A DNA stretch of 64,000 nucleotides from Candidatus Iainarchaeum sp. (GTDB lineage: Archaea > Iainarchaeota > Iainarchaeia > Iainarchaeales > JAFCCW01), in the NCBI GenBank assembly GCA_017609985.1, contig JAFCCW010000001.1, positions 96,001 through 160,000 of the forward strand, written 5' to 3'. Both the position numbers and the translations under genes were made by a program. The notes under the pieces are model-generated. The model did not search any database and was not told the DNA's origin. It saw nothing but the letters and a program-made list of their open reading frames with translations. This document shows positions 1 through 64,000 of this stretch, piece after piece. Each line of letters starts with the position of its first letter. Within the stretch, counting starts at the first letter, position 1.

Positions 1-23
1 AAATACACAAAAAACCACCCACA

Positions 24-36
24 AAAGCTTAAAAAC
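24..36 (+). promoter_or_regulatory. BRE/TATA promoter of the SRP RNA
   Basis: A-rich BRE-like stretch then TTAAAAA at 29-35, about 25 bp upstream of the SRP RNA 5' end. Confidence 0.55.
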
Positions 37-55
37 ACCTGCAACAAAGATATTT

Positions 56-327
56 GTGGGCTAGGTTGGGCCGTCAGCGGTGGCTTGTAACCGGAAATCC
101 GCTTTATGCCGGAACCGAAGCAGATGGAAAGAGCTTCAAATCGCGAAAAAGCCGCTTTTGCAGCGTCGAACTCCTGTCCTTAAAGAGGCCATGTTAGAGC
201 AAATCCGCCAGGGTCGGAAGACAGCAACGGTAACTCTGATAAGGACTGCTTTAGGGGTCGCGGGAGGGAGCTGTAAAAACGTTCACTTTTTTACGAAATT
301 TGGGGTGCGATTCATCTGTGTGCCCAT
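56..327 (+). ncRNA. ffs: Signal recognition particle (7S) RNA, archaeal type, apparently lacking helix 6
   Basis: Terminal helix GTGGGC/GCCCAT; Alu domain with UGUAA and complementary loops AGCGG/CCGCT; long helix 5; helix 8 motif CCGCCAGG-GTC-GGAA-GAC-AGCAACGG at 205-230. Confidence 0.93.
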
Positions 328-398
328 TTATCCTCAAAAAAAAGAAAGAATTAAATACAAGAAAAATATTATCTTTTTGGTTCAAAAAAGGTGTTTAA

Positions 399-710
399 GT
401 GGATGAAGAACGAATTCCAGTCAAAGAACTAATTGAACAGATGAGACGAGAGCTAATGCAAGATCAAGGAAGCAAAGCAAAGCCAAAAACAACAAAACCA
501 AAGAAAAGTGTGAAAAAGAAGAGAAAATCAAAAACAACAAAAAAAAGAAGCCCAGCAAAAAAGAAAAAAACCACTAAAAATAAACCAGTAGCAAGAAAAA
601 AAGCAACAAAGAAAAAGAAAACAGCGAAGAAAAAAACAGCAACAAAGAAAAAAACAACCACTAAAAGAAAAACAAGATGCAGAGCCAAACCCAGAAAAAA
701 GAGAAAATGA
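399..710 (+). CDS. Lys/Arg-rich histone H1-like basic protein with a short helical N-terminus
   Basis: GTG start with AGGTG SD; KKKT/KKKA repeats. Confidence 0.7.
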   Translation: MDEERIPVKELIEQMRRELMQDQGSKAKPKTTKPKKSVKKKRKSKTTKKRSPAKKKKTTKNKPVARKKATKKKKTAKKKTATKKKTTTKRKTRCRAKPRKKRK

Positions 711-1046
711 TTATTTGATTTCTGATTTTACTTCCCGCATCAAAGAATTAATTGTTTTCTGCAAAGCAGTTATAAGTTTCCAGTCCCAACTAGACGCAAC
801 AAAATTTAAGCCAGGAACAGAAGCACGGAGTTTTATAGAATGCTTTCTTCTAAGACCGTCAGAAGAATGCTGTTTGAAATGAACCACAAAAAGCAATTCA
901 TTGCTCAAAATAGTTGAAATTTTATCATAAGTTGATTCGATAGTACTGTTAATTTTTGCAGCATCGATTTCATCAACATCCGGAGCACCAACAATTTGAA
1001 TATTCCTTTTTGCAGAAGAAAAATAACTCGCAACAGGATTACTCAT
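711..1046 (-). CDS. Stand-alone HPF/RaiA-like ribosome-associated (hibernation) protein
   Basis: Pattern VHFKQH..G.RRKHSIKLR..PG..FVAS..DW.L..AL resembles the archaeal HPF-like domain; ATGA overlap with the tpiA stop. Confidence 0.6.
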   Translation of the reverse strand: MSNPVASYFSSAKRNIQIVGAPDVDEIDAAKINSTIESTYDKISTILSNELLFVVHFKQHSSDGLRRKHSIKLRASVPGLNFVASSWDWKLITALQKTINSLMREVKSEIK

Positions 1047-1723
1047 TTTAACCCCCTTGCCAAATCAAGAATTGAGTCTTTTGGATTCTCGCTTTTAACA
1101 ATACCGGAAGCAACAAATACCCCCACAGTTCCGAGTTCCAAAGCTTTTTTAACATCAGCCATGTCCTTAATTCCCGCGCCAGTCACAACATCAATGGAAG
1201 AATTTACAAGCTTTACTTTTTCAACAGTCTCAGTTATTAGCTCAGGCTTTGCATTTGAAACACTCACCTCCCCCCCAATGAGTTCAGGAGGCTCAACAGC
1301 AATAAGGCCAGGAGCAGGATTCATGGAAGCTAGTTCAATAGCTCTGTCAACTGACTCAGCACAAACCATTACCTCTAACCCAGCTTCCTTTGCGCGCTGA
1401 ATTGCGGATTGAACAAAAGAATTGTCCTTTTTGTTTTCAGCATGATTAAGAACAGCCCCCACAGCACCAGCAAACTTAACTGCCTCTGGAAGAATATGGC
1501 CCGTGTTGGAACCAAAAGAAACTGGATCAAGATGCTGTGAAAAAACAGGAATAGAAACTTTTTCAGCAACCATCCGCAAATCAATTGCTTGGGGCACAAC
1601 TGCAATAGACACGTTCTCTGAAATAGAAACAGATTCTGCAGAAAGTGCAAGCGCAAGCGCGTTCTCAGAAGTAGCCTGTTCATAAGTTTTGAAATTGATG
1701 AAAATAACAGGCTTATTGAGCAT
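1043..1723 (-). CDS. tpiA: Triosephosphate isomerase, archaeal type
   Basis: INFKTY, NHAE, AVEPPELIG, GAGI and VASG motifs; 226 aa. Confidence 0.96.
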   Translation of the reverse strand: MLNKPVIFINFKTYEQATSENALALALSAESVSISENVSIAVVPQAIDLRMVAEKVSIPVFSQHLDPVSFGSNTGHILPEAVKFAGAVGAVLNHAENKKDNSFVQSAIQRAKEAGLEVMVCAESVDRAIELASMNPAPGLIAVEPPELIGGEVSVSNAKPELITETVEKVKLVNSSIDVVTGAGIKDMADVKKALELGTVGVFVASGIVKSENPKDSILDLARGLK

Positions 1724-1835
1724 AAATAATATAAAACACCAAAAAGAATAAAATTAGAATAATGCAAACAAAACATCTGCGAAAAAGGGTTCCAAAAGTA
1801 CTATAATAATTTACCAAACAGCATTATTTTAGAAA

Positions 1836-3701
1836 ATGAAGAAAAAAAAAACAAACCTGAAAGAACTCATTAACGAAGTAAAGAGCAAAAATTCAGATGC
1901 AAACATCGCCCTTATCAAAAAAGCATTTGAAAAAGCCACTGCCAAAAACACTAGCAAAATAAGAAATATGGAAGAACTCAAAACACATCTTTTGAACAGC
2001 GCAATCACTATAGCAAAATTAAACCTGGGGGAAGAAGCAGTAAACGCAACACTGTTGCATGAAACAGGAAACACGCAAGAAGAAATTGAAAAAATCAAAC
2101 ACGATTTTGGAAAAGCCACAGCACAACTTGTTGAAGAGATAACAAAGATAACAGAAATTGAAGAAAACAACAGGGGAAAAATTTCAAATGAAGTTCTGAG
2201 CAGGGTAATACTTTCAACAGGCAAAGACATCAGATCAGTATTTATAAAACTTGCAACAACTCAGCAAAATATTGAAGATATTGACCTCTGGAAAGAAAAA
2301 GGAGAAAAAATGGCAGAAATCACTGCCCAGGCGTATGTTCCGATTTGTCACAAACTTGGATTAAAAGAAATGGAGTGGAACATGCGAGACCTTGCATTCA
2401 AAAAGCTTGAGCCGGAAGAATACGCAAAAATAAAAAAAAACATAGGTCAAAAAAGAGAAAAAAGAGAAAGAGAAGTTAATGAACTTGTTGAAGAACTAAC
2501 AAACGAACTTCAAAAACAAAAAATGAAAGTATATGTGTATGGGCGACCAAAAAGTTTTTACAGCATCTACAAAAAACTAAAAACCGGAAAACAAATTGAA
2601 GAAATTCATGATTTGCTAGCAGCAAGAATAATTTGCGACTCAATCAAAGAATGTTACGAAGCACTCTCCGTAGTGCATTCCTTATTCAAGCCTGTTTCAA
2701 AAGACTTCAAGGATTATATTGCAAGCCCAAAGAAAAACAATTACAAAAGCATTCACACCGCAATGGAATGGAGAAAAAAAATTGTAGAAATACAAATAAG
2801 AACCTGGGAAATGCACGCAGAAGCAGAACTAGGAATCGCAGCGCACTGGAAATACAAGGAATTTCAAAAAGACCAGTATTTTGATCAAAAACTTGGCTGG
2901 GCAAGACAGTTAGCAGACTGGCAACAAAAAGAAAAAAATGCAATTGATGTAATGAAAAGTTTAAAGTTAGATATTGGAGAAAACAAGATATTTGTTCTGA
3001 CCCCACAAAAAAAAGTTGTTGTTCTTCCGGAAGGTTCAACCCCAATAGACTTTGCATTCGCAATCCATTCAGAAATAGGTTACAAATGCAAATTAGCAAA
3101 AGTTAACGGAAAAATAGTGCCATTAAACCAGATTCTGGAAAATGCAGACACAATAGAAATAATTACATCCCCCAAAGACCAGGCAAAAAGCCAATGGATA
3201 AGTTTTGTGAGGCTAGACAAAGCAATAACAAAACTCAAACAAAAACTTGGCATAAAAGAAAAACAAGAAAAGAAAAAACACAAAATCGTTGGGAAAAAAA
3301 GCAGAAAAAACATTAGAATTGCAAACTGCTGCAAACCAATTCCCGGAGACCCAATACAAGGATACAAAACAACAAAAAGAAAAATAAGCGTGCACAAAAA
3401 AGAATGCAAAAACCTGAGCACGATTGAAACAGGAAAATTAGTAGAAATAAGCTGGGAAGGCCTTGGAGGCGAATTCCAAGCAGAGATATATATCCGCGCA
3501 GAAGACAGACCAGAAATTCTCAGAAATCTTTTAGATGAAACAGCAAAAGAAAAAATAAAAATATACTCAACCAGCGCAAAAGCCAAAGCAAACGCGATTG
3601 AATGCATATTCAAGATAGGGATAAAAAACGCAAACCAGCTTGAAAAACTAATTAACAGACTTGAAAAGGTACCTGGCACCCACAGCGTGAAAAGAAGATA
3701 A
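1836..3701 (+). CDS. relA: Long RelA/SpoT homologue (pseudo-HD, SYNTH, TGS, ZFD, ACT); probable (p)ppGpp synthetase
   Basis: GRPKSFYSIYKK, DLLAARII, DYIASPKKNNYKSIHT, EIQIRT..MH..AELGIAAHWKYKE; TGS TPIDFAFAIHSEIG; ZFD ANCCKPIPGD..VHKKEC; C-terminal ACT. Confidence 0.93.
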   Translation: MKKKKTNLKELINEVKSKNSDANIALIKKAFEKATAKNTSKIRNMEELKTHLLNSAITIAKLNLGEEAVNATLLHETGNTQEEIEKIKHDFGKATAQLVEEITKITEIEENNRGKISNEVLSRVILSTGKDIRSVFIKLATTQQNIEDIDLWKEKGEKMAEITAQAYVPICHKLGLKEMEWNMRDLAFKKLEPEEYAKIKKNIGQKREKREREVNELVEELTNELQKQKMKVYVYGRPKSFYSIYKKLKTGKQIEEIHDLLAARIICDSIKECYEALSVVHSLFKPVSKDFKDYIASPKKNNYKSIHTAMEWRKKIVEIQIRTWEMHAEAELGIAAHWKYKEFQKDQYFDQKLGWARQLADWQQKEKNAIDVMKSLKLDIGENKIFVLTPQKKVVVLPEGSTPIDFAFAIHSEIGYKCKLAKVNGKIVPLNQILENADTIEIITSPKDQAKSQWISFVRLDKAITKLKQKLGIKEKQEKKKHKIVGKKSRKNIRIANCCKPIPGDPIQGYKTTKRKISVHKKECKNLSTIETGKLVEISWEGLGGEFQAEIYIRAEDRPEILRNLLDETAKEKIKIYSTSAKAKANAIECIFKIGIKNANQLEKLINRLEKVPGTHSVKRR

Positions 3702-3747
3702 AAGAAAATTATATTAATAAGAAAAACAGTAATAAAGATGTGATAAA

Positions 3748-4488
3748 ATGAATAGGGTAAAAACAGGAATAAAAGGATTAGACACATTGGTCGAAGGCGG
3801 GTTTCCAAAAGGCAGAAGTGTGCTTGTAAGCGGAGGTTGCGGAACAGGAAAAACAATTCTGTCAATGCAATATATTTACAGCGGAGCCAAAGACTTTGGA
3901 GAACCAGGAGTGTATGTGACACTTGATGAAAGACCAGATTTGTTAAGAGAAGATTGTTTAAGATTTGGATGGGATTTAGCCAAGCTTGAAGACAAAAACC
4001 TGATGCAGATAATAGACGGAAGCATTGCAAAACTTGGAATTCCATCAGAAGAAGAATTCTCACTCCCAGTAACCGGATTTGATATAGATAAGCTATTGTT
4101 GGAAACAATGAGAATAATAAAAAGAATTGGGGCAAAGCGTGTTGTGATAGACTCTATTCCCGCACTCGGATTCAATTTCAAAGACGAAAACGAAGTGAGA
4201 AAAGCAATACTCAAACTTAGCTATATGTTAATGAGAAGCGGAGTAACATCCATAATGACAAGTGAAGTAGCAGAAGGAGACCAAAGATATGGCAAGTATG
4301 GAGTAGAAGAATATGTGGTTGACGGAGTAATTGTGTTACACTACATGGGGGTTGGAACCCAAAGCAATAGAACGCTTCATGTCAGGAAAATGAGAGCAAC
4401 AAACCACAGCGAAGACCTTCACCCACTCAAGATAGGAAAAAAAGGAATAGAAATAAGCAAAATAGAAGACGAATACAACGATGTTTAA
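3748..4488 (+). CDS. Single-domain KaiC/RAD55-like ATPase
   Basis: RVKTGIKGLD, Walker A GGCGTGKT, RVVIDS, EEYVVDGVIVL, KMRATNH. Confidence 0.92.
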   Translation: MNRVKTGIKGLDTLVEGGFPKGRSVLVSGGCGTGKTILSMQYIYSGAKDFGEPGVYVTLDERPDLLREDCLRFGWDLAKLEDKNLMQIIDGSIAKLGIPSEEEFSLPVTGFDIDKLLLETMRIIKRIGAKRVVIDSIPALGFNFKDENEVRKAILKLSYMLMRSGVTSIMTSEVAEGDQRYGKYGVEEYVVDGVIVLHYMGVGTQSNRTLHVRKMRATNHSEDLHPLKIGKKGIEISKIEDEYNDV

Positions 4489-6104
4489 ATTCCTGCTTCC
4501 TTGATTCTTTCAATACATTTTTCTTTCCCCAGCGCAAAAACAAGCGTGCCAATCTTTGGACCGCGTTCTTTACCCACTAAAATAAGATAAAGCGCCTTAA
4601 AAAGATTTCCTGGGGAAACACCAGCAGACTTAGCAGTTTCAAAAACAGCAGTCTGAATCAAATCAGGAGAATCAAGAGGTTCAATTTTCTTAGAAAGCTC
4701 TGTAAAAAGAGAAATAATTTCAGAATCAACTCCAAGCAATAGCTTTTTGTCAAACTCTTCCAAAAAACCAAGTTTGAATTCAGGAGGAGCATATTTTTCA
4801 ACCCAAGTTTTAGCAAAACCAAGCGTTTCCAAAAACAATTCTTTTTCATAACCAGAAAGTTTTTTTGAAATATACTTACTTTCAATAAGAATTTTCTCCA
4901 AACTCTCAAAATCGTTCACAAAATCAACAAGTTGAGCAAGCTGAATCGCAAAACTGTAAGAAAGTTTTACTGGCATTTTTTTGGGAAGTTTTGAGATAGC
5001 AGAAAATTCAAAATCAAGTTTAATTTTTTCAGAAAGCTTGTCAGTTTGCGCAGATTCCAAACCATAAAAAATCCGTTCCGCTCGCTCAAACCTACCCATG
5101 AGCAATACAAAAGAGTTGCCAGAAAGATCAAAATCAATAACTTTATTCGGACGATAATTAAAATTCAAAAACCGAAATGCTTCAGGAGGCGCAACTTCAA
5201 CCCAGTCAGACAAAGTAGTAACGTTTCCAACAGAGCCAGCCATTTTCCTGCCCCCAATCTGAATAAATTCAGTTGGAAGCTGATATGGAGGCGGAGTTCC
5301 AAAAACTTCCCGAATCATTGCGTGCCCAACATCAACACTGCTTCCTTTTGAAAAATGATCCTTTCCCCCGGATTCAAAATCAACCTTGTGCAAAAGCCAG
5401 TGCGCAACCCAATGAACACGCCAATGAAGTTTTCCATTTCCATCAAACGGAGATTTTTTTCCATTGTGCCCGCAAGCACTGCAAGAGTACTCAACTTCTT
5501 TTCCGTCCCAAGAAAGAGCATCAGTAAAATAAATCTTCCCGCAAGAATCACAAAAAACCTGAACTGGGAGGAAAGAAGATTTTTTGTCAGCCCCAGCCAC
5601 TCTATTCCAAACTTCAACGATTTTTTCAGACTTGTCAAGAGATTCAGAGATAAGAGAATTAAACTTTCCAGATTTATAAGTTTGAAAAGCAGAAACAATA
5701 TTCAGATCAACACCAAATTTTTCAATTACAGAAACAACATCTGAAACAAAAGCATCAGCCCAGGAATTAAATCCCTTAATTGGAGATGGCGCCAACGCAC
5801 AAGGAACCCCAAGAAAATTTTTTTCATCAGATTTCTTTATCCCAAGAGGAGGGGGAATTTTTTTAACCGCATCAAAATCATCAATGATAAAATTTTGAGA
5901 CACCTTAACCCCCTTATCCTCAAGAGCGCGCTTGACCGAGTAAGGAGTGAAAATTTCAGGCCTTGAGTTTCCAATATGAAAAAAACCAGACGGTGTCCAC
6001 ATACCTTGACAAACATAATTCTTTTTGTTACGCTTCAACACTTCTGAAGCCGCAGACTCAGCCCAACTGGAAGCATCAGAATTTGATTTATTTTTTCTGC
6101 CCAT
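4485..6104 (-). CDS. lysS: Lysyl-tRNA synthetase, class I
   Basis: TPSGFFHIGN, Zn CxxC pairs, GKLHWRVHW, ESGGKDH, KMAGSVGN, GKERGPKIG. Confidence 0.95.
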   Translation of the reverse strand: MGRKNKSNSDASSWAESAASEVLKRNKKNYVCQGMWTPSGFFHIGNSRPEIFTPYSVKRALEDKGVKVSQNFIIDDFDAVKKIPPPLGIKKSDEKNFLGVPCALAPSPIKGFNSWADAFVSDVVSVIEKFGVDLNIVSAFQTYKSGKFNSLISESLDKSEKIVEVWNRVAGADKKSSFLPVQVFCDSCGKIYFTDALSWDGKEVEYSCSACGHNGKKSPFDGNGKLHWRVHWVAHWLLHKVDFESGGKDHFSKGSSVDVGHAMIREVFGTPPPYQLPTEFIQIGGRKMAGSVGNVTTLSDWVEVAPPEAFRFLNFNYRPNKVIDFDLSGNSFVLLMGRFERAERIFYGLESAQTDKLSEKIKLDFEFSAISKLPKKMPVKLSYSFAIQLAQLVDFVNDFESLEKILIESKYISKKLSGYEKELFLETLGFAKTWVEKYAPPEFKLGFLEEFDKKLLLGVDSEIISLFTELSKKIEPLDSPDLIQTAVFETAKSAGVSPGNLFKALYLILVGKERGPKIGTLVFALGKEKCIERIKEAGI

Positions 6105-6244
6105 ATAAAAAAGTTTCCCGGCAAACAGTTAAAAAACAATTGATAAAAATTTTTTCAACAAAAAAAGGAAAGAAATAAATTTAAATACCAGAACGCTGTT
6201 AATAACAAATCTTTTTTATAAAACTTCAAAGGAGGTAAACAAGA

Positions 6245-6544
6245 ATGCCAGCAAAGAAAAAGAAAACAACAAGAAAAAAAACAGCGACAAAGAAAAAAAC
6301 AACAAAAAAGAAAACCACACGAAAAAAAGCAACAGCAAGAAAAACAGTTAAAAGAAAAACCACACGAAAAAAACCAGCAGCAAGAAAAAAAAAGGTTAAG
6401 AGAAAAACAATAAAAAAAAGAAGACCTGCAAAAAAGAAAACCACACGAAAAAAAACAACAAAGAAAAAAAGCATTAGAAGCAGGGTAAAAAAAGCGGTTC
6501 ACAAAGTTAAAAAGAGAGTAATAAAAAGGAAGAAGAAAAAATAA
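6245..6544 (+). CDS. Histone H1/Hc2-like highly basic repeat protein
   Basis: Strong GGAGGT SD; about 44 Lys and 14 Arg in 99 aa with no acidic residues; KTTRKK repeats; T-rich terminator follows. Confidence 0.8.
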   Translation: MPAKKKKTTRKKTATKKKTTKKKTTRKKATARKTVKRKTTRKKPAARKKKVKRKTIKKRRPAKKKTTRKKTTKKKSIRSRVKKAVHKVKKRVIKRKKKK

Positions 6545-6617
6545 CTTCTTCCAACCATCTCTTTTCTGATTTTTATTTTTTTAAAAAAAATAGGCCCAGC
6601 AATGGACAAATAAAAAA

Positions 6618-6691
6618 TGGGGCGGGCGGGATTTGAACCCGCGACACTACGGTCTTCAGCCGTATGCTCTCCCAGGCTGAGCTACCGCCCC
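6618..6691 (-). tRNA. tRNA-Phe(GAA)
   Basis: Cloverleaf GGGGCGG..CCGCCCCA; anticodon loop CTGAAGA (G37); T-loop TTCAAAT; no encoded CCA. Confidence 0.97.
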
Positions 6692-6743
6692 AGAAAAAGA
6701 ATACTGTTAAAGCATTCTTTAAAAGATATCCTTGTTTATGCAG

Positions 6744-6817
6744 CGAGCCCGGAGGGATTCGAACCCTCGACGCCCTGGTTAAGAGCCAGGTGCTCTGCCA
6801 GACTGAGCTACGGGCCC
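6744..6817 (-). tRNA. tRNA-Lys(CTT)
   Basis: GGGCCCG..CGGGCTCG; anticodon loop CTCTTAA. Confidence 0.97.
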
Positions 6818-6849
6818 AACAGATTTACAAACTGTTGGCAATAACTAAA

Positions 6850-6923
6850 CGAGCCCAGAGGGATTCGAACCCTCGACACCCTGGTTAAAAGCCAGGTGCT
6901 CTGCCAGACTGAGCTATGGGCCC
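6850..6923 (-). tRNA. tRNA-Lys(TTT)
   Basis: GGGCCCA..TGGGCTCG; anticodon loop CTTTTAA. Confidence 0.97.
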
Positions 6924-6986
6924 ATAAAACACAAACAAATCGTTTAATACTTTGCACTCAGATAAATTAATAAAAGTTGAGCAAAC

Positions 6987-8276
6987 CTATTTTTTCTTCC
7001 CAACAATCTCTTTTTGCCCACCCATATAGGCCTGAAGTGGTTTTGGAATTAAAATATTACCCTCTTTTGTCTGAAAATTTTCAACAATCGCACGAAGTGC
7101 ACGACCAGTCGCCACTTGAGTACTATTCAAAGTGTGAACAAAACTCGTCTCATGTGTTTTTGGATCTCTGACCTTGATATTAGAACGAACTGCCTGATAA
7201 GAGGTACAGTTACTGCAAGACACTGCTTCCCTATATTTTTTCTCACGAGGCATCCAAATTTCCAAATCATATTTTTTAGCAGCAACTGTGCCCATGTCAC
7301 CAGTGCAAACATTCACAACCTGATAAGGAATTTTAAGTGCCTGAAAAAATTGCTCAGCATTTTCAAGAAGCTCTTCATGAATTTTCCAGCTGTCCTCTGG
7401 TTTGCAAAACACAAACTGCTCAATTTTGTTAAACTGGTGAACTCTAAAAATGCCTTTAGTATCTACTCCGTGAGACCCAATTTCTTTTCTAAAACAAGCA
7501 CTAATTCCAGCAAACTTCAACGGCAATTCCTTTTCTTCAACAATTTCATCCAAAAATCTGCTGCCGATAGCGTGCTCGCTTGTAGCAATAAGATAAAGAT
7601 CTTCACCCTCAATTTTGTACATTACATTTTCAAAGTCATCAAGATCAGTCACGCCCTCATATGCCTTCCGATTAATCATAAATGGAGGTTCAACAAGGAT
7701 AAATCCTTTCTTCACAAGAGAATCAATCCCAAACATCTGAATTGCCATTTCAAGACGGGCAAAATCCCCCAACAGATAATAAAAACCAGCACCAGCAACT
7801 TTAGTGGCACGATCAAAATCAGCTAAGCCAGCATTCTGCAAAAATTCCCCGTGCGGCTGCAATTCAAAGTTATGATTTGGAAGCTTGCCCCATGTTTTAA
7901 TAACAACATTTTCAGAATCATCTTTGCCTTCCGGAACCGACTCGTGCAAAACATTAGGAAGACGCATCAAACAAGAATCAATCTCACTGCGTAAAGCATT
8001 GGTTTTTGATTCAAGTTCCTTAATCTTGTTCGGAAAATCAGAAGCAGAAGCAATTTGCTTGCTTGCATCCTTGCCCGCAGCCTTAAGCAATTTAATTTCA
8101 GAAGTAATCTTATTTCTCTGCTGCCTCAAAGAATCAGCTTCCTTTTTCAACGCACGCCAAGCAACATCCTTTTTGAGAAGGCTATTGAATAAATCCTTCT
8201 TCTCGGGCTGGGCTCTTTTATCAAGGTCAGCCAAATAAACCTCGGGGCGGGCTCTGATATCACAAATATCCAACAT
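6987..8276 (-). CDS. serS: Seryl-tRNA synthetase (standard type)
   Basis: N-terminal coiled arm, LIATSEH, CFRKEIG, FRVHQFNKIEQF, SCSNC, HTLNST..ATGR. Confidence 0.97.
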   Translation of the reverse strand: MLDICDIRARPEVYLADLDKRAQPEKKDLFNSLLKKDVAWRALKKEADSLRQQRNKITSEIKLLKAAGKDASKQIASASDFPNKIKELESKTNALRSEIDSCLMRLPNVLHESVPEGKDDSENVVIKTWGKLPNHNFELQPHGEFLQNAGLADFDRATKVAGAGFYYLLGDFARLEMAIQMFGIDSLVKKGFILVEPPFMINRKAYEGVTDLDDFENVMYKIEGEDLYLIATSEHAIGSRFLDEIVEEKELPLKFAGISACFRKEIGSHGVDTKGIFRVHQFNKIEQFVFCKPEDSWKIHEELLENAEQFFQALKIPYQVVNVCTGDMGTVAAKKYDLEIWMPREKKYREAVSCSNCTSYQAVRSNIKVRDPKTHETSFVHTLNSTQVATGRALRAIVENFQTKEGNILIPKPLQAYMGGQKEIVGKKK

Positions 8277-8345
8277 AAAAACACCAAACCATATAAAAAA
8301 ACTGATAGAAAACAGTTAAAAGGGTTAATGAACGCAGTAGATTTT

Positions 8346-8873
8346 ATGACAAGAGAAGTTGTTGTGTTAAGATATGGCCACAGAATTGTGAGAGACGAAC
8401 GCGTCACAAGCCATGTCTGTCTTGTGGCAAGAGCCTTTGGAGCAAAAAAAATTATTGTAGCGGGAGACGAAGACAAAAGTACAAAAGAGAGTGTGCAAGA
8501 TATTGTGAAAAGATGGGGGGGAAATTTTAAAGTAGAATTCAGTGAAAGCTGGAAAAAGACAATGAAAAGCTATCAAAAGAAAGGATTCAAAGCAGTTCAC
8601 GCAACAATGTATGGGCTTGAATTAAACAAAGCAGAAACAAAATTAAAAAAAATAAACAAAATATTGTTAGTGATAGGCTCCCAAAAAGTTGAAAAAGAAG
8701 TATACCAGCTAGCAGACTATAATATTTCAGTAGGATTACAACCCCATTCAGAAATAGCAGCCCTAGCAGTAGTGCTGGACAGACTATTTGAAGGAAAAGA
8801 GTTGGAGAAAAAATTCAAAGGAAAAGTAAGAATAGAACCACAAGCCAAAGGAAAAAAAGTCATAAAAAATTAA
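8346..8873 (+). CDS. trm56: tRNA (cytidine-56-2'-O)-methyltransferase aTrm56
   Basis: LRYGHR..RDERVTSHV.LVARAFGA, HATMYG, QPHSEIAALAV; start may be 8328. Confidence 0.95.
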   Translation: MTREVVVLRYGHRIVRDERVTSHVCLVARAFGAKKIIVAGDEDKSTKESVQDIVKRWGGNFKVEFSESWKKTMKSYQKKGFKAVHATMYGLELNKAETKLKKINKILLVIGSQKVEKEVYQLADYNISVGLQPHSEIAALAVVLDRLFEGKELEKKFKGKVRIEPQAKGKKVIKN

Positions 8874-8918
8874 AAACAGCAGACGAGTTTAAATTAGTTT
8901 TTGAAGGAATAATAGTTT

Positions 8919-9455
8919 ATGGCTCGAAAGAAATGCATTACTAATTTTGAAATCGCACAAACAATGTTGAAAGACATGGCGGGAGACGTTGCAATAGACC
9001 TTGTAAAAATTTGTGAAAGAAAGCGAAAAGGAGTAACAGACGAAGAAATAGCAAAAAAGATGGATTTAAAAGTTACAGAAGTCAGAACAATCCTAAATAT
9101 GCTTCATTTCAGAGGAATAGCTTGTTACAACAAAGAAAAAAACAAAAAAACAGGGTGGTACAACTACACTTGGGAAATAAAACAGAAACGAATTACAGAA
9201 CTATTAATAGAAAAATACTTAGAAAAAATTGCAAAACTAGAAGAAAAGAAAGGACTGGAAGAAAACTATGTATTCTTCAATTGCAAAAACAAATGTGAAA
9301 ACCACCCATTCGAAATAGCCGCAGAATACCAGTTTAAATGCCCGGAATGTGGAGAATCAATGAACCCATTAGATAACAAAAAACGATTGAAAGAAGTGGA
9401 AAAAAGAATAAGTTTGCTTAAACAAGACCTTGAAGAGCTTAGAAATAATTATTAA
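8919..9455 (+). CDS. tfe: Transcription factor E (TFE alpha)
   Basis: wHTH TDEEIA..VRTILN, GWYNYTW, Zn ribbon C..C/FKCPECG. Confidence 0.92.
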   Translation: MARKKCITNFEIAQTMLKDMAGDVAIDLVKICERKRKGVTDEEIAKKMDLKVTEVRTILNMLHFRGIACYNKEKNKKTGWYNYTWEIKQKRITELLIEKYLEKIAKLEEKKGLEENYVFFNCKNKCENHPFEIAAEYQFKCPECGESMNPLDNKKRLKEVEKRISLLKQDLEELRNNY

Positions 9456-9652
9456 AAAACACAAATACTTGGACACATGTTCCAACACATCAAAAAAGAA
9501 AAACAACCCAACAAAAGAACCAAACTGACCCTTGTTTGGAAAACAAAGGCAAAAAAAAGGATTTTATTAAAAACAAGGATTCAAAATAAGCACAATAAAC
9601 AAATGCAAATCATTTAAAACTTTATTGCGTAGAAATATACTGTGTTTTAAGC

Positions 9653-9727
9653 AGCGGGGTGGGGCAGTCTGGAGTGCCCGTCGGGCTCATAACCCGAAGG
9701 TCGAAGGTTCAAATCCTTCCCCCGCTA
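9653..9727 (+). tRNA. Initiator tRNA-Met(CAT)
   Basis: A1-U72 pair, three G-C pairs closing the anticodon stem (GGG-CTCATAA-CCC). Confidence 0.97.
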
Positions 9728-10103
9728 CACTTATTTTCTAATAAATAAACAAATACTAAGCAATTACTAGAAAAAGAGAAAACTCTCTTTTGTCGGCACA
9801 AGACACTATTAACTAAATCAACACTCAAAAAAACAACACCAACAAAATCCAAAAAAGCAAAGTAATTACCAAAAAAATAAAACACTCACCAACCACTCAA
9901 AAAAACAAGTCTTGCTAACAAAAGCATCACAACAAGCGATAACTGGAAAAAAAACCACTCACTACACACAACTAATTTTGGGTTTGCATCACCCAAACAA
10001 AATAAGAGCAGAAAACCAAAAAAAACAAGCCTCACTTCAACCCCAAATTGCGCAAAAACTCTAAAAAATAAAGGTTTTTGGAGGAAAACAGTGATAAAAA
10101 CAA

Positions 10104-10187
10104 GTAATTACTATTAATTACACATAATTATCCTTCTTACAAACAATTACTCTTCCTGACCGTAATAATTTTAAGTCATTACGTTCA
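10104..10187. repeat. Approximately 10-bp-phased AATTAC-type repeats plus a 12-bp inverted repeat upstream of the wHTH gene
   Basis: GTAATTAC 10104, TTAATTAC 10114, ATAATTAT 10124, ACAATTAC 10143; IR TGACCGTAATAA-N7-TCATTACGTTCA 10157-10187. Confidence 0.55.
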
Positions 10188-10203
10188 TTATAATAGTGAT
10201 AAA

Positions 10204-10644
10204 ATGGGTTTAATTGAATTTTTAAAGAAAATAAAGCTTGTTTTTGGGAATGAAACCAGAATCACCCCCCAAGAAACAATTTATCAAGAACAAACAAAAA
10301 CAAGCCCCGAACCAGAGGACATCCATTCCATCTGGGATTATCTTAAATTTCAGGAAAATACTCAAGCATTTCACTTAGTGAATATAGTGGGTTTTGATGA
10401 GTGGGTAGATATGGAAGAAATTAGAAGAAGAATACTTGAACTATTCAACATAGAATACAAAAATGAAAGAAGTCTGTATCCTTATCTAAAAACATTAACA
10501 GATATTGGTTTTTTTGAAACAAACAATGTTGGGGGCAGAAGAAAATGGAGAAAAAAAGACCTCATCTTCAGAACAAAAAATAAAATCACAGAATCCGAAG
10601 AAAATAAAAAAATAACAAAAAAACTAACCCAAAAAACAGAATAA
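10204..10644 (+). CDS. Hypothetical winged-helix DNA-binding protein
   Basis: GTGA SD; EEIRRRI..SLYPYLKTLTDIGFFE..GGRRKW resembles a wHTH. Confidence 0.65.
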   Translation: MGLIEFLKKIKLVFGNETRITPQETIYQEQTKTSPEPEDIHSIWDYLKFQENTQAFHLVNIVGFDEWVDMEEIRRRILELFNIEYKNERSLYPYLKTLTDIGFFETNNVGGRRKWRKKDLIFRTKNKITESEENKKITKKLTQKTE

Positions 10645-10661
10645 AAACTTATTCTAGAGAC

Positions 10662-11261
10662 TTATTTTAAAGACTTATAATTCTCGTAAAACTGCTTTAA
10701 TTTTGGAGACTTTTGATATACTTGCTTAAACCATTGATTTGAAGTAATCGCCCCAGCATCAGCAAGAGTAGCAGAAAGATAACCAACATCATAGTTTGAA
10801 GACCCTTTATTATTAATCAAATTAAGTTCATTAAAAAGAGAATTCTTAGAATTATCTTGAGATAAAACAAAGGTTCTATCAATAAGATCTTCACAGGCCT
10901 TGGCTGCAGAAGAATCATCCACATCTTTTTCATTCATAAAATACTTGGCTTTCCAATCCCCCTTCATTTGCCAGTTGTGGGTGGGGTTGTTCCCAGTATT
11001 AAAAAAATTCAAGAGTGATTTAAAAGAACCAGGGGGAATAATAACACAATTTTTTCCTGGTTTTAAATAAGGAACCTCAGACAACAATCCTTTTCTATGG
11101 TATTTATAGCGCTTGCCTGAAGCCTTGTAAACACTTTGAGTATAACCATAAAGTGCTCTGAAAAGTTTTTGGTAAGTGTAAGAGCTATGATTCATAGAAT
11201 CAGGAACCATAAACCAGTATTGAATGAAAAAACCCTTGACCGGCAAACCCACACCCCGCAC
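10662..11261 (-). CDS. Hypothetical protein, possible Cas2/VapD-like ferredoxin-fold N-terminal domain
   Basis: FRALYGY..GKRYKYHRKGLL..VP..K..CVII pattern; fold assignment is inference. Confidence 0.55.
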   Translation of the reverse strand: MRGVGLPVKGFFIQYWFMVPDSMNHSSYTYQKLFRALYGYTQSVYKASGKRYKYHRKGLLSEVPYLKPGKNCVIIPPGSFKSLLNFFNTGNNPTHNWQMKGDWKAKYFMNEKDVDDSSAAKACEDLIDRTFVLSQDNSKNSLFNELNLINNKGSSNYDVGYLSATLADAGAITSNQWFKQVYQKSPKLKQFYENYKSLK

Positions 11262-11456
11262 TTCTTGTAATTTTATTAATGAACTATAATGGAATTGTTT
11301 ATGTATATAGTTATAACATAACTAAATATAAATATTGCTTTGAATATCTTTTTTAACTACTAAATCAGATTTAATAAATATTAAAATAAACTAGTTTTTA
11401 GATCTATTTTTATTTAATTAACTTAAAAAAATAGAATTGGGCTAGAAGACAGATAA
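11262..11456. other. AT-rich non-coding segment at the strand-skew inversion (candidate origin or terminus)
   Basis: Very AT-rich; + strand is A/C-rich to the left and T/G-rich to the right. Confidence 0.5.
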
Positions 11457-11753
11457 TTATCTTCGTCTTCTATGGTGCCCTGTTTCTTCAGCAGGTGGAG
11501 CTTCTGCTTCTGTACCACCAACAATAATGATATCTTTTGCTGATTTAACATTTTTGTAAGGGATACTTTTTTCAGTAATTATTTTTTTTGCTTCTGCTTT
11601 AGACCTGGCCTTAAGAGGCTCAGTAGTTATTGTTTCAATTCGCCCCTTTTCAAGGTTTATAACAAGGTCATAAACTTTTCCCTTATAGCCTGCAGTTGCG
11701 TTGTATATATCCATCCCAAAAAGTTTTGAAAGTCTAACACTCACACAACACAC
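11457..11753 (-). CDS. PRC-barrel domain protein (CdpB-like)
   Basis: LSKLFGMDIY..GYKGKVYDLVINLEKGRI..IPYKNVKSAKDIIIV; GGAGGTG SD. Confidence 0.85.
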   Translation of the reverse strand: MCCVSVRLSKLFGMDIYNATAGYKGKVYDLVINLEKGRIETITTEPLKARSKAEAKKIITEKSIPYKNVKSAKDIIIVGGTEAEAPPAEETGHHRRRR

Positions 11754-11830
11754 CTCCTTTGATTTTCTGTATAATAAAACCCATTGAACTATTTAAAGCT
11801 TTTGCTGGCGTTAAACCCCAGAAAAACAAA

Positions 11831-11896
11831 AAGTATACATAATCTTTTTGTTTTTTTACTGGTTGTGTTTAATTGCCCTTAATAAGTATACATAAT
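11831..11896. repeat. Direct repeat AAGTATACATAAT x2 downstream of xerA
   Basis: Identical 13-mers at 11831-11843 and 11884-11896. Confidence 0.6.
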
Positions 11897-11987
11897 AAAA
11901 ACTGATTTTTTTGAATAAAATCTTTATTTCTTTGGGGGTTGCTGATTGTGGAATAAACAAGATTACTGGAAGCGCGGGGGGTTACTC

Positions 11988-12920
11988 TCACAAAGAATCT
12001 AACGGGCTTTTTATTTTCTTTAATTCTTCTGTTGAAACCGAGGTATAAATTTGGGTGGTGGAAAGATTTGAATGTCCTAAAAGTTCCTGAATTTTTCTGA
12101 TACTTTCCCCTGCTTCAAGGAGGTGGGTAGCATAAGAGTGCCTTAGTTTGTGTGGAGTAACTTGTTTCTGGATGCTTGCTTTCTTTGCTGCCTTGCGAAC
12201 AATTCTTTGAACTGTGTCTGTGCTAATATGGGAACCATTTTTTTTTGCAAAAACCCATTCACTTGTCTGTTTTCTTTTTTTAAGATATTTTTTCAACTCC
12301 TTTGTCCATTGATTTGAAAGAATAATAATCCTGTCTTTTCCTCCCTTTCCGCCTCGCACATACCCTGTTTTTTCCCTTAAATCAATGTCTGTTGTTTTTA
12401 ATTTGACTAGCTCGCTTACTCTGCAGCCAGTGGAATAAAGAAACTGAATCATTAATCTGTTTCTTCCAAATCTAGCAGCCTTTATCAGAGATTTTACTTC
12501 TTCCCTGGAAAGGACAGTAGGAAGCTTTTTTTCCTTTTTTGCACGGGGCACATCTTTCATTATCTCAACACCAATTATTTTTGAAAGATAGAATTTGAGT
12601 GCAGAATTAACTAGTGCAAGAGTGGCATTGCTTGCGCTGTTTTCTTTTTTGATGGCTAAAAATTCAACAACGTCTGCTCTGTCAGCCCTGTTAATTGTTT
12701 TGTTTTTTGCCAAAATAAATTCTGTGAATTCGTTTGAGTAGATTTTGTACATTTTTGTTGTTTTTGCAGAATATCCGCTGATGCTTAGTTCTTGGCTTAA
12801 CCTAGTTATTTGGGGGTGTTCTGTTTGTTTGGTGTTGGGGGCGGCGGGTTTTTTGGGTAACGGGTTGTTTTTGGTTTGTGTCGCATCAAGAGCATTATTT
12901 TGAATTGGATTATCCTGCAT
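11988..12920 (-). CDS. xerA: Tyrosine recombinase XerA (XerC/D family)
   Basis: TGCRVSE, GKGGKDR, HKLRHSYATHLL, QELLGHSNLSTTQIY; N-terminal SAM-like domain. Confidence 0.9.
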   Translation of the reverse strand: MQDNPIQNNALDATQTKNNPLPKKPAAPNTKQTEHPQITRLSQELSISGYSAKTTKMYKIYSNEFTEFILAKNKTINRADRADVVEFLAIKKENSASNATLALVNSALKFYLSKIIGVEIMKDVPRAKKEKKLPTVLSREEVKSLIKAARFGRNRLMIQFLYSTGCRVSELVKLKTTDIDLREKTGYVRGGKGGKDRIIILSNQWTKELKKYLKKRKQTSEWVFAKKNGSHISTDTVQRIVRKAAKKASIQKQVTPHKLRHSYATHLLEAGESIRKIQELLGHSNLSTTQIYTSVSTEELKKIKSPLDSL

Positions 12921-13008
12921 GCTATTATTTGAGTTTTTTAGTTTTTAAGACTTGGCTTTTAAAAAATAGGTTTTTATATTTAATCGCTACATGATTTTAT
13001 TGGTTAAA

Positions 13009-13263
13009 ATGCCTCCAAAAAAAATAAGGCGATTGCCCCCTGAAGGCAAAGTGATTGAAAAGCCGGAAGACGCGGCATGGAAAAATTGGTTCAATGAATT
13101 AAGTGAAGAAGAGCACAAAAAAAACTTGAAACAACTGGGTTTAGGCGACGACGAGTTTGAAGAATGGGAGCAGATGCACGGCCATCTTGATGAGATAATT
13201 GATGGTGAAGAAGCTGCCGCAGAAGAATCTGTGCCCAAGTCTGGAAAAAAGAAAAAGAAATAA
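13009..13263 (+). CDS. Hypothetical small protein (basic ends, acidic core)
   Basis: ORF MPPKKIRRLPP... with plausible codon use. Confidence 0.6.
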   Translation: MPPKKIRRLPPEGKVIEKPEDAAWKNWFNELSEEEHKKNLKQLGLGDDEFEEWEQMHGHLDEIIDGEEAAAEESVPKSGKKKKK

Positions 13264-13372
13264 CCCCTTTTCCTTAAAAGATAGGTTTAAAAGGAGTTGA
13301 ACACACTATTAATGTATACTATTTTTCTCAGCAGTGTTTGCTTGAGATATAGGACTATTCAAAAGGTGTTTT

Positions 13373-13543
13373 ATGATGACTACGTTTTTAGATTCTGGTG
13401 TGGATGAGGAAATGCGCATGAGCCTTCTCGAAGAGGAGTTTAAGATGCGCAAGAAACAGCCAGAGGCTTGGACAAAGACCAAGTATAGAAAATATGCAAA
13501 CTTTGGCATAAAAAAGAAAGACAAGAATGAAGAAGCAAAGTAA
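13373..13543 (+). CDS. Hypothetical 56-aa protein, not in the ORF track
   Basis: AGGTG SD; MMTTFLDSGVDEEMRMSLLEEEFKMRKKQPEAW...; T-tract after the stop. Confidence 0.6.
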   Translation: MMTTFLDSGVDEEMRMSLLEEEFKMRKKQPEAWTKTKYRKYANFGIKKKDKNEEAK

Positions 13544-13645
13544 ACCAGTTTCTGTTTTTTAATTTTTTTCTTATTCTGCCAAGGCACTATAGCCAAGAGG
13601 CTAGCTTTTTCTATTTTTTATTAAATTAAAAAAGAGAAAGAAGAA

Positions 13646-13933
13646 TCAGAGTTTAGTCATTTTTCCAAATTTGCCAGTGCTTACCTGCAAATTACCTTGG
13701 TATTCATTAACCCAACCCTGTTCAATCTTTACTTTATCTCCTTCAACGACTTCGTCAATCTGTTCATTCCAAAGAGTCAAGGAAACCTCATCCCCATCCT
13801 CGTCCTTTGCAGCAGCACTGCATACTTTGCCTGTGCCTTGTGCTGAAGCAAAAGATCTTGCTTCTGCTTTAGAGACAATTTCCAATTCTATTTCGTCGAC
13901 CGGAGTCTTTGCTTTCAATTCTTTTACTTTCAT
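13646..13933 (-). CDS. ssb: Single OB-fold ssDNA-binding protein (SSB/RPA-like)
   Basis: D..G.VSLTLWNEQ..EGDKVKI..GWVNEYQGNLQVSTGKFG. Confidence 0.88.
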   Translation of the reverse strand: MKVKELKAKTPVDEIELEIVSKAEARSFASAQGTGKVCSAAAKDEDGDEVSLTLWNEQIDEVVEGDKVKIEQGWVNEYQGNLQVSTGKFGKMTKL

Positions 13934-14118
13934 TAAATATCACCTTTATGGAGATTGCAACAAAAAACATAAAAGCTTGTTCCCAAAAAAATGTAAGCTT
14001 TTTAAAGGATTCCAACACCCATAATACTGGGTGTTTGGCCCTAGGAATGTGTGTGAATAATTGGTTTCATGGGTGTTTTGAAGAAAGTAAATAACTAATT
14101 AAACAGGAGGAGAATTGA

Positions 14119-14457
14119 ATGGATGAAGGGAGAAACAGGCGCGGATTCTCACCAGTGCCGGTGGAAGAAGGAAAAGAATATGATATGACGATTGAAGGAA
14201 TTGGAAGCAAAGGAGACGGAATCGGCAGGATCAAAGGATTTGTTGTAATAGTTCCAAATACGCAAGAAGGTCAGACAGTAAAAGTAAGAGTAAATGCAGT
14301 TCGGGGCAAGGTTGCTTTTGCAGATGTTGTTGGAGAAGCTGAAGCAAAGCCAGCAGAAGAAGAGGGCGGAGCAGAAGAAGTTTCAGAAGATGAAGAAGAC
14401 GCTGACGCAGAAGACGAAAAAGCACCCGAAGAAGAAACAAAAAAGGAAGAAAAATAA
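14119..14457 (+). CDS. TRAM-domain RNA chaperone with acidic tail
   Basis: PVEEGKEYDMTIEGIGSKGDGIGRIKGFVVIVP; GGAGG SD. Confidence 0.9.
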   Translation: MDEGRNRRGFSPVPVEEGKEYDMTIEGIGSKGDGIGRIKGFVVIVPNTQEGQTVKVRVNAVRGKVAFADVVGEAEAKPAEEEGGAEEVSEDEEDADAEDEKAPEEETKKEEK

Positions 14458-14572
14458 TTAAAATTTTCTTTCAATTTAATCAGGCTTTTTGCCTGATATT
14501 CTTTTAATTTCATATACTCAAATATCTATGTTGTGGTAATTCAGAGTAATCTGGGAAAGGAGTGCGAATAAA

Positions 14573-14734
14573 GTGGGGTTGGGAGTAAGTCCTGTGCGAG
14601 TTGATGATTTTTCCAGGGCGCACGCAAAGTGCATGAATTGTGGAAAACAAATCGAAGGCGGGGTTGAAAAATATTCTAGGAGATTCTGTTCAGAGGATTG
14701 CAGGGCAGAGTATATAGGGCAAGAAAAGAAATAA
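14573..14734 (+). CDS. Small Zn-finger protein (CxxCG...FCSxxC, TRASH/DUF2116-like), not in the ORF track
   Basis: GGAG SD, GTG start, HAKCMNCGKQIE..RRFCSEDC. Confidence 0.7.
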   Translation: MGLGVSPVRVDDFSRAHAKCMNCGKQIEGGVEKYSRRFCSEDCRAEYIGQEKK

Positions 14735-14842
14735 ATCTTGGAATCCTGGAACAAATACTTCTTATACATAACAAGGGTTTGTTTTTTTACAAACGCGGTT
14801 CCGCACACTTCAAATTTAATTGTTTTGAGGTTGGTTCTGCTA

Positions 14843-15484
14843 ATGAAAAAAAACACTGAAAACAAAGACATTAAGTTTATTCTCGAAGCAATGGCTAAAA
14901 GCATTGATTCGCCTCCAACAGTATTGTTCCCAAACAGTTTTCAGGTTCTGATTTCCACTATTCTAAGTGCAAGAACAAAGGATGTTTCAACTGCTCGAGC
15001 TTCAAAAAAATTGTTTGCTTGCTTTCCTGATGCAGAATCTCTTTCGAAAGCAAAGTTGTCTAAAGTAAAGCAATTAGTGAAGGGCTGTGGATTCTACAAT
15101 GAAAAAGCAAAAAACATAATCAACTCAGCAAAAATAATTATTAAAGAATATAATGGGCAAGTGCCAAGCAAAACAACTGAATTAGTGAAGCTGCCCGGGG
15201 TGGGAAAAAAGACTGCCGCCTGTGTAAGATGCTATGCTTTTGGACTGGACGACATTTGTGTGGACACGCACGTGCACAGAATTTCAAATCGCCTGGGGCT
15301 TGTAAATACAAAAGAACCTGAGCAAACCCAGAAAGAGCTAAAAAAAACAATCCCAAAAAAATACTGGAAGCAGATAAACCACGCGATGGTTAAATTTGGT
15401 CAGAAAGTCTGCTTGCCGCGCAAACCCAGATGTGGCCAATGTCCTGTGGCGAAAGAATGTGATTATTTTGGAAAATTAGGTTAA
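14843..15484 (+). CDS. nth: Endonuclease III
   Basis: HhH LPGVGKKTA, VDTHVHRISNRLG, [4Fe-4S] C-X6-C-X2-C-X5-C. Confidence 0.95.
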   Translation: MKKNTENKDIKFILEAMAKSIDSPPTVLFPNSFQVLISTILSARTKDVSTARASKKLFACFPDAESLSKAKLSKVKQLVKGCGFYNEKAKNIINSAKIIIKEYNGQVPSKTTELVKLPGVGKKTAACVRCYAFGLDDICVDTHVHRISNRLGLVNTKEPEQTQKELKKTIPKKYWKQINHAMVKFGQKVCLPRKPRCGQCPVAKECDYFGKLG

Positions 15485-15544
15485 TTGGGTTACTTGGATT
15501 AATCCAATAAGCAGGTTTAAATTTTTTGCAGACACAATAGTTAT

Positions 15545-15808
15545 ATGAGTTTGATTTATGAAATTGGAAAAGGAATAACTGATTCAATTCCCGCGCTTGC
15601 TGCAAAAATTGGCACAATTCTAGTCTTATTTTTTTTCTTTGGAATGTTGCTTGGCTACTGGGCGGGAGGCCTTGGGTTGAGTCCAATAATCTTTCTTGGA
15701 TTGCTCGCGGTAATGGCTATACTGTGGGACAATCTTGACGTTGGCACAATTCTCTTTTTTGGGTTTATTGCAGTGCTAGTGTTTTTTCCTAGTTTTTTTA
15801 ATTTCTAG
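15545..15808 (+). CDS. Small membrane protein
   Basis: About three hydrophobic segments; abuts the nitroreductase gene. Confidence 0.7.
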   Translation: MSLIYEIGKGITDSIPALAAKIGTILVLFFFFGMLLGYWAGGLGLSPIIFLGLLAVMAILWDNLDVGTILFFGFIAVLVFFPSFFNF

Positions 15809-16351
15809 GTGAACAGGATGAAATTGTTTGAAGCTATCAAGAAAAGGAAAAGCATTAGGAAATTTGAAGCAATGAAAATCCCAAGAAAAGATTTGGAAAA
15901 AATAGTTGGAGCAGCAAGCCTTGCTCCGAGTGCAATGAATCAACAACCCTGGCGATTTGTAGTAATTGAAGATGTTTCTAAAAAAAAGCAAATTAGGCAA
16001 AGTTATGAAAATTGCAGAAAAGCGCTTGGGGCATACAAGCAGGACACGGAATTTGTTGAAAACGGAGTGTTGTTTGCGGTTTTTATGGAAAAAGAAAAAC
16101 TCAAACCAGAGTTCTCAACTGCCTTGGCTGTGGAGAATTTGCTGTTGGCAGCAACAGCTCTTGGATATGGGAGCATTGTAATGACTGCTCCGGTTTCCCA
16201 CAAACCAAGCAATGAACTTATTTGCGAGTTATGCAATAAGCCGGCGGGTCTGGAACTGGTTGCATTAGTTGTTGTTGGCAAGGCAGGGGAAGCGCCGGAG
16301 AGAAAGGAAAGGAGCGGGTTGAAAAAAACTCTTTTTTGGGAAGAATTCTAA
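15809..16351 (+). CDS. Nitroreductase-family flavoprotein
   Basis: RKSIRKF, APSAMNQQPWRFVV, AVENLLLAATALGYGS. Confidence 0.9.
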   Translation: MNRMKLFEAIKKRKSIRKFEAMKIPRKDLEKIVGAASLAPSAMNQQPWRFVVIEDVSKKKQIRQSYENCRKALGAYKQDTEFVENGVLFAVFMEKEKLKPEFSTALAVENLLLAATALGYGSIVMTAPVSHKPSNELICELCNKPAGLELVALVVVGKAGEAPERKERSGLKKTLFWEEF

Positions 16352-16405
16352 GCAGTTTTTTTTCAAACAGCAAGCTTTTAATGCAATTGCAGGCAAGAAT
16401 CTTGC

Positions 16406-17614
16406 ATGGCAGAACATCCCACACTAAAGATTAAAGGAAGCAAGAGCCAGTCTCTAACAGGCAAGCGCATTGTTTTAGGAGTCACTGGAAGCATTGCAGC
16501 AGTCAAATGCGTTGAGCTAGCCCGTGAACTGATAAGGCACGGGGCAGAAGTCTTGCCGGTCCTGAGCAAAGAAGCAAGAAGGATAATTCACCCGAACTCA
16601 ATGCACTATGCTTGTGGCAGAGAGCCAATAACAAAATTGAGCGGAGCAATAGAGCACGTACGAGAATGCGGGGTGGGCGGAATGGCAGATTTGCTATTGA
16701 TTGCTCCAGCCACGGCAAACACGGTTGGAAAGATTGTTCAAGGAATAGATGACACGCCAGTAACCACATTTGCAACAACCGCTCTTGGAAGAAAAATGAA
16801 GCTTGTTCTTGTTCCCGCAATGCATAGCTCAATGTATGAAAGCCCTGCAGTGCAAAGAAATTTAGAACAGGCAGGGAAAGACACAATAATTATTGTGAAT
16901 CCCAAAAAAGAAGAAAACAAGGCAAAGTTTCCGGAAATCGAAGACATTGTAATAGAATGCGAGCGAGCGCTTGGAAACGGAAAATTCGCTGGAAAAAAAA
17001 TTGTTGTTTCCTCGGGAGCAACACTGGAAGAAATTGACGATGTGCGAGTTTTGACAAACAAATCGTCTGGAAAAACAGGGCAGGAAATAGCAAAAGAATT
17101 CTATCGTAGAGGCGCGGAAGTAACAATAGTTCACAACAGCGGAGCACTGGTTTCAGGAATTGGGGCTCGAAAGGTTGAGACTGCGGAGCAAATGGAAAAC
17201 GCATTGTTGGAAGAATGCAAAAAAGCAGATATCTTTGTTTCTGTTGCGGCAATGGGTGATTTTGGAGTAAAGAAGGAAAAAGGAAAAATAAAGAGCGAAG
17301 AAGAGAAAACTCTGACTCTCAAACCAAGAAGCAAAACAATTGCAAAGATTAGGGAGAAGTTTCCTGAATTGTTTGTGGTTGGGTTTAAGGCAGAGTCTGT
17401 TGGGGGAAAAGAGCTTGAAAGCCGCGCACACAAATTCTTGGACAAAAACAATCTTCAGGCAGTCTGCGCAAACAACATCTCCAAACACAAAATAGGGGGG
17501 CAAGAGAACGAGGTCTTGCTGATTTCAAAAAACAAGCTTGCGAAGGCAAAGGGTTTAAAAGAAAAAATCTCACGTAATATAGTTGATTTTATAGAAGATG
17601 TTTATTTTGGCTAA
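16406..17614 (+). CDS. coaBC: Phosphopantothenoylcysteine decarboxylase/ligase
   Basis: GVTGSIAA, APATAN, PAMH, IDDVRVLTNKSSGKTG, VGFKAE. Confidence 0.96.
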   Translation: MAEHPTLKIKGSKSQSLTGKRIVLGVTGSIAAVKCVELARELIRHGAEVLPVLSKEARRIIHPNSMHYACGREPITKLSGAIEHVRECGVGGMADLLLIAPATANTVGKIVQGIDDTPVTTFATTALGRKMKLVLVPAMHSSMYESPAVQRNLEQAGKDTIIIVNPKKEENKAKFPEIEDIVIECERALGNGKFAGKKIVVSSGATLEEIDDVRVLTNKSSGKTGQEIAKEFYRRGAEVTIVHNSGALVSGIGARKVETAEQMENALLEECKKADIFVSVAAMGDFGVKKEKGKIKSEEEKTLTLKPRSKTIAKIREKFPELFVVGFKAESVGGKELESRAHKFLDKNNLQAVCANNISKHKIGGQENEVLLISKNKLAKAKGLKEKISRNIVDFIEDVYFG

Positions 17615-17828
17615 AAGGCACAATGCAGTGAAAAACCAAAAAGTTGGCGCACGCAAGCGGCACGGGTTGTCTAATGTGCCTGAAGATATTCGCAGATTTT
17701 ATATGCAACACGTTGGCCCGGAGTCTGGGCGAGTAACGCGCTGGCTTCAGCTTACAATTAAGGAAGGGAAAACCCCTGCGCAGGTGATGGAAATAATGCA
17801 AAAAGAAATACACAAAGGAAAATACTGA
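17598..17828 (+). CDS. Hypothetical basic orphan protein
   Basis: Fills the gap between coaBC and the oxidoreductase. Confidence 0.5.
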   Translation: MFILAKRHNAVKNQKVGARKRHGLSNVPEDIRRFYMQHVGPESGRVTRWLQLTIKEGKTPAQVMEIMQKEIHKGKY

Positions 17829-17838
17829 ACTGATTTTT

Positions 17839-18717
17839 ATGAATAAAAAAATTGCAGTAGTCGGCGCAGGTCCAGCTGGTCTTCACATGGCTTTCCTGCT
17901 TTCAAACAATGGCTATTTAGCGGAGGTTTTCGAACGAGAGGAGAAACCAGGCGGAATGCTTCAGTATGCTTTGCCAAGATTTAGGTTTCCGCGCGAGCCG
18001 ATTGAAAAAAAAGCAGCTGATTTGGAAAAACAGGGAGTAAAATTTCATTACTCGACTTCTGTTGGAAAAGATATTTCCCTTGAACAGCTTGACCGCCAGT
18101 TTGATGCAGTAATCCTTGCCTGTGGAGAATGGAAACCTCGCTTGCTGGGTTGCCCGGGGGAAAATTTGCCTGGCGCGGAGCAATGGCTTCCGTTTCTCAG
18201 AAAATTCAATTCCGGCAAGGCAGAAAGCCTTGAAGGAAAGAAAACAGTTGTAATTGGTGGGGGAGACACTGCAATGGACTGTGCAATTGCTGCCTCCAAA
18301 CTAGGTGCTGAAACAATCCTTGCCTACAGGCGAAGCAGGGAAGAAGCTCCGGCGCAAGAAAAAGAGATTCAAGCAGTGGAAAAAGCAGGTGTTGATTTCA
18401 AGTTCAGACTTGCCCCAAAAGAATTTATAGGAAAAAAAGGCGCTGAAAAAATAATTTTTGAAAAAACAACTGGCCTTGGGCGGGATTTGGTTGGAACAAG
18501 AGAGCTAGTTGAAGTGCCTGCTGATTTTGTTGTTGTTGCTGTGGGGCAAAAAATTGACGAAACAATTTTTGAAAATTCCAAATGGGATTCTTTGAGTGTG
18601 CTTCCGGAAAAATTCATCCTTGTGGGGGATATCGTCAATAAAAAGAAAAATATTGCTTCTGCGATTCAGTCTGCAAACCTTGCCTTTGAAAAAACAAAAC
18701 AAATTATAGACAATTGA
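17839..18717 (+). CDS. FAD/NAD(P)H oxidoreductase, GltD/NfnB-like, lacking the N-terminal Fe-S domain
   Basis: GAGPAG, GGMLQYALPRFR, VIGGGDTAMDC, YRRS..EAPA..EI. Confidence 0.85.
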   Translation: MNKKIAVVGAGPAGLHMAFLLSNNGYLAEVFEREEKPGGMLQYALPRFRFPREPIEKKAADLEKQGVKFHYSTSVGKDISLEQLDRQFDAVILACGEWKPRLLGCPGENLPGAEQWLPFLRKFNSGKAESLEGKKTVVIGGGDTAMDCAIAASKLGAETILAYRRSREEAPAQEKEIQAVEKAGVDFKFRLAPKEFIGKKGAEKIIFEKTTGLGRDLVGTRELVEVPADFVVVAVGQKIDETIFENSKWDSLSVLPEKFILVGDIVNKKKNIASAIQSANLAFEKTKQIIDN

Positions 18718-18776
18718 CGTATTTTGCAATGACAAACAGCGAAAGCTTTTTATATTCTTGATATCTTAATTGTAGC

Positions 18777-19964
18777 GTGTTTCAAATGACTAATGCCTTT
18801 GAAAAATTTTACAAAAAAAGCATTTCTGGAAGGCGAGCAGTGATTAAAAAATCAGCAAATCTTTCCCCTTCCGAACTAAAGCTTTTTGAAAATGCGCTTG
18901 GTTCACAGAACGCAGACCAGATAATCGAAAACGTTGTCGGCACATATGAGCTTCCTCTTGGCATAGCAACAAACTTTGTTGTCAACGGAAGACAGGTTGT
19001 TGTTCCAATGGCTGTTGAAGAACCAAGTGTTGTGGCTGCTGCTTCAAATGCAGCAAAACTCTGCAAGGCAACAGGCGGTTTTAAAACAAAAGCAAGCAAG
19101 CCGGAAATGATTGGGCAGATACAGCTTGTCAAAGTTAAAAATCCTGCTTCTGCTTTAAAAAAAATCATCAAGGAAAAAAAGAATCTTGTCAAAATTGCCA
19201 ATTCTCGCGACCCATTGCTGGTTAAATATGGGGGCGGAGCAAGAGATATTGAAGCAAAAACAATTTTTGCGGGCAGAAAAAAAATGGTTATTATTTATCT
19301 AACAGTTGACGTGCGGGATGCAATGGGTGCAAACGCAGTTAACACAATGTGCGAAGCAATTGCGCCGGAGCTGGAAAGAATGTCTGGGGGGATAGCGCGC
19401 CTTAGAATAATTTCCAATTTAGCAGTTAAGCGAACAGCAAAAGCAAAAGCTGTCTGGAAGAAAAAAGATTTAGAGAAAAGTGCTAAAGGCACTGGAATGA
19501 CTGGGCAAGAAATTGTTGACGCAATAATTGAATCTTACGAACTCGCAGAAAATGATATTTACAGATGCGCAACCCACAACAAAGGAATAATGAACGGAGT
19601 TGATGCTATTGCAGTTGCATGTGGACAGGACTGGAGAGCAATCGAAGCCGGAGCCCATGCTTTTGCTGCAAAAACAGGGCAATACAAATCCCTTACAAAA
19701 TACTCCAAAGACAAGCAGGGAAATCTTGTTGGAGAAATAGAAATTCCAGTTGCAGTCGGAATTGTTGGGGGCGCAATAAAAGCACAGCCTCTTGCCCAAC
19801 TCTGTGTTAAGCTTACTGGGGTAAAGACTGCTCAAGAGCTTGGGGAAATAATTGCTGCAGTTGGCCTAGCACAAAATTTTGCTGCACTGCGCGCACTTTC
19901 AACAGAGGGAATTCAACGAGGGCACATGAGACTGCATGCAAGAATGCAGGGTGAGAAAAAATGA
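18777..19964 (+). CDS. mvaA: HMG-CoA reductase, class II
   Basis: ENVVG, EEPSVVAAAS, DAMGAN, THNKGIMNG, EGIQRGHMRLH. Confidence 0.95.
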   Translation: MFQMTNAFEKFYKKSISGRRAVIKKSANLSPSELKLFENALGSQNADQIIENVVGTYELPLGIATNFVVNGRQVVVPMAVEEPSVVAAASNAAKLCKATGGFKTKASKPEMIGQIQLVKVKNPASALKKIIKEKKNLVKIANSRDPLLVKYGGGARDIEAKTIFAGRKKMVIIYLTVDVRDAMGANAVNTMCEAIAPELERMSGGIARLRIISNLAVKRTAKAKAVWKKKDLEKSAKGTGMTGQEIVDAIIESYELAENDIYRCATHNKGIMNGVDAIAVACGQDWRAIEAGAHAFAAKTGQYKSLTKYSKDKQGNLVGEIEIPVAVGIVGGAIKAQPLAQLCVKLTGVKTAQELGEIIAAVGLAQNFAALRALSTEGIQRGHMRLHARMQGEKK

Positions 19965-21007
19965 AAGCAGGAATAGTTGGCTATGGCGCAGAAGTGCCTA
20001 TTCTAAGAATTAAAACAGAGGAAATTGCAAGAGCCTGGAAAAAAGACGGCGTGAAAATCGCAACAGGTCTTGGAGTAAAAGAAAAAGCTGTCGCAAGCTT
20101 TGATGAAGACTCCTGCACTCTCGCAGTCGGAGCAGCAAGAAAAGCAGTTCTTGACTTTGGATTGAATGCACAAAAAATTGGAGCAGTTTACGTTGGCAGT
20201 GAATCACACCCCTATGCTGTGAAACCAACAGCATCAATTGTCTCTGACGCAATTGAAGCTGGTCCAGAACTAATGGCTGCTGATTTGGAATTTGCCTGCA
20301 AGGCTGGCACAGCAGGAGTTCAAATGAATCTTGGGTTTGTAGAAGCAAGAATGATTGAATATGGTTTAGCAATCGGAACAGACACAGCACAGGGAAGACC
20401 AAATGATGCTCTTGAATTCACTGCCGGAAGCGGAGCTGGAGCAATAATTGTTGGAGACAAACGAAACGAAATAATCGCAACCTGCGAAGATACTTATTCA
20501 TTCACAACAGACACTCCTGACTTTTGGAGAAGACCAAAAGAAGACTTTCCAATGCACGCGGGAAGATTTACTGGAGAACCAGCTTACTTCAAGCACGTGC
20601 TGAGTGCTTCAAGAGGAATTCTGGAAAAAACAAGTTACAAAACAAAAGACTTTGACCACGTAGTCTTTCATCAGCCAAATGCAAAATTTCCTCTGAAAGC
20701 AGGCAAGATACTTGGATTTGAACGAGAAAAATTTGAAGCAGGACTAATGTGCCCAACAATAGGAAATACTTATTCAGGCGCAACAATGGTTGGGTTGTGT
20801 GCAGTTCTTGACGTTGCAAAGCCAGGAGAGAGAATACTTGCAGTGTCTTACGGCAGCGGAGCAGGAAGCGATGCATTCATTTTTAAGACAACAAAAAACA
20901 TTGAAAAGAAAAGAGGAAAAATAGCAGTAAAGGAAATGATTAAAGAAAAGCAATACATTGATTATGCAGAATACATAAAACACAGGAAAAAGCTGAAGAG
21001 TTTGTAG
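19961..21007 (+). CDS. mvaS: HMG-CoA synthase, archaeal type
   Basis: GSESHPYAVKP, EFACKAGT, DTPDFWRR, HQPN, GNTYSG, SYGSGAGSD. Confidence 0.96.
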   Translation: MKAGIVGYGAEVPILRIKTEEIARAWKKDGVKIATGLGVKEKAVASFDEDSCTLAVGAARKAVLDFGLNAQKIGAVYVGSESHPYAVKPTASIVSDAIEAGPELMAADLEFACKAGTAGVQMNLGFVEARMIEYGLAIGTDTAQGRPNDALEFTAGSGAGAIIVGDKRNEIIATCEDTYSFTTDTPDFWRRPKEDFPMHAGRFTGEPAYFKHVLSASRGILEKTSYKTKDFDHVVFHQPNAKFPLKAGKILGFEREKFEAGLMCPTIGNTYSGATMVGLCAVLDVAKPGERILAVSYGSGAGSDAFIFKTTKNIEKKRGKIAVKEMIKEKQYIDYAEYIKHRKKLKSL

Positions 21008-21015
21008 GTGAAAAA

Positions 21016-22182
21016 ATGAGAAGTGTTAGCATTATCGGAGCCGGGCTGACAACATTCGGCGAGCACTGGGAAAAGAGCTTCAGGGAACTCATAGCAGAAG
21101 CAGGGATACAGGCAATCCAGGATGCTGGGGTTTCAGGCGGTCAGATAGAGGCAATTTATGGCGGGGCAATGGCTTCCGGAAGGTTTATTGGTCAGGAGCA
21201 CATCGGGGCACTGATAGCAGACCAGCTTGGGCTAAATCCGATTCCCTCAGTTCGTCTTGAAGCAGCCTGTGCTTCTGGAGGCGTGGCTTTGAGAAATGCT
21301 TATCTGGCAGTTGCAAGCGGAATGTACGACATTGTTGCAGTCGGCGGAGTAGAAAAAATGACAGAGGTTTCCACTGAAGACGCTGGATTTGCTCTTGGCG
21401 GAGCCGGCGACCAGGAAACAGAGTTGTTCATGGGAGCAACCTTTCCAGCATTATACGCTTTGCTGGCACGCGCACACATGGAAGAATTTGGAACAACAGA
21501 AGAACAAATGGCGGCAGTAGCTGTAAAAAATCACAAGAACGCAGTGAACAATCCATTTGCCCAGTACAGGCGAGAAATAACAATCGAAGACGTAATGAAA
21601 TCAGGATATGTTGCTTCTCCACTCAAACTTCTAGACTGCTCTCCAATAACTGACGGAGCAGCAGCAGTAATTATTGCCTCGAGCGATGTAGCAAAAAAAG
21701 TCTGTGAGAACCCGGTGGAAATACTGGCTTCAGAGCAAGCATCAGATTCACTTGCTCTATCAAAAAGAAAATCTTTAACCGAGCTTGACGCAACCAAAGT
21801 AGCAGTAAAACAAGCCTATGAAAGAACAGGGCTGAAAGCAAAAGACATTGACTTTGCAGAAGTTCACGATTGCTTTACAATTAACGAAATTCTTGCAACC
21901 GAAGACCTTGGTTTTTTCAAGAAGGGGGAAGGAGGCAAGGCAGTAGAAAAAGGAAAAACTGCTTTAGGTGGAGAAATTCCAGTAAACACTTCTGGGGGTC
22001 TGAAAGCAAAAGGCCACCCAGTCGGAGCAACCGGGGTTGCCCAGGCAATTGAAGCCTACTGGCAGCTTCGCGGAGCAGCAGACAAGAGGCAGGTAAAAGA
22101 TGCAGAATACGGATTAACCCACAATGTTGGCGGAAGCGGAGCCACAGCAGTAGTAAACATTTACAGGAGGCTGGAAAAATGA
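21016..22182 (+). CDS. Acetoacetyl-CoA thiolase (archaeal)
   Basis: EAACASGG, GGVEKMT, EVHDCFT, GLKAKGHPVGATG, HNVGG. Confidence 0.95.
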   Translation: MRSVSIIGAGLTTFGEHWEKSFRELIAEAGIQAIQDAGVSGGQIEAIYGGAMASGRFIGQEHIGALIADQLGLNPIPSVRLEAACASGGVALRNAYLAVASGMYDIVAVGGVEKMTEVSTEDAGFALGGAGDQETELFMGATFPALYALLARAHMEEFGTTEEQMAAVAVKNHKNAVNNPFAQYRREITIEDVMKSGYVASPLKLLDCSPITDGAAAVIIASSDVAKKVCENPVEILASEQASDSLALSKRKSLTELDATKVAVKQAYERTGLKAKDIDFAEVHDCFTINEILATEDLGFFKKGEGGKAVEKGKTALGGEIPVNTSGGLKAKGHPVGATGVAQAIEAYWQLRGAADKRQVKDAEYGLTHNVGGSGATAVVNIYRRLEK

Positions 22183-22583
22183 CTACTGGTTTTCCTCCAT
22201 TGCTCTGGAGAAGGTTTCCGGAAAGATACACTCTTGCAGGAAACAAGTGCGAAACCTGCGGAACATCATACTTTCCAGCACGCAAAGTCTGTCCAAACTG
22301 CAGGAGACGAGGAAAACTTGTTGACGAGTCAATGCCGCGCAAGGGAAAAATAGTTTCATGGACACAATGCTTTGTTGGGCCAACAGGATTTGAACACGAA
22401 ACACCATACTTTGTTGCAATCATTGAACTCGAAAACAAGGTAAGACTTCTAGCCCAGCTTGTTGACAGCGATGAAAAGAAAGTTAAAACAGGAGCCTGCG
22501 TGGAAAAAGTCTTCAGAAAAATAAACGACGCAGACAAATCCGGGCCAATAGCCTACGGCTACAAGTTTAAAATAGTTGGATGA
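22179..22583 (+). CDS. DUF35 Zn-ribbon/OB-fold scaffold of the thiolase-HMGS complex
   Basis: CETCG..FPARKVCPNC, YGYKF; coupled to the thiolase. Confidence 0.93.
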   Translation: MTTGFPPLLWRRFPERYTLAGNKCETCGTSYFPARKVCPNCRRRGKLVDESMPRKGKIVSWTQCFVGPTGFEHETPYFVAIIELENKVRLLAQLVDSDEKKVKTGACVEKVFRKINDADKSGPIAYGYKFKIVG

Positions 22584-22606
22584 ACCCAATCTATTAAGGT
22601 GGTTTA

Positions 22607-23539
22607 ATGGGAGAAGGCATTGGATTTGGCAAGACAATTCTTTTCGGAGACCATTTTGTAGTGTATGGATTGCCGGGCATAGCAGCGGGTTTGAATAATT
22701 CAACCACTGCAAAGATTGAACCATCTGACAAATTCGAGTTTGAGGACAACCGTCCTCAGACACCAGGCTACAAGGAAAAGAAGAAATCCGAGATTCAGAG
22801 ACAGCTGGATTCGCTTATTGAACAGTTTGACTTAAACATTGAAAAAACTCCTTTGAAGATAACTCTCTCCGGAAACCTTGTCTGTGCCTCAGGAATGGGA
22901 GCAAGCGCTGCTCTTGCGGCAAGCATTGCGCGTGCCCTCAGCAAAGAGTTTGGAAAAGAGCTGGATGATGAGCAGATAAACAAGATAGCTTATCTTGCAG
23001 AAGAAGCTGGGAGCGGAACTCCGTCCGGTATTGACAACACTTGTGCAGTGTATGGGGGATTTATTACTTTTGAGAAAAATCTTGAAGGTGGAGAAAACAA
23101 AATAGAGACTTTGCAGGTTGAAAATCCTGTTGAAATAGTTCTGGCAAATTCAGGCATAACACAGGAAACAAAAAAAGTAGTTGACGATGTCAGAAAAGAA
23201 AAAGAAATCCGTTCAAAAGAGTTTGAAGAAATATTTGAAAAATATATGGAAACTTACAAACAAGCATTGCCTGCAATCAGGGAAGGGAACTGGTCTGCGT
23301 TAGGAAAGCTGATGTCCAGAAACCACTCTTTCTTGCAAAAAATGACTGTTTCCTGCAAAGAACTTGACGAAATGCAGGCAACAGCTCTTGAAGCAGGTGC
23401 TTTTGGCGCAAAACTCACTGGAACCGGAAGAGGGGGGCTGCTTCTTGCACTAACCCCTGGCAAGGAATTGCAGGAAAAAGTTGCAAAAGCTCTTGAAGAC
23501 CAAGGCTTCTCTTGCCTGCGCTCAAAGATAGGTGTGTAA
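22607..23539 (+). CDS. mvk: Mevalonate kinase
   Basis: GKTILFGDHFVVYG, GMGASAA, PSGIDN, AKLTGTGRGG. Confidence 0.93.
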   Translation: MGEGIGFGKTILFGDHFVVYGLPGIAAGLNNSTTAKIEPSDKFEFEDNRPQTPGYKEKKKSEIQRQLDSLIEQFDLNIEKTPLKITLSGNLVCASGMGASAALAASIARALSKEFGKELDDEQINKIAYLAEEAGSGTPSGIDNTCAVYGGFITFEKNLEGGENKIETLQVENPVEIVLANSGITQETKKVVDDVRKEKEIRSKEFEEIFEKYMETYKQALPAIREGNWSALGKLMSRNHSFLQKMTVSCKELDEMQATALEAGAFGAKLTGTGRGGLLLALTPGKELQEKVAKALEDQGFSCLRSKIGV

Positions 23540-24091
23540 ATGAAGCTCGTAGTTGCAATAACCGGCGCAAGCGGAGTAAGCTATTCTGTTTCCCTGCTCA
23601 AAGCATTGAAAAAAGCAGGAGTGGAGACACACTTGATTGTCTCCGAGTGGGCTGAAAAGCTGTTTGAAGAAGAAACAGATATTTCAGTTGCGGAAGTGAA
23701 AGCTCTTGCTTCGAAAACATATGGCTATAGGGAAATGGATGCAGCGATTTCCTCATCCAGCTTTTTAGTGGACGGAATGATTGTGATTCCAGCAAGCGTG
23801 AAAACTGTTTCAGACATTGCAAATGCAAGCACTGGCAATCTGATTTCACGCTCAGCAGACAACATGCTGAAAACAGGAAAAAAGCTCGTGGTTTGCGTGA
23901 GAGAAACTCCGCTGAGCGCTCCGTGCCTCAAGAATATGCACAATCTTGCGCTCTATGGGGCGATTGTAATGCCTTTGTCTCCCGGCTTCTATCACAAGCC
24001 AAAAACTATTAAGGATTTAGAAGCTTTTATTACTGGGAAAGTGCTGGATGCATTTGAAATAAAGAATGAAAACTTCAAGAGGTGGGGTTAA
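23540..24091 (+). CDS. ubiX: Flavin prenyltransferase UbiX
   Basis: AITGASG, LISRSAD, RETPL, PGFYHKP. Confidence 0.93.
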   Translation: MKLVVAITGASGVSYSVSLLKALKKAGVETHLIVSEWAEKLFEEETDISVAEVKALASKTYGYREMDAAISSSSFLVDGMIVIPASVKTVSDIANASTGNLISRSADNMLKTGKKLVVCVRETPLSAPCLKNMHNLALYGAIVMPLSPGFYHKPKTIKDLEAFITGKVLDAFEIKNENFKRWG

Positions 24092-25392
24092 TGGGATTTA
24101 GAGAATTTCTGGAAAAAATAGACAAAGAAACTGTTTCAAAGCCTGTTTCAAAAAAGCTAGAGGCAAGCGCAATCCTTGACCAGTTAGGAGAAAAAGCTGT
24201 ACTTTTTGAAGACATTAAGGAAAGCGATTTCAGGGTTGGCGGAAACCTGTTCACAAGCAAGCAGAGAACAGCAGACTATCTTGGCTGCAAGGTAAGCGAG
24301 CTAATTCCCACTCTCACAAATGCAATTGACAACCCCTCAAAGCCGGAAGAGGTTTCAGGGGGAGAATGCCAGGAAGTCGAGCTGGATTCAGTTGACTTGG
24401 ACAAGCTTCCGATTCTCTTTCACACAGAGGCAGACGGGGGAAACTATGTTTCTTCAGGAGTTGTTGTTTCCTCTTCCCCCGCGCACGGGCAAAACCTTGA
24501 CTTTCACAGGTGCATGCAGATTTCCAAAAACAAGTTTTCAGTCCGAATCGTAAGCACTAGAAACTTTGATGAATTCCTGCAAAAGCAGGGGGAAATGCCT
24601 ATTGCTGTTTGTGTCGGCAACGGAGCAAATACATTGATTGCAGCAGCTATCTCTGTTGAGATTGGAAAGAACGAGGAAGAGATTGCAAACACGCTCTCAC
24701 CCCTGCAGGTTACAAAGGCAAAAACCTCTGACCTGCTTGTTCCAGCTGATTCAGAATTCGTGCTGGAGGGGATAATCCGGCTTGCAGACAAGTCAGACGA
24801 GGGGCCGTTTGTTGACTTAACCGAGACAGTTGATGTAGTAAGGCAGGAACCGGTTTTTGAAGTCAAGAAAATAACGCACCGCAAGGACGCAATCTGGCAG
24901 GCACTGCTTCCAGGCAAGCTCGAGCACAAGCTCTTGATGGGAATGCCGCGCGAGCCCACGATGTTCAGGGAAGTGAATTCTGCTGGAGTCAAGTGCCTTG
25001 ATGTGAACGTGAATCCCGGGGGCTGTTCTTGGCTGCATGGGCTTGTGAAAATTGACAAGCAAAGCGAGGAAGACGGGAAAAAGGCAATTGAAGGAGCTTT
25101 CAAGGGGCACAAGTCATGCAAGCACATTTTCGTGGTTGACAAAGACATTGACATCTACAATCCATTGGAAGTAGAGTGGGCAATGGCTACCCGTTTCCAG
25201 GCATCAGACGACTTTGTAATGAAGGAAAAAGAGCCAGGCAGTTCCCTTGATCCAAGTGCGGAGTCAAAAACAAAGATGACAAGCAAATGCGGCTTTGATT
25301 GCACTGCCAAGCTTGAAGCAAAGGGAAAGAATTTTGGAAAAGCTGTTTTTCCAAAAGTTGAGTTGGAGAAGTTTTTGGGGGGAGAGCAATGA
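24091..25392 (+). CDS. ubiD: UbiD-family prFMN decarboxylase (anhydromevalonate phosphate decarboxylase by context)
   Basis: EFVLEG, EGPFVDLT, GGCSWLH, VVDKDIDI..VEWAMATRFQ, SSLDPS. Confidence 0.92.
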   Translation: MGFREFLEKIDKETVSKPVSKKLEASAILDQLGEKAVLFEDIKESDFRVGGNLFTSKQRTADYLGCKVSELIPTLTNAIDNPSKPEEVSGGECQEVELDSVDLDKLPILFHTEADGGNYVSSGVVVSSSPAHGQNLDFHRCMQISKNKFSVRIVSTRNFDEFLQKQGEMPIAVCVGNGANTLIAAAISVEIGKNEEEIANTLSPLQVTKAKTSDLLVPADSEFVLEGIIRLADKSDEGPFVDLTETVDVVRQEPVFEVKKITHRKDAIWQALLPGKLEHKLLMGMPREPTMFREVNSAGVKCLDVNVNPGGCSWLHGLVKIDKQSEEDGKKAIEGAFKGHKSCKHIFVVDKDIDIYNPLEVEWAMATRFQASDDFVMKEKEPGSSLDPSAESKTKMTSKCGFDCTAKLEAKGKNFGKAVFPKVELEKFLGGEQ

Positions 25393-26561
25393 AACTGTCA
25401 AAAGAAGAGCAGGAAATGATTGAAGGAAAGCAGGGAAATGCAGTAAAGAAGAGCATGGAAATTTTAACTGCTCTTGGAGAAATTTTCGGAGCAGAAGAAC
25501 TTGTGGATGTAAGCAGTGTCCAGATTGCCGGCGTCAGCTACCACAATCTTGGAGAAGCTGGATTGGAGTTTCTTGAAGAAATGGCAAAGGACGGCAAGAC
25601 CAAAGTTCTTACAACACTAAACCCTGCAGGAATGGACTTGGAGAACTGGAAGGCTCTTGGAATTTCTCCAGAGTTTGCAAAACAGCAAGAACTTGTAATA
25701 GAAGCATTTGCAAAGATGGGGGTAATCACTACCTGCACTTGCACCCCATATTTCATTGGAAACACGCCACATTATGGAGAACATATTGCTTGGGCTGAGT
25801 CAAGCGCGGTATGCTATGCAAACTCTGTTCTTGGATTGAAAACAAACAGGGAAGGAGGGCCAAGCGCTCTTGCTTCCGCTCTCACAGGAAAGACTCCAAA
25901 GTTCGGCTTGCATCTTGAAGAAAACAGACAGGCAAAGGTTTTAGTTGAATTAAATGCAGAGCTGAAGAGCGTGCCGGACTTTGGCGCACTGGGCTGGGCA
26001 GTTGGAAACAAAATCGGAAACAAGATTCCCCTGATTACTGGTGTGAAAAAAGCAAGCATTGAAGAACTCAAGAGCCTGTGCGCTAGCATTGCAACCTATG
26101 GCGGAACAGCAATGTTTCACATGGAGGGAATTACTCCAAGCAAGACAACTGTTCCGGAAGAAAAGCTTGAGATTGAAGAAGCAGACCTTGAAGAGGCAAG
26201 AAAAACACTCAACGACGAGATTGAAATTGATTTAATTGCAATCGGCTGCCCGCACTGTTCTCTTGGAGAAATCCAGAAAATTGCCTCTCTTCTTGAAGGA
26301 AAAAAAGTCAAAAAAGAAATGTGGATTTGTTTAGCAAGGCCAATCAAAAAGATTGCAGACCAGATGGGCTATTCAAAGACAATAGAGGGCTCGGGAGCAA
26401 AGTTTGCCTGCGACACCTGCATGGCTGTTGCTCCTTTGAAGGGAAGATTCAAGGGGCTGGCGACTGATTCAGCAAAAGCCTGTTTTTACGGCAGGGGAAA
26501 GAATTCTTTCAAAACCAAATTTATGCCATTGGAAGAGCTTGTAAAGGAGGCGACAGAATGA
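25389..26561 (+). CDS. Aconitase X catalytic subunit (phosphomevalonate dehydratase large subunit)
   Basis: TTLNPAG, TCTCTPY, WAESSA, TNREGG, GCPH, DTC, TDSAK. Confidence 0.93.
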   Translation: MKLSKEEQEMIEGKQGNAVKKSMEILTALGEIFGAEELVDVSSVQIAGVSYHNLGEAGLEFLEEMAKDGKTKVLTTLNPAGMDLENWKALGISPEFAKQQELVIEAFAKMGVITTCTCTPYFIGNTPHYGEHIAWAESSAVCYANSVLGLKTNREGGPSALASALTGKTPKFGLHLEENRQAKVLVELNAELKSVPDFGALGWAVGNKIGNKIPLITGVKKASIEELKSLCASIATYGGTAMFHMEGITPSKTTVPEEKLEIEEADLEEARKTLNDEIEIDLIAIGCPHCSLGEIQKIASLLEGKKVKKEMWICLARPIKKIADQMGYSKTIEGSGAKFACDTCMAVAPLKGRFKGLATDSAKACFYGRGKNSFKTKFMPLEELVKEATE

Positions 26562-26947
26562 TTCTCAAAGGTCAGAAAGTCAGCGCTGGAAAAGCAGAGG
26601 GAGAAGCACTTGTCTCCACAGAAGGAATTTCTTTCTACGGCGGAGTAGAGCCGGAGATAGGAAAAATTGTTGAACAGGGGCACCCTCTTGAAGGAAAATC
26701 TGTTTCAGGAAAAATCCTTGTCTTTCCAGAGGGCAAGGGAAGCACTGTCGGCTCTTATACTTTGTACCAGATGAAAAAGTTCGGCACTGCGCCTGCAGCA
26801 ATAGTCAACAAGCAGGCTGAAACAATTGTTGCAGTTGGAGCAATAATTTCAGAGATTCCAGCAGTCCACAAGATAGACATTGAAAGGATAGAGAATGGAA
26901 CAATGCTCAGAGTTGACGGAGACAAGGGAGAAGTTGAAATAAAATAG
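26558..26947 (+). CDS. Aconitase X swiveling subunit DUF126 (phosphomevalonate dehydratase small subunit)
   Basis: ISFYGGV, GKILVFP.GKGSTVGSY, VAVGAII. Confidence 0.93.
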   Translation: MILKGQKVSAGKAEGEALVSTEGISFYGGVEPEIGKIVEQGHPLEGKSVSGKILVFPEGKGSTVGSYTLYQMKKFGTAPAAIVNKQAETIVAVGAIISEIPAVHKIDIERIENGTMLRVDGDKGEVEIK

Positions 26948-26963
26948 ACAGGATAGTGATTGA

Positions 26964-27755
26964 ATGCTCTATATTTTAAAAATTGGCGGAAGCGTTTGTA
27001 CTGAAAAAGACGAGAACAATCTGCAGGCTAAAGAAGAAACCATCCAAAGAATCGCCCGCGAAATAAAACAGGCAATGGAAAATAAGAGATTTCAGTTAAT
27101 CCTTGTTCACGGAGCAGGTCCTTTTGGACACAAGCTTGTGACGGATTTTGAGATTGACAACGGACTGAAGAACGAAGAGGATTTCGCTAAATTCAAGAAA
27201 GTTCAGGAGTCAATGAAGCAGCTTAATGGCATTGTATTGAAAGAGTTTGAAAAAGAAGGAGTTGAACTGCATCCGCTTGTTCCACATGAAGTGATTAGGC
27301 AGGAGAACAAAAAGATAACAAGTTTTGATACACAAATTCTTGGACAATTTCTTTCCAATGGCAAGATTCCAACCCTCTATGGTGACATGGTTCCAGACTC
27401 AAAATTAAAGGGAAGCGTTGTTTCTGGAGACTCAATAATTGCGTGGCTTTCACGTGAACTAAAAGCAGACACTGTATTCCTTGGCACAGATGTCGACGGA
27501 ATCTATTCAGCTGACCCGAAGAAGGACAGCAATGCAAAGAGGTTTGACAGAATTAATGAAAGCAACTGGCTAGCGGTTGAGAAAGCACTGGATGAAGCAA
27601 GCACTGTTGATGTCACAGGCGGAATGAAGGGAAAAATCGAAAAAATGCGAGAAAAATTCAAAGGCGGAAAAGTAATTGTCTTTGACGCAAACAAAGAAGA
27701 AAGCGTTTTCAAAGCATTAACTGGGCAAAAAATAGGAACCTTGATTGAGTTTTAA
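26964..27755 (+). CDS. ipk: Isopentenyl phosphate kinase
   Basis: LKIGGS, HGAGPFGH, VSGD, TDVDG, DVTGGMKGK. Confidence 0.94.
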   Translation: MLYILKIGGSVCTEKDENNLQAKEETIQRIAREIKQAMENKRFQLILVHGAGPFGHKLVTDFEIDNGLKNEEDFAKFKKVQESMKQLNGIVLKEFEKEGVELHPLVPHEVIRQENKKITSFDTQILGQFLSNGKIPTLYGDMVPDSKLKGSVVSGDSIIAWLSRELKADTVFLGTDVDGIYSADPKKDSNAKRFDRINESNWLAVEKALDEASTVDVTGGMKGKIEKMREKFKGGKVIVFDANKEESVFKALTGQKIGTLIEF

Positions 27756-27756
27756 C

Positions 27757-28281
27757 ATGTCTGAAGAAATATTCGAAGTAGTTGATGACAACAACAATGT
27801 TGTCGGTCTTGAAAAAAGGTCAATAGTTCACAAAACTGGCTTGCCGCATCGCGGAGTATATGTTCTTCTTTTTAATAGCAGAAAAGAACTGCTTTTGCAA
27901 AAACGAGCTTCCTCTAAAAAGATTGCTCCAAGCACGTGGGATGTTTCCAGTGCAGAACACCTGAAACCAGGAGAAAGCTTTGAAGAAGCAGCAAAACGTG
28001 GGCTAGAAGAGGAAGTAAAAATCTTCAATTCCGCTCCCAACCATGTTCTTGACTTTCGCTACACTCACGAATATAATGTTGGTTTGAAAGACGATGAATT
28101 CAATTCAGTTTTTGAACTAGTTTATGATGGGGCTTTTGCTCCAGACAAGGAAGAAGTTTCGGAAGCAAAATTTTTTTCGCTTGAACAGGTCAAAAAAATG
28201 CTTGAAGAAAATCCAGGACAGTTTGCTCCCTGGGTTGAAAAGGTTTTAAGACTCTATTTCGAGAAAAAGAAACTAGTTTAG
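27757..28281 (+). CDS. idi: IDI type 1-like Nudix protein (IPP isomerase or prenyl-PP hydrolase)
   Basis: H..GLPHRG, LLQKRA..K..P..WD, GES..AA.R.L.EE, F.PW; last gene of the MVA operon. Confidence 0.7.
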   Translation: MSEEIFEVVDDNNNVVGLEKRSIVHKTGLPHRGVYVLLFNSRKELLLQKRASSKKIAPSTWDVSSAEHLKPGESFEEAAKRGLEEEVKIFNSAPNHVLDFRYTHEYNVGLKDDEFNSVFELVYDGAFAPDKEEVSEAKFFSLEQVKKMLEENPGQFAPWVEKVLRLYFEKKKLV

Positions 28282-28294
28282 GACAAGCTAAATA

Positions 28295-28858
28295 TTATTT
28301 AAATTTTTTAAATTCGCTGCTTTCCCTGAAGACACGCATTGTTTCGTGAAACCAAGCAGGATAATCATCTGGTTTGCTTTTAAGCTCTTCAATAATTTCT
28401 GAAATACTTTTTTCTATTGGCTGAGATTCCATTTCATCCAAATTAGGTTTTATTTCTCCATCAAAAACTGCAACATTTACATAACAAAACTCGTTTTCGC
28501 AGGTTCCGTCTTCATATCCTGCTTCGTATGAAAAACCAGGTAATTCCACAAATTCAATTTCTTCTCTGACTCCGTACTCGTTTTCCAAGCAACGCCTTGC
28601 AGCCTCTTTCTTTGTTTCCCCTGCAAGAATATGTGTAGTGGGAACGTCAAGAACATTGCCTCCAATTTTTCTGGAATGCCTATGGTGCATTAACAGCTTT
28701 TTGTCACTGTTAAACAAAAGAACCTGCACTGCAAGATGCTTTGTTCCAGGGCTCTTGTGAGCCTCTTTTCGCGCAATAGACTGTCCGTCTGGCTGTCCTT
28801 GAGCATCACAAGTTGCCATTAATTCATCTGGTTTGTCCTCAAGTTTTTTTCCGTTCAC
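28295..28858 (-). CDS. Second IDI type 1-like Nudix protein
   Basis: RKEAH..KHLAV, FSYEA, ENEFC, P..DE, WF; start uncertain. Confidence 0.7.
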   Translation of the reverse strand: MNGKKLEDKPDELMATCDAQGQPDGQSIARKEAHKSPGTKHLAVQVLLFNSDKKLLMHHRHSRKIGGNVLDVPTTHILAGETKKEAARRCLENEYGVREEIEFVELPGFSYEAGYEDGTCENEFCYVNVAVFDGEIKPNLDEMESQPIEKSISEIIEELKSKPDDYPAWFHETMRVFRESSEFKKFK

Positions 28859-28893
28859 AGTAAAGCTTTTAGAGAAGATAATTATAAAATATA

Positions 28894-29217
28894 ATGTTTG
28901 GAATGAGAAAAATAAGACACACACCGTTTACAAGAGCAGATTGGAAAAAATCAAAACAAGATATTTTTCACAAAGTAACTAACTGGGTTGACAGAAAATT
29001 AAGACCTGGAAGATACAAGCCAGTTATTTCCTCAGACCAGTATGCTGCAAAAATAGGTTATGCAAAATCAGCTGAAGAATATGAAAAAAGACACGGAGTA
29101 GTTACTAGACGGGATCTTCCAAGAGATGCAGAAATACAAGGAACTGTTCTAGACGATGGCTCAGTGGAAATATTGAGAATAAGGAAAAAAACCCCTTCAC
29201 AAAGAAAAAAAAAGTAG
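28894..29217 (+). CDS. Hypothetical basic orphan protein
   Basis: Fills the gap between divergent and convergent neighbours. Confidence 0.6.
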   Translation: MFGMRKIRHTPFTRADWKKSKQDIFHKVTNWVDRKLRPGRYKPVISSDQYAAKIGYAKSAEEYEKRHGVVTRRDLPRDAEIQGTVLDDGSVEILRIRKKTPSQRKKK

Positions 29218-29229
29218 TGTACAAGAAAA

Positions 29230-30030
29230 CTATTTATTCAAAATTTTCCTCACTCGCTTAACTGGCAGAGTCTGATTTTCAAGCACGCTCGCAATATTCT
29301 GCTTTTTCTTTCCCAATCCCTTCCAGTCAAGCACAATTGCTTCAATTTTTTCCCTGCTAGATTTGATTGCTTTTGCAAGAATTTCCCCTGAAAAATTTTC
29401 AAGATTGTACTCTGGGCAGATATGAGAAAAAGCATAATCTGTCCTTAACACTAACTTGGTGAACTCTCTTGGATAATGCTGGCCTCCGACTCCAATGCAA
29501 GCCTTGTAATTTCCCTCGAGTGAAGTTGCTTTCACAATAGTTTCAGCAATTGCTTCTCCTGCCAGCTCATCACTCCACTGCTTTTCACAGCTTCCCAGTT
29601 CAATAAAGACAGCTGGCTTTTCAAGAAACGGGCCATGGTGAGTGCATTCAAGAATAACTTCATAATCAAGCTTTTTCTCAGTCTTCTGGCTTTCCAGTTC
29701 CAGCAAATAGTTTTTCAGCAGGTTTGCTGATGTTAACACAATCTCTTTCTTTTTTCCGCCGTGACTATTGTCTTCCCCCCAATTGCCTACTCCGTGCACT
29801 GTGAGAGTTGGCTTTTCTGACTTGGAAGCATGCTTGCTTGCAAAAACAAGCACATCTCCAGCACAATCATTTACGCTGTCTGCAAAAATTTGGTTTTCTT
29901 CAATAAAAACAAGTTCAAAATCGGGAAATTCTCTGGATTTTCCAGTTTCAAATCCAAATTTTTTCTGCAGATGATTTGCAATATTCATTCCAGCAGAATC
30001 TTGCTCAGAGACAATTATGGAAAACTTCAT
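29230..30030 (-). CDS. dtdA: D-aminoacyl-tRNA deacylase (archaeal DTD2)
   Basis: FASKH.S, LTVH..GN, ECTHHGP, FIELGS, GG.HY. Confidence 0.93.
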   Translation of the reverse strand: MKFSIIVSEQDSAGMNIANHLQKKFGFETGKSREFPDFELVFIEENQIFADSVNDCAGDVLVFASKHASKSEKPTLTVHGVGNWGEDNSHGGKKKEIVLTSANLLKNYLLELESQKTEKKLDYEVILECTHHGPFLEKPAVFIELGSCEKQWSDELAGEAIAETIVKATSLEGNYKACIGVGGQHYPREFTKLVLRTDYAFSHICPEYNLENFSGEILAKAIKSSREKIEAIVLDWKGLGKKKQNIASVLENQTLPVKRVRKILNK

Positions 30031-30068
30031 ATGAAAAGAATTTAATACTCGGAAAGCATAAATTTATT

Positions 30069-30548
30069 ATGCGAAGAGAACGCATTAATTTTGAGAGAAA
30101 ACCTGGGTTTTTTCAGAGAGCCAAAGAAGGTGCTGTCAAAGCCTGGCGATGGGCAACAGCAGAAGATCTGGTTCAAGTACATGAAAAAAGCAGGAAAGCA
30201 AATGCTGAAAGACAATTGGAACAAGCAGAAGAAACAGCAAAAACAGAAATAAAAACAAAAATAGCAGAAATTCTTTTACGGCAAGAAGTTCCTTCTTTTC
30301 CGCAAGCAAAACAACAAATTGCTGTATTTGATTCCCTGATTGAAGCAAGGGATTTTGATGAAAAAGAAGAACGTCTTGCAAAGCTTGAACTCAGACTTAA
30401 TTTCAAAAGTCTTTTTTCGAGAAACGATCTTATCAGGGAACTATCTTCTGAAGGCCAAGCATACAGAGCAAAAGTCAGGAAATTGCTTGATTTAGACCGT
30501 TATACTACTCAGGCTGCTTTTGAAGCCCTAAAAAAACTAGGCAAATAA
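30069..30548 (+). CDS. Hypothetical helical orphan protein with basic N-terminus
   Basis: TATA-like TTTAATA about 25 bp upstream of ATG 30069. Confidence 0.65.
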   Translation: MRRERINFERKPGFFQRAKEGAVKAWRWATAEDLVQVHEKSRKANAERQLEQAEETAKTEIKTKIAEILLRQEVPSFPQAKQQIAVFDSLIEARDFDEKEERLAKLELRLNFKSLFSRNDLIRELSSEGQAYRAKVRKLLDLDRYTTQAAFEALKKLGK

Positions 30549-31031
30549 TTATTTTCCATAACTCTGTTTTAGTTGCTCCAAAACAGAGGATATATTTTCA
30601 ATTGAATTGTTAATAGGCATTTTAATCCAGTAAGAAAAGCTTTCAGAAATATTTCCTCGCTCTCCCTCGGGAGCATGATTTAACTCATACTTATTTTTCT
30701 TTCTCACAATCAATCCAAGCTCAATCATTTTGTTCAAATGATAACGGAGTAGCTTCTCACTGACTCTTTTCTGGAATTTTTCAGAAATAAATTTCTGAAT
30801 TTCTTTAGTGGACGGAGCCCGGTGTTTTTCAAGAAGAAAACTAAAAAGAGCATCAAGCACGTTGAGCACAGTATCCCGGCTCTCCTTCTCCGAAATCAAG
30901 CCAAACGAGAGGGCAAACCATCTCAGCATAGATCTTCTAGTCAACTTCACGTCCGGAGGCAAGTCCATCTGCCTGATAGTGAATGTTTTCCTCACAAGAC
31001 CTGATTCTGGAAATTCAGCCATAAAAATCAC
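30549..31031 (-). CDS. Winged-helix transcriptional regulator-like protein
   Basis: SEKLLRYHLNKMIELGLIVRKKNKYEL. Confidence 0.75.
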   Translation of the reverse strand: MIFMAEFPESGLVRKTFTIRQMDLPPDVKLTRRSMLRWFALSFGLISEKESRDTVLNVLDALFSFLLEKHRAPSTKEIQKFISEKFQKRVSEKLLRYHLNKMIELGLIVRKKNKYELNHAPEGERGNISESFSYWIKMPINNSIENISSVLEQLKQSYGK

Positions 31032-31247
31032 GGAAAAAGTTTCTTTCCTTTCTATTAAAGTCTAATCTCATATTTATTCTTTTTCTGTGCCACGGCTTTG
31101 CTCTTAAATTAGGCGAAAAAGCTGAATAAAAGAGCAGAAAGAATAATTTAGGAGCAGATTTAAAAGGAGGTAAAATTTTGGAAACAATATTATGACAAAG
31201 CCCTGTGCCACCACACAATTTTTAAGAACAATCACACAATTCTGTTA

Positions 31248-31613
31248 TTGGGGGATTTAATGGAATTAGTTACTAGATTTACACCTTTTAGAATGAAACT
31301 TGCAAACAGAGAGCCGGTTCAATTATTTGTTGAAGTATTGAATGATGAAAAAGCAGACAAAATGCTTTCTCTTTCGATTTCTCTTGACAGAACTCTTTCC
31401 TTTGACAAAGGCGGTTACAAAACAGATGCTTCCGAGCGCATTGAAAAACTTGCAGCTGGTCAGTCAAAAAGATTCTATTACGATCTCTTTCCAAAGCCAG
31501 GAATACGCCTTGGAAATACTCCAATCAAAGTAACTCTTACAGAGTATTACAACAGCTATGAATATGTTCAAAACCAGGTTGTAAAAACTGTTGCACTCAA
31601 AGTAGAGGAATAG
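31248..31613 (+). CDS. Hypothetical beta-sandwich (Ig-like) protein
   Basis: Alternating beta pattern, L.AGQSK.FYY. Confidence 0.65.
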   Translation: MGDLMELVTRFTPFRMKLANREPVQLFVEVLNDEKADKMLSLSISLDRTLSFDKGGYKTDASERIEKLAAGQSKRFYYDLFPKPGIRLGNTPIKVTLTEYYNSYEYVQNQVVKTVALKVEE

Positions 31614-31644
31614 AATTAAATATTTCTAGTTCCTATTTATTTTC

Positions 31645-32064
31645 ATGCCTGGAAAAAGAAATCCAAAACCTGTTTCTCGTGCAGACCGTCTTCGTGACCC
31701 AAAAAGACCTCTTGCAGGCTGGCCAACGCTAGAAGATGTTCAAGCACACAAGGCTCCAACAAACAACAGGCTTCTTGAAATGCAGCAAGCCAAAGCTGTT
31801 GCAGAAGCAAGGTCTGTTCAAGAAGTTGTTGCAAGCATTAACAGAATCGGAGAACGAGCGCAAACAAAGCACAAAGCATGGCTTTCCACACTTGAAATGC
31901 TTGAGCGAACAGCAAAAAAGGCAGCACCCGAACACCTGCCACAAGCACAGGAATTGATTAGATTGATTCAAAAAAATCAACTCACTGTTGCTGAGTGGGG
32001 CAAGTTAAGGGCAGAAGCAGAACAACTCTTTCAAAACCTAAAACCGCACATAATCCGCAAATAA
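31645..32064 (+). CDS. Hypothetical orphan protein with Pro/basic N-terminus
   Basis: MPGKRNPKP...; TATA-like element upstream. Confidence 0.65.
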   Translation: MPGKRNPKPVSRADRLRDPKRPLAGWPTLEDVQAHKAPTNNRLLEMQQAKAVAEARSVQEVVASINRIGERAQTKHKAWLSTLEMLERTAKKAAPEHLPQAQELIRLIQKNQLTVAEWGKLRAEAEQLFQNLKPHIIRK

Positions 32065-32071
32065 TCTGGAG

Positions 32072-32512
32072 TCAGTGAACTATTCTGAATTCCTCTGAAT
32101 TGATTTCGACCAACAGGAAAGCGGTTTCCTTTGCTTTTGAGAGATGACTTCTTCTAAACATCCGTTCTAAGTCATCCAGTGAAAAATTCTTTGCCTTTCC
32201 AGACGTAATTATTACTGCATATCCTGGCTCAAGCTCTGCAAGCTTCCAGAGGCTGACCATTGCCTCTTCCCTGCTTCCAAAGCAAAGCTCAAAAGCAACA
32301 GCTGGATTGCTGGAATCAAGCCAGACACATTCAATGTTTCCATAATTCAACTTTCTTCGTTCTATTGGAAAATCTCTCCTGCTTTCAAACCCAAGCTTTC
32401 CGCCAAGCTCATCATAATAATCTAAAATAAGCTCTTTGAACGGCGCATCCTTTCTGTTCACAAAATCTTGCAGAATTTCAAATGCAAGAATTTCCCTGAT
32501 AAACGGTTCCAT
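32072..32512 (-). CDS. Hypothetical protein, possible degenerate PD-(D/E)xK fold
   Basis: G.IECVW..VAFEL pattern. Confidence 0.55.
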   Translation of the reverse strand: MEPFIREILAFEILQDFVNRKDAPFKELILDYYDELGGKLGFESRRDFPIERRKLNYGNIECVWLDSSNPAVAFELCFGSREEAMVSLWKLAELEPGYAVIITSGKAKNFSLDDLERMFRRSHLSKAKETAFLLVEINSEEFRIVH

Positions 32513-32549
32513 ACAAAACTATTAAATTGCGAAAGACTTTAATGTAATT

Positions 32550-33149
32550 ATGGCTGGAGAGTTTTCAACAGAAGAAGCAAGCAAGCTCATTTTCCTTGCA
32601 AGAAAATCCATTGAATATCATCTTGCTTCCGGAACTCTTCTGAAAGAGGAAACTAAAAACGCAAAATTCAAGGAAAAGAGAGGAGTTTTTATCACACTTA
32701 ACTCATTTCCAGACAAACAACTTCGTGGTTGTATTGGTTTTCCAGAGCCGGTTTTTCCCCTCTGGAATGCGGTAATAGAAGCAAGTGTTTCAGCAGGCTT
32801 CAAAGACCCAAGGTTTCCCCCACTAAAAGCAAACGAACTAGAAGAAATAGTAATCGAGATTTCAATTCTCTCAGTTCCTGAATTGATTGACTGCAAGCCG
32901 GAAGAGCTTTCAAAAAACATGGACATTGGAGAAGATGGTTTGATTGTCAGAAGCTCTCGCACATCAGGATTGCTTCTTCCACAGGTTGCAACAGAGTATG
33001 GTTGGAGTGAAGAGGAATTTCTTGAGCACACTTGCATGAAAGCAGGCCTTGAGCAAAACTGCTGGAAGAATTCAAAAAACAAGTTTTACAAGTTTCAAGC
33101 GCAGGTTTTTGGAGAAAAAGAACCTGCTGGTTTAATTGAAGAAGAATAA
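32550..33149 (+). CDS. AMMECR1-domain protein
   Basis: GVFITL, LRGCIG, DPRF, GLLLPQVA, C.KAGL. Confidence 0.95.
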   Translation: MAGEFSTEEASKLIFLARKSIEYHLASGTLLKEETKNAKFKEKRGVFITLNSFPDKQLRGCIGFPEPVFPLWNAVIEASVSAGFKDPRFPPLKANELEEIVIEISILSVPELIDCKPEELSKNMDIGEDGLIVRSSRTSGLLLPQVATEYGWSEEEFLEHTCMKAGLEQNCWKNSKNKFYKFQAQVFGEKEPAGLIEEE

Positions 33150-33192
33150 GAAAATTAACTAAACTAATAAAAATAAACAGAAAAAAACCGCG

Positions 33193-33477
33193 CTAGCTTC
33201 CAATAAACTCTTTCAATGAATCTTCGCAGTTCTGCTTTTCAAGAATGCACTGGTTTGTTTCCTCATTCAGAATATTTTTTTCCTGAACACAATCAATATA
33301 TCTTTTTTCAAAAGTTTTTTGAAGAGCTGGTTCAATCACATAATGCTGGAACAGGCTTCCAATAACAATGCCAATCAAAATCGCTACAACAAGCATTATT
33401 TTTTGAGAATTCCAGAATTTTTCTCCGCCCAAGCTGTCTTTTCCAAAGTTAAACATAACATCACTTTTCCCAGTCAA
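33193..33477 (-). CDS. Single-pass membrane protein with a Cys-containing coiled coil
   Basis: One hydrophobic segment then heptad Cys pattern. Confidence 0.6.
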   Translation of the reverse strand: MTGKSDVMFNFGKDSLGGEKFWNSQKIMLVVAILIGIVIGSLFQHYVIEPALQKTFEKRYIDCVQEKNILNEETNQCILEKQNCEDSLKEFIGS

Positions 33478-34414
33478 TTGCTTTTTCAGTCTTTCCGTCC
33501 CAGAGCATCAATGCCCTGCTTCTCTCTTCAAATCCACCAAGTTTATACCCGAGCTCATTATTAACCTTTTCGGCAAATTCTTTGATTTCTTCACTGCTTG
33601 GCATTCCACTGTAACCCAGTCGTTCTCTTGCAAAACCAATTGGCATAAATCCCTTGAATTCAACAAAAGAAGGTTTTGATTTTTTTAAAATCTCTGCATA
33701 GCCATTTGCATCTTCAAGATTAATTCCTTTTGTGCAGGTGATTCTTGCCACGCTTCTGTCAAATTTTCCAAGAAGGGAGAATGATTCCAATATTTTTTCC
33801 CAGCCATCGCTGATAAGCGGTTTGCAGGCTTTTTTATAAATTTCCTTGTTTGGGGCTGGAAGAGTCAAGTACATCTGAGTTGGCTGTTCTTTCAAAAGCT
33901 TTTCAATCATTTCAGGATAGGTTCCGTTGCTGACAATGAAAGAAATAATGTCTCTCTCCTTTAATTCTTTCACTAGTCCTGGAAGCTTTGGATAAGCTGT
34001 TGGTTCTCCGCTCAGAGAGATTGCAAACTGCAGTGGTTTCATTGATTCCTCAAATCGCTTTATGTTGCTTCCTTCAAATCCCTTAAATCCCATTAACAGT
34101 TCTTTCTGGGCTTCAATGCATCCATCCACAATCTCTTTTGGTTCGTCAACTGGGCCAGTCCACTTCAGTTCAGTGTGATTTATGTCACGCCAGCACCATT
34201 CGCATCTGTGGGTGCAGACATTCATTGAAGGAGTCATCTGCACACATCTCCAACTCCTCACGTTGTAAAAAGCTTGTTTATAGCAGACTCCTTGGTTTCT
34301 GATGCTTTTTCTAACCCATTCGCATGTCTTGACTGCGGAGTGGTTTCCCACAAATCTATAACCTTGCTTTTCAAGCTCTTTCTTTTTTTCTTCGGAAATC
34401 ATTTTAATCAACAA
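33461..34414 (-). CDS. taw1: 4-demethylwyosine synthase Taw1 (radical SAM)
   Basis: HSAVKTCEW, CYKQ.FY, CTHRCEWCWR, AISLSGEP. Confidence 0.95.
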   Translation of the reverse strand: MLIKMISEEKKKELEKQGYRFVGNHSAVKTCEWVRKSIRNQGVCYKQAFYNVRSWRCVQMTPSMNVCTHRCEWCWRDINHTELKWTGPVDEPKEIVDGCIEAQKELLMGFKGFEGSNIKRFEESMKPLQFAISLSGEPTAYPKLPGLVKELKERDIISFIVSNGTYPEMIEKLLKEQPTQMYLTLPAPNKEIYKKACKPLISDGWEKILESFSLLGKFDRSVARITCTKGINLEDANGYAEILKKSKPSFVEFKGFMPIGFARERLGYSGMPSSEEIKEFAEKVNNELGYKLGGFEERSRALMLWDGKTEKAIDWEK

Positions 34415-34520
34415 AACATCTAATTATTTTATGTATAATCTCTTTTTTTAACCTATTTTAAGAAAAATTTATAAACATGTAATGCATTTATGTATTAGCT
34501 TAATTTGGTTTGAAGGTGAA

Positions 34521-34796
34521 ATGATGTATAAGTACACAATTGCAAGGCAGCTTGCCACTAAGCGCGTTATCACAAACCGCGGAGATGAGGTTGGAAAACT
34601 ATCTGATCTCATAGTTAATGAAAACAACGGGGAAATAGAAAATCTTCTTGTTGAAGTGGACAGAGACAGTAAACTATTGAAAAGAGTTCACTCAAAGGAC
34701 AGGATAATTCAAATCCCTTACTCTGCGGTAACAGCTGTGAGTGATGTCTTTATAGTGGATGAGCGAGAACTTGAAACTGCACAGGCTGCTGAATAA
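34521..34796 (+). CDS. PRC-barrel domain protein (CdpB-like)
   Basis: KRVITNRGDEVGKLSDLIVNENNGEI..IPYSAVTAVSDVFIV; GGTGA SD. Confidence 0.88.
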   Translation: MMYKYTIARQLATKRVITNRGDEVGKLSDLIVNENNGEIENLLVEVDRDSKLLKRVHSKDRIIQIPYSAVTAVSDVFIVDERELETAQAAE

Positions 34797-34829
34797 ACTG
34801 CAGTTCCAACTTTCTTTTTCTTAATCTAT

Positions 34830-35942
34830 TTATTCAATTTCCAGAATTAGCTTTTTGGATTTTGCATCAAAATTTTTTATCTTATCAGATACTGATTTAA
34901 TCTTATACATAATCTCTTTTTCTTTTCCCCCTTTCTTCAATACCTCTCTTGCCTCTAAAATAATTCTGTTTATCTCCTGATAATTAGTGTAAATCAACTC
35001 TGCTTTTTCTTTTTGTTCAATTTCCAATTTTTTATAATTTTCAATGCCTGCTTTTTGTTCTTCCAAAGCTCGTTTCAAAGCCTCTATCTTTTTTCCATGC
35101 TTTTTTCCTGCTTCTTTTTCTTTTTTTCCTGAAGTAGCCTGCTTAGCTATGCTGGTTTCAATTGCCTGGCTAAAAGAATCAAATTCTTTGCAGTCTTTAC
35201 TGCAAGCAAAACAAGGCAAAAGAATATTTCCTTTCTCTGTTTCCACAAGACAGGATTTTCCTTTTTTATTTTCGCTGTAAAAATCCTTTATTGTTTTATT
35301 TAATTCTTTTAGTTGTTTTTCTGAAAGACTTGAAACATCAACACTTTTTTCGATTCCTGATTTTTCACAAGCGGATTCAGCAACTGCCGGAGCAATATTA
35401 ATGCTTCTGACAAGCAAGCCAGCAATTCCTCCTTCTTTTTCTTTAATTACTTTTTTGAATTCTCCAAATTCCGCAACAGGACTCAATCCGCGGGATTTCG
35501 GAAACAAATAGATTTCCCCTTTTTTTAGAACACGATCCTTCCACTTTTCTCTTCTGTAAACAGCTTCAATTTTTTTGTCTTCCAACAATAACAGGTTTCC
35601 CTTTGCAAATAATTCAAACACTAATGTATAGTCTGCAAAGCAAATTTTTATTACTCTGTCAAATCCATTCTGGCTTACCTGTGTTACTTTCTTGTTTGCA
35701 AGCCTTTTTCTTAAAAGTGCTCCAAATCCGGAGCTCTGATGTTTTGCAGGAATTGAGTATGACGCAGTAAACAAAGCAGTGGGGGAAGCAATAACATCAA
35801 CAAGCCCATTCTTTGTATTAAACTTCAGCTTCAGCCAATTGTTTGGCAGTTCTTGAACCTTTTTCAAGAACGCGCCCTGCAATAGCTCGTCAAGTTCCAA
35901 CACAAGATGTTGAAGAGCAAGATTAGTTATCTTCAAGTCCAT
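34830..35942 (-). CDS. NFACT/Rqc2 homologue, N-terminal part only
   Basis: LRKRL, Q.GFDRV, ELFAKGNLLL, R.L..G..Y..P; ends after the first coiled coil and middle region. Confidence 0.8.
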   Translation of the reverse strand: MDLKITNLALQHLVLELDELLQGAFLKKVQELPNNWLKLKFNTKNGLVDVIASPTALFTASYSIPAKHQSSGFGALLRKRLANKKVTQVSQNGFDRVIKICFADYTLVFELFAKGNLLLLEDKKIEAVYRREKWKDRVLKKGEIYLFPKSRGLSPVAEFGEFKKVIKEKEGGIAGLLVRSINIAPAVAESACEKSGIEKSVDVSSLSEKQLKELNKTIKDFYSENKKGKSCLVETEKGNILLPCFACSKDCKEFDSFSQAIETSIAKQATSGKKEKEAGKKHGKKIEALKRALEEQKAGIENYKKLEIEQKEKAELIYTNYQEINRIILEAREVLKKGGKEKEIMYKIKSVSDKIKNFDAKSKKLILEIE

Positions 35943-36039
35943 GCAAAAACTATTGTTGGAAGAATATTAAATAGTTCTTATTCTTTTCAACACCTGTTTT
36001 TGGGAAAAAAATATTAATAACTTCTAATTTTATTTTTCA

Positions 36040-36276
36040 ATGAACAAAAAAAAACTTCAGTCGCGAGAAAGAAGCCTTTTCAAAGCAGTAAGTTTTAGAA
36101 TCTGGGCTACTCTTCTTACTATGGTAATAGTTTATTTCTTTACTGGCGAGCTGGCTTTAATGGCTGGAATAGGGATAGCAGATTTTGTTTCAAAAATTTT
36201 CCTTTTCTACGCACACGAGCGTTTGTGGGAAAAAATAGGTTTTGGAAAAGAAAAAAGCACTATTTCAAGTACTTGA
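36040..36276 (+). CDS. DUF2061-like small membrane protein
   Basis: RSLFKAVSFRI, FYAHERLW.KI.FG. Confidence 0.85.
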   Translation: MNKKKLQSRERSLFKAVSFRIWATLLTMVIVYFFTGELALMAGIGIADFVSKIFLFYAHERLWEKIGFGKEKSTISST

Positions 36277-37378
36277 GCATAATCTTTGTAAGCCCAGGAT
36301 ACTTTATGAGCTTTTTTCCAACAATCTTTGCGCTCTCAATTAGCTCGCCCTCTGCAATCTTCAACACATCATCCCCGGTTAAACTGTTAACAAGTGTTTC
36401 AAGATTTTCATCACTCAATGATTCAAACAGATGACGTCTCTTAAGAATGCTCTTTAATTGGTTTCCGCGCTTTTCATACCAAATCGGATTGTATTTCTGC
36501 AAAAACTTGTGAGAATAGTCTCCTGCATTGTGAGCCCCAATAGCAATATCTGAAGCAATCCTTGCCCCCTCCATTGCAAGACCAATGCCGCCTCCGTGAA
36601 TTGGATTAACATGGTGAGCAGCATCTCCTGCTACAAGCAGGTTATCGGCAGTCATATCGTCAAGGAAACCACCTACTGGCACTGCCCCAGCATTAACCTC
36701 AACAATGCTTCCCTGCTTTAATCCAGGGTGGGATTCCACAAACTTGTCAAGATAACTCTTTGCCGTGCCCTCGGTTGTTCCATCTTCTCCAAAAAACAAG
36801 TTAATTAAGTCATCTCCCTCGTAGTCAATTCCAGCCATTTCATACTGGTAACCAGAGTCAATATCGTTAAGCTTGTTAACAGTATTCAAGCCAAGCATTC
36901 TAGCAGTTTGCGTTTCCACTCCATCGCATGCTAAAACAAGAGGAGCAGAATACTCTTCTTCATCTCCCCTGACGCCTGCTTCTATTTTCACTTTTCCATT
37001 TTCTCGGACAGCAGAAGTTACTGGATGCTTTACTCTAATTTTTGCACCAGCATTCACTGCCTGCTTTGCAAGCTCTTTTTCAAAAACACGCCTTTCAAGA
37101 ACATAGCCGGCTGTTTTACCAAATCTTAGCTCTAGCTTTTTTCCGCTCGGAGCATAAAGAGCAGCGCCCTCTATTTCCCGAACAGCCCATCTCTTATCCG
37201 GCTTGATGCCAAGCCTTTCAAACCAGCCTCCGCCAAGACCCTCAGCACACCTCTTTGGTACACCAATCTCCTGCTTTTTCTCAAGGCAAATCACATTCAT
37301 CTTTGCCTCAGCAAGCTTTCTAGCAGCAGCTAAACCAGCTGGACCAGCACCAACAATTATTGCGTCAAATTCCTGCAT
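36260..37378 (-). CDS. Geranylgeranyl reductase family protein with an internal in-frame deletion
   Basis: GAGPAG, IG.PKRCAEG, GDAAHHVNPIHGGGI; the PxGYxWxFP..ANVG block is absent. Confidence 0.85.
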   Translation of the reverse strand: MQEFDAIIVGAGPAGLAAARKLAEAKMNVICLEKKQEIGVPKRCAEGLGGGWFERLGIKPDKRWAVREIEGAALYAPSGKKLELRFGKTAGYVLERRVFEKELAKQAVNAGAKIRVKHPVTSAVRENGKVKIEAGVRGDEEEYSAPLVLACDGVETQTARMLGLNTVNKLNDIDSGYQYEMAGIDYEGDDLINLFFGEDGTTEGTAKSYLDKFVESHPGLKQGSIVEVNAGAVPVGGFLDDMTADNLLVAGDAAHHVNPIHGGGIGLAMEGARIASDIAIGAHNAGDYSHKFLQKYNPIWYEKRGNQLKSILKRRHLFESLSDENLETLVNSLTGDDVLKIAEGELIESAKIVGKKLIKYPGLTKIMLKYLK

Positions 37379-37441
37379 TTAAGTCCCCATTTCTCTTCTA
37401 AGTCTTTCTTTTCTTTTTGGATTTTTTTTAGGTCTAGGCAT
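37379..37441 (-). CDS. Putative 20-aa basic micropeptide MPRPKKNPKRKERLRREMGT
   Basis: GGAGTGA SD; its stop abuts the GGR start codon. Confidence 0.4.
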   Translation of the reverse strand: MPRPKKNPKRKERLRREMGT

Positions 37442-37445
37442 TCAA

Positions 37446-37625
37446 TCACTCCTTCTCCAGTTTCATCGCCCCAACAGGGCAGATTTTAACACAAGCACCG
37501 CAATTAATGCACTTGCTTTCATCAATCACAATTCTTGTTTCTTCAAGTGTTATTGCTCCAGCAGGGCATACTCCAACGCAACCACCGCAGTAACAGCATT
37601 TTTCTGAATCATTTTTTGCAGGCAT
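37446..37625 (-). CDS. 2x[4Fe-4S] ferredoxin (probable GGR electron donor)
   Basis: CCYCGGCVGVCP and CINCGACVKICP. Confidence 0.93.
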   Translation of the reverse strand: MPAKNDSEKCCYCGGCVGVCPAGAITLEETRIVIDESKCINCGACVKICPVGAMKLEKE

Positions 37626-37667
37626 AGGAAAGGTAAATATAATAATCTTTAAAACTAAATGTTTTTT

Positions 37668-38692
37668 ATGGCTGTAATAAAACTGAGAAGAAAAGGCAAA
37701 ACACCGGTTCCAATCAAAGGACATTGCACTCTTTCCCAGCTTGTTTCTGCAGCAAGAGAACACAGACCAGATATTTCTAAATCAACAGTGCATTCAAGAA
37801 TAACTAATGGAAGATTTAGTTTGGTTAAAGCTGAAATGAGGGACAGCGGACAAAAAGTACTGCTTATTCCTGTTCCTGAAGCAAGGAGATTTCTAACCTT
37901 AATTGCAAACGAGAGCAAAGCAAGAATTTATTATATTCTGCTCCACAGGTTGCAAAAATGCTTGGGCTAAAGCCAATCACGCTTAGAACAAGTTCCAACA
38001 GGTCAGAAATAGGCCATGTTATAAGAGGCGAAAAATTCTATACTGAACGCGATATTGCAGAAATCAGAAAAACATTCATGGCCAAGCAAAGAAGACAGGC
38101 TGAAAAAGAGCTTGTTGGAGTTAAAGAAATTGCGGAAAAGAGCGGAGTAACTGAAAGAAGCATAAGAAATTGGGTTCAAAACGGTTCAATTCAAGTAAAT
38201 GGGGAAAGAATTCCAGTTACAACTCCTTTCATACAGTTTGGAGGAGAATATTTTTTTCCCAAACGCTGGAAAGAATTATCCCCTGCTGAACTTAAATCAA
38301 GACTTAAAGTAAGAATTCCAAAATCAAGGCTTCAAAAAGCTGAAAAAATTTCAGAGCTTATTGCTCAAGCAAAAATTCCGCTCACACACCCTAATCCAGA
38401 GATTTTTGCAGCAGACCCTGATCTGGTTTTAAGAGTTCTTGAAGAAGTAACCAATAATCAATCATACAAAAATGCAAAACCAGCTCTTGCCAGATTTCTT
38501 CAGACTGCAGACCCACATGAAATAGAAATTGTTTTGCGCGAGGGGGTAAAAAAACCAGCGCCAGAATTTAGTGTTTTACTCTGGGCGTTCTCAAATTCAA
38601 ATCTTACTTTAGCTAACCAAAGAATACTGTTGGAAAAATTGAAAAGAAATGAAGATGTGGATATCAGAAAATATGTTCTGGATAATATTTAG
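37668..38692 (+). pseudogene. Multi-HTH (Xis/MerR-like) protein split by a frameshift near 37925
   Basis: The second frame reads YSAPQVAKMLGLKPITLR upstream of its annotated start; two further HTH-like motifs. Confidence 0.6.
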
Positions 38693-38727
38693 TAATAAAT
38701 AAGTCTTTTTCGGAAGCAGATAATTCC

Positions 38728-38946
38728 ATGTGCCTTGCAGTTCCGGGAAAAGTAATTTCTGTTTCAGAAAAAGAAGCAGTTGTAGACTATGGGCGAGAGC
38801 AAAGAAAAGTCAAGATTGCTGCTTCTAATTTTTCAAAAGGAGATTATGTCCTAGTCCAACAGGGCTTTGTTGTAGCAAAAGTTGAAGAAAGCGAAGCACT
38901 GGAAATGATTCAGGCATGGGAAGAAACAGGTTGCGAAATTCCATAA
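38728..38946 (+). CDS. hypC: HypC/HybG/HupF hydrogenase chaperone (conserved His replaced by Gln)
   Basis: MCLAVPGKV..GDYVLVQQGF. Confidence 0.9.
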   Translation: MCLAVPGKVISVSEKEAVVDYGREQRKVKIAASNFSKGDYVLVQQGFVVAKVEESEALEMIQAWEETGCEIP

Positions 38947-38987
38947 CAAGCCAAGTCTTTTCATAACAAATTATTCAATTTAGTTAT

Positions 38988-39305
38988 TCAACTAATTTCT
39001 TTTTCCAGCTTTTTTATCTCTGCTTCGATTCTTCTTTCTTCATCTGGAGAAAAAGCAGAACCTAATTTTTCTTCAAGTTCTTGAATTCTTTGAATAACTT
39101 TCTCACCACTAGTTTTTTTTCTTAATTCTGCAAGTCTTTCACCAAGCTCTTCTCTTCGTTCAGCTGCCATTCTTGAAGCAATTTCAAATCGCGTGCTTGG
39201 TCTGTCTGGCGCGATAGGCGGAGCTGGTCTTGGAAACTCAAGTTTTTCAGGTTTGGCAGGTTTTCTTTCCAACATTCTTCTGAACACGTCTCTAATTCTT
39301 CTCAT
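38988..39305 (-). CDS. Hypothetical basic/coiled-coil orphan protein
   Basis: GAGG SD; Arg/Pro-rich N-terminus. Confidence 0.6.
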   Translation of the reverse strand: MRRIRDVFRRMLERKPAKPEKLEFPRPAPPIAPDRPSTRFEIASRMAAERREELGERLAELRKKTSGEKVIQRIQELEEKLGSAFSPDEERRIEAEIKKLEKEIS

Positions 39306-39315
39306 TTAATCGCCT

Positions 39316-40023
39316 CTATTTATTTACTGCTTCAAGATTTTTAAGAGTATATTTTTTCATTTCAGTGAACTCGTCTTTTGAAAGAATTTGCACTGCCTGT
39401 TTCCAGTGAACGGAAACAAGATCTCGCTCTCCTGCATCTAGTTTGTAAGGATTTTCAACTGTCTTAATCTTTTCTCTCATATTTAAGTCTCTTCCGTTCT
39501 TGAACAACTCAATTCCCTTAACTTTCAATCCCTTTATTGTAACATCCTTTACTTCTCCCCACTGCACTAGGCACTCTGAAAGATTTTTCACGATTGAAGA
39601 GAGTTCCCTATTCAAGAAATTTATGTGCAGTACATGAAACGAGTGGTGTGGAGTCATTCCCTCTTTGACTGCTGCTGCTTTTTCTTCTGCAATTTTTTTT
39701 GGAAGAAATCCTTTTCCAAGAAAATCCTTTAAAACAAGCCTTTGAAGGTCTCTTTTCTCCACCTGCTCAAGCAAACTGTTTCCAATCCAGTAAGCCTCTA
39801 AAACCTCTGAATCAAATGCACTTAATCCATTCTTGTTAGCAATCATGTTCAAGTAAGGCATTAGTGCGTGAAATTGCTCAAGAGCAGTTTTCACTTTTTC
39901 TTTGTCTGCATCTTCTGGACTATCAATGCATTCTTTAAGCAACGCAGAACAGTCTTGTGGTCCACAGTAGCCAAGCTTGTTTGGAGGCAAAGAATATCTG
40001 CAAACTAGTTCAAGAGAGTTCAT
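39316..40023 (-). CDS. DUF6390-like protein with a HypC-like C-terminal domain
   Basis: YSLPPN.LGYCGP, EAYWIGN, PHHSFHV, C.V.WG.V, VSVHW; family name recalled, not searched. Confidence 0.75.
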   Translation of the reverse strand: MNSLELVCRYSLPPNKLGYCGPQDCSALLKECIDSPEDADKEKVKTALEQFHALMPYLNMIANKNGLSAFDSEVLEAYWIGNSLLEQVEKRDLQRLVLKDFLGKGFLPKKIAEEKAAAVKEGMTPHHSFHVLHINFLNRELSSIVKNLSECLVQWGEVKDVTIKGLKVKGIELFKNGRDLNMREKIKTVENPYKLDAGERDLVSVHWKQAVQILSKDEFTEMKKYTLKNLEAVNK

Positions 40024-40947
40024 CTAAAAAGAGTGCTTGGAAGTGCTTAAATTCTTTGTTCTAATTCGTTCAAGAACACAACCTGCTCCAGCAATCACTG
40101 CAATTCCAGCAATCAATAATCCAAATCCAATTCCCTGCTCAACTGAAACAGGTTTTCCAACAAAAACAAAATTAAGCAAAGCTGTTATTGGAAGTCCAAG
40201 AAGCAAAATGCTAGAAGCAACTGAAGCAGGCAGTCTCTTAAGCCCAGCATAATAACTTGCAACATACAAGAACAAAAGAAGCGAACCCGCAAAAACCCAG
40301 GCAATGTTTTCAAAGCCAAGGCTTGCAATTCCTGCAATCTCTCCTGTCATTGAAAGCCAGGCAAGAATAAATCCTGCTCCAAAAAACATTCTTCCAAATG
40401 CAACAATTCTGCTGTTCAACTCTTTTAGCAGGCTCTTACTTAACACTGTTTCAGAAGCCCACAAAAGAGTAGCAACTAATATCATTGAATCGGCAAAGGC
40501 AAAAGAGGAAATATTTATCCCAAAAAGAAGCACAATTCCGGCAAGAAGCAATCCTGCTCCAACCGCTACTTGCTTGTTAATTTTTTCCCTGAGAAAGAAA
40601 ACAGCAAAGAGTGAAACCCAAACAAAAAGAGTTTTGTGAATAAAAGCAGCATTGACTGCACTTGTAATTTTCAAAGCATTAAAGAATAGCAGAAAAGGAA
40701 TGCTCCCTCCAATTAAGCCAACTCCAACAAGCTTTGCCCACTGCTTTTTTGAAAGCGCTTTAAGGGCGGAAACTTCCCTGAAAAGAACAATTGCTGAAAT
40801 CAGGAAAACTGCTACTGCGCTGTTCTTCAGCAAAGCAAACAAGCTTGCATTAACTCCTGCAATCGCGAAGCTGTTCAAGAAAATAGAGAAACCGCTGACA
40901 AGAGCAGTAAACAATACAAGAAGTAATCCTGTTCTGTTTAATTTCAT
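40024..40947 (-). CDS. EamA/DMT family transporter
   Basis: About ten TM segments in two EamA repeats; GGSIPFLLFF, FIHKTLF..LREK. Confidence 0.88.
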   Translation of the reverse strand: MKLNRTGLLLVLFTALVSGFSIFLNSFAIAGVNASLFALLKNSAVAVFLISAIVLFREVSALKALSKKQWAKLVGVGLIGGSIPFLLFFNALKITSAVNAAFIHKTLFVWVSLFAVFFLREKINKQVAVGAGLLLAGIVLLFGINISSFAFADSMILVATLLWASETVLSKSLLKELNSRIVAFGRMFFGAGFILAWLSMTGEIAGIASLGFENIAWVFAGSLLLFLYVASYYAGLKRLPASVASSILLLGLPITALLNFVFVGKPVSVEQGIGFGLLIAGIAVIAGAGCVLERIRTKNLSTSKHSF

Positions 40948-40999
40948 AGAAAACTTTTCTCCACAAAACCATTTAAAGCTTTTGCAGGAAAATTTCATA

Positions 41000-41326
41000 A
41001 TGAAAGCAGGAATTGAAGATATTTTTGAAAAACTCAAAAAGCTCAAAGAACAGAACGCGCACTTCTCTGTTCTCTCAGCTTATCAAGAAGAAGACGGATT
41101 TGTGCTAAACTATTCTCTGCTCAACGAAAAAAACAAGCCAATTGAAGTAGAGCTTAAAATAACAGAAAAAGAAATAGTTCCAAGCGTTCACGAACTCTTT
41201 CCTGGAGCAGCACTATACGAAACAGAAGCACATGAAATGCTTGGAGTAAAATTTGACAAGCTCCAGCGCGCAAAACTGTTTTTGCCTGATTCAGCTCCAA
41301 AGCACCTGTGTCCTTTGAAGAAGTGA
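41000..41326 (+). CDS. Group 4 hydrogenase subunit, NuoC/EchD/MbhK-like
   Basis: VPSV..LFPGA.LYE.E.HEMLGVKF, LFLPD. Confidence 0.85.
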   Translation: MKAGIEDIFEKLKKLKEQNAHFSVLSAYQEEDGFVLNYSLLNEKNKPIEVELKITEKEIVPSVHELFPGAALYETEAHEMLGVKFDKLQRAKLFLPDSAPKHLCPLKK

Positions 41327-41427
41327 AACCACAACAGGTGTTAACCTCATCATCGCCTATAGAGATGTATAGAGATTATATACTTTAAAGTTATGCGTTC
41401 TTGCTAGGGGTCAGGAAAATAACTTCT

Positions 41428-42153
41428 TTATTTCCAAAGCCAGCCCAATAATCCTTTGCTTTGCTTTTCTGCCTGCGCCAGTTGCTGCAGTCTGTTTTGC
41501 TCTTGTTCAATGTTTTGTATTTGTTCCTGCATTGTTGTCCTTACTGGTTCATCACAACTGCATTGTTCCTTTAGCTGTTTCAAGGTTTGTATTCTTTCCC
41601 TGTTTGTGTTTACCTCTTGTTCAATTTCTCCAGCTGCTTCTTCATCTCCACCGAACAAAAAACGCATGAACCAGTTTCTTTCCTGTACCTTTTCCTCGGC
41701 TCTTACTGTTGTTTGAACAGAATTATTGAAATCTCTTGCAATTTCCCTGACTTGGGGTCCGATTCTCCCAACAAGGTCTTCCATTACAATCAGGGAGTGA
41801 ACTGCTAACCTTACTTTGTTTTGGTTTTGATAAATATTTTGTTGGCCTGTCTCAAGTCCCTGAAGCTCTTGGTTCATTTGCTGTTGCCTTTGCTGCATCA
41901 TCTGACCTAATTCTGCCGAATTGCTGGCTCTCACTTGCTCTCTTTGTTGAATCGTTATTGTTTGTTTATCGCCATTGTTTTGTGTTTTCTGCTGTATTTG
42001 TTGCCCTTGGTCAGTTCCCTGGCCTGGCTGGTTCACATCAGCACCGATTCCTTTTTCCCCGTTGGACATGCCCTGGCTTTCTGCAAAAACGCAAGTGCTT
42101 GCGAAAAATAGTACAACCAACACCAATAAACTAACACTAATCGTTTTTTTCAT
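41428..42153 (-). CDS. Secreted Gln-rich coiled-coil protein
   Basis: N-terminal signal peptide; Q-rich helices; ends KGLLGWLWK. Confidence 0.75.
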   Translation of the reverse strand: MKKTISVSLLVLVVLFFASTCVFAESQGMSNGEKGIGADVNQPGQGTDQGQQIQQKTQNNGDKQTITIQQREQVRASNSAELGQMMQQRQQQMNQELQGLETGQQNIYQNQNKVRLAVHSLIVMEDLVGRIGPQVREIARDFNNSVQTTVRAEEKVQERNWFMRFLFGGDEEAAGEIEQEVNTNRERIQTLKQLKEQCSCDEPVRTTMQEQIQNIEQEQNRLQQLAQAEKQSKGLLGWLWK

Positions 42154-42166
42154 TCACTTCACTCAT

Positions 42167-42196
42167 TACCATAATTGTCTGTACCATAATTGTCTG
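42167..42196. repeat. 15-bp tandem duplication TACCATAATTGTCTG
   Basis: Two adjacent identical copies. Confidence 0.8.
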
Positions 42197-42246
42197 TAAT
42201 AAAGTAGTGCTTCATCCTTTTTAAATCTTATAGTTTTAGTGCTTGT

Positions 42247-42947
42247 TTAGATGAATGAAGCTATCAAATAGTACAATCCAGCGAGAATGAATATTATTGC
42301 AGCTATTTTCCTGAATCATTTTTCAAAGGTTTGGATTTTGCCGATTACTGTTCCGAGCTTTGTCGCACTGTACACCAAGATAAAAGAGAAGATTAGTACT
42401 GGGAGCCCTGTTGCAAATCCGAATACTGCGGGGAGTACAATCCAGTCTCCTGCTTGCAGTGCTATGGGTATGAACATTCCGAAGAACAGGACTGCACTGA
42501 AGGGGCAGAAAGCCAATGCAAAGATGGCTCCTAAAAGGAAGCTTCCAATAAATCCTTTGTTCGCAAGGTCCTCTTTCAGTTTGTTTAGCCTGTCACTCCC
42601 TTTAAAGAAATTGAATTTGATGACGTCAAGCATTATTATTCCAACTATTAGATTATTATTCCAACTATTAAAAGCAGTGGCCCGAGAGCTTTTTCGCTGT
42701 ATTTTTGCAGGAACAGGGCAATGCTTTGGGTGTTTGTTCCAAACCAGATTATTAGGGCTGCAAGCAGAATGTATGTCGCCATTCTGCCTAAAGTGTATAA
42801 GGTTCCGACAAGAAGCGTTTGCTGTTTCCTATTCGTTTTGAAGTGTAAGCAATGGCTGTTATGTTTGTTGTTAGGGGGCACTGGGCTTATTGCTGTCATC
42901 AAGCCTATGAAGAATGTCGCGATTATGGGAATGTTGCTTGTTCCCAT
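42247..42947 (-). pseudogene. ArsG-like (DsbD/CcdA-type) membrane protein pseudogene
   Basis: GLMTAISP then frameshift; 20-bp tandem duplication at 42632-42670; LAFCPFSAVLFFG; in-frame TGA at 42316-42318. Confidence 0.75.
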
Positions 42948-42974
42948 GGCTTCATGAATGCCATTAAATCCATT

Positions 42975-43555
42975 TTAACTCAAGTCTCCTGCTAGTTTCT
43001 TTTCGATAACTCTCTTCAAATAATTTAGGTAATCCTGCTTGTTTCCTATTTTGTACCATACGCTAGTGTTTTGTTCTTTTTTGAATTTTCCGTCTGAAGT
43101 GTATGTTCCTATCCAGAGTGATGAGCCTGTTGCCTCGTGTTTTTTGACAAGGTTCTGGTTTTCAGGCAATTCTGCATTAATGTGGCCAAAGATTATTTTG
43201 CCTGATGCTAATTGTCTGCAAAGAAGGTGTTAAGCGTTTCCTCTGCGTAGGCTCCAACAGTAATGCATGAATAGCATTGGTTTGTTCCATGAAAATGGTA
43301 GACTTCTATCTTTTCAATGTTCTCAGATTCTTTTAGTGTTTCTGTTTGTTCGATTGGTGACAAATTGCATGTATCTGAGTCGGTACAATCTTCCGCTGCA
43401 TTAGGGCTTGTGTTTGCATTGCCTACGCAACCTGAAAAAGCAACTGCCAAAATCAGGGCAATTGCAATCGCCCATTTTCCTAATGCATTTTTCTTTTGCC
43501 ATAAGCTGATTGTGTTTTTGCCAGCGTCTTTTTCTTTTGTAATTCTCTTGTGCAT
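42975..43555 (-). pseudogene. ArsF-like thioredoxin-fold lipoprotein pseudogene
   Basis: Lipobox FSGC, VYHFHGTNQCYSC; frameshift near 43210 splits it into two ORFs. Confidence 0.7.
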
Positions 43556-43578
43556 TTTCTGCCCTCCAATAACCTGTT

Positions 43579-43809
43579 TTATTGCAACATTTTTTTTATT
43601 TCTTCAACGTCTGCCACTTTGCCAGAGCTCTTTATCTCGCCGTCAATGGCTAAGGCGGGTGTTGCCATTACTCCTGCTTCAATTATTTTGTTTATGTCCG
43701 TGACTTTTTCTATTTCCGCTTTTTTTCCAGTTTCTTCCAAAGCTTTTTTTACGTTTGCTTCAAGTTGCTTGCATTTCGGGCAACCGGTTCCCAATATTTC
43801 TATTTTCAT
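43579..43809 (-). CDS. Small redox-active disulfide protein (MTH895/TM0996 family)
   Basis: ILGTGCPKC, GVMATPALAIDG. Confidence 0.92.
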   Translation of the reverse strand: MKIEILGTGCPKCKQLEANVKKALEETGKKAEIEKVTDINKIIEAGVMATPALAIDGEIKSSGKVADVEEIKKMLQ

Positions 43810-43820
43810 TTAATTCCTCC

Positions 43821-44906
43821 TTAAATCATTCCAAAAATTAATCCTGCAACAGAAGAATAAATCACAACTATTGTAATGTAAGCAATTGTTTTTTTGTTTC
43901 CGAGAACGCTCCTTATAACGAGAATTGCAGGCAGGCTCAATGATGGGCCTGCAAGCAATAATGCAAGTGCCGGGCCCTGGTTCATTCCCTTTGCAATAAG
44001 CGCCTGCATTATTGGCACTTCGGTCAGTGTTGAAAAGTACATGAATGCCCCGAATACTGATGCCAACAGATTTGCTTGGATTGTGTTTGAGCCGACCCAT
44101 TGGATTATAATCTGTTCCGGAATGAGGGGCATTATGAACCCAACAACAAAAACGCCGATGAACAAATAAGGAATTAACAGTTTGCTTATGCTCCAGGTTT
44201 CTGAAAGCCATTCGTTTCTTGTTTTGGTTTTGAATTTCAACAAAACAATTGCTATAGTAATCAATGCTAGGAAACCCATTATTGTCCATTTTATTGTTGA
44301 ATCAATTTGCAGGCCGTTCACTATGAGGATTCCAACCATTGTAGCAAAGAACAAGCCCATAAAAGTTTTTGAGATTTTTTGTTCGGTTTCTTCTTCTATT
44401 GCAATTTCTTGTTTTGCGTTTTTTTCCCTGAAAAGAAAGGCCATTGTCAGGCCAACAAGCCCTGCTAAAGCAATTGCTGAAATCGCTCTTGCCAATCCAA
44501 TTTTGAATCCCAGAACGCTTGCAGTAAGAAAGATTGCTGCAATGTTTATTGCTGGGCCGGAGTAAAGGAATGCTATTGCTGGCCCAAGCCCTGCACCTCT
44601 TTTATAAATTCCTGCGAATAATGGGAGAATCGTGCAGCTGCAAACAGCAAGAACAGCTCCAGAAACAGATGCAATCGGGTAGGAAACATATGGTTTTGCT
44701 TTTCCACCCAGATATTTCAGAACAGCCTGTTTTTTTACAAAAATTGTGATAGCTCCTGCGATAAAGAATGCTGGAACAAGGCAGGTTAGCACGTGCTGTG
44801 TTGCGTACTCGTGCAGTAATGCAAAACCACTTAGCAGTGCATTATTCAGCCACTGGCTTTCAATCGGCATGAAGTAGAATGCAAAGAAAACTGATACAAT
44901 AATCAA
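43821..44906 (-). CDS. arsP: ArsP/DUF318 permease
   Basis: CLVPAFFIAGA, AVCSCTILPLFAG, GPAINI, MYFSTLTEVP, GPSLSLP. Confidence 0.9.
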   Translation of the reverse strand: MIIVSVFFAFYFMPIESQWLNNALLSGFALLHEYATQHVLTCLVPAFFIAGAITIFVKKQAVLKYLGGKAKPYVSYPIASVSGAVLAVCSCTILPLFAGIYKRGAGLGPAIAFLYSGPAINIAAIFLTASVLGFKIGLARAISAIALAGLVGLTMAFLFREKNAKQEIAIEEETEQKISKTFMGLFFATMVGILIVNGLQIDSTIKWTIMGFLALITIAIVLLKFKTKTRNEWLSETWSISKLLIPYLFIGVFVVGFIMPLIPEQIIIQWVGSNTIQANLLASVFGAFMYFSTLTEVPIMQALIAKGMNQGPALALLLAGPSLSLPAILVIRSVLGNKKTIAYITIVVIYSSVAGLIFGMI

Positions 44907-44932
44907 AAAAATATTTTTTTCTTTTATTTATA

Positions 44933-45241
44933 TCACCTTTTTTTGTACTGCTTGCCGCACGTTTTTTTAATGCAGGATTTTGTGCAATCCAAGGAGTTAA
45001 GGACACCGCAAACTACAGGGTTTGAAATACTGTAAATAACTTTTTTCCCATTTCTTTCGTGCTTTATTATTCCTGCTTTTTCAAGTTTTGCCAGGTGAAT
45101 TGAAACAGTTGACTGAGTTCTTTTAACATGTGGGAAAATTTGGCATACACATCTTTCTCCATCTAAAAGCAGTCTAACTATTTCAAGTCTTGTTTTATCA
45201 GAAAGAGCCTTTAAAATTTTTAAGGTATTATCTTCACCCAT
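44933..45241 (-). CDS. arsR: ArsR/SmtB transcriptional repressor
   Basis: LKALSDKTRLEI, ERCVC, QSTVSIHLAKL. Confidence 0.92.
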   Translation of the reverse strand: MGEDNTLKILKALSDKTRLEIVRLLLDGERCVCQIFPHVKRTQSTVSIHLAKLEKAGIIKHERNGKKVIYSISNPVVCGVLNSLDCTKSCIKKTCGKQYKKR

Positions 45242-45246
45242 AAAAC

Positions 45247-45294
45247 ATATTGGTGAACATCAATATTTAAAAACATATTGGCGTGTTCCAATAT
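45247..45294. promoter_or_regulatory. Two tandem palindromic operators flanking the arsR TATA box
   Basis: ATATTG-N8-CAATAT (45247-45266) and ATATTGG-N6-CCAATAT (45275-45294); minus-strand TTTTAAATA between them. Confidence 0.7.
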
Positions 45295-45453
45295 TTAATA
45301 TTGAGCAGGGTTATTCTTTTGAATGCAGATCCTGCCTATTTCCTGTTCTTGATTTCTTCTGCCAGTTTGTTTAGAAATACTTGCCGCAGTGACCGCACTT
45401 TGCATTATCCATTATTTCACCTAATAAGATTCACTGGGAAACATATTAAAAAT

Positions 45454-45876
45454 TCAGGCTTTTTGAATAATTGAAACAGCTTCTTCAACAGCTTTCCTTA
45501 CCTCTTCACTCATTTCGTCGCCGAACTCAATGCTTTTTGCCTGAACAAGCAACAGCCTTACTTCCGGTATTTCTATTTCTTCTTTTATGTATCTGACAAA
45601 CTGTTCAATTGAAGTAGAGTGTGTTGACAGCACTATCTTGTCTGGCAATTTCTCTGTTTCTGTTATTTCTCCTGCTTTGCCTCCAAATTCTGCTGCATCA
45701 ACAATCCAAAGTTTTTCAATTTTTTTCCCTCTCAGTTTGTGCAAAACTCCTTCCGGTGAGTTTCCGCCCCATAAAAGCATTTTTTCACTGCCCTGCCGTT
45801 CAAGCTCTTTCAGGACAAAGAATGCAAAGCCATCGTCTCCCTTTAGCTCGTTTCCGATGCCAACAACTGCTTCCAT
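45454..45876 (-). CDS. hycI: Hydrogenase maturation protease HycI-like
   Basis: VGIGNELKGDDG, PE, IVDAA, STH. Confidence 0.92.
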   Translation of the reverse strand: MEAVVGIGNELKGDDGFAFFVLKELERQGSEKMLLWGGNSPEGVLHKLRGKKIEKLWIVDAAEFGGKAGEITETEKLPDKIVLSTHSTSIEQFVRYIKEEIEIPEVRLLLVQAKSIEFGDEMSEEVRKAVEEAVSIIQKA

Positions 45877-45927
45877 AAAGAGAGGGCATACAAAAGGTAT
45901 TTATGGATTACATTTTCTTAGTTATTT

Positions 45928-47673
45928 ATGGATAATTTGATTTTGTTGTTTGTTAGTGGTCAGGCTGTAATCATTGCTCCGCTCATAGCCTCTGCATTGC
46001 TTTTTTTGCTTGCGCTTGCAACTCCTAAAAAGCAACAGGGAAAGCTTGCCTGGGTTGGAGCAACAGCTGTCTTTCTGACCGGCATTGCAACATTTTTTGC
46101 AGAGCCTGTTTCAAACAGTTTCTTTCTTTTTGACCCGCTTTCAAAAGTATTCACATTTATTCTTGCAGTGATTGCCCCGCTTGTAATCGTGTATTCAGCA
46201 AAGTATATTGAAGTAAAGGAACAAAAGAGATATTTTTCAATAATCTATTTTTTCATTTTTTCAATGTTTTTGCTGGTAATGGCAAACAATCTAATCCTTT
46301 TCTTTATTGCCTGGGAATTAGTCAGCATTGCTTCTTTCATGCTAATCTCTTTTGAATACAGGGAAAGAAAAGCTGTTTTTGCAGCAAACAAGTGCTTTGC
46401 GCTAACCCAGCTAGGCGGACTTCTTGTATTAGCTGGTGTAGCCCTGCTTTCTTCAGGAAACATGTTTTCAATTTCAAGCCTTGTTGCAATTTCCGGTTCA
46501 ATCCCTGTTTCAATTGCTTTGCCAGCAGCTCTCTTGATTGCTGTTGGAGCACTATCCAAAAGCTCTATTTATCCATTTAACTGGCTTGCTGACGCAATGA
46601 AGGCTCCAACTCCAGTTTCTGCACTGCTTCACTCTGCTACAATGGTGAATGCTGGAATGTTTATTCTCTTCAAATTCTCTCCACTTTTCTCAAGATTCTC
46701 CGAGGTTTCAATGCTTATAATCGCGCTTGCATTTCTCAGCATGATTTATGCAGGTGTTTCCGCTTTAGTTGAGCGAGATTTCAAGCGCGTTCTTGCTTTC
46801 TCCACAATCCTAAACCTTGGCTATGTTGCAGCCACGTTAATGCTTTTCACTCCAGAGGCAACAGCAGCTGCCCTCTTCCACTTGGTTAACCATGCGTTCT
46901 TCAAAGCAGGTTTGTTCCTTGCGGCAGGAATAATTATCCTGAAATCAGGAGACCACCTGCTTGACGACCTTGGCGGAGCAGCAATGATGATGGGAAAATC
47001 AAAATATGCTCTTCTTTTCCTGATTTTTGCAGCTTCCTCTCTTCCAATCACAAACACTTTCTTGAGCAAATGGGCTGTTTACTCTATTTGGTTGCAAAAA
47101 ATGCCTTTAGCTCTTCCAATAATTGCTGCTGGAACCATGATCCCGCTTGTTTACTATTCAAAAATTATTAATGTCTTGTTTTATCCAAAAAACTTCAAGA
47201 AAAAGAAGCTCAGCAAGTCATTAACTGTTCCGCTTGCAATAATTACTGGATTCTGCCTGCTGTTTGGAGTAAGCCTTGTGGGTTACAACCTGCTTGTGGC
47301 TCCAGTAGTTCCTGTTCAACTTGCATTCCCCTTCGACGTAACCCTGGTTTTGTTGTTTGCTTCTCTCTTGCTTGGATTTGCTCTTAGCGCTGTGAAAAAG
47401 ACAAGAATTGATTCAACTGGTCCTTTTACCGGGGGAGAAAAGCTTCAGCCAGCTGCGCAGACAATGTTCTTTTTTGGCAAAGACAAGCAATTTATTAAAA
47501 AGATTTCAGGCTTTATTGATATTGACCGGGTTTACTGGATTTTAATGAAATTCTTCTATTATGCTTTTAGAGCAGTAAACTGGCTTGAAGGATTATTTGA
47601 GGAAAAAACAGGAGCAGCGATTGCGGGCACTATTGCAGTAGTATTTGTAATATTCTTTACAGGGGTTTTCTGA
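45928..47673 (+). CDS. Antiporter-like membrane subunit (NuoL/EchA/HyfB)
   Basis: FIAWELV, WLADAMKAPTPVSALLHSATMV, KRVLAFST, NHAFFKAGLF. Confidence 0.92.
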   Translation: MDNLILLFVSGQAVIIAPLIASALLFLLALATPKKQQGKLAWVGATAVFLTGIATFFAEPVSNSFFLFDPLSKVFTFILAVIAPLVIVYSAKYIEVKEQKRYFSIIYFFIFSMFLLVMANNLILFFIAWELVSIASFMLISFEYRERKAVFAANKCFALTQLGGLLVLAGVALLSSGNMFSISSLVAISGSIPVSIALPAALLIAVGALSKSSIYPFNWLADAMKAPTPVSALLHSATMVNAGMFILFKFSPLFSRFSEVSMLIIALAFLSMIYAGVSALVERDFKRVLAFSTILNLGYVAATLMLFTPEATAAALFHLVNHAFFKAGLFLAAGIIILKSGDHLLDDLGGAAMMMGKSKYALLFLIFAASSLPITNTFLSKWAVYSIWLQKMPLALPIIAAGTMIPLVYYSKIINVLFYPKNFKKKKLSKSLTVPLAIITGFCLLFGVSLVGYNLLVAPVVPVQLAFPFDVTLVLLFASLLLGFALSAVKKTRIDSTGPFTGGEKLQPAAQTMFFFGKDKQFIKKISGFIDIDRVYWILMKFFYYAFRAVNWLEGLFEEKTGAAIAGTIAVVFVIFFTGVF

Positions 47674-48812
47674 TGACGGACGAGAAAAGAGACAAAAAGC
47701 ATGAAACAATTCTGCCAATTGGGCCATTCCACCCGCTCTTGAAGGAACCAGAATACTTCAAGGTTCACGTTGACGGAGAAAAAGTAACAGACTTTGATTT
47801 CAGGCTTGGATTCAATCACAGGGGAATAGAGAAGATAGTGGAGAGCAAAACCTATTCAATGGCTACAACACTCTTAGGAAAAGTCTGCGGAATCTGCAAT
47901 CAAGCTCATTCACTTGCTTTCTCAATTGGCGTAGAAAAAATAAACAAGATTACTGTTCCAAAGAGAGGAAAATACATAAGAACAATTACTTTCGAATTAG
48001 AAAGAATTCAATCACACCTGCTCTGGCTTGGAGTCATGGCAGAAGCAATAGGTTTTGAAACAGTTTTCATGCATTCCTGGAGAGAACGAGAGAGAACAAA
48101 CTATCTTTTTGAATTAATGACTGGAAACAGAATCGCAAAAGAAATGTCTGTTGTCGGAGGCTCTAAATGGGATCTTGACGAAAAAACAGGAAAAAAAGTT
48201 TTATCAGAGTTACCCAATTTAGTCAAGTTTGCTAACAACATGGAGCGAGTTTTTACAAAAGACAAGCTTGTTCACAAAAGACTCAAAGAAGTTGGAGTGC
48301 TTTCAAAAGAAGAAGCAAAGCATTTCGATGTTGTTGGCCCAGTTGCAAGAGCGTCTTCCCTTGACTTTGACATAAGAAAGAATTCCCCTTACGAAGTTTA
48401 CAAAGATTTTGAATTCAATGTAATTGTGGGGGACGGAGCAGACTGTCTTGAAAGAACTCTTGTAAGAATCAGGGAAATCAAGGAAAGCGCTGAAATAATA
48501 AGGCAATGCATTGAATTACTGCCCGGTGGAGAGCACAGGCTCAAGTTCTTCAAAAGCGCGGAAGGAAAAACAACTTCTCGGGTTGAAGCTCCAAGAGGAG
48601 AGAACGCGCACTTTATGGTCACAGGCGAAATGAATCCAGTGCGACTGAAAATTCGAGCCCCAACCTATGCAAATATTCCTCCGCTCAAAACAATGCTTCT
48701 TAACCAAAAAATTGCTGATGTTCCGCCAATCATCATCAGCATTGACCCGTGCTTTTCTTGCACTGACAGAATAGCTGTTTACAAAAAAGGAGAACTGGTG
48801 AAGAGAGTATGA
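47673..48812 (+). CDS. Group 4 [NiFe]-hydrogenase large subunit (EchE/MbhL-like)
   Basis: GPFHP..KEP, GFNHRGIEK, L1 VCGIC, EAPRGE, L2 DPCFSC followed by a TDR.. C-terminal extension. Confidence 0.93.
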   Translation: MTDEKRDKKHETILPIGPFHPLLKEPEYFKVHVDGEKVTDFDFRLGFNHRGIEKIVESKTYSMATTLLGKVCGICNQAHSLAFSIGVEKINKITVPKRGKYIRTITFELERIQSHLLWLGVMAEAIGFETVFMHSWRERERTNYLFELMTGNRIAKEMSVVGGSKWDLDEKTGKKVLSELPNLVKFANNMERVFTKDKLVHKRLKEVGVLSKEEAKHFDVVGPVARASSLDFDIRKNSPYEVYKDFEFNVIVGDGADCLERTLVRIREIKESAEIIRQCIELLPGGEHRLKFFKSAEGKTTSRVEAPRGENAHFMVTGEMNPVRLKIRAPTYANIPPLKTMLLNQKIADVPPIIISIDPCFSCTDRIAVYKKGELVKRV

Positions 48813-49840
48813 TGGAAGCAGTCACAATTGAATCTGCAAGAATTCCTCTGGCTCTTGCACTTGCATTTGCAAGCATTTTTTCACTGCAATTCAGCATATG
48901 GAAAAAAAGAGCAACAAGCTTTAGAACAATTTTTTACGCGGTTTTGTTTGCAGGAGTTATTGGAAGTGTTCTACTCAGGGGAATTTACTCAGTTGCTTCA
49001 ATGGAGTTAGCAGTTTATTCCGCAGGATTTCTTTTATACTTTGCAAACGGAAACAAAAAAACAGCTTTGCTTTACTTTGCTTCACAGGCTCTTGCAACAG
49101 CCATGATTATTCTCGGAGTTGTTCTGCCAGGATTCACTCCGCTTGTATTCATTGGATTTTTGCTCAAACTCGGGGCATTTCCTCTGCATCTCTGGTTTCG
49201 CTCTGCTCTGGAAAACTCAACTGTTGGAACAGCAGCAATAATTTCTGCTTCACTCTCAACTTCAATTCTTTTCACAATGATTTCAAACAGCATTGTTTCT
49301 GAATCATTTATTGCAATTGGACTAATCGGCGCATTTGCAGGAGCAATACTTGCTCTTGGTTCAAAAAGAGTTAGGGAAAAAACAGCTTATATTGCAATGG
49401 CTGGAACAGGCCTTGCTCTTATTCCAATTGGGTTTGGAGGCGACTTGTTTGGAATAGCAATAGCTTTTATTTTTTCACTGCTTTTTGCAAAACAAGCTTT
49501 GTTTATTCTAGCAGGACTTGTTGAAGAAAAAGCTTCTTCAAATTTTGGAATAAACTCTGCAGCACTTTTAGCAGCTTCCTTTTCAATTGCCGGCCTTCCA
49601 CTTACCGCTGGATTTATTTCCTTGCACGAACTATTGTTTCACGCAGCAAAACTTGAATTATTTAACTTTTTTGGAATACTTCTAGCAGCACTATTGTTCG
49701 TATTCTATGCCTGTCTTTCTAGCTACAAACAGCTTGCAGAAAGTGAAGGAGAAAGCAATGCTCGGGGAATTGAATCAATGCTTGCTCTCTCCACTATCTC
49801 AATGATTGCGCTTGGGCTGGTTTTTTGGGTGATTATGTAA
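48809..49840 (+). CDS. Second antiporter-like subunit (MrpD/NuoN-like, shortened)
   Basis: LKLGAFPLHLW, SIAGLPLTAGFIS. Confidence 0.8.
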   Translation: MMEAVTIESARIPLALALAFASIFSLQFSIWKKRATSFRTIFYAVLFAGVIGSVLLRGIYSVASMELAVYSAGFLLYFANGNKKTALLYFASQALATAMIILGVVLPGFTPLVFIGFLLKLGAFPLHLWFRSALENSTVGTAAIISASLSTSILFTMISNSIVSESFIAIGLIGAFAGAILALGSKRVREKTAYIAMAGTGLALIPIGFGGDLFGIAIAFIFSLLFAKQALFILAGLVEEKASSNFGINSAALLAASFSIAGLPLTAGFISLHELLFHAAKLELFNFFGILLAALLFVFYACLSSYKQLAESEGESNARGIESMLALSTISMIALGLVFWVIM

Positions 49841-49850
49841 TGTTGGAGAC

Positions 49851-50267
49851 TTGGGTGATATTGTGACATTTGTAAAAAAGAGTCCCTGGATTTTTCATCT
49901 TAACACTGGAAGCTGCAACGGCTGTGACATAGAAGCAGTTGCATGCGTTACTCCTGGCTTTGATATTGAGAGATTGGGAGCAAAGCTTGTTGGCTCTCCA
50001 AGGCATGCAGATATAATACTTGTAACCGGTCCAGTGAACAAGCACAGTCTTGAAAGAATCAAGACAGTTGTGGAACAGGCTCCAAAAGGAAAAGTAATCG
50101 TTGGAATAGGGGCCTGCACTATTTCAGGAGGATTGTTCAAAGACAGCTACAATACAGACCCTCCTCTTGGAAAGCACATGCCAGTAACAATGTACATTCC
50201 AGGATGCCCTCCAAAACCAGAGGCAATAATTGCTGGTTTAGCAAAAGCACTGGAGGCACTTAAATGA
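49851..50267 (+). CDS. Hydrogenase small subunit (NuoB/EchC/MbhJ)
   Basis: GSCNGCDIE, SPRHAD, GAC..SGG, IPGCPPKP. Confidence 0.95.
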   Translation: MGDIVTFVKKSPWIFHLNTGSCNGCDIEAVACVTPGFDIERLGAKLVGSPRHADIILVTGPVNKHSLERIKTVVEQAPKGKVIVGIGACTISGGLFKDSYNTDPPLGKHMPVTMYIPGCPPKPEAIIAGLAKALEALK

Positions 50268-51112
50268 ATTACTTAAATCTTGCATTTGTTGGAATCGCAG
50301 CATTCCTCTTTGTCTGGATTGAGAGAAAAATTCTCGCATCATCTCAGTACAGAGTAGGGCCTCCGATTTTACAACCTGTTTATGATTTACTAAAACTTCT
50401 TGAAAAAGAAACTATTAGAAATTTCTTTGCAAGCCCAATGCTTCCATTTGTTCCATTTGTTGGACTGTCTGCATTGCTTGTAGTAGCAGCTGGCCTCCCA
50501 TTTGCAGGAATCCCAGCTTCAATAGACATTGTTACAACAATCTTTCTCCTGCTTCTTGTTTCAGTAGCTTATCCAATCGCAGGATTTCTCTCATTTTCGC
50601 CGTATGGATATATTTCCGCAAGGCGCGCAGCAATTCAGATACTAAGCTACGAACTCCCTCTCACTCTTTCAATTATTTCAGCAGCAATATTTCATCAGAC
50701 ACTTTCATTCAATAATTTGTCAGGTTTTTCATTTTATCTGCTTCCTGCGATGGCAGTTTTTTATGTCTGTGCTCTTGCAGCAATGCACAAAAAACCATTT
50801 GATGTGCCAAACGCAGTTGAAGAGCTTGTTGCAGGAAGTGAAACAGAATTTTCAGGAATTCCACTTGCAGGATTCAAACTAATTGAATGGATTGAAGGAG
50901 TTATTTTGGCAGAACTCTTCTTTTTGCTCTTTATTGGAATTCCAGATGCAATAACACACATTGTTTCAGTCACAGTGATTTTCTCATCTTTTGCAATAGT
51001 TGAGGCAGTTACTCCAAGGCTAAGAATAGACCATGTAACAGACTTTTTCATAAAATACATGGTTCCTCTTTCAATTGCAGGAGTGGTGATAGCATGTTGC
51101 GTGAGGTTCTAA
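50264..51112 (+). CDS. NuoH/EchB/MbhM membrane subunit
   Basis: ERK..A..Q.RVGPP..QP.YD..KL, PFD...EELVAG..TEFSG. Confidence 0.93.
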   Translation: MNYLNLAFVGIAAFLFVWIERKILASSQYRVGPPILQPVYDLLKLLEKETIRNFFASPMLPFVPFVGLSALLVVAAGLPFAGIPASIDIVTTIFLLLLVSVAYPIAGFLSFSPYGYISARRAAIQILSYELPLTLSIISAAIFHQTLSFNNLSGFSFYLLPAMAVFYVCALAAMHKKPFDVPNAVEELVAGSETEFSGIPLAGFKLIEWIEGVILAELFFLLFIGIPDAITHIVSVTVIFSSFAIVEAVTPRLRIDHVTDFFIKYMVPLSIAGVVIACCVRF

Positions 51113-51441
51113 GAAGCATTTTCAAAAAACCAGCTACTTCAAGTTTTCCATTCGAAGACCATGTTCCGGAAAATCACAGAGGAAAAATTAAATGGATTCC
51201 AGAAAAATGCATTTACTGCAGACTGTGTGAGAGAAGCTGTCCAACAGGAGCATGCAAATTTATTCCTCCAAAAAAAGCAGGAGAAAAGGGAACAATCGAA
51301 ATAGACATTGGAAAATGTGTTTTCTGTTATGAATGTGTTCTAGCCTGCCCAAAAGATGCTTTGGAAGGAACACTGGATTACAAGCTTGCATATATTTCAA
51401 AATCAGAAAAAGCAGATGAAAAATTAAGGAAAAAGAATTGA
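51094..51441 (+). CDS. 2x[4Fe-4S] subunit (NuoI/EchF/MbhN)
   Basis: KPAT..FP, RGK, CIYCRLCERSCP, CVFCYECVLACP. Confidence 0.93.
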   Translation: MLREVLRSIFKKPATSSFPFEDHVPENHRGKIKWIPEKCIYCRLCERSCPTGACKFIPPKKAGEKGTIEIDIGKCVFCYECVLACPKDALEGTLDYKLAYISKSEKADEKLRKKN

Positions 51442-51537
51442 ACTAAAAAAAAGAGATTAATCAAAAAAAAAAATTGATAAATCAAAAAAACCAACAAAGA
51501 AAAAAAATTAATGAAAACGAAAACAGGGGGAAAAACA

Positions 51538-51840
51538 ATGCACGAACATCACACTCTTGCAATGATTGAATCAAAGCTTTCTGAAACAAGAGACAAAACA
51601 GCAGTTAAAAAAATCGTAGTGGGCAGAGACGAGGTTCATGATATAGAAACATTCAAGCAGAATGCAAAACAAATGCTTGAAGAAAAATTTCCAGAAGCAA
51701 ACACAGAAATCGAGGTTCGCGATCCAGAAATGATTTGTCCAGCCTGCGGCTACAAAACAAATGAAATGATTGAAATCTGCCCAGAATGCGAAACAAAAAT
51801 GAATCTTGAAACAAACAAGGGGGTAAGATTGGAGTTTTAA
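51538..51840 (+). CDS. hypA: HypA-like Ni metallochaperone
   Basis: N-terminal MHE plus CPAC and CPEC; GGGGG SD. Confidence 0.75.
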   Translation: MHEHHTLAMIESKLSETRDKTAVKKIVVGRDEVHDIETFKQNAKQMLEEKFPEANTEIEVRDPEMICPACGYKTNEMIEICPECETKMNLETNKGVRLEF

Positions 51841-51855
51841 GCTTTCTTTTCGGGT

Positions 51856-52155
51856 TTAAGGCTTTCTTTTAGGTTCTCTTTTTTCTTCTCTTTTCTTTCT
51901 CTGTTTTCTTTTTCTTTCAATAATTCTTTCCTTTATTTTCCTAAGCTGCCTGCTTCTTTCCTGGACTTCTTCAAGCCTTGCTTTTTTTGATTCATGGTCT
52001 TTTAATGCATCCTGATACTCGCTTGAATCTCGCTCAAAACCTTCTTCAACAATCAGTTCCAGATGCCTTCTTACAGAATCATAAATTTGGGATCTTATGC
52101 CAATCTCTTTTGCAACTCTCTTTAACTCTTGATTGACATTGTCGAGGTTAACCAT
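51856..52155 (-). CDS. Hypothetical charged coiled-coil protein
   Basis: Follows pgk; basic C-terminal tail. Confidence 0.6.
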   Translation of the reverse strand: MVNLDNVNQELKRVAKEIGIRSQIYDSVRRHLELIVEEGFERDSSEYQDALKDHESKKARLEEVQERSRQLRKIKERIIERKRKQRKKREEKREPKRKP

Positions 52156-52162
52156 AAACTCA

Positions 52163-53347
52163 CTACTTTAATACTTCAAGCCCAGGCAATTCTTCGCTCG
52201 CGAGATACTTCAACAAAGCCTTTCCAGAAAGCGATATGTGAGAAAAATCCTTTTCCTTAAATCCAAGCTTGGTTAGTGCTGTTTCAGTGTCTCCCCCGCC
52301 CAGCAAAGAAAAAGCCTTGCTCTTGGAAATAACTCCTAGCAATTTTTTAGTGCCCAAACTAAAATTCTTTTCTTCAAATACTCCAACAGGCCCATTGAAT
52401 ACAACAAGTCCTGCTCTGTTAATCTTTCTTGAGAATTCTTCAACAGTTTTTTCTCCAATATCTTTTGCAAGAGCTGTTTCAGGGGTGTGTTCAACATCTG
52501 TTTCCATTCTTTTGCCTGCTTCTTCAAAAGCAATATCTTGTGGAATAAACACGGACTGGTGAAATTTTTCCATTATTTCTTTTGCATCTTTTCCAACTTC
52601 ACTTAATCCTTTCTTTTTCAAAAATTCAATAGTTTTTCCTTTGATAATATTTTTTGAAGCAAGAGCCATTTCTCCAGGCACGCCTCCAAGCAAAACATCG
52701 TCTGCTCTGCCGTGCTCCATCATGCTTTTGGCAAGACTGATGCTGTCCTCTGGTTTTGCACCTCCAAGAACAAGAACTTTTCTTCCATCGTTTTTGTCAA
52801 CTTCTTCAAGTGCTTTGAGTTCGCATTCAAGAACCGGGCCTATAAAGCTTGGCACAGTGCAAAAACCAACAACTGACGCGTGGCTTCTGTGACAAACACT
52901 TAAAGCATCTTGAACAAAAATGTCAGCTCTTTGAGCAAGCTTTTCAACATAGCTATGTCTTGCGTGTTCTATTGGCTTTTTTGTCTTTGTTTCTTCTTTC
53001 TGAAAACGAGTGTTTTCGAGAAGCAAAATCTCTCTGTTTTTCATAGAGTCAATTTCTTCAAGATAGTCAGAGTTCCAGTCACAAAACATTATTTCTGTTC
53101 CAACAAGCTTGGAAATAAGTCTTGCGTGCTGTTTGAGAGAAATAAAGTCATCCTGCCCTTTTCTTCCCTGGTGTGCTAAGACAACAAGCTTGCAATCTCT
53201 TTCATGAAGATACTTGATTGTTTTAGCATGCTCTCTAATTCTTTTGTTCAAAACAGGTTTTTCTTCCTGAACATTGCTGTTAAGGTCTGCTCTCAGGAAA
53301 ACATGCTTGTCCTCTATATTCTCGTAACGCAAAACTTTGTAATTCAT
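52163..53347 (-). CDS. pgk: Phosphoglycerate kinase
   Basis: RADLN, AHQGR, LLENTRF, HRSHAS, LGGAK, NGPVGVFE, GGGDT. Confidence 0.95.
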   Translation of the reverse strand: MNYKVLRYENIEDKHVFLRADLNSNVQEEKPVLNKRIREHAKTIKYLHERDCKLVVLAHQGRKGQDDFISLKQHARLISKLVGTEIMFCDWNSDYLEEIDSMKNREILLLENTRFQKEETKTKKPIEHARHSYVEKLAQRADIFVQDALSVCHRSHASVVGFCTVPSFIGPVLECELKALEEVDKNDGRKVLVLGGAKPEDSISLAKSMMEHGRADDVLLGGVPGEMALASKNIIKGKTIEFLKKKGLSEVGKDAKEIMEKFHQSVFIPQDIAFEEAGKRMETDVEHTPETALAKDIGEKTVEEFSRKINRAGLVVFNGPVGVFEEKNFSLGTKKLLGVISKSKAFSLLGGGDTETALTKLGFKEKDFSHISLSGKALLKYLASEELPGLEVLK

Positions 53348-53407
53348 TCAATCACTTTCACACAATTTTTATACAATTTCTTTTCTGCAATGCTTTGTCA
53401 GATTCTG

Positions 53408-54400
53408 TTATTTTGCAATAAAATCCAAGAATTCAGCCATTCTTGAACTATAACCCCATTCATTGTCGTACCATCCGAGAACCTTGAACATTTTTCCAGC
53501 GCACATTGTCTGCTTGCTGTCAAACACACAGCTGTGTGCATTGCCCACGATGTCTGAGGAGACAAGCTCTTCTTCGCTGTATTCAAGAATTCCCTTTAAT
53601 TTTCCATTGCCTGCTTTTTTAAACTCTGAATTAATTTCTTCAATGCTTGTTTCTTTTTCAAGCACTCCTACAAAGTCAGTAAGGCTCCCATCAGGCACTG
53701 GAACACGAACAGCAATTCCATCAAGTCTTCCTTCAAGCTCGGGCATAACTTTGGTTACTGCCTTGGCTGCCCCAGTGGTTGTTGGAATAATATTAACTGC
53801 TGCAGCTCTAGCCCGTCTCAAATCACTGTGCGGAAGGTCAAGAATTTTTTGGTCATTGGTGTAGGCATGAATTGTTGAAATAAATCCCTGCTCTATTCCA
53901 AATGCATTTTGCAAAACAAAAGCCATTGGCGCAAGGGAATTAGTAGTGCAGGAAGCCATTGAAACAATTTCTTCTCCTGCATAAGATTTGTCGTTTACGC
54001 CCGGTACAATTTGAGGAATGCCATCATCTTTTGGCGGAGCACTCAAAGCAACTTTTTTTGCTCCTGCCCTGAGATGTTTTCCAGCACTATCCTTTGTTCT
54101 AAATACTCCGGTGCTTTCAAGAACAACGTCTACTCCGAGCTTTTTCCAAGGAAGTTTTTCCGGGTCTCTCTCGGAAAAAACATTGATTTTATTGCTTCCG
54201 ACAAAAATACTGTTCTCGTCAGAGCTTATTTCTTCTTCGATAATTCCATGAATTGAATCATACTTCAATAAATGTGCAAGAGTTCCAGAATCAGTTAAAT
54301 CATTAATTGCGACAAATTCAAGCTTGCTCTTGTTCTTCAAAGCAGCTCTTAAAACATTTCTTCCAATTCTTCCAAATCCATTGATAGCAATTCTAATCAT
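53408..54400 (-). CDS. gap: Glyceraldehyde-3-phosphate dehydrogenase, bacterial type I
   Basis: INGFGRIGR, ASCTTN, RRARAAA.NIIPTTTGAA, WYDNEWGY. Confidence 0.97.
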   Translation of the reverse strand: MIRIAINGFGRIGRNVLRAALKNKSKLEFVAINDLTDSGTLAHLLKYDSIHGIIEEEISSDENSIFVGSNKINVFSERDPEKLPWKKLGVDVVLESTGVFRTKDSAGKHLRAGAKKVALSAPPKDDGIPQIVPGVNDKSYAGEEIVSMASCTTNSLAPMAFVLQNAFGIEQGFISTIHAYTNDQKILDLPHSDLRRARAAAVNIIPTTTGAAKAVTKVMPELEGRLDGIAVRVPVPDGSLTDFVGVLEKETSIEEINSEFKKAGNGKLKGILEYSEEELVSSDIVGNAHSCVFDSKQTMCAGKMFKVLGWYDNEWGYSSRMAEFLDFIAK

Positions 54401-54420
54401 TTTATGACCTCCAATCAAAT

Positions 54421-55821
54421 TTACTTCTTCAAACTATTTAAATCAAGTTCCTTGAATTCTTCAAGAATTGAAACAACCTTCTTTCTAATTTCTGAGAGAT
54501 TCTCTTCACTGTCAGCTTCCATTCTCACTTTAATGTTTGGTGCTGTATTGCTTGCTCTGACAAGCGCCCAGCCGTTTTCAAAATTCATTCTTGCTCCGTC
54601 AATTCCAATAAAACTGATTTCTGCCTTAGTTAGTTTTTTCTTTATTTCTTCAATTATCTTGAATTTCGTGTCATCACTGCATTCAATTGAGTAGTCAGGA
54701 GTAGAAACCGGTTTTGGAAGAGAATCAATATATTGCGCAAAATCTTCTTTCTCGGAAGTGATTTCGGCAAGCTTGCAAGCAGCAAAAATCGCATCATCGA
54801 AAGGAAAGTATTCCTTCATAAAAAACACATGCCCGGTTGTTTCCCCCCCAAAAATCGCATTTTGTTTTTCTGATTCTGCAAGAATAAAAGGATAACCAGC
54901 TTCTGCAAGCACAATATTTGCTCCTTTTTTTATAAGATAGTTGATTACTGCTTGAGAAGTTCTTACTTCAAAAACAATGTTTTTTCCATTTTCCTTTTTC
55001 TTCTCCAGCGCGTTCTCTGAAAACAGCAAAAGCAGGTTGTCGAAAGAAACAAGCCTTCCTTGATTGTCCACAGCTCCGATTCTGTCAACATCTCCGTCAA
55101 ATCCTATTCCTAAATCAGCTTTTTCTTCCTTAACCTTATTCATTAAATCATCCATTGTTCCGTGAGTAAGAGCTTCATATGGGTCAGGAACATGATTTGG
55201 GAAAGAATCATCCAATTCAGTGAACAGTTCAATTACTTCACAGCCAAGTTTCCTGAAAACCAGACCCGGGATCTTTCCAGCAGTTCCATTTCCGCAATCA
55301 ACAACAATCTTAAGCTTTTTTTTCAGTTTAATCTTGCCAGAAACATATTCTACATAATCATTTATTATGTCTTTTTTTGAAATATTTCCTTTTTTCTCTG
55401 CTTTTTTCAGGTTTCCTGCCTGGATTATTTTCTTTATTTCCTCTTGTGGATTTAGTTCAGTGAAGGTTCTTGCGTATTTTCCCTTTAGTTTGAAGCCATT
55501 GTATTCTGAAGGGAGATGAGAACCAGTTATTTGGATGCAGCCATCTTTTTTCTGGCTTGCCGCAGTAAAGTAAACAAGAGGCGTTGGAGCAGTTCCTATA
55601 TCAATAACCTCTTTTCCCCCATCAACAAGGCCTTTTATTAGTGCTTCTTTAAGTTCTTTTCCTGATTTGCGTAGGTCTTTTCCTACAACAATTTCTTTTG
55701 AGTCTTTCATAAAATTCGCATATGCTAATCCGATAATTTCTGCCAGCTCTGGATTGATTTGCTGTGGGATTGTCCCTCTTATATCATATGCTCTGAAAAT
55801 ATTCCAATCTATCTTATACAT
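54421..55821 (-). CDS. Phosphomannomutase/phosphoglucomutase
   Basis: FRAYDIRG, TGSHLP, FDGDVDR, GETTGH, VRASNT. Confidence 0.95.
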   Translation of the reverse strand: MYKIDWNIFRAYDIRGTIPQQINPELAEIIGLAYANFMKDSKEIVVGKDLRKSGKELKEALIKGLVDGGKEVIDIGTAPTPLVYFTAASQKKDGCIQITGSHLPSEYNGFKLKGKYARTFTELNPQEEIKKIIQAGNLKKAEKKGNISKKDIINDYVEYVSGKIKLKKKLKIVVDCGNGTAGKIPGLVFRKLGCEVIELFTELDDSFPNHVPDPYEALTHGTMDDLMNKVKEEKADLGIGFDGDVDRIGAVDNQGRLVSFDNLLLLFSENALEKKKENGKNIVFEVRTSQAVINYLIKKGANIVLAEAGYPFILAESEKQNAIFGGETTGHVFFMKEYFPFDDAIFAACKLAEITSEKEDFAQYIDSLPKPVSTPDYSIECSDDTKFKIIEEIKKKLTKAEISFIGIDGARMNFENGWALVRASNTAPNIKVRMEADSEENLSEIRKKVVSILEEFKELDLNSLKK

Positions 55822-55825
55822 AATA

Positions 55826-56749
55826 TCATTTCCTCCAATTTTCCCTATAAACCTCTGCTGCTTCCTCTGGCAAAACCGAGTTTACTGAAACACCAGTCAT
55901 GAACTCAAAACCAGCCCAAGTCGCAAGGCGCGGAAGCAATTCAACATAACAATGAAATTCTCCTTTTTTTCGATTATGGAACAAAATATTGTAGGGTGCT
56001 CTTATTTTTGACATGGTTTTTGTGGATTTTTTAAGAATTTTTCCAAGCTCAAGAAATTCTTCTTCACTAAATTCCGTGAAAGAATTCTTATGTTCTTTTG
56101 GCACAATCATTAATTCATAACAAAATCTTGAAGCATATGGGGCCAGAGCAATAAATTTGTCTCCTTCAAAGACTATTCTTTCTTTTTTTTGCTTTTCTTG
56201 TTCCAAAGCACTGCATAGAGGGCATTTCTTGTTTTTTAATTTATATGATTCAAAAGCAGAATATTCCTCTTTTGCTGGTTTTGGGACGAATGAGAGAGCA
56301 ACAAGCTGGCTGTGCTCGTGGTGGAGCGAGGCACCACTTCCATTTCCTGAGTTTTTGAAGACTGCTACAAAAGAAATCCCTATTTTTTTTTCAAGACTAA
56401 TGCATCTTTTTGAAAGAAGAGACAAAATTGAAGCAATTTTTGCAGTTCCAAATTCATGAAATCTTTCCCCATGCGCTCTTGTTTCAACAACCACTTCGTG
56501 AAAGCCTCGCGCTTTGCTGTGAAGAGAAACTGTTGGAAACTTGTTTGGAAAAACTCTCATAATCCATTTTTCCTGCTCTTCAATTCTCTCTGTTTCTGGA
56601 GGAGTCATTGCCTCGTTTCCCGGGCAAAAAGGACAGTCACTGCTTTTTTCCACTGGTTTTGGTTCTTTCAGGTCTTTTGGTCTTTTTGTTCTTTTCCCAG
56701 CAATAACTACTTTTCTGGGCAGAAAGTAATGTTCTCTGAATTCAGGCAT
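55826..56749 (-). CDS. galT: Galactose-1-phosphate uridylyltransferase (GalT family)
   Basis: CPFCPGNE, PNKFP, HEVVVET, GASLHHEHSQ (HxHxQ), AGFE. Confidence 0.9.
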   Translation of the reverse strand: MPEFREHYFLPRKVVIAGKRTKRPKDLKEPKPVEKSSDCPFCPGNEAMTPPETERIEEQEKWIMRVFPNKFPTVSLHSKARGFHEVVVETRAHGERFHEFGTAKIASILSLLSKRCISLEKKIGISFVAVFKNSGNGSGASLHHEHSQLVALSFVPKPAKEEYSAFESYKLKNKKCPLCSALEQEKQKKERIVFEGDKFIALAPYASRFCYELMIVPKEHKNSFTEFSEEEFLELGKILKKSTKTMSKIRAPYNILFHNRKKGEFHCYVELLPRLATWAGFEFMTGVSVNSVLPEEAAEVYRENWRK

Positions 56750-56842
56750 AGAAAAGATAATGCTGGAAGGGAATTTAAATATAGAGTTGCGGAAACTGCA
56801 CCACAGAGAAACAAATTTAAATAACTCTTGCCTTATTCCTGC

Positions 56843-57781
56843 ATGGACATTATTTGCATTGGAAACGCTACAAGAGATGTTTTTGTACACCTTAGACAAG
56901 GACACAAATGCAGTAACAAAGTGCTCTGTCTTGAAGAGGGAAGCAAGCAGGAAGTTGACAAAATAAAATACGACACTGGAGGAGGGGCAGTTAATTCTGC
57001 TGTTGCTTTGTCACGTCTTGGCCTGAAAACAGGAATTCTTGCAGCTGTTGGAAGAGATGATTCTGGGAAAGCAATAATTCAAGAACTCAGGAAGGAAAAG
57101 ATTTCAACAGCTCTTCTAAAGAAGTTGGACTACAGCACAGCCTATTCTGCAATAGTTACTGGAAAAGGGTTTGACAGAATTATTTTTACTTATGGGGGAG
57201 CAACATCTCATTTGGAAGCACTCTCTGCTTCTGACTGGAAATTGCTTGAGAAAGCAGACTGGTTTCACGTAAGCTCTTTTCATTCAAGACCAAAGCTGTT
57301 AAGCGAAATTTTTTCTTTTGCAAAAAAGAAAAAAAAGAAAATTTCATTCAATCCAGGCAGAAGCGAGCTTGCATTTGGATTTGAAAAATTAAAACCATTG
57401 ATTTCAAAGTCAGATGTATTTTTTGTGAATTTAGCAGAGGCAAGAATGCTTCTTGGAAAAAAATCAGTCAAGGAAATGCTGGAAATATTCCAACAATACT
57501 CTTCAATAACAGTAATTACTGCTGGAAAAAAAGGAGTGCATTGCTTTGACGGAAAAAAGCATTTCTTCAAGAACACATATTCCATTGGAGAAGTTGATAC
57601 AACTGGTGCAGGAGACGCATTCAACTCTGGTTTCACTGCAGCGCTAGTTTTTGAAAAAGAAATTGAAGACGCGATGAGCTGGGGAATGGCTGAAGCTCAA
57701 AGTGTAATAGAACATCTTGGAGCAAAAGAAAAACTTCTCTCAAGAAACAGTTTGCTAAAATATATCAAGCAGCACGAGTGA
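56843..57781 (+). CDS. PfkB-family carbohydrate kinase
   Basis: GGGAVNSAVALSRLG, FNPG, DTTGAGDAF. Confidence 0.92.
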   Translation: MDIICIGNATRDVFVHLRQGHKCSNKVLCLEEGSKQEVDKIKYDTGGGAVNSAVALSRLGLKTGILAAVGRDDSGKAIIQELRKEKISTALLKKLDYSTAYSAIVTGKGFDRIIFTYGGATSHLEALSASDWKLLEKADWFHVSSFHSRPKLLSEIFSFAKKKKKKISFNPGRSELAFGFEKLKPLISKSDVFFVNLAEARMLLGKKSVKEMLEIFQQYSSITVITAGKKGVHCFDGKKHFFKNTYSIGEVDTTGAGDAFNSGFTAALVFEKEIEDAMSWGMAEAQSVIEHLGAKEKLLSRNSLLKYIKQHE

Positions 57782-57876
57782 ATTTTTACGAGTTTTATGG
57801 GTGAGTTCTTTTTTGTGTTTATATGTAAAGATAGCTTTAAATAATACAAAGATATTTTATTGTTCGAGGCAAAAAA

Positions 57877-60800
57877 ATGGCAAAAGACTACTTAAAGGAC
57901 CTTATGAAAAAGGTTAAGGAAAAAAAAGAAGAAGAGGCAGAGCCCTCTGAAAAGCAAGACAAACAAGCACGTGTTTCTTCACCCAACTCTGGTTCTGAAG
58001 CTGAGCAAGTAAAAGAAGAGCTTGCTAAAAAAATGAAAATACTTTCCTCTCCTTCAAAAGACACTGAAACACCAGCCCCGGACGCAAGCCTTAAAGCGCC
58101 AACAATTGAACCAGAAGCTGAATCAGCACAGTCTCTGGAAGAAACAGTTGTTCCTGACAAAAGCGAAGTTGAAAAAGAAATAGAAGAAGCTCCCAAAAAA
58201 ATAGAAATTGCTTCATATGGAAAAGTTAAGATTTTTAAGATTCCAGGCAAGGAAATGCTTTACTACTATGTTCCAGTGCCGCGCCCAACCCGGGCTGAAA
58301 GAAACGTAATCAACACAATCAAAGAAGCAGCAACAAGACTGATAAGTATTGCGCCCTACAAGATACGCGATCCAGACCAGAGAAGAGTTGTTTACAGACA
58401 AAAAATAATTGAAATCCTTAAGGCTTCACCAGAACTTCACATCCCCCAGCACAGGTTTGAATTTTATGCAGAATCTGTTGTGCGAGAAATGGTTGGATAT
58501 GGATTAATTGATTCTCTTGTAAGCGATGACAGGCTTGAAGAAATAATGGTTATCGGTCCTGGAAAACCAGTTTACATTTTTCACAGAGATTACGAAATGA
58601 TGGCTTCAAACATTGAATTCTTTTCCGAAGACGAAGTACAAGATTTGATTAACAGAATAGCAAGGCAGATAGGGAGAAGAGTTGACATTAGTTCGCCGCT
58701 TCTTGATTCTCGTCTGCCGGATGGAAGCAGAGTAAACGCAACTATTCCTCCTGCTTCAGTAAGCGGTTCTACTTTGACAATCAGAAAATTCAGAGCAGAT
58801 CCCTACTCCATGATTGACTTAATTAACATGGGTTCTCTTGGAACAGAGCTTGCTGCTTTTCTCTGGATGGCTGTAGAGGGACTGGGGGCAAGACCAGCAA
58901 ATATTCTCATAGCTGGCGGAACCGGGAGTGGAAAAACAACCACGCTTAATGTTCTCGCATCATTTATTTCCGCAAGCGAAAGGATAGTTACGATTGAGGA
59001 CACAGCTGAACTCAATCTTCCAATGCAGCACTGGATTAGAATGGAAGCAAGGCCACCTGGGCTTGAAGGAAAAGGAGAGTTAACACTTGACATTCTCACA
59101 AAAAATTCTTTAAGAATGAGACCTGACAGGATAATTGTCGGAGAAGTAAGACATGACGAAGCATTTTCTCTGTTCACTGCAATGAATACAGGTCATGACG
59201 GAGCATTGACTAGCGATTCCTTAATTCAGCTTTCAGATGGCAACCTAGTTGAAATAGGGGAAATAGTTGAAAAGTCTTTTTCCCAAAAAAAGCCAACTTC
59301 AGAAAATGAATTTGAATTTGTTGAATTGTCAGAAAAAATAAAAGTTCCTTCCCTGAACAAGAAATCACTCAAGATTGAGCACAAGAACATTACTCATTGC
59401 TGGAGAAAAAAAACAAAAGAAAATATGATTAGAATAAAATTAAGAAGTGGAAAAGAAATTTGTCTCACAAAAGACCACCCGGTTTACAAAATTTTTAACG
59501 GAATTCAGGAAATAAACTCTTGCGATGCAAAAAAGGGAGACTATCTTGCAATTCCGAAGAAAATCTCTGTTGAATCAAAAGCAGAAGTTCCAATCCCATA
59601 TCTTGTGGGGATGGTTCTTGGAGACGGGCATTTAAGGCACGGTCTTGTTGAATTTGTCAATACTGAAGATTCTTTGATTGATGCATTTTGCAATGAAATT
59701 TCTCCGTTAACAAACAATAAGGTTTCAGTAAAAGATTATGGTAATTTTTCACGAGTAAAAGTAAACGATACAAAATTGTCTAAAGAATTAAACAAAAAAT
59801 ATTCTATTCCTTTTGGCAATAAAACAAAAAAATTTAAGATTGACAAAAAATTGTTAAAATCAACAAATGAAACAATTTCAGATGCTGTTAAAGCATTGTT
59901 TGATTGCGAAGCTCATGTGAACACAAAAGCAAATTGTATTCAGTTCTCAACAGCAAACAAGGATCTTGCTTTAAAAGTGCCACTTATTCTTATGCGATTT
60001 GGAATTCATTCTTCTTTCTATTCTCAAGAAAAAGATGGAAAAGGAAACAAAGGACCCTATTATTGGATTTCAATTTATGGGAGAGACAATTTGGAAAAAT
60101 TTAGAAAACATATTTGTTTCAGACATGAAAAGAAGAAAACCAAGCTTAATGAATTAATCAAAAAGTCAAAGAATGGTCTTGATTTGTTTCCGAATATTTC
60201 AAATATAATGCGAGATGCGAGAATTGAAAACAGAATTACTCAAAAAGAACTAAGCAGTCTTTTGGGAACGCAAACACGAAGTACTGTTCAATCTTATGAA
60301 ACAAAAGCTAGAGCACCATCTAGAAAAAAACTTAAACAGATTGCGGGAATGCTCTCAGGAGAAACAGCCATGCAATTAAACTTGTTGTCTGATTCAGAAA
60401 CATGTTTTGAAGAGATTGTTTCAATTGAAGAAGAAAAATTTGAAGGTTATGTGTATGATTTAACTGTTGAAGACAATCACAACTATATTGCAAACGGATT
60501 TATAGTCTCAAATTGTCTGGGAACAGTCCATGCAAACTCGCCGCAGGAAACAATCATAAGAGTTACAAATCCTCCAATGAATGTTCCTGAAGTAATGATG
60601 TCCGGTCTTGATTTAATAATTATCCAGCACAGACTTCACTCCAAAAAGCAGGGAACAATAAGGCGCTTTACTGAAGTTGCAGAGGTTTCAGGAGTGCTGG
60701 AAGGCAAGACTCAGACTCAAACACTTTTTGACAGAGACCCGGTTGCAGACGATATTGTGAGAACAAATATTCCCAGCAATTACCTCAGAAAACTTCAAAA

Positions 60801-60948
60801 CTTCACTGGAATGACAAAAAAGCAGATTGAAAAAGAATTAAGCGAAAGGGAAAGGTTTTTATCTATGCTCGCTAAAAAAGAAATAAGGTCTCTTGAAGAA
60901 GTCTCAAGAATGTGCGGAGAATTTCTAACAGAGAGGAAGGGAGAATAA
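57877..60948 (+). CDS. TadA/CpaF/KlbA pilus assembly ATPase containing an intein
   Basis: LPDGSRVNA, GGTGSGKTT, TIEDTAEL, LRMRPDRIIVGEVR, NTGHDG|intein|CLGTVHANS. Confidence 0.95.
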   Translation: MAKDYLKDLMKKVKEKKEEEAEPSEKQDKQARVSSPNSGSEAEQVKEELAKKMKILSSPSKDTETPAPDASLKAPTIEPEAESAQSLEETVVPDKSEVEKEIEEAPKKIEIASYGKVKIFKIPGKEMLYYYVPVPRPTRAERNVINTIKEAATRLISIAPYKIRDPDQRRVVYRQKIIEILKASPELHIPQHRFEFYAESVVREMVGYGLIDSLVSDDRLEEIMVIGPGKPVYIFHRDYEMMASNIEFFSEDEVQDLINRIARQIGRRVDISSPLLDSRLPDGSRVNATIPPASVSGSTLTIRKFRADPYSMIDLINMGSLGTELAAFLWMAVEGLGARPANILIAGGTGSGKTTTLNVLASFISASERIVTIEDTAELNLPMQHWIRMEARPPGLEGKGELTLDILTKNSLRMRPDRIIVGEVRHDEAFSLFTAMNTGHDGALTSDSLIQLSDGNLVEIGEIVEKSFSQKKPTSENEFEFVELSEKIKVPSLNKKSLKIEHKNITHCWRKKTKENMIRIKLRSGKEICLTKDHPVYKIFNGIQEINSCDAKKGDYLAIPKKISVESKAEVPIPYLVGMVLGDGHLRHGLVEFVNTEDSLIDAFCNEISPLTNNKVSVKDYGNFSRVKVNDTKLSKELNKKYSIPFGNKTKKFKIDKKLLKSTNETISDAVKALFDCEAHVNTKANCIQFSTANKDLALKVPLILMRFGIHSSFYSQEKDGKGNKGPYYWISIYGRDNLEKFRKHICFRHEKKKTKLNELIKKSKNGLDLFPNISNIMRDARIENRITQKELSSLLGTQTRSTVQSYETKARAPSRKKLKQIAGMLSGETAMQLNLLSDSETCFEEIVSIEEEKFEGYVYDLTVEDNHNYIANGFIVSNCLGTVHANSPQETIIRVTNPPMNVPEVMMSGLDLIIIQHRLHSKKQGTIRRFTEVAEVSGVLEGKTQTQTLFDRDPVADDIVRTNIPSNYLRKLQNFTGMTKKQIEKELSERERFLSMLAKKEIRSLEEVSRMCGEFLTERKGE
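59203..60513 (+). mobile_element. KlbA-type intein (Ala1, ends Ser-Asn, Cys+1) with LAGLIDADG endonuclease and an XRE-HTH insert, 437 aa
   Basis: ALTSDS start, TKDHP block B, LVGMVLGDG, VYDLTVEDNHNYIANGFIVSN/C. Confidence 0.93.
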
Positions 60949-62087
60949 TGTCTGACTTAAATTTTCTCAAAAAGAAAAAGAAAAAGTTTTCTTCAGTGGA
61001 AAGTGTCGACATGGAACAGGTTGATGACATAGTCAAAAAGATGAAGCAAAAATACAGAGACCAAGGAGTAGAGTTTGAAGAAGTTGGCGGCAGGCTAAGA
61101 GAGTTAAGGGGAATAATTGCTGATGGAAAAGCAGCAGAACTTCAGGTTCAAAGAGTAGAGGACTTAAAAGAATTCAAAAATCCATTAGTAAAAAATCTTG
61201 GTTCACTTTATCTAAAAATCAGATCCGTCAGCGAACCAATCTCAAACTTTTTGAGAAAATTGCCAGGAGTCAGAGAAATAGATTATTATCTTTACTCAGC
61301 AAACATGCATTATTCAGTCAATCAATATCTTGCAATAACAACTGCTGCTGCACTGGTTATAACCGTGCTTGGATTTATTGGACTGGCACTTCTTTTAGCA
61401 GTTGCAGGAGTAGACTTGATAACAGCCGCAATTCTTTTGCCATTGTTTACTTTCTTTGTATTTGTTTTGTCTGCAGCAATAGTCCTGCTTATTCCCAGAC
61501 GAAACGCAAAAACAAGAGGAGATCTTGTAAGCAGGGAATTGCCGTTTGCATTAAGGCACATGGCAACAGAACTCAAATCAGGAATAGGTCTTTACAGAAC
61601 AATTCAAGCAATAGCTTCTGCCGGATATGGTCCTTTGTCAGAAGAGTTTGCTGGAATGATTACTGAAGTGGAAGAGGGAACTGACACAAAACTTGCGTTA
61701 AGGCATCTTGCACTAAAAACACAGTCAATGGCTTTGAGAAATGCGTTACTGCACATAATCAGGGCAATGAAAACAGGAGGAAATCTCTCAGAAGTGATGA
61801 ATGAAATTGCAGAAGATGTTTCATTTGAACTCAGAATGAAGATGCGGGAATTTTCTCAAAAGATGAACTTCTTTGGAGTGCTCTATATTTTTATTGCAAT
61901 TGTTATGCCAGTCATGCTTGCAGTGCTTGGGGGAATTAGAAATTCTCCAGTTGGAACAAGCGGAATATCAATGTTTTCTGCACTGCCTTTGACACTCGAT
62001 GTTCTTGCAGTGCTCTTCCTATTCTTGCTTCCGCTCGTGTTTATATTGCTAATTGCATATTTGATGATGGCTCAGCCAAAGGTTTAG
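60948..62087 (+). CDS. Type II secretion system F / TadB-TadC platform protein
   Basis: ELPFALRHMATELKSG, YGPLSEEF, GGNLSEV. Confidence 0.92.
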   Translation: MSDLNFLKKKKKKFSSVESVDMEQVDDIVKKMKQKYRDQGVEFEEVGGRLRELRGIIADGKAAELQVQRVEDLKEFKNPLVKNLGSLYLKIRSVSEPISNFLRKLPGVREIDYYLYSANMHYSVNQYLAITTAAALVITVLGFIGLALLLAVAGVDLITAAILLPLFTFFVFVLSAAIVLLIPRRNAKTRGDLVSRELPFALRHMATELKSGIGLYRTIQAIASAGYGPLSEEFAGMITEVEEGTDTKLALRHLALKTQSMALRNALLHIIRAMKTGGNLSEVMNEIAEDVSFELRMKMREFSQKMNFFGVLYIFIAIVMPVMLAVLGGIRNSPVGTSGISMFSALPLTLDVLAVLFLFLLPLVFILLIAYLMMAQPKV

Positions 62088-62095
62088 GTGAAAAA

Positions 62096-63034
62096 ATGAA
62101 AAAAGAAATCAGACCATTAAATTTGCTGGAAAAATACAACAGGATTCTTGACCAAGCAGACATGAAGGCAAAAGCTGAACACTGGATTTTTGGTTCACTA
62201 GCAATATCAGTTGCTCTTGGCTTGGTTACATTTCTGATACTTTTCGCACTAAACACAGTAGTGTCCCCGTTTATGGGGTTAGTTATTTTTATTGCTGTTC
62301 TTGACCTGTCTCTTGGATATCCTTATCTCAGAGCAGAAGCCAGAATTGACAAAATTGAAGCAGCTCTGCCTGACACACTAAAGCAAATTGCTGACACTCT
62401 AAAGGCGGGGGGAACATATGAATTTGCTCTAAGAGAAGTTGCAATTTCACAGTATGGTCCTCTCTCTGACGAAATGAACAATGTGCTTAGAAAGCTAGAG
62501 GAAGGAGAAAATCTTGAAAACTCTCTTAGAACACTTTCAGACAATATTGATTCAAGAATAGTTAAGAGAAGCATGGAAATAATTATTGACTCAATCAAAG
62601 CAGGAGCAGGACTCGCAGATGTGCTTGACTCTATTGCAGACGATGTAAGTGCAATGCACCAGATAAAGAGGGGGAGAAAAGCACAGACACTAATGCAGTT
62701 TTTGTTTTTGCTTCTAGCAGGAGCAGCAGTTGCTCCGGCAATAATTGGGCTTGTCACGACTGTTATTTCCCTGTTCATAAAAAGTGCTTCAACAGGATTC
62801 ATGGGTGGAGAAGAAGCAGTCAAGCAAGCTCTTGAATCAAGGGATATTATGGCATTGCTAATGCAAGTATACTTGTTTATTGAAATTATTGCAACAGGAG
62901 TAATGATTTCCCTGATGAGGACAGGAAAGATAACCAAAAGTATTTTATATATCCCAATACTACTATTAATCGCTTATATATCTTACTATGGAGCATTAAT
63001 ACTTTCCTCTATCGCAGTTGGAGGGGTTATATAA
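62096..63034 (+). CDS. Second TadB-TadC platform protein
   Basis: IEAALPDTL, YGPLSDEM, GAGLADVL. Confidence 0.92.
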   Translation: MKKEIRPLNLLEKYNRILDQADMKAKAEHWIFGSLAISVALGLVTFLILFALNTVVSPFMGLVIFIAVLDLSLGYPYLRAEARIDKIEAALPDTLKQIADTLKAGGTYEFALREVAISQYGPLSDEMNNVLRKLEEGENLENSLRTLSDNIDSRIVKRSMEIIIDSIKAGAGLADVLDSIADDVSAMHQIKRGRKAQTLMQFLFLLLAGAAVAPAIIGLVTTVISLFIKSASTGFMGGEEAVKQALESRDIMALLMQVYLFIEIIATGVMISLMRTGKITKSILYIPILLLIAYISYYGALILSSIAVGGVI

Positions 63035-63195
63035 TGGATGAAAAAGGACAGGCATCAACAGAAGTATTAATCCTGATAGCAGGAGCAGTTGTTGCAGCAA
63101 TCGCTGTCGGACTGTATCTGAAAGAAGCTTCAAAAACAATTGAAACTCAGGCACACAATGTTTCTGCTAACATAGTAAATGACTTAGGTAATTGA
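63034..63195 (+). CDS. Class III signal peptide pilin 1, not in the ORF track
   Basis: MDEKG/QASTE followed by a hydrophobic stretch. Confidence 0.85.
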   Translation: MDEKGQASTEVLILIAGAVVAAIAVGLYLKEASKTIETQAHNVSANIVNDLGN

Positions 63196-63221
63196 ATACG
63201 TTAATACGGAGGTATGATAAA

Positions 63222-63398
63222 ATGGATGAAAAAGGACAAGGAGCATTAGAATACTTGCTATTAATTGCAGGAGCAGTATTAGTCGCAGCAGTCGTAATAT
63301 ACTTGTTGAGTACAATGGCTGGAGAAGGAAAAGAGGCTTCAACTAATAGTCTTAATACTGCAACCGGTGGATTGGAAAGCATAAAAAATAATATTTAA
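63222..63398 (+). CDS. Class III signal peptide pilin 2
   Basis: MDEKG/QGALEYLLL; GGAGGT SD. Confidence 0.9.
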   Translation: MDEKGQGALEYLLLIAGAVLVAAVVIYLLSTMAGEGKEASTNSLNTATGGLESIKNNI

Positions 63399-63419
63399 TT
63401 GTGTTTCATTGGTGTAAAA

Positions 63420-63590
63420 ATGGATGAAAAAGGACAAGGTGCAATAGAGTATCTCTTGCTGATTGCCGCAGCAGTGCTTGTAGCAGCAGTAGTAATCTAC
63501 ACAATGGCAAACATTCTTGCGCCGACAAAAAATACAATCAATGAAGAGCTCAATCACGGGCTTGGGCATTTTACTACTGGTTCGCCATAA
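63420..63590 (+). CDS. Class III signal peptide pilin 3
   Basis: MDEKG/QGAIEYLLL. Confidence 0.9.
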   Translation: MDEKGQGAIEYLLLIAAAVLVAAVVIYTMANILAPTKNTINEELNHGLGHFTTGSP

Positions 63591-63599
63591 GGGATTGCA

Positions 63600-63770
63600 A
63601 TGGATGAAAAAGGGCAAGTAAGTTTTGAATACCTCCTCACTGTTCTCTTTGGAATAGTGCTGGCTTTTGCAGCATTCTTGCTTGCCCAATACGTCTTTGT
63701 GCTTTCAGGAATTGCTCAGGTCAAGGTTTCAAATGCAAGTACTGACGCGATTTCAACAATGATGGGATAG
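63600..63770 (+). CDS. Class III signal peptide pilin 4, not in the ORF track
   Basis: MDEKG/QVSFEYLL. Confidence 0.85.
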   Translation: MDEKGQVSFEYLLTVLFGIVLAFAAFLLAQYVFVLSGIAQVKVSNASTDAISTMMG

Positions 63771-64000
63771 GTGATTAAAATATCCCAACAGCTTCTTTTT
63801 TTCGAAATTGCTTATTTTTCTCTTGTGTTTACGGGAATCGCAATAGCAACCTTCACAGACCTTAAAGAGAGAATAATTCCAAACAAGCTGACCTATTCAA
63901 TGATTGCAGTGGGTTTGCTTTTGCATCTTGCAGAATCAATTTTGCTTCAAAATTTTAATCCGATTCTGTTCAGTGCAATAATAACTGTTGCAACTTTTGG
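63771..64000 (+). CDS. Prepilin peptidase A24 family (5' part, runs off the window)
   Basis: TFTDLKERIIPNKLT motif after the first TM segment. Confidence 0.85.
   Translation, partial: MIKISQQLLFFEIAYFSLVFTGIAIATFTDLKERIIPNKLTYSMIAVGLLLHLAESILLQNFNPILFSAIITVATF

Follow-up and report, generated by a model that had tools for sequence, protein, structure and literature searches.

The window analysed here is a stretch of 64,000 nucleotides from the small-genome, DPANN-type archaeon Candidatus Iainarchaeum sp. (assembly GCA_017609985.1, contig JAFCCW010000001.1, positions 96,001 to 160,000), which carries on its forward strand, at 1836..3701, an intact reading frame with an ATG start coding for a long RelA/SpoT homologue (RSH) of 621 aa. 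This protein, hereafter type A, was delineated from its ORF, its Pfam, NCBIfam and PDB sequence matches and an AF2 model, and has the [hS] architecture of a pseudo-HD, SYNTH, TGS, a short linker, ZFD and ACT. As a whole it scores 513.9 bits against the NCBIfam model TIGR00691 (spoT_relA), above the cut-off of 499.2, which identifies it as a long RSH. At its N-terminus it displays the long-RSH order of an HD fold followed by SYNTH, the catalytic residues being lost in the former and kept in the latter: the pseudo-hydrolase domain HD_4 (aa 43-176; 1962..2363, + strand) is supported by 72.7 bits in Pfam and by the alignments, and the alarmone synthetase domain RelA_SpoT (aa 236-342; 2541..2861, +), with its catalytic residues intact, by 129.9 bits in Pfam. 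The C-terminal region holds, likewise on the + strand, a TGS domain with H411 (aa 385-444; 2988..3167; Pfam 71.6 bits), a vestige of the helical (AH) domain with no more than two short helices left (aa 445-494; 3168..3317; seen in alignments, linker spacing and the AF2 model), a zinc-finger or ribosome-intersubunit domain (ZFD) with the CCHC residues C498, C499, H520 and C524 (aa 495-530; 3318..3425; alignment) and an ACT/RRM domain (aa 545-620; 3468..3695; Pfam ACT_4 55.9 bits and AF2 model). These domain and motif matches, with E-values from 1e-15 to 1e-154, are not due to chance, and the AF2 model (pLDDT 85.1, pTM 0.78) has as its top fold matches 5iqr RelA, 7qpr SpoT and 6yxa Rel. The original prediction of a long RelA/SpoT homologue with TGS, ZFD and ACT in an archaeon is thus upheld by Pfam, TIGR00691, the alignments and the archaeal character of the contig alike.

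The gene lies mid-contig, about 97.8 kb into a contig of 181.7 kb, and the GC content around it (0.36-0.38) matches that of the contig. At a distance of 1.5 kb is an SRP RNA of archaeal type (54..329, +; Rfam RF01857, 136.6 bits against a gathering score of 96.5), which marks the contig as archaeal, and the genes for class I LysRS, aTrm56 and TFE are close by. The divergent upstream neighbour is an archaeal-type triosephosphate isomerase (TIM; 1043..1723, -; Pfam), which occupies the same divergent position in 18 of 30 type A loci and lies within two genes in 19 of the 30. Downstream, 46 nt away on the same strand, is a single-domain KaiC-like ATPase of 246 aa (3748..4488, +; Pfam PF06745, 255.8 bits), 48-76% identical to its orthologues at 11 other loci; such a gene follows type A on the same strand in 19/30 loci, is within two genes in 20, and is separated by a gap of 36-71 nt in 11. 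It is hence a conserved neighbour that may be functionally linked to type A, a link we regard as a candidate. Further, an A/T-rich, TATA-like candidate box read from the sequence (ctataataa; 1801..1809, +), whose centre lies about 31 nt ahead of the ATG, could serve as an archaeal promoter, in which case the leader would be short or absent. Of the sequencing runs searched for the locus, no RNA run contained it, and one DNA run contained a 0.10 share of the sampled words. Bacterial promoter and terminator scans around type A returned sites no commoner than in shuffled sequence, searches with a 111-aa ORF at 711..1046 (-) returned nothing from Pfam at E<=1 and nothing meaningful from the PDB, and a PF02482 profile search of the genome gave no match.

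Catalytic motifs of the type A and type B paralogues

Inspection of the alignments, among them a 91-row MAFFT alignment made with a setting faster than --auto, reveals that the hydrolase site of type A retains H51 but is otherwise degenerate: LLHD has become LLHET (LLH75-E76-T), G78-N79 stands in place of the E-D of Rel, and K138-L-A-T141-T-Q-Q144-N145 occupies the position of KLADRLHN, with T141 for the D and Q144 for the H. Additionally, IRNM-EELKTH is found at the site of the Rel RxSGEPYxxHP motif, so that every state from which hydrolase decay had been predicted (LLHET, KLATTQQN and no SGEPY) is recovered. The ED pair of the HD domain is present in 0/34 readable type A sequences, and none keeps the full HD set. 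The claim of intact SYNTH motifs is equally borne out, with R237, K239, D259, R264, Y294, E318 and Q320 all in place, and together with K247, D293 and Y303 these residues are invariant in 45/45 type A sequences, which overall share 30-45% identity. The same gradient is apparent in the mean pairwise identities within type A, which amount to 28% for HD, 50% for SYNTH, 55% for TGS and 57% for ZFD, the last equalling the value among bacterial sequences. Type A is, by its motifs, predicted to be a monofunctional synthetase with a dead hydrolase site.

The specificity motif of SYNTH, which in RelA has the acidic form E-x-D-D in place of R-x-K-D, reads DFKD in the window protein (D290-F-K-D293; 2703-2714, +, from the alignment). 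It had been described as standing between the RxKD of Rel and the ExDD of RelA; the motif is indeed present, but DFKD is peculiar to the window protein, and the orthologues vary (EFDD, SFDD, EFHD, EFND), most of them sharing with E. coli RelA the E-F-D-D that the window protein lacks.

The same genome encodes a second long RSH, type B, of 561 aa (contig C8, ~31280-32965; HD_4 132 bits, SYNTH 80 bits), which is devoid of the AH domain, the ZFD and the tRNA-CCA-sensing histidine. Its pattern of decay is opposite to that of type A. The H and HD motifs of the hydrolase are conserved in 16/16 type B sequences and the ED and D...HN motifs in 15/16 each, and the SYNTH domain has lost the G-loop Arg, the equivalent of R264 and the Gln in all members (0/16 for each), along with the catalytic Glu (0/16; 13 Lys, 2 Arg, 1 Ser). 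Mean pairwise identity within type B is 45% in HD and 38% in SYNTH. Type B adjoins the 3' side of the ArgRS gene in this genome, and in 14/16 type B loci a same-strand ArgRS gene is the immediate upstream neighbour, 4-127 nt away; in a fifteenth it is more distant by one gene.

It had been surmised that type A would need a separate hydrolase, for which a small alarmone hydrolase was to be sought. A separate enzyme is present, and, given the intact HD and dead SYNTH of type B, it would be a paralogue; the small alarmone hydrolase did not materialise, as the HD_4 search of this genome matches only the two long RSHs. In five near-complete genomes that carry type A only (92-99% complete), the sole HD_4 match is the pseudo-HD of type A itself. 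Type B is missing from many type A genomes; for these A-only lineages a model invoking the pair does not hold, and they need another hydrolase, for which Nudix genes are candidates.

Distribution, phylogeny and bacterial counterparts

Orthologues of type A occur in 33 of 40 genomes of the same order (0.5-1.5 Mb in size), one of which has no more than a partial copy, and PF04607 matches 117/151 genomes of a sample of the phylum, this genome included. Type A is thus a near-core gene of its order rather than a one-off. Type B was found in 17/40 relatives, all 17 of which also carry type A.

In the trees, type A, type B and the bacterial sequences, the last comprising sampled bacterial long RSHs only, resolve as three clades, with SH-aLRT values of 99, 100 and 99 under LG+G4 (86 rows) and of 99, 100 and 92 under PMSF C20 (40 rows). 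The proposed check for an archaeal clade accordingly places type A in an all-archaeal group in both trees. Further, three families (f2, f5 and f9) group alike in the two paralogue clades of the LG+G4 tree. The two paralogues are probably ancient and passed down vertically within the order, which appears to be that of the Iainarchaeota/Diapherotrites. As the two archaeal clades each lie apart from every bacterial long RSH sampled, the pair may stem from a single, very old acquisition and not from a recent import. The more specific claim that A and B are each other's nearest relatives, by one acquisition followed by a duplication, depends on the bacterial clade, whose support falls to 92 with the mixture model; a tree joining type A with Bacillota is only borderline worse (delta lnL 32.5, p-AU 0.0506).

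A close parallel to type A is E. coli RelA (5iqr, 5kps/5kpv), which likewise combines a degenerate HD and an intact SYNTH with the TGS histidine, ZFD and ACT/RRM, and is likewise paired with a second long RSH that performs hydrolysis. However, E. coli RelA has about 88 more helical residues, a bacterial host and E-F-D-D in lieu of DFKD, and in the LG+G4 tree it groups with Accumulibacter inside the bacterial clade; type A for its part lies outside the RelA clade and scores 350.4 bits against the RelA model NF008124, below the cut-off of 728. The resemblance of the two is convergent. The Rel proteins of Bacillota and Actinomycetota (B. subtilis 6yxa/6htq, mycobacterial 8fr8, RelSeq 1vj7) share the domain order of type A, and beyond the archaeal clade theirs are the sequences that it matches best (358.9 bits for 8fr8_I; 38-43% identity to Bacillota Rel across ~76% of the query). 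Unlike type A, bifunctional Rel keeps the H..HD..ED..D..HN set, hydrolyses (p)ppGpp and has a full helical domain; against the bifunctional Rel/SpoT model NF008303 type A reaches 342.1 bits, under the cut-off of 947, and its hydrolase set is incomplete.

A counterpart of type B is offered by the SpoT of Acinetobacter baumannii (7qpr), which we take to be a hydrolase-only [Hs] long RSH accompanied by a RelA-type synthetase. If that state holds, the two share a working HD, a non-working SYNTH and a synthetase partner, while type B differs in the lack of the helical domain, ZFD and TGS histidine, in its location behind ArgRS and in forming an archaeal clade of its own. Besides its fold match to the type A model, 7qpr also matches the type A sequence.

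The shortened sensor region of type A

The C-terminal elements that in bacterial long RSHs read the ribosome-bound tRNA show in type A a combination of strict conservation and drastic loss. H411 aligns with H432 of E. coli RelA in the PDB sequence match, and this TGS histidine is present in 35/35 type A and 36/36 bacterial sequences as against 1/16 of type B. In bacteria the residue (E. coli H432, B. subtilis H420) is reported to stack on the tRNA's 3'-CCA terminus (PMC7797070). Additionally, C498, C499, H520 and C524 of the ZFD are invariant in 45/45 type A sequences.

The intervening helical domain, on the other hand, is largely gone, as the original prediction had it. The RelA_AH_RIS profile of Pfam recovers 17.5 bits only, under its cut-off of 23.8, and in the alignment with mycobacterial Rel (8fr8_I) residues 479 to 494 of the query span 554 to 662 of the chain. 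The distance from the end of TGS to the Cys-Cys of the ZFD has a median of 56 residues in type A (50-68, n=33) versus 144 in bacteria (96-167, n=36; 146 in E. coli RelA), so that about 88 AH residues are absent from all type A sequences. In the AF2 model the remnant consists of short helices at 452-456 and 461-471, followed by a Lys-rich segment (477-490) with pLDDT <50. According to in vitro data on B. subtilis Rel, TGS plus Helical bound tRNA stably and TGS alone did not (PMC7797070). In light of these data, the loss of the AH domain may mean that sensing by type A differs from that of bacteria or even bypasses tRNA altogether, and it argues against a mechanism simply copied from bacteria.

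A putative archaeal make-and-break pair

From the architecture, motifs, synteny and clades described above we infer the enzymatic activities, product, ribosome trigger and downstream targets of the two proteins as follows. In an archaeal pair resembling RelA and SpoT, type A is probably the half that synthesises and type B the half that hydrolyses; since the defect of type B is the opposite of that of type A, this archaeal group appears to own both the means to make and the means to break the alarmone. The SYNTH domain of type A would move pyrophosphate from ATP to the 3'-OH of GDP or GTP, yielding (p)ppGpp, with the HD domain persisting as a scaffold only. The strong constraint under which the TGS histidine, ZFD and ACT/RRM are kept points to deacylated tRNA on a stalled archaeal ribosome as the likeliest trigger, which type A would read by way of a TGS-to-ZFD connection far shorter than the bacterial one. 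Type B, with an intact Mn-type HD site, is a predicted (p)ppGpp hydrolase, probably acting off the ribosome. A candidate downstream target is an HGPRTase of bacterial type encoded in the genome (195.7 bits against TIGR01203, whose cut-off is 150). Searches of this 86.6%-complete genome did not find Ppx/GppA or a bacterial-type guanylate kinase. The more sweeping proposal is that the whole order runs a genuine stringent response with a long-RSH pair of its own, split independently of the proteobacterial RelA/SpoT, in which the synthetase senses tRNA on the archaeal ribosome through the drastically shortened sensor arm and the hydrolase is ribosome-blind and co-transcribed with ArgRS; this we put forward tentatively, as a possibility that may well not hold in full.

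The chief competitor, which we consider unlikely, is that type A is an active synthetase blind to the ribosome and to tRNA, and is switched by other means such as an ACT ligand or the KaiC-like ATPase. The absence of ~88 AH residues from all type A proteins and the reported failure of the TGS of B. subtilis Rel to hold tRNA stably on its own (PMC7797070) are in keeping with this, as is the highly conserved KaiC-like gene downstream in 19/30 loci, at 36-71 nt in 11 of them. However, adjacency kept within one order may be mere inherited gene order, and no domains of type A are better conserved than TGS and ZFD, the Cys/His residues of the ZFD being invariant in 45/45 sequences and the CCA-stacking His being kept in 35/35 as opposed to 1/16 in type B, a pattern hard to explain unless the contacts with tRNA and the ribosome are still in use. 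It is distinctly improbable that type A is active but makes something other than (p)ppGpp, be it (p)ppApp or another pyrophosphorylated acceptor. The atypical DFKD, the variation of this motif across orthologues (EFDD, SFDD, EFHD, EFND), the fact that (p)ppGpp is unreported in archaea and the existence of toxic small RSHs with other products (reported in 10.1101/2021.04.30.441581) could be read in this way, yet in its complete long-RSH architecture and its SYNTH motifs type A agrees with the (p)ppGpp-making Rel and RelA, E-F-D-D is the very motif of E. coli RelA, and the co-occurring paralogue has a canonical (p)ppGpp-hydrolase site.

The remaining explanations deny the gene a catalytic or an archaeal role. 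Of the two catalytic domains one is dead already, and DPANN genomes are undergoing reduction, which would suit a decaying relic or a non-catalytic pseudo-enzyme, but an intact frame, retention in 33/40 relatives and ten SYNTH residues invariant in 45/45 sequences despite 30-45% overall identity make this very hard to credit. Bacterial contamination or an assembly chimera, which the typically bacterial nature of the family and the Bacillota Rel proteins that follow the archaeal clade as next-best database matches might bring to mind, has a negligible likelihood: the gene sits mid-contig among SRP RNA, TIM, the KaiC-like ATPase, class I LysRS, aTrm56 and TFE, with GC (0.36-0.38) as in the contig, with neighbours recurring in 18-19/30 relatives and within an all-archaeal clade. 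In the chimera check, these archaeal neighbours, GC, conserved synteny and clade membership contradict a bacterial contig and favour a native gene.

The presence of RelA/SpoT in DPANN archaea is already known, and the expectation that RSH hits in uncultured archaea might exist has been met in print since 2021: Li et al. (2021, mSystems, PMC8407392) give frequencies of 69.0% in Diapherotrites, 41.7% in Woesearchaeota, 21.3% in Pacearchaeota and 19.0% in Nanoarchaeota, and predict acquisition from Bacteria. The passage of that paper on RelA/SpoT contains no domain or motif analysis and mentions neither reciprocally decayed paralogues nor the helical loss. It was the only work found in a literature search for an archaeal reciprocal pair, and the pair itself was not found in print; a portion of the RSH census table of PMC7229694 has no rows for Diapherotrites or Woesearchaeota. 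What is new here is the reciprocally decayed pair of A and B. Model archaea are described as lacking long RSHs (PMC3153485), and up to 2021, according to PMC8646023, no archaeon had been found to contain (p)ppGpp. With two intact, compact and conserved genes for which opposite and complementary activities are predicted, the use of (p)ppGpp by archaea can be put to a direct test, both in E. coli and in vitro. Further, the natural loss of the Helical domain in type A offers a ready-made test of the role of that domain in ribosomal tRNA sensing, and the pair itself would represent a second, independent split of a bifunctional Rel into a synthetase and a hydrolase.

Catalytic motifs of two archaeal long RSHs

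The long RSH gene under study (type A) is an intact ORF of 621 codons at 1836..3701 on the forward strand of the window, and its product matches the Pfam models for HD_4 (residues 43-176, 72.7 bits), RelA_SpoT (236-342, 129.9 bits), TGS (385-444, 71.6 bits) and ACT_4 (545-620, 55.9 bits), with the helical/RIS model falling short of its cut-off (17.5 vs 23.8 bits). Among the NCBIfam models it passes TIGR00691 (spoT_relA; 513.9, cut-off 499.2) and reaches neither the RelA equivalog (350.4 vs a cut-off of 728) nor the SpoT equivalog (342.1 vs 947). Alignments to solved Rel/RelA chains and to relatives place H51 in the hydrolase (HD) site, with LLH75-E76-T replacing LLHD, G78-N79 at the E-D position of Rel, K-L-A-T141-T-Q-Q144-N145 in place of KLADRLHN, and SGEPY missing. 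The synthetase (SYNTH) residues R237, K239, D259, R264, Y294, E318 and Q320 are intact, the specificity motif reads D290-F-K-D293, and the zinc-finger (ZFD) ligands are C498, C499, H520 and C524; these alignments bear out every motif detail listed in the original prediction. In a wider alignment of 45 type A proteins ten SYNTH residues are invariant, as are the four zinc ligands (45/45). Most type A orthologues carry E-F-D-D, as in RelA, so that DFKD is an outlier on which substrate preference should not be built.

A search of the same genome with two catalytic-domain models recovered a second long RSH of 561 residues (type B), outside the window on contig C8 at about 31280-32965 on the forward strand (3281-4963 of locus L055). 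Its HD_4 match scores approximately 130 bits (132 in the genome search, 128.3 on the protein) and its SYNTH match approximately 80 bits; TGS and ACT are present, with no helical domain and no ZFD. Thirty-five type A sequences (its own, 32 from relatives and two from named MAGs) were compared with 16 of type B (its own and 15 from relatives, two partial copies being excluded). The ED pair of the HD site is found in 0/34 readable type A sequences and 15/16 of type B, which further keeps the H and HD motifs in 16/16 and the D...HN motif in 15/16, whereas the full HD set occurs in no type A sequence. Conversely, the SYNTH G-loop arginine, the arginine corresponding to R264, the catalytic glutamate and the glutamine are all kept in type A and each is found in 0/16 type B sequences, the glutamate being replaced by lysine in 13, arginine in two and serine in one. 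Judged from these motifs, the pattern is one of reciprocal decay, type A having lost the predicted HD site and type B the predicted SYNTH site. Per-domain mean pairwise identities agree with this: type A is less conserved in HD (28%, SYNTH 50%) and type B in SYNTH (38%, HD 45%), the bacterial values being 56% for HD and 63% for SYNTH. Type B occurs in 17 of 40 relatives, all 17 of which also have type A. Type-B-like proteins are present, without a name, in public protein sets: among the best 150 representatives about 30 are 520-635 residues long, with a single-stretch match extending to at least residue 510 of the 561-residue query.

Genomic context, distribution and origin

The type A gene belongs to the archaeon. 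Its position is about 97.8 kb along a contig of 181.7 kb with even GC, and within 8 kb of the gene are an archaeal SRP RNA (RF01857, 136.6 bits), a short TIM, a KaiC-like ATPase, class I LysRS, SerRS, aTrm56, TFE and three tRNAs; the genome comprises 1.16 Mb (86.6% complete, contamination 2.97%). The original prediction is right in reading type A as synthetase-only, archaeal and in need of a hydrolase. The separate hydrolase that it foresaw exists in the genome as a predicted enzyme with an intact HD domain; that this would be a sister long RSH had been missed.

Full-length type A orthologues are found in 32 of 40 same-order genomes (31-45% identity), with a partial copy in one more; the other seven show a truncated 460-residue form (two), a weak TGS-domain match alone (two) or no match (three). 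In the phylum sample, PF04607 matches occur in 117/151 genomes, including that of the window, and in 42/55 high-quality ones, with absences clustered in a few families (present in 3/17 of family f30 and 0/6 of f34). The 460-residue form (loci L053 and L054, genomes G033 and G002) has SYNTH and a TGS with its histidine kept, without HD motifs, ZFD or ACT, and proteins of 360-400 residues in the same order match the SYNTH model alone.

Directly downstream of type A is a single-domain KaiC-like ATPase (3748-4488, forward strand), separated from it by 46 nt. This gene is downstream on the same strand in 19/30 loci (within two genes in 20/30), the gap being 36-71 nt in 11 loci, and its product is far better conserved than that of the RSH gene, being 48-76% identical to orthologues at 11 other loci (at least 62% in ten). 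TIM is divergent upstream in 18/30 loci and within two genes in 19/30. The RSH start codon is preceded, about 31 nt away, by a TATA-like box, and there is another A/T-rich box inside the 46-nt spacer. In 14/16 loci type B stands directly behind a co-directional ArgRS gene (gaps of 4-127 nt), and at a 15th ArgRS is one gene further away; in the genome of the window the gap to ArgRS is 54 nt, and LeuRS converges on type B. Conservation of these arrangements is not in itself proof of functional coupling.

Elsewhere in the window, a 111-residue ORF just downstream of TIM (711-1046, reverse strand) has no Pfam or PDB match; PF02482, queried for a possible hibernation factor, likewise has no match in the genome. 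Two extremely lysine-rich proteins of about 100 residues with K/T/A repeats (399-710 and 6245-6544, both forward; the first without a Pfam match) may be chromatin or nucleic-acid-binding proteins. A higher-GC block (0.42-0.46 vs about 0.37) of co-directional genes at about 16400-26560, forward strand, encodes CoaBC, HMG-CoA reductase, an HMG-CoA-synthase-like protein, thiolase, a GHMP kinase, a UbiD-like decarboxylase and aconitase X, and has the appearance of a full mevalonate pathway operon of the archaeal type, which is unusual in a reduced DPANN genome. A type II/IV secretion (ArlI/PilB-like) ATPase of 1023 residues (57877-60948, forward) is interrupted by an intein with LAGLIDADG and HTH domains.

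A maximum-likelihood tree (LG+G4, quick search) was built from 86 long RSHs, namely 33 of type A, 15 of type B and 38 bacterial, the latter from 13 named phyla and candidate groups and including E. coli RelA and SpoT. In this unrooted tree three clades meet at one node (SH-aLRT 99 for A, 100 for B and 99 for bacteria), as they do in a 40-row subset under a site-heterogeneous model (99, 100 and 92). Three families (f2, f5 and f9) pair alike within A and within B, which fits both having descended vertically. With a root placed inside the bacteria or adjacent to them, A and B would be nearest relatives, pointing to a single acquisition and a later duplication with reciprocal loss. This kinship is not secure, since the trees are unrooted, the archaeal rows are both long and of odd composition, and the bacterial rows are the best 80 matches of one scan; further, a tree joining type A with the five Bacillota rows comes out worse by only a borderline margin (delta lnL 32.5, p-AU 0.0506).

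A putative ribosome-coupled alarmone system

The helical domain of type A is mostly missing, with residues 479 to 494 spanning 554 to 662 of mycobacterial Rel in the alignment. From the TGS end to the ZFD Cys-Cys there is a median of 56 residues in type A (50-68, n=33), as compared with 144 in the bacterial sample (96-167, n=36) and 146 in E. coli RelA. An AlphaFold2 model based on 45 orthologues (pLDDT 85.1, pTM 0.78) gives this linker two short helices (452-456 and 461-471), followed by a lysine-rich stretch (477-490) with pLDDT < 50; by fold, the model is matched best by ribosome-bound RelA (5iqr), SpoT in its full-length form (7qpr) and B. subtilis Rel (6yxa).

The most conserved parts of type A are TGS and ZFD, with mean pairwise identities of 55% and 57%, similar to bacterial levels (61% and 57%). 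The best available argument that type A, and not type B, may still read the free CCA end is the TGS histidine (H411, aligned with E. coli RelA H432), kept in 35/35 type A and 36/36 bacterial sequences and in 1/16 of type B. [quoted passage not shown] According to the same paper, B. subtilis Rel forms a stable tRNA complex through TGS and Helical together and not through TGS alone, which, as type A lacks the helical domain, speaks against the bacterial mechanism having been taken over unchanged.

The whole mechanism, from ribosome docking to hydrolysis, would probably run as follows. On amino-acid shortage, deacylated tRNA would enter the A site of the archaeal ribosome, where type A would dock at the inter-subunit face via ZFD and ACT, with H411 of its TGS capping the free CCA end. 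The N-terminal half, once released, would then make (p)ppGpp from ATP and GDP/GTP, with the pseudo-HD serving as a scaffold, as in RelA, and type B, off the ribosome, would break the alarmone down. The ribosome part of this interpretation, already put forward in the original prediction, is unproven. HPRT is inhibited by (p)ppGpp in bacteria, and a bacterial-type HGPRTase (TIGR01203, 195.7 bits, cut-off 150; G000:C31:10252-10749, G000 being the genome of the window) is a candidate target; neither Ppx/GppA nor a bacterial-type guanylate kinase was found in this incomplete genome. Type A occurs without type B in many genomes, and in five that are nearly complete (92-99%; 1-10 contigs) its own dead domain is the sole HD_4 match, so that those lineages would need a non-RSH hydrolase. 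Nudix genes are candidates for such alternative hydrolases, with seven matches in the genome of the window, two of them in the window itself (about 27844-28233, forward, and 28427-28741, reverse).

Atkinson et al. 2011 (PMC3153485) found no long RSH in archaea, and a 2020 census (PMC7229694), searched in its main text and part of its table, lists neither Diapherotrites nor Woesearchaeota there. Li et al. 2021 (PMC8407392) record RelA/SpoT in other DPANN phyla as well as in 69.0% of Diapherotrites and predict that it originated in bacteria. According to Braun et al. 2021 (PMC8646023), (p)ppGpp had not been detected in any archaeon. Literature searches turned up no reciprocal archaeal RSH pair. 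As the RSH family in DPANN is already published, the significance is moderate rather than startling: type A represents a new variant, in architecture, within a known family, situated in a domain of life where the alarmone signal is putative.

Follow-up and report, generated by a model that had tools for sequence, protein, structure and literature searches.

A two-domain DUF6390 protein with a HypC-type domain, encoded with a histidine-less HypC and an EamA permease beside a [NiFe]-hydrogenase operon of Candidatus Iainarchaeum sp., as a candidate iron-branch maturation factor

The DUF6390 protein encoded near a [NiFe]-hydrogenase operon of Candidatus Iainarchaeum sp. is a two-domain protein, consisting of a putatively new helical Cys/His domain and a HypC-type OB domain. 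We propose, at a probability of roughly 45%, that it acts as a scaffold or carrier in the iron branch of hydrogenase maturation, working with HypC and standing in here for the HypC-HypD complex, as part of a dedicated module with an EamA permease and a HypC that has Gln44 at the position of a conserved histidine. The sequence examined, hereafter called the window, was the whole 64,000-nt stretch at positions 96,001-160,000 of contig JAFCCW010000001.1, from a genome of 1.16 Mb in 37 contigs with 86.6% completeness (GCA_017609985.1). The following features of the window were assigned by profile matches and motif scans:

38728..38946, plus strand: HypC-family chaperone, 72 aa (PF01455, 69.1 bits, cut-off 28.5; TIGR00074, 60.2, cut-off 48)
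38988..39305, minus strand: charged ORF of 105 aa, probably coiled from its sequence, between HypC and DUF6390
39316..40023, minus strand: DUF6390 protein, 235 aa (PF19927, 132.1 bits, cut-off 25, profile positions 7-239 of 244)
40024..40947, minus strand: EamA/DMT-superfamily permease, about 307 aa from its likely start (PF00892, 114 bits, two repeats)
41000..41326, plus strand: NuoC/30-kDa-like hydrogenase subunit (PF00329, 57 bits, ORF residues 120-224)
45454..45876, minus strand: HycI-type maturation endopeptidase (PF01750, 58 bits; TIGR00072, 104.6 bits)
45928-47673, plus strand: antiporter-like subunit (Pfam), in the group 4 membrane-bound [NiFe]-hydrogenase operon (45928..51441)
47673-48812, plus strand: [NiFe] large subunit (Pfam and motif scan; CGICNQAH, DPCFSCTDR and a 13-aa C-terminal tail)
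48809-49840, plus strand: second antiporter-like subunit (Pfam)
49851-50267, plus strand: NuoB-like small subunit (Pfam)
50264-51112, plus strand: NuoH-like subunit (Pfam)
51094-51441, plus strand: 2x[4Fe-4S] protein (Pfam)
51535..51840, plus strand: HypA nickel metallochaperone (motifs; PF01155, 27.8 bits, slightly below the 28.9 cut-off)

Three of these genes probably begin downstream of the listed ORF. The EamA ORF spans 40024-41046 on the minus strand with a likely start at MKLNRTG (40947); the NuoC-like gene, which is divergent from EamA, is listed from 40652 and likely starts near 41000; and the HypA ORF, listed from 51511, likely starts at the MHE motif at 51535, giving a protein with the N-terminus MHEHH and the pairs CPAC and CPEC. 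The 105-aa ORF matched no Pfam or NCBIfam family and had no homologue at E<=1e-3 in 80 related loci, and it is probably outside the conserved module. The large subunit of the window was the sole NiFe large subunit detected genome-wide, and its two CxxC pairs and tail, together with NuoB-, C-, H-, I- and L-like neighbours, are those of a group 4 [NiFe] enzyme. Among sequencing runs matched by words sampled from the locus, no RNA run was listed, and one DNA run contained a tenth of the words.

The original prediction described a locus with HypA and HycI and without HypB, HypD, HypE or HypF, and a search of the genome bore this out: HypA, HypC and the endopeptidase were present, and HypB, HypD, HypE and HypF were not found in the 86.6%-complete assembly. 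No HypD was detected, and no protein exceeded the cut-offs for HypE (best match 88 bits, cut-off 251.6), HypF (34 bits, cut-off 466) or HypB (29 bits, cut-off 121). The best HypE-like match was rejected as ThiL, encoded adjoining ThiC, the best HypF-like match as a lone acylphosphatase, and further HypE-like and HypF-like matches in the genome as Kae1/TsaD and a ROK protein; the best HypB-like match was a P-loop protein of 264 aa, of the CobW/HypB/UreG type, that also has an Fe-S domain. HypD and HypF were likewise not found in a one-contig, 99%-complete relative (G051), nor were HypD, HypE, HypF, HypB or HydG in a complete 1.96-Mb chromosome (G030). The incompleteness of the assembly and its 37 contigs would allow hypB, hypD, hypE and hypF to be located in the unassembled 13% of the genome, an artefact to which we give almost no credence, given that the same absence was found in 130 of 131 DUF6390 carriers, the relative and the complete chromosome included, and that a hyp cluster was readily detected in five equally fragmented relatives. 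In these five, the HypD-bearing genomes of the organism's phylum, the genes form hypC-hypD-hypE-hypF clusters, and they served as a positive control.

If DUF6390 replaces HypD, the two should seldom occur together, and their profiling revealed a strong anti-correlation. Of 131 genomes with DUF6390, a single one had HypD, in a frame-broken copy; a Thermoplasmata genome (G011) combined DUF6390 with hypF, which was intact, and with hypD and hypE, both frame-broken. Among the genomes of the DUF6390 loci, HypD was found in 1/50 plus 0/10. In a sample of 151 genomes from the organism's own phylum, HypD was present in none of 45 DUF6390 carriers and in 5 other genomes; in Thermoplasmata it was present in 0/10 genomes with DUF6390 versus 99/141 without, and in Chloroflexota in 0/18 versus 90/183. 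The Fisher values of 1.3e-5 and 1.7e-5 overstate this contrast because kin are not independent, and the own-phylum value (p 0.17) was not significant. The other maturases were also nearly absent from the carriers, with HypE over cut-off in 0/50, HypF in 1/51 and HypB in 2/51, and HydG, an alternative source of CO and CN, was detected in 0/51. In each of two genera (g9 and g15), some genomes had DUF6390 and others HypD, and none had the two together. The phylum had 49 genomes with HypC and without HypD, of which 40 had DUF6390 over cut-off, 7 had a shorter cousin, 1 had a weak match and 1 had none. The shorter cousin (157-181 aa) has a HypC-like C-domain with the Cys and His, adjoins a His-less HypC and EamA, and scored about 26-30 bits with PF01455, straddling its 28.5 cut-off. 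The same HypD-less pattern was observed in DUF6390-bearing Chloroflexota, whose genomes reach 7.7 Mb, and import of a host-derived cofactor through EamA, as had been suggested, cannot account for these.

The small HypC of the window has the N-terminus MCLAVPG, with Cys2 retained, and VLVQQGF in place of the canonical VLVHxGF, as the original prediction stated; in an alignment with Thermococcus kodakarensis HypC (2z1c), VLVQQGF lies over VIVHTGF and Gln44 replaces the conserved His (H51 in E. coli). Canonical HypC holds iron through its Cys and His, jointly with Cys41 of HypD. The missing residue is the iron-site His of canonical HypC, according to a review of maturation (PMC12134894). Cys2 was present in 56/56 DUF6390-linked HypCs, whereas the His was lacking in 45 of the 56 (Gln in 34, other residues in 11) and retained in 11. 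The HypCs of the five same-phylum genomes with HypD all had the His.

The DUF6390 protein supplies a counterpart of the missing residue. Its N-domain (residues 1 to about 148) is entirely helical and contains Cys20, His126, His127 and His130, and residues from about 149 to 235 form a HypC-like OB beta-barrel followed by a C-terminal helix, with Cys151 and His206. When the C-domain was compared with 57 HypCs by hhalign, the probability was 96.4% (E 1.3e-9, 66 columns); the entire DUF6390 family gave 93.7% (E 1.9e-7) and the N-domain, as a control, 0.6%. HypC also ranked first when the PDB was searched with a DUF6390 profile (E 0.05). In the AlphaFold2 model (pLDDT 94.5, pTM 0.91), the best PDB match of residues 149-233 was HypC 2z1c (VIA-align Z 5.5, rmsd 2.1 A, 71/71 residues), the only one of 48,161 chains with Z>=5, and a second HypC, 2ot2, reached Z 4.8; Foldseek gave a probability of 0.98 for the C-domain against HypC but an E of 0.09. 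Cys151 aligned on Cys2 of HypC and His206 on the HypC His position. The C-domain is therefore a true HypC homologue and not a chance resemblance, and the parallel between the two proteins that had been noticed by eye, including a Cys and the missing His, is confirmed by both profile and fold.

The 72-aa protein belongs to the HypC/HybG/HupF family (PF01455, TIGR00074; 2z1c, 2ot2, 3vyr), with Gln in place of the conserved His. The DUF6390 C-domain shares the OB barrel, the C-terminal helix and the Cys and His positions of this family. It differs in that its Cys151 is internal, unlike the N-terminal Cys of HypC, in that a helical domain of 148 residues precedes it, and in that the window copy falls below the Pfam HypC model, its C-half giving no PF01455 match even at E<=10. 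The N-domain had no likeness to HypD (hhalign 0.2%), no Pfam match at E<=10 other than DUF6390 itself, no PDB sequence match and no usable Atlas match; in fold searches with the complete model, the matches were filled by the C-domain. Two motifs in this domain had been put forward as candidate ligands, GYCGP, which contains Cys20, and PHHSFHV, which contains His126, His127 and His130, and their residues proved to be conserved across 82 DUF6390 members (C20 in 81, H126 in 80, H127 in 82 and H130 in 71), as were C151 and H206 (82 each). The candidate ligand residues were also invariant in fusions of DUF6390 with PadR and EamA. The suggestion that the His is supplied to HypC in trans thus generalises, since most linked HypCs lack it and DUF6390 always retains it. 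The family has 650 cluster representatives, and the Atlas suggests many DUF6390 clusters in Actinomycetota.

The start of DUF6390 directly follows the stop of EamA, with zero spacer, which suggests that the two genes are translationally coupled. Of 422 species genomes encoding a relative, the 80 with the best scores made up a synteny sample, in which EamA was directly upstream of DUF6390 on the same strand in 63 loci, and the DUF6390 ORF began no more than 8 nt past the EamA stop in 59 of 60 same-strand pairs. HypC was within the flank in 56/80, and clustering of the neighbouring genes placed a NiFe large subunit in 60 loci, HypC in 57, a small subunit in 42 and the endopeptidase in 28; neither a further conserved enzyme nor a CN or CO synthesis enzyme was detected in these neighbourhoods. 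EamA and DUF6390 are fused in a single ORF in two of the 80 loci (L051 and L057) and in a third protein (P0264). The AlphaFold2 model of a natural fusion (pLDDT 91.5, pTM 0.66) predicted a helical membrane domain and a disordered linker at residues 298-312. The window permease has the ten-helix, two-repeat architecture common to EamA/DMT permeases such as YddG and LicB (7b0k). LicB was a weak match (E 0.004), and none of the characterised EamA subfamilies was matched (TIGR00950, 48 bits, cut-off 230). Its conserved residues were Glu, Arg, Lys and Trp, with no conserved Cys or His and no Cys/His/Met cluster.

A transporter within a hydrogenase operon is usually for nickel, and EamA could accordingly import nickel or a nickel chelate, with DUF6390 as a Cys/His nickel chaperone that supplies HypA and takes the place of the GTPase HypB, the absence of HypD, HypE and HypF being then a separate matter. 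The rarity of HypB among carriers (2/51) and its absence here beside a retained HypA are compatible with such a role, as are, in DUF6390, its conserved Cys residues and the PHHSFHV motif, which is rich in His. Other transporters also take the place of EamA: in loci without it, DUF6390 is followed by an ABC transporter with a PF00496 family-5 solute-binding protein (L044), a family that includes the nickel-binding NikA, or by an ABC transporter with TOBE_2 (L049), and an Nramp lies near another locus (L054). We nevertheless consider this unlikely. The defining domain of DUF6390 copies the iron chaperone HypC and no nickel chaperone, the permease lacks a conserved Cys, His or Met cluster, and DUF6390 occurs alongside hypA and hypB on a Sulfobacillus plasmid. 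Added nickel can offset the loss of HypB in model organisms, so that this loss needs no replacement, whereas the loss of HypD, HypE and HypF does. The His lost from HypC is, in addition, that of the iron site (PMC12134894).

The fusions bear on a different role, in which DUF6390 would sense a ligand or metal and control the permease to which it is attached or, when fused to PadR, transcription, and would not carry the cofactor. Five PadR-DUF6390 fusions were found (P0101, P0114, P0118, P0120 and P0263), a cytoplasmic domain attached to the C-terminus of a transporter often has a regulatory function, and the predicted disordered linker of the modelled EamA fusion would suit a regulatory attachment. 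A pure sensor would leave both the mutual exclusion with HypD and the correlated loss of the His from HypC unexplained, and DUF6390 is almost always a free-standing two-domain protein, with nearly all of the 150 representatives listed having 190-280 aa. Such a function therefore appears quite improbable to us.

The absence of HypE (0/50) and HydG (0/51) and the near absence of HypD (1/50) and HypF (1/51) in carriers, together with the iron-type transporters that adjoin DUF6390 in some bacteria, would also be understandable if these hydrogenases were matured without CN and CO or with other ligands, so that HypD, HypE and HypF were unneeded and DUF6390 delivered plain iron. The large subunits make this very unlikely. 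Both CxxC pairs and a tail of 7-31 aa were present in 30 DUF6390-linked loci and in the window, and the large subunits of two other loci (L032 and L036) had the CxxC pairs and no tail. Because they keep the CxxC pairs, and the tail in most cases, the linked large subunits resemble normal [NiFe] enzymes; they also keep the PRG motif and the endopeptidase, and in that of the window a Ser precedes the DPC. In model systems the endopeptidase acts on the tail only after nickel and a normal iron unit have been inserted. The large subunits of some carriers (L071) have the signatures RICGICGDNH and DPCLPCGVH, typical of high-affinity group 1h enzymes, whose solved structures contain the usual cofactor.

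DUF6390 was also found together with a full Hyp set. On a Mycobacterium intracellulare plasmid (NZ_CP012886.2) it directly follows hypD with a 4-nt overlap in a hypF-hypC-hypE-hypC-hypD operon, and on a Sulfobacillus acidophilus plasmid (CP003180.1) it follows hypF-hypC-hypD-hypE-tatA, with hypA and hypB also on the plasmid. In the family tree, both plasmid proteins group with those of HypD-less Actinomycetota. Since it shares an operon with hyp genes on these plasmids, DUF6390 can work beside the full Hyp set; judged from these sequences, it is not intrinsically an alternative to HypD, and the two operons speak against strict replacement. The non-canonical assembly route with a DUF6390 scaffold that was originally predicted is thus supported in part: the absence of HypD, HypE and HypF, the anti-correlation and the HypC homology agree with it, whereas the co-occurrence with hypF, hypC, hypD and hypE on plasmids and the 11 of 56 HypCs that keep the His do not. 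The proposed role resembles that of the HypC-HypD scaffold, with HypE and HypF as cyanide donors, in that a partner of HypC completes the iron site. DUF6390 and HypD were mutually exclusive in the three sampled phyla but together on the two plasmids; DUF6390 has no sequence likeness to HypD, and its module has no counterpart of HypE or HypF. The plasmid operons fit an analogy with HoxV/HupK, which with HoxL/HupF form extra scaffold-carrier pairs of oxygen-tolerant hydrogenases (PMC12134894). Like DUF6390 in the role proposed for it, HoxV/HupK are additional proteins that cooperate with a chaperone of the HypC type, at a step between the site of ligand assembly and the large subunit, but they resemble large subunits, which DUF6390 does not, and they need HypC-HypD, which is absent from most DUF6390 carriers.

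For the iron-branch role that we prefer, the following course may be envisaged. DUF6390 would be located at the cytoplasmic face of the permease, which may carry iron or a ligand precursor or export a by-product, these being candidate cargoes. Its HypC-like domain would pair with either the small HypC or the apo-large subunit. A putative iron site formed by Cys151 and His206, perhaps with Cys20 and His126, His127 and His130, together with Cys2 of HypC, would replace the site given elsewhere by the HypC-HypD complex. The large subunit would then receive the iron unit from HypC and nickel from HypA, and HycI would cut off the 13-residue tail after Arg366. A wider possibility, which we regard as doubtful, is a second route to the [NiFe] iron unit that is independent of HypD, HypE and HypF, in which a His-less HypC would act together with DUF6390 (or the short cousin) and with a coupled permease that brings iron or a ligand precursor. 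Such a route would be used in DPANN archaea, CPR bacteria, Thermoplasmata, Chloroflexota and others.

No paper on DUF6390, none tying an EamA permease to a HypC-like protein, and none on the hyp genes of CPR/Patescibacteria was found in the literature searched, the supplements of which might list hyp content. A hypC-like family near CPR hydrogenases is noted only in passing in the portion of Jaffe 2020 (PMC7304191) that was available. Six Hyp proteins are held necessary for every [NiFe]-hydrogenase in the field (PMC12134894). A parallel puzzle is posed by archaeal [FeFe]-hydrogenases, which are active without HydE, HydF and HydG and for which the authors inferred an alternative pathway (Cell 2024, PMC11216029); this concerns another enzyme class and other maturases, and the text of that paper that was accessible names no replacement genes.

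More than 100 genomes from at least three phyla have a normal-looking hydrogenase with HypA, HypC and the endopeptidase but lack HypD, HypE and HypF; what they carry instead is a single conserved set of genes that has not been studied. Should these genes build or carry the iron unit, they would reveal a new chemistry by which CN and CO bound to metal are made or acquired. The inference of H2 metabolism from metagenomes, where missing hyp genes are now usually blamed on incompleteness, would then change, and a much smaller gene kit would be available for producing hydrogenases in other hosts. The three small genes offer a concrete handle on a question that parallels that of the missing archaeal [FeFe] maturases (PMC11216029).

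The host genome (1.16 Mb, 37 contigs, 86.6% complete) encoded one HypC, one DUF6390 protein and one NiFe large subunit, which were arranged in the window with the following genes:

38728–38946, + strand: HypC, 72 aa (PF01455, 69.1 bits; TIGR00074, 60.2 bits)
38988–39305, − strand: charged ORF, 105 aa, family-less, with no counterpart among related loci
39316–40023, − strand: DUF6390 protein, 235 aa (PF19927, 132 bits)
40024–40947, − strand: EamA permease, its stop abutting the DUF6390 start
about 41000–41326, + strand: NuoC-like hydrogenase subunit, divergent from EamA
45454–45876, − strand: HycI
45928–51441, + strand: group-4 hydrogenase operon; large subunit with CGICNQAH, DPCFSCTDR and a 13-residue tail
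51535–51840, + strand: HypA with an MHE start and two CxxC pairs

A relative search and a family tree placed the nearest kin of the window DUF6390 protein in Iainarchaeia-type DPANN archaea. An ArsR regulator, an ArsP-type permease and a small thioredoxin were encoded between the module and the hydrogenase (42316–45241), along with a DsbD_2-type membrane protein. The DsbD_2-type gene was present as two ORFs (42316–42633 and 42648–42947), in a broken or two-gene form. Elsewhere in the window, a block of higher G+C (16406–28281; 0.42–0.46 versus about 0.37) encoded HMG-CoA reductase, a thiolase with a condensing enzyme, a GHMP kinase, UbiX-like and UbiD-like proteins, AcnX, an amino-acid-kinase-fold protein and NUDIX proteins, a set suggestive of the archaeal modified mevalonate pathway. 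A full-length RelA/SpoT homologue (1836–3701; HD, RelA_SpoT, TGS and ACT domains), which is unusual for archaea, was encoded in this apparently archaeal genome. A 1023-aa type II/IV secretion ATPase (57877–60948) contained an intein bearing LAGLIDADG and HTH domains and was followed 3' by two T2SSF-type membrane proteins. The region 10000–12920 included the lowest-G+C part of the window (0.313) and, adjoining it, a tyrosine integrase (11988–12920), and may be an integrated element.

The original prediction pointed to a parallel between HypC and the C-terminus of the DUF6390 protein, which was borne out as homology. Comparison of the rear third of DUF6390 with 57 HypCs by hhalign gave a probability of 96.4% (E = 1.3e-9); the whole family gave 93.7%, and the N-domain, used as a control, 0.6%. 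The family profile ranked HypC top among all PDB sequences (E = 0.05). The AlphaFold2 model was confident (pLDDT 94.5, pTM 0.91) and consisted of ten helices, then a barrel of five strands and a long helix at the C-terminus. Among 48,161 PDB representatives, the sole chain with Z ≥ 5 was T. kodakarensis HypC (2z1c; Z = 5.5), all 71 residues of which superposed at 2.1 Å onto model residues 149–233, followed by E. coli HypC (Z = 4.8) and generic OB folds. Foldseek also placed HypC first (probability 0.98, TM 0.62–0.73 on HypC length), although none of its matches reached E 0.001. As judged from profiles and the predicted structure, the rear third is a HypC homologue. In the alignment, Cys151 corresponded to HypC Cys2 and His206 to the HypC His position, each conserved in 82 of 82 family members, so that the C-domain does carry the Cys together with the His that had been reported missing from the window HypC, which has Gln at the His position of T. 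kodakarensis HypC. C20 (81/82), H126 (80/82), H127 (82/82) and H130 (71/82) were also conserved. The N-domain was nearly confined to the two-domain form, with lengths of 190–280 aa in nearly all of the 150 listed of 650 cluster representatives. A divergent N-domain-only protein of Woesearchaeota (L019:10750–11385; PF19927 28.5 bits, profile positions 46–129) was encoded directly 3' of a full DUF6390 gene. The hyp operons of Mycobacterium and Sulfobacillus encoded further HypC-like proteins (L103:10070–10780 and L104:9203–9454) with an internal CVTCSD ahead of the barrel, one having a 170-residue N-extension; therefore, internal-Cys HypC domains are not unique to DUF6390.

Among the species genomes scanned, 422 encoded DUF6390 relatives, and the 80 loci with the best scores were retrieved. 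In 63 of these, EamA immediately preceded DUF6390 in the same orientation, and HypC was in the flank in 56. Neighbor clustering of the same loci recovered the NiFe large subunit (60), HypC (57), the small subunit (42) and the endopeptidase (28), and no further conserved family except PFOR subunits in some Thermoplasmata. The commonest layout combined a group-3b hydrogenase and a short endopeptidase with EamA and DUF6390, HypC and HypA being close by; in Chloroflexota, the hydrogenase was group 1/2-like and an ABC transporter 3' of DUF6390 replaced EamA. EamA and DUF6390 were joined in a single ORF in three cases (L051, L057 and P0264), and PadR-DUF6390 fusions also exist. The permease conserved Glu121, Glu166, Lys171, Arg186, Trp163 and Trp217, which suggests that the substrate is organic or chelated and not a bare soft metal. 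Both CxxC pairs and the tail of the large subunit were kept in 30 loci and the window, and two loci (L032 and L036) kept the CxxC pairs with the tail absent. A different cofactor in these hydrogenases is an alternative reading.

The predicted lack of hypB, hypD, hypE and hypF held for the host genome at its 86.6% completeness: HypD was not found, and the best HypB-like match scored 29 bits. The best HypE-like match was ThiL, adjoining ThiC, and the best HypF-like matches were an acylphosphatase and Kae1. The HypB-like match was a 264-aa protein (L006:1144–1938; G000:C34) in which a CobW/HypB/UreG-type P-loop domain (34 bits) precedes a C-terminal Fe-S domain; its gene adjoins that of an ABC ATPase, and it is a possible nickel-insertion NTPase. 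Among the genomes reached via the loci, HypD was present in 1/50 and in none of 10 further genomes, HypE over the cut-off in 0/50, HypF in 1/51, HypB in 2/51 and HydG in 0/51. The expected anti-correlation with HypD was found in three samples described as unbiased. In the window's own phylum (n = 151), HypC occurred in 54 genomes, DUF6390 in 45 and HypD in 5; DUF6390 and HypD occurred in 10 and 99 genomes of the class Thermoplasmata (n = 151) and in 18 and 90 of the phylum Chloroflexota (n = 201), with zero overlap in all three. Two of the 90 HypD-positive Chloroflexota genomes were flagged as unpublished, and the zero overlap is independent of both. In Fisher tests, the own-phylum sample taken whole gave 0.17 and the two larger samples 1.3e-5 and 1.7e-5, all of these values being inflated by kinship. 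Overall, HypD was present in 1 of 131 distinct carriers. Absence of hypDEF could be an assembly artefact, but one carrier (G051) is a single contig at 99% completeness and another (G030) a whole 1.96-Mb chromosome, while the five HypD genomes of the own phylum, equally fragmented, showed plain hypC-D-E-F clusters as a positive control. Two genera (g9 and g15) each held both DUF6390-type and HypD-type genomes. Incompleteness is thus no explanation.

All 56 linked HypCs had Cys2, and the His position was occupied by Gln in 34, other residues in 11 and His in 11 (nine Thermoplasmata and two Actinomycetota). HypCs adjoining HypD in the same phylum as the window had His in 5/5. Seven genomes with HypC and without HypD or DUF6390 each encoded a 157–181-aa protein between a His-less HypC and EamA, with a HypC-like C-domain in which Cys and His were kept. 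Together with the DUF6390/HypD pattern, this indicated that nearly every HypC in the own phylum was accompanied by HypD or a His-keeping HypC-like partner. These short cousins of DUF6390 (loci L095–L101; genomes G115, G118, G055, G123, G145, G166 and G190) had the N-terminal sequence LFLKYAxPCA and were encoded in clusters of the order HypA-HypC-X-EamA-SSU-LSU-HycI, and that of G118 was fused to HypC. A 414-member Atlas cluster of 180 aa, mostly from Aenigmatarchaeota, may be the same family.

A plasmid search found DUF6390 with full Hyp sets. On a Mycobacterium intracellulare plasmid, it overlapped the preceding hypD by 4 nt in the operon hypF-hypC-hypE-hypC-hypD, and on a Sulfobacillus acidophilus plasmid it followed hypF-hypC-hypD-hypE-tatA, with hypA and hypB nearby. 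EamA was next to DUF6390 on neither plasmid, and the HypCs encoded beside hypD kept His; the Sulfobacillus hydrogenase operon had a separate HupF/HypC gene with Glu at this position. In the family tree, both plasmid proteins fell into a bacterial clade alongside Actinomycetota without HypD, and the window protein was in an EamA-carrying archaeal/CPR/Thermoplasmata clade. The only carrier with HypD (G011; L102, G011:C1:337500–344500) had an intact hypF, but its hypD occupied at least three reading frames, with three in-frame TGA codons, and its hypE was split over two. The cause is gene decay or an error of long-read assembly. The plasmids and this carrier spoke against simple replacement.

A literature search found no mention of DUF6390 and no link of EamA with hypC and hydrogenase. 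In the portions available, a 2025 review (PMC12134894) describes six Hyp proteins as necessary, and Jaffe 2020 (PMC7304191) remarks only on a hypC-like family near CPR hydrogenases. New here are the exclusion with HypD/E/F seen at genome scale, the positive controls, the counts for the His position, the short HypC-like protein, the natural fusions, the confident fold and the plasmid counter-examples. A nickel-branch role and a sensor role are alternatives for DUF6390; its iron-chaperone domain and complementary His, its exclusion with HypD, and the fact that the HypA, HypC and endopeptidase steps are kept point to the iron branch of cofactor assembly. In genomes without HypDEF, DUF6390 would act in place of the HypCD scaffold. 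In those with HypCDEF, it would perhaps be an extra carrier, a role rather similar to that of HoxV/HupK with HoxL as described in the 2025 review.
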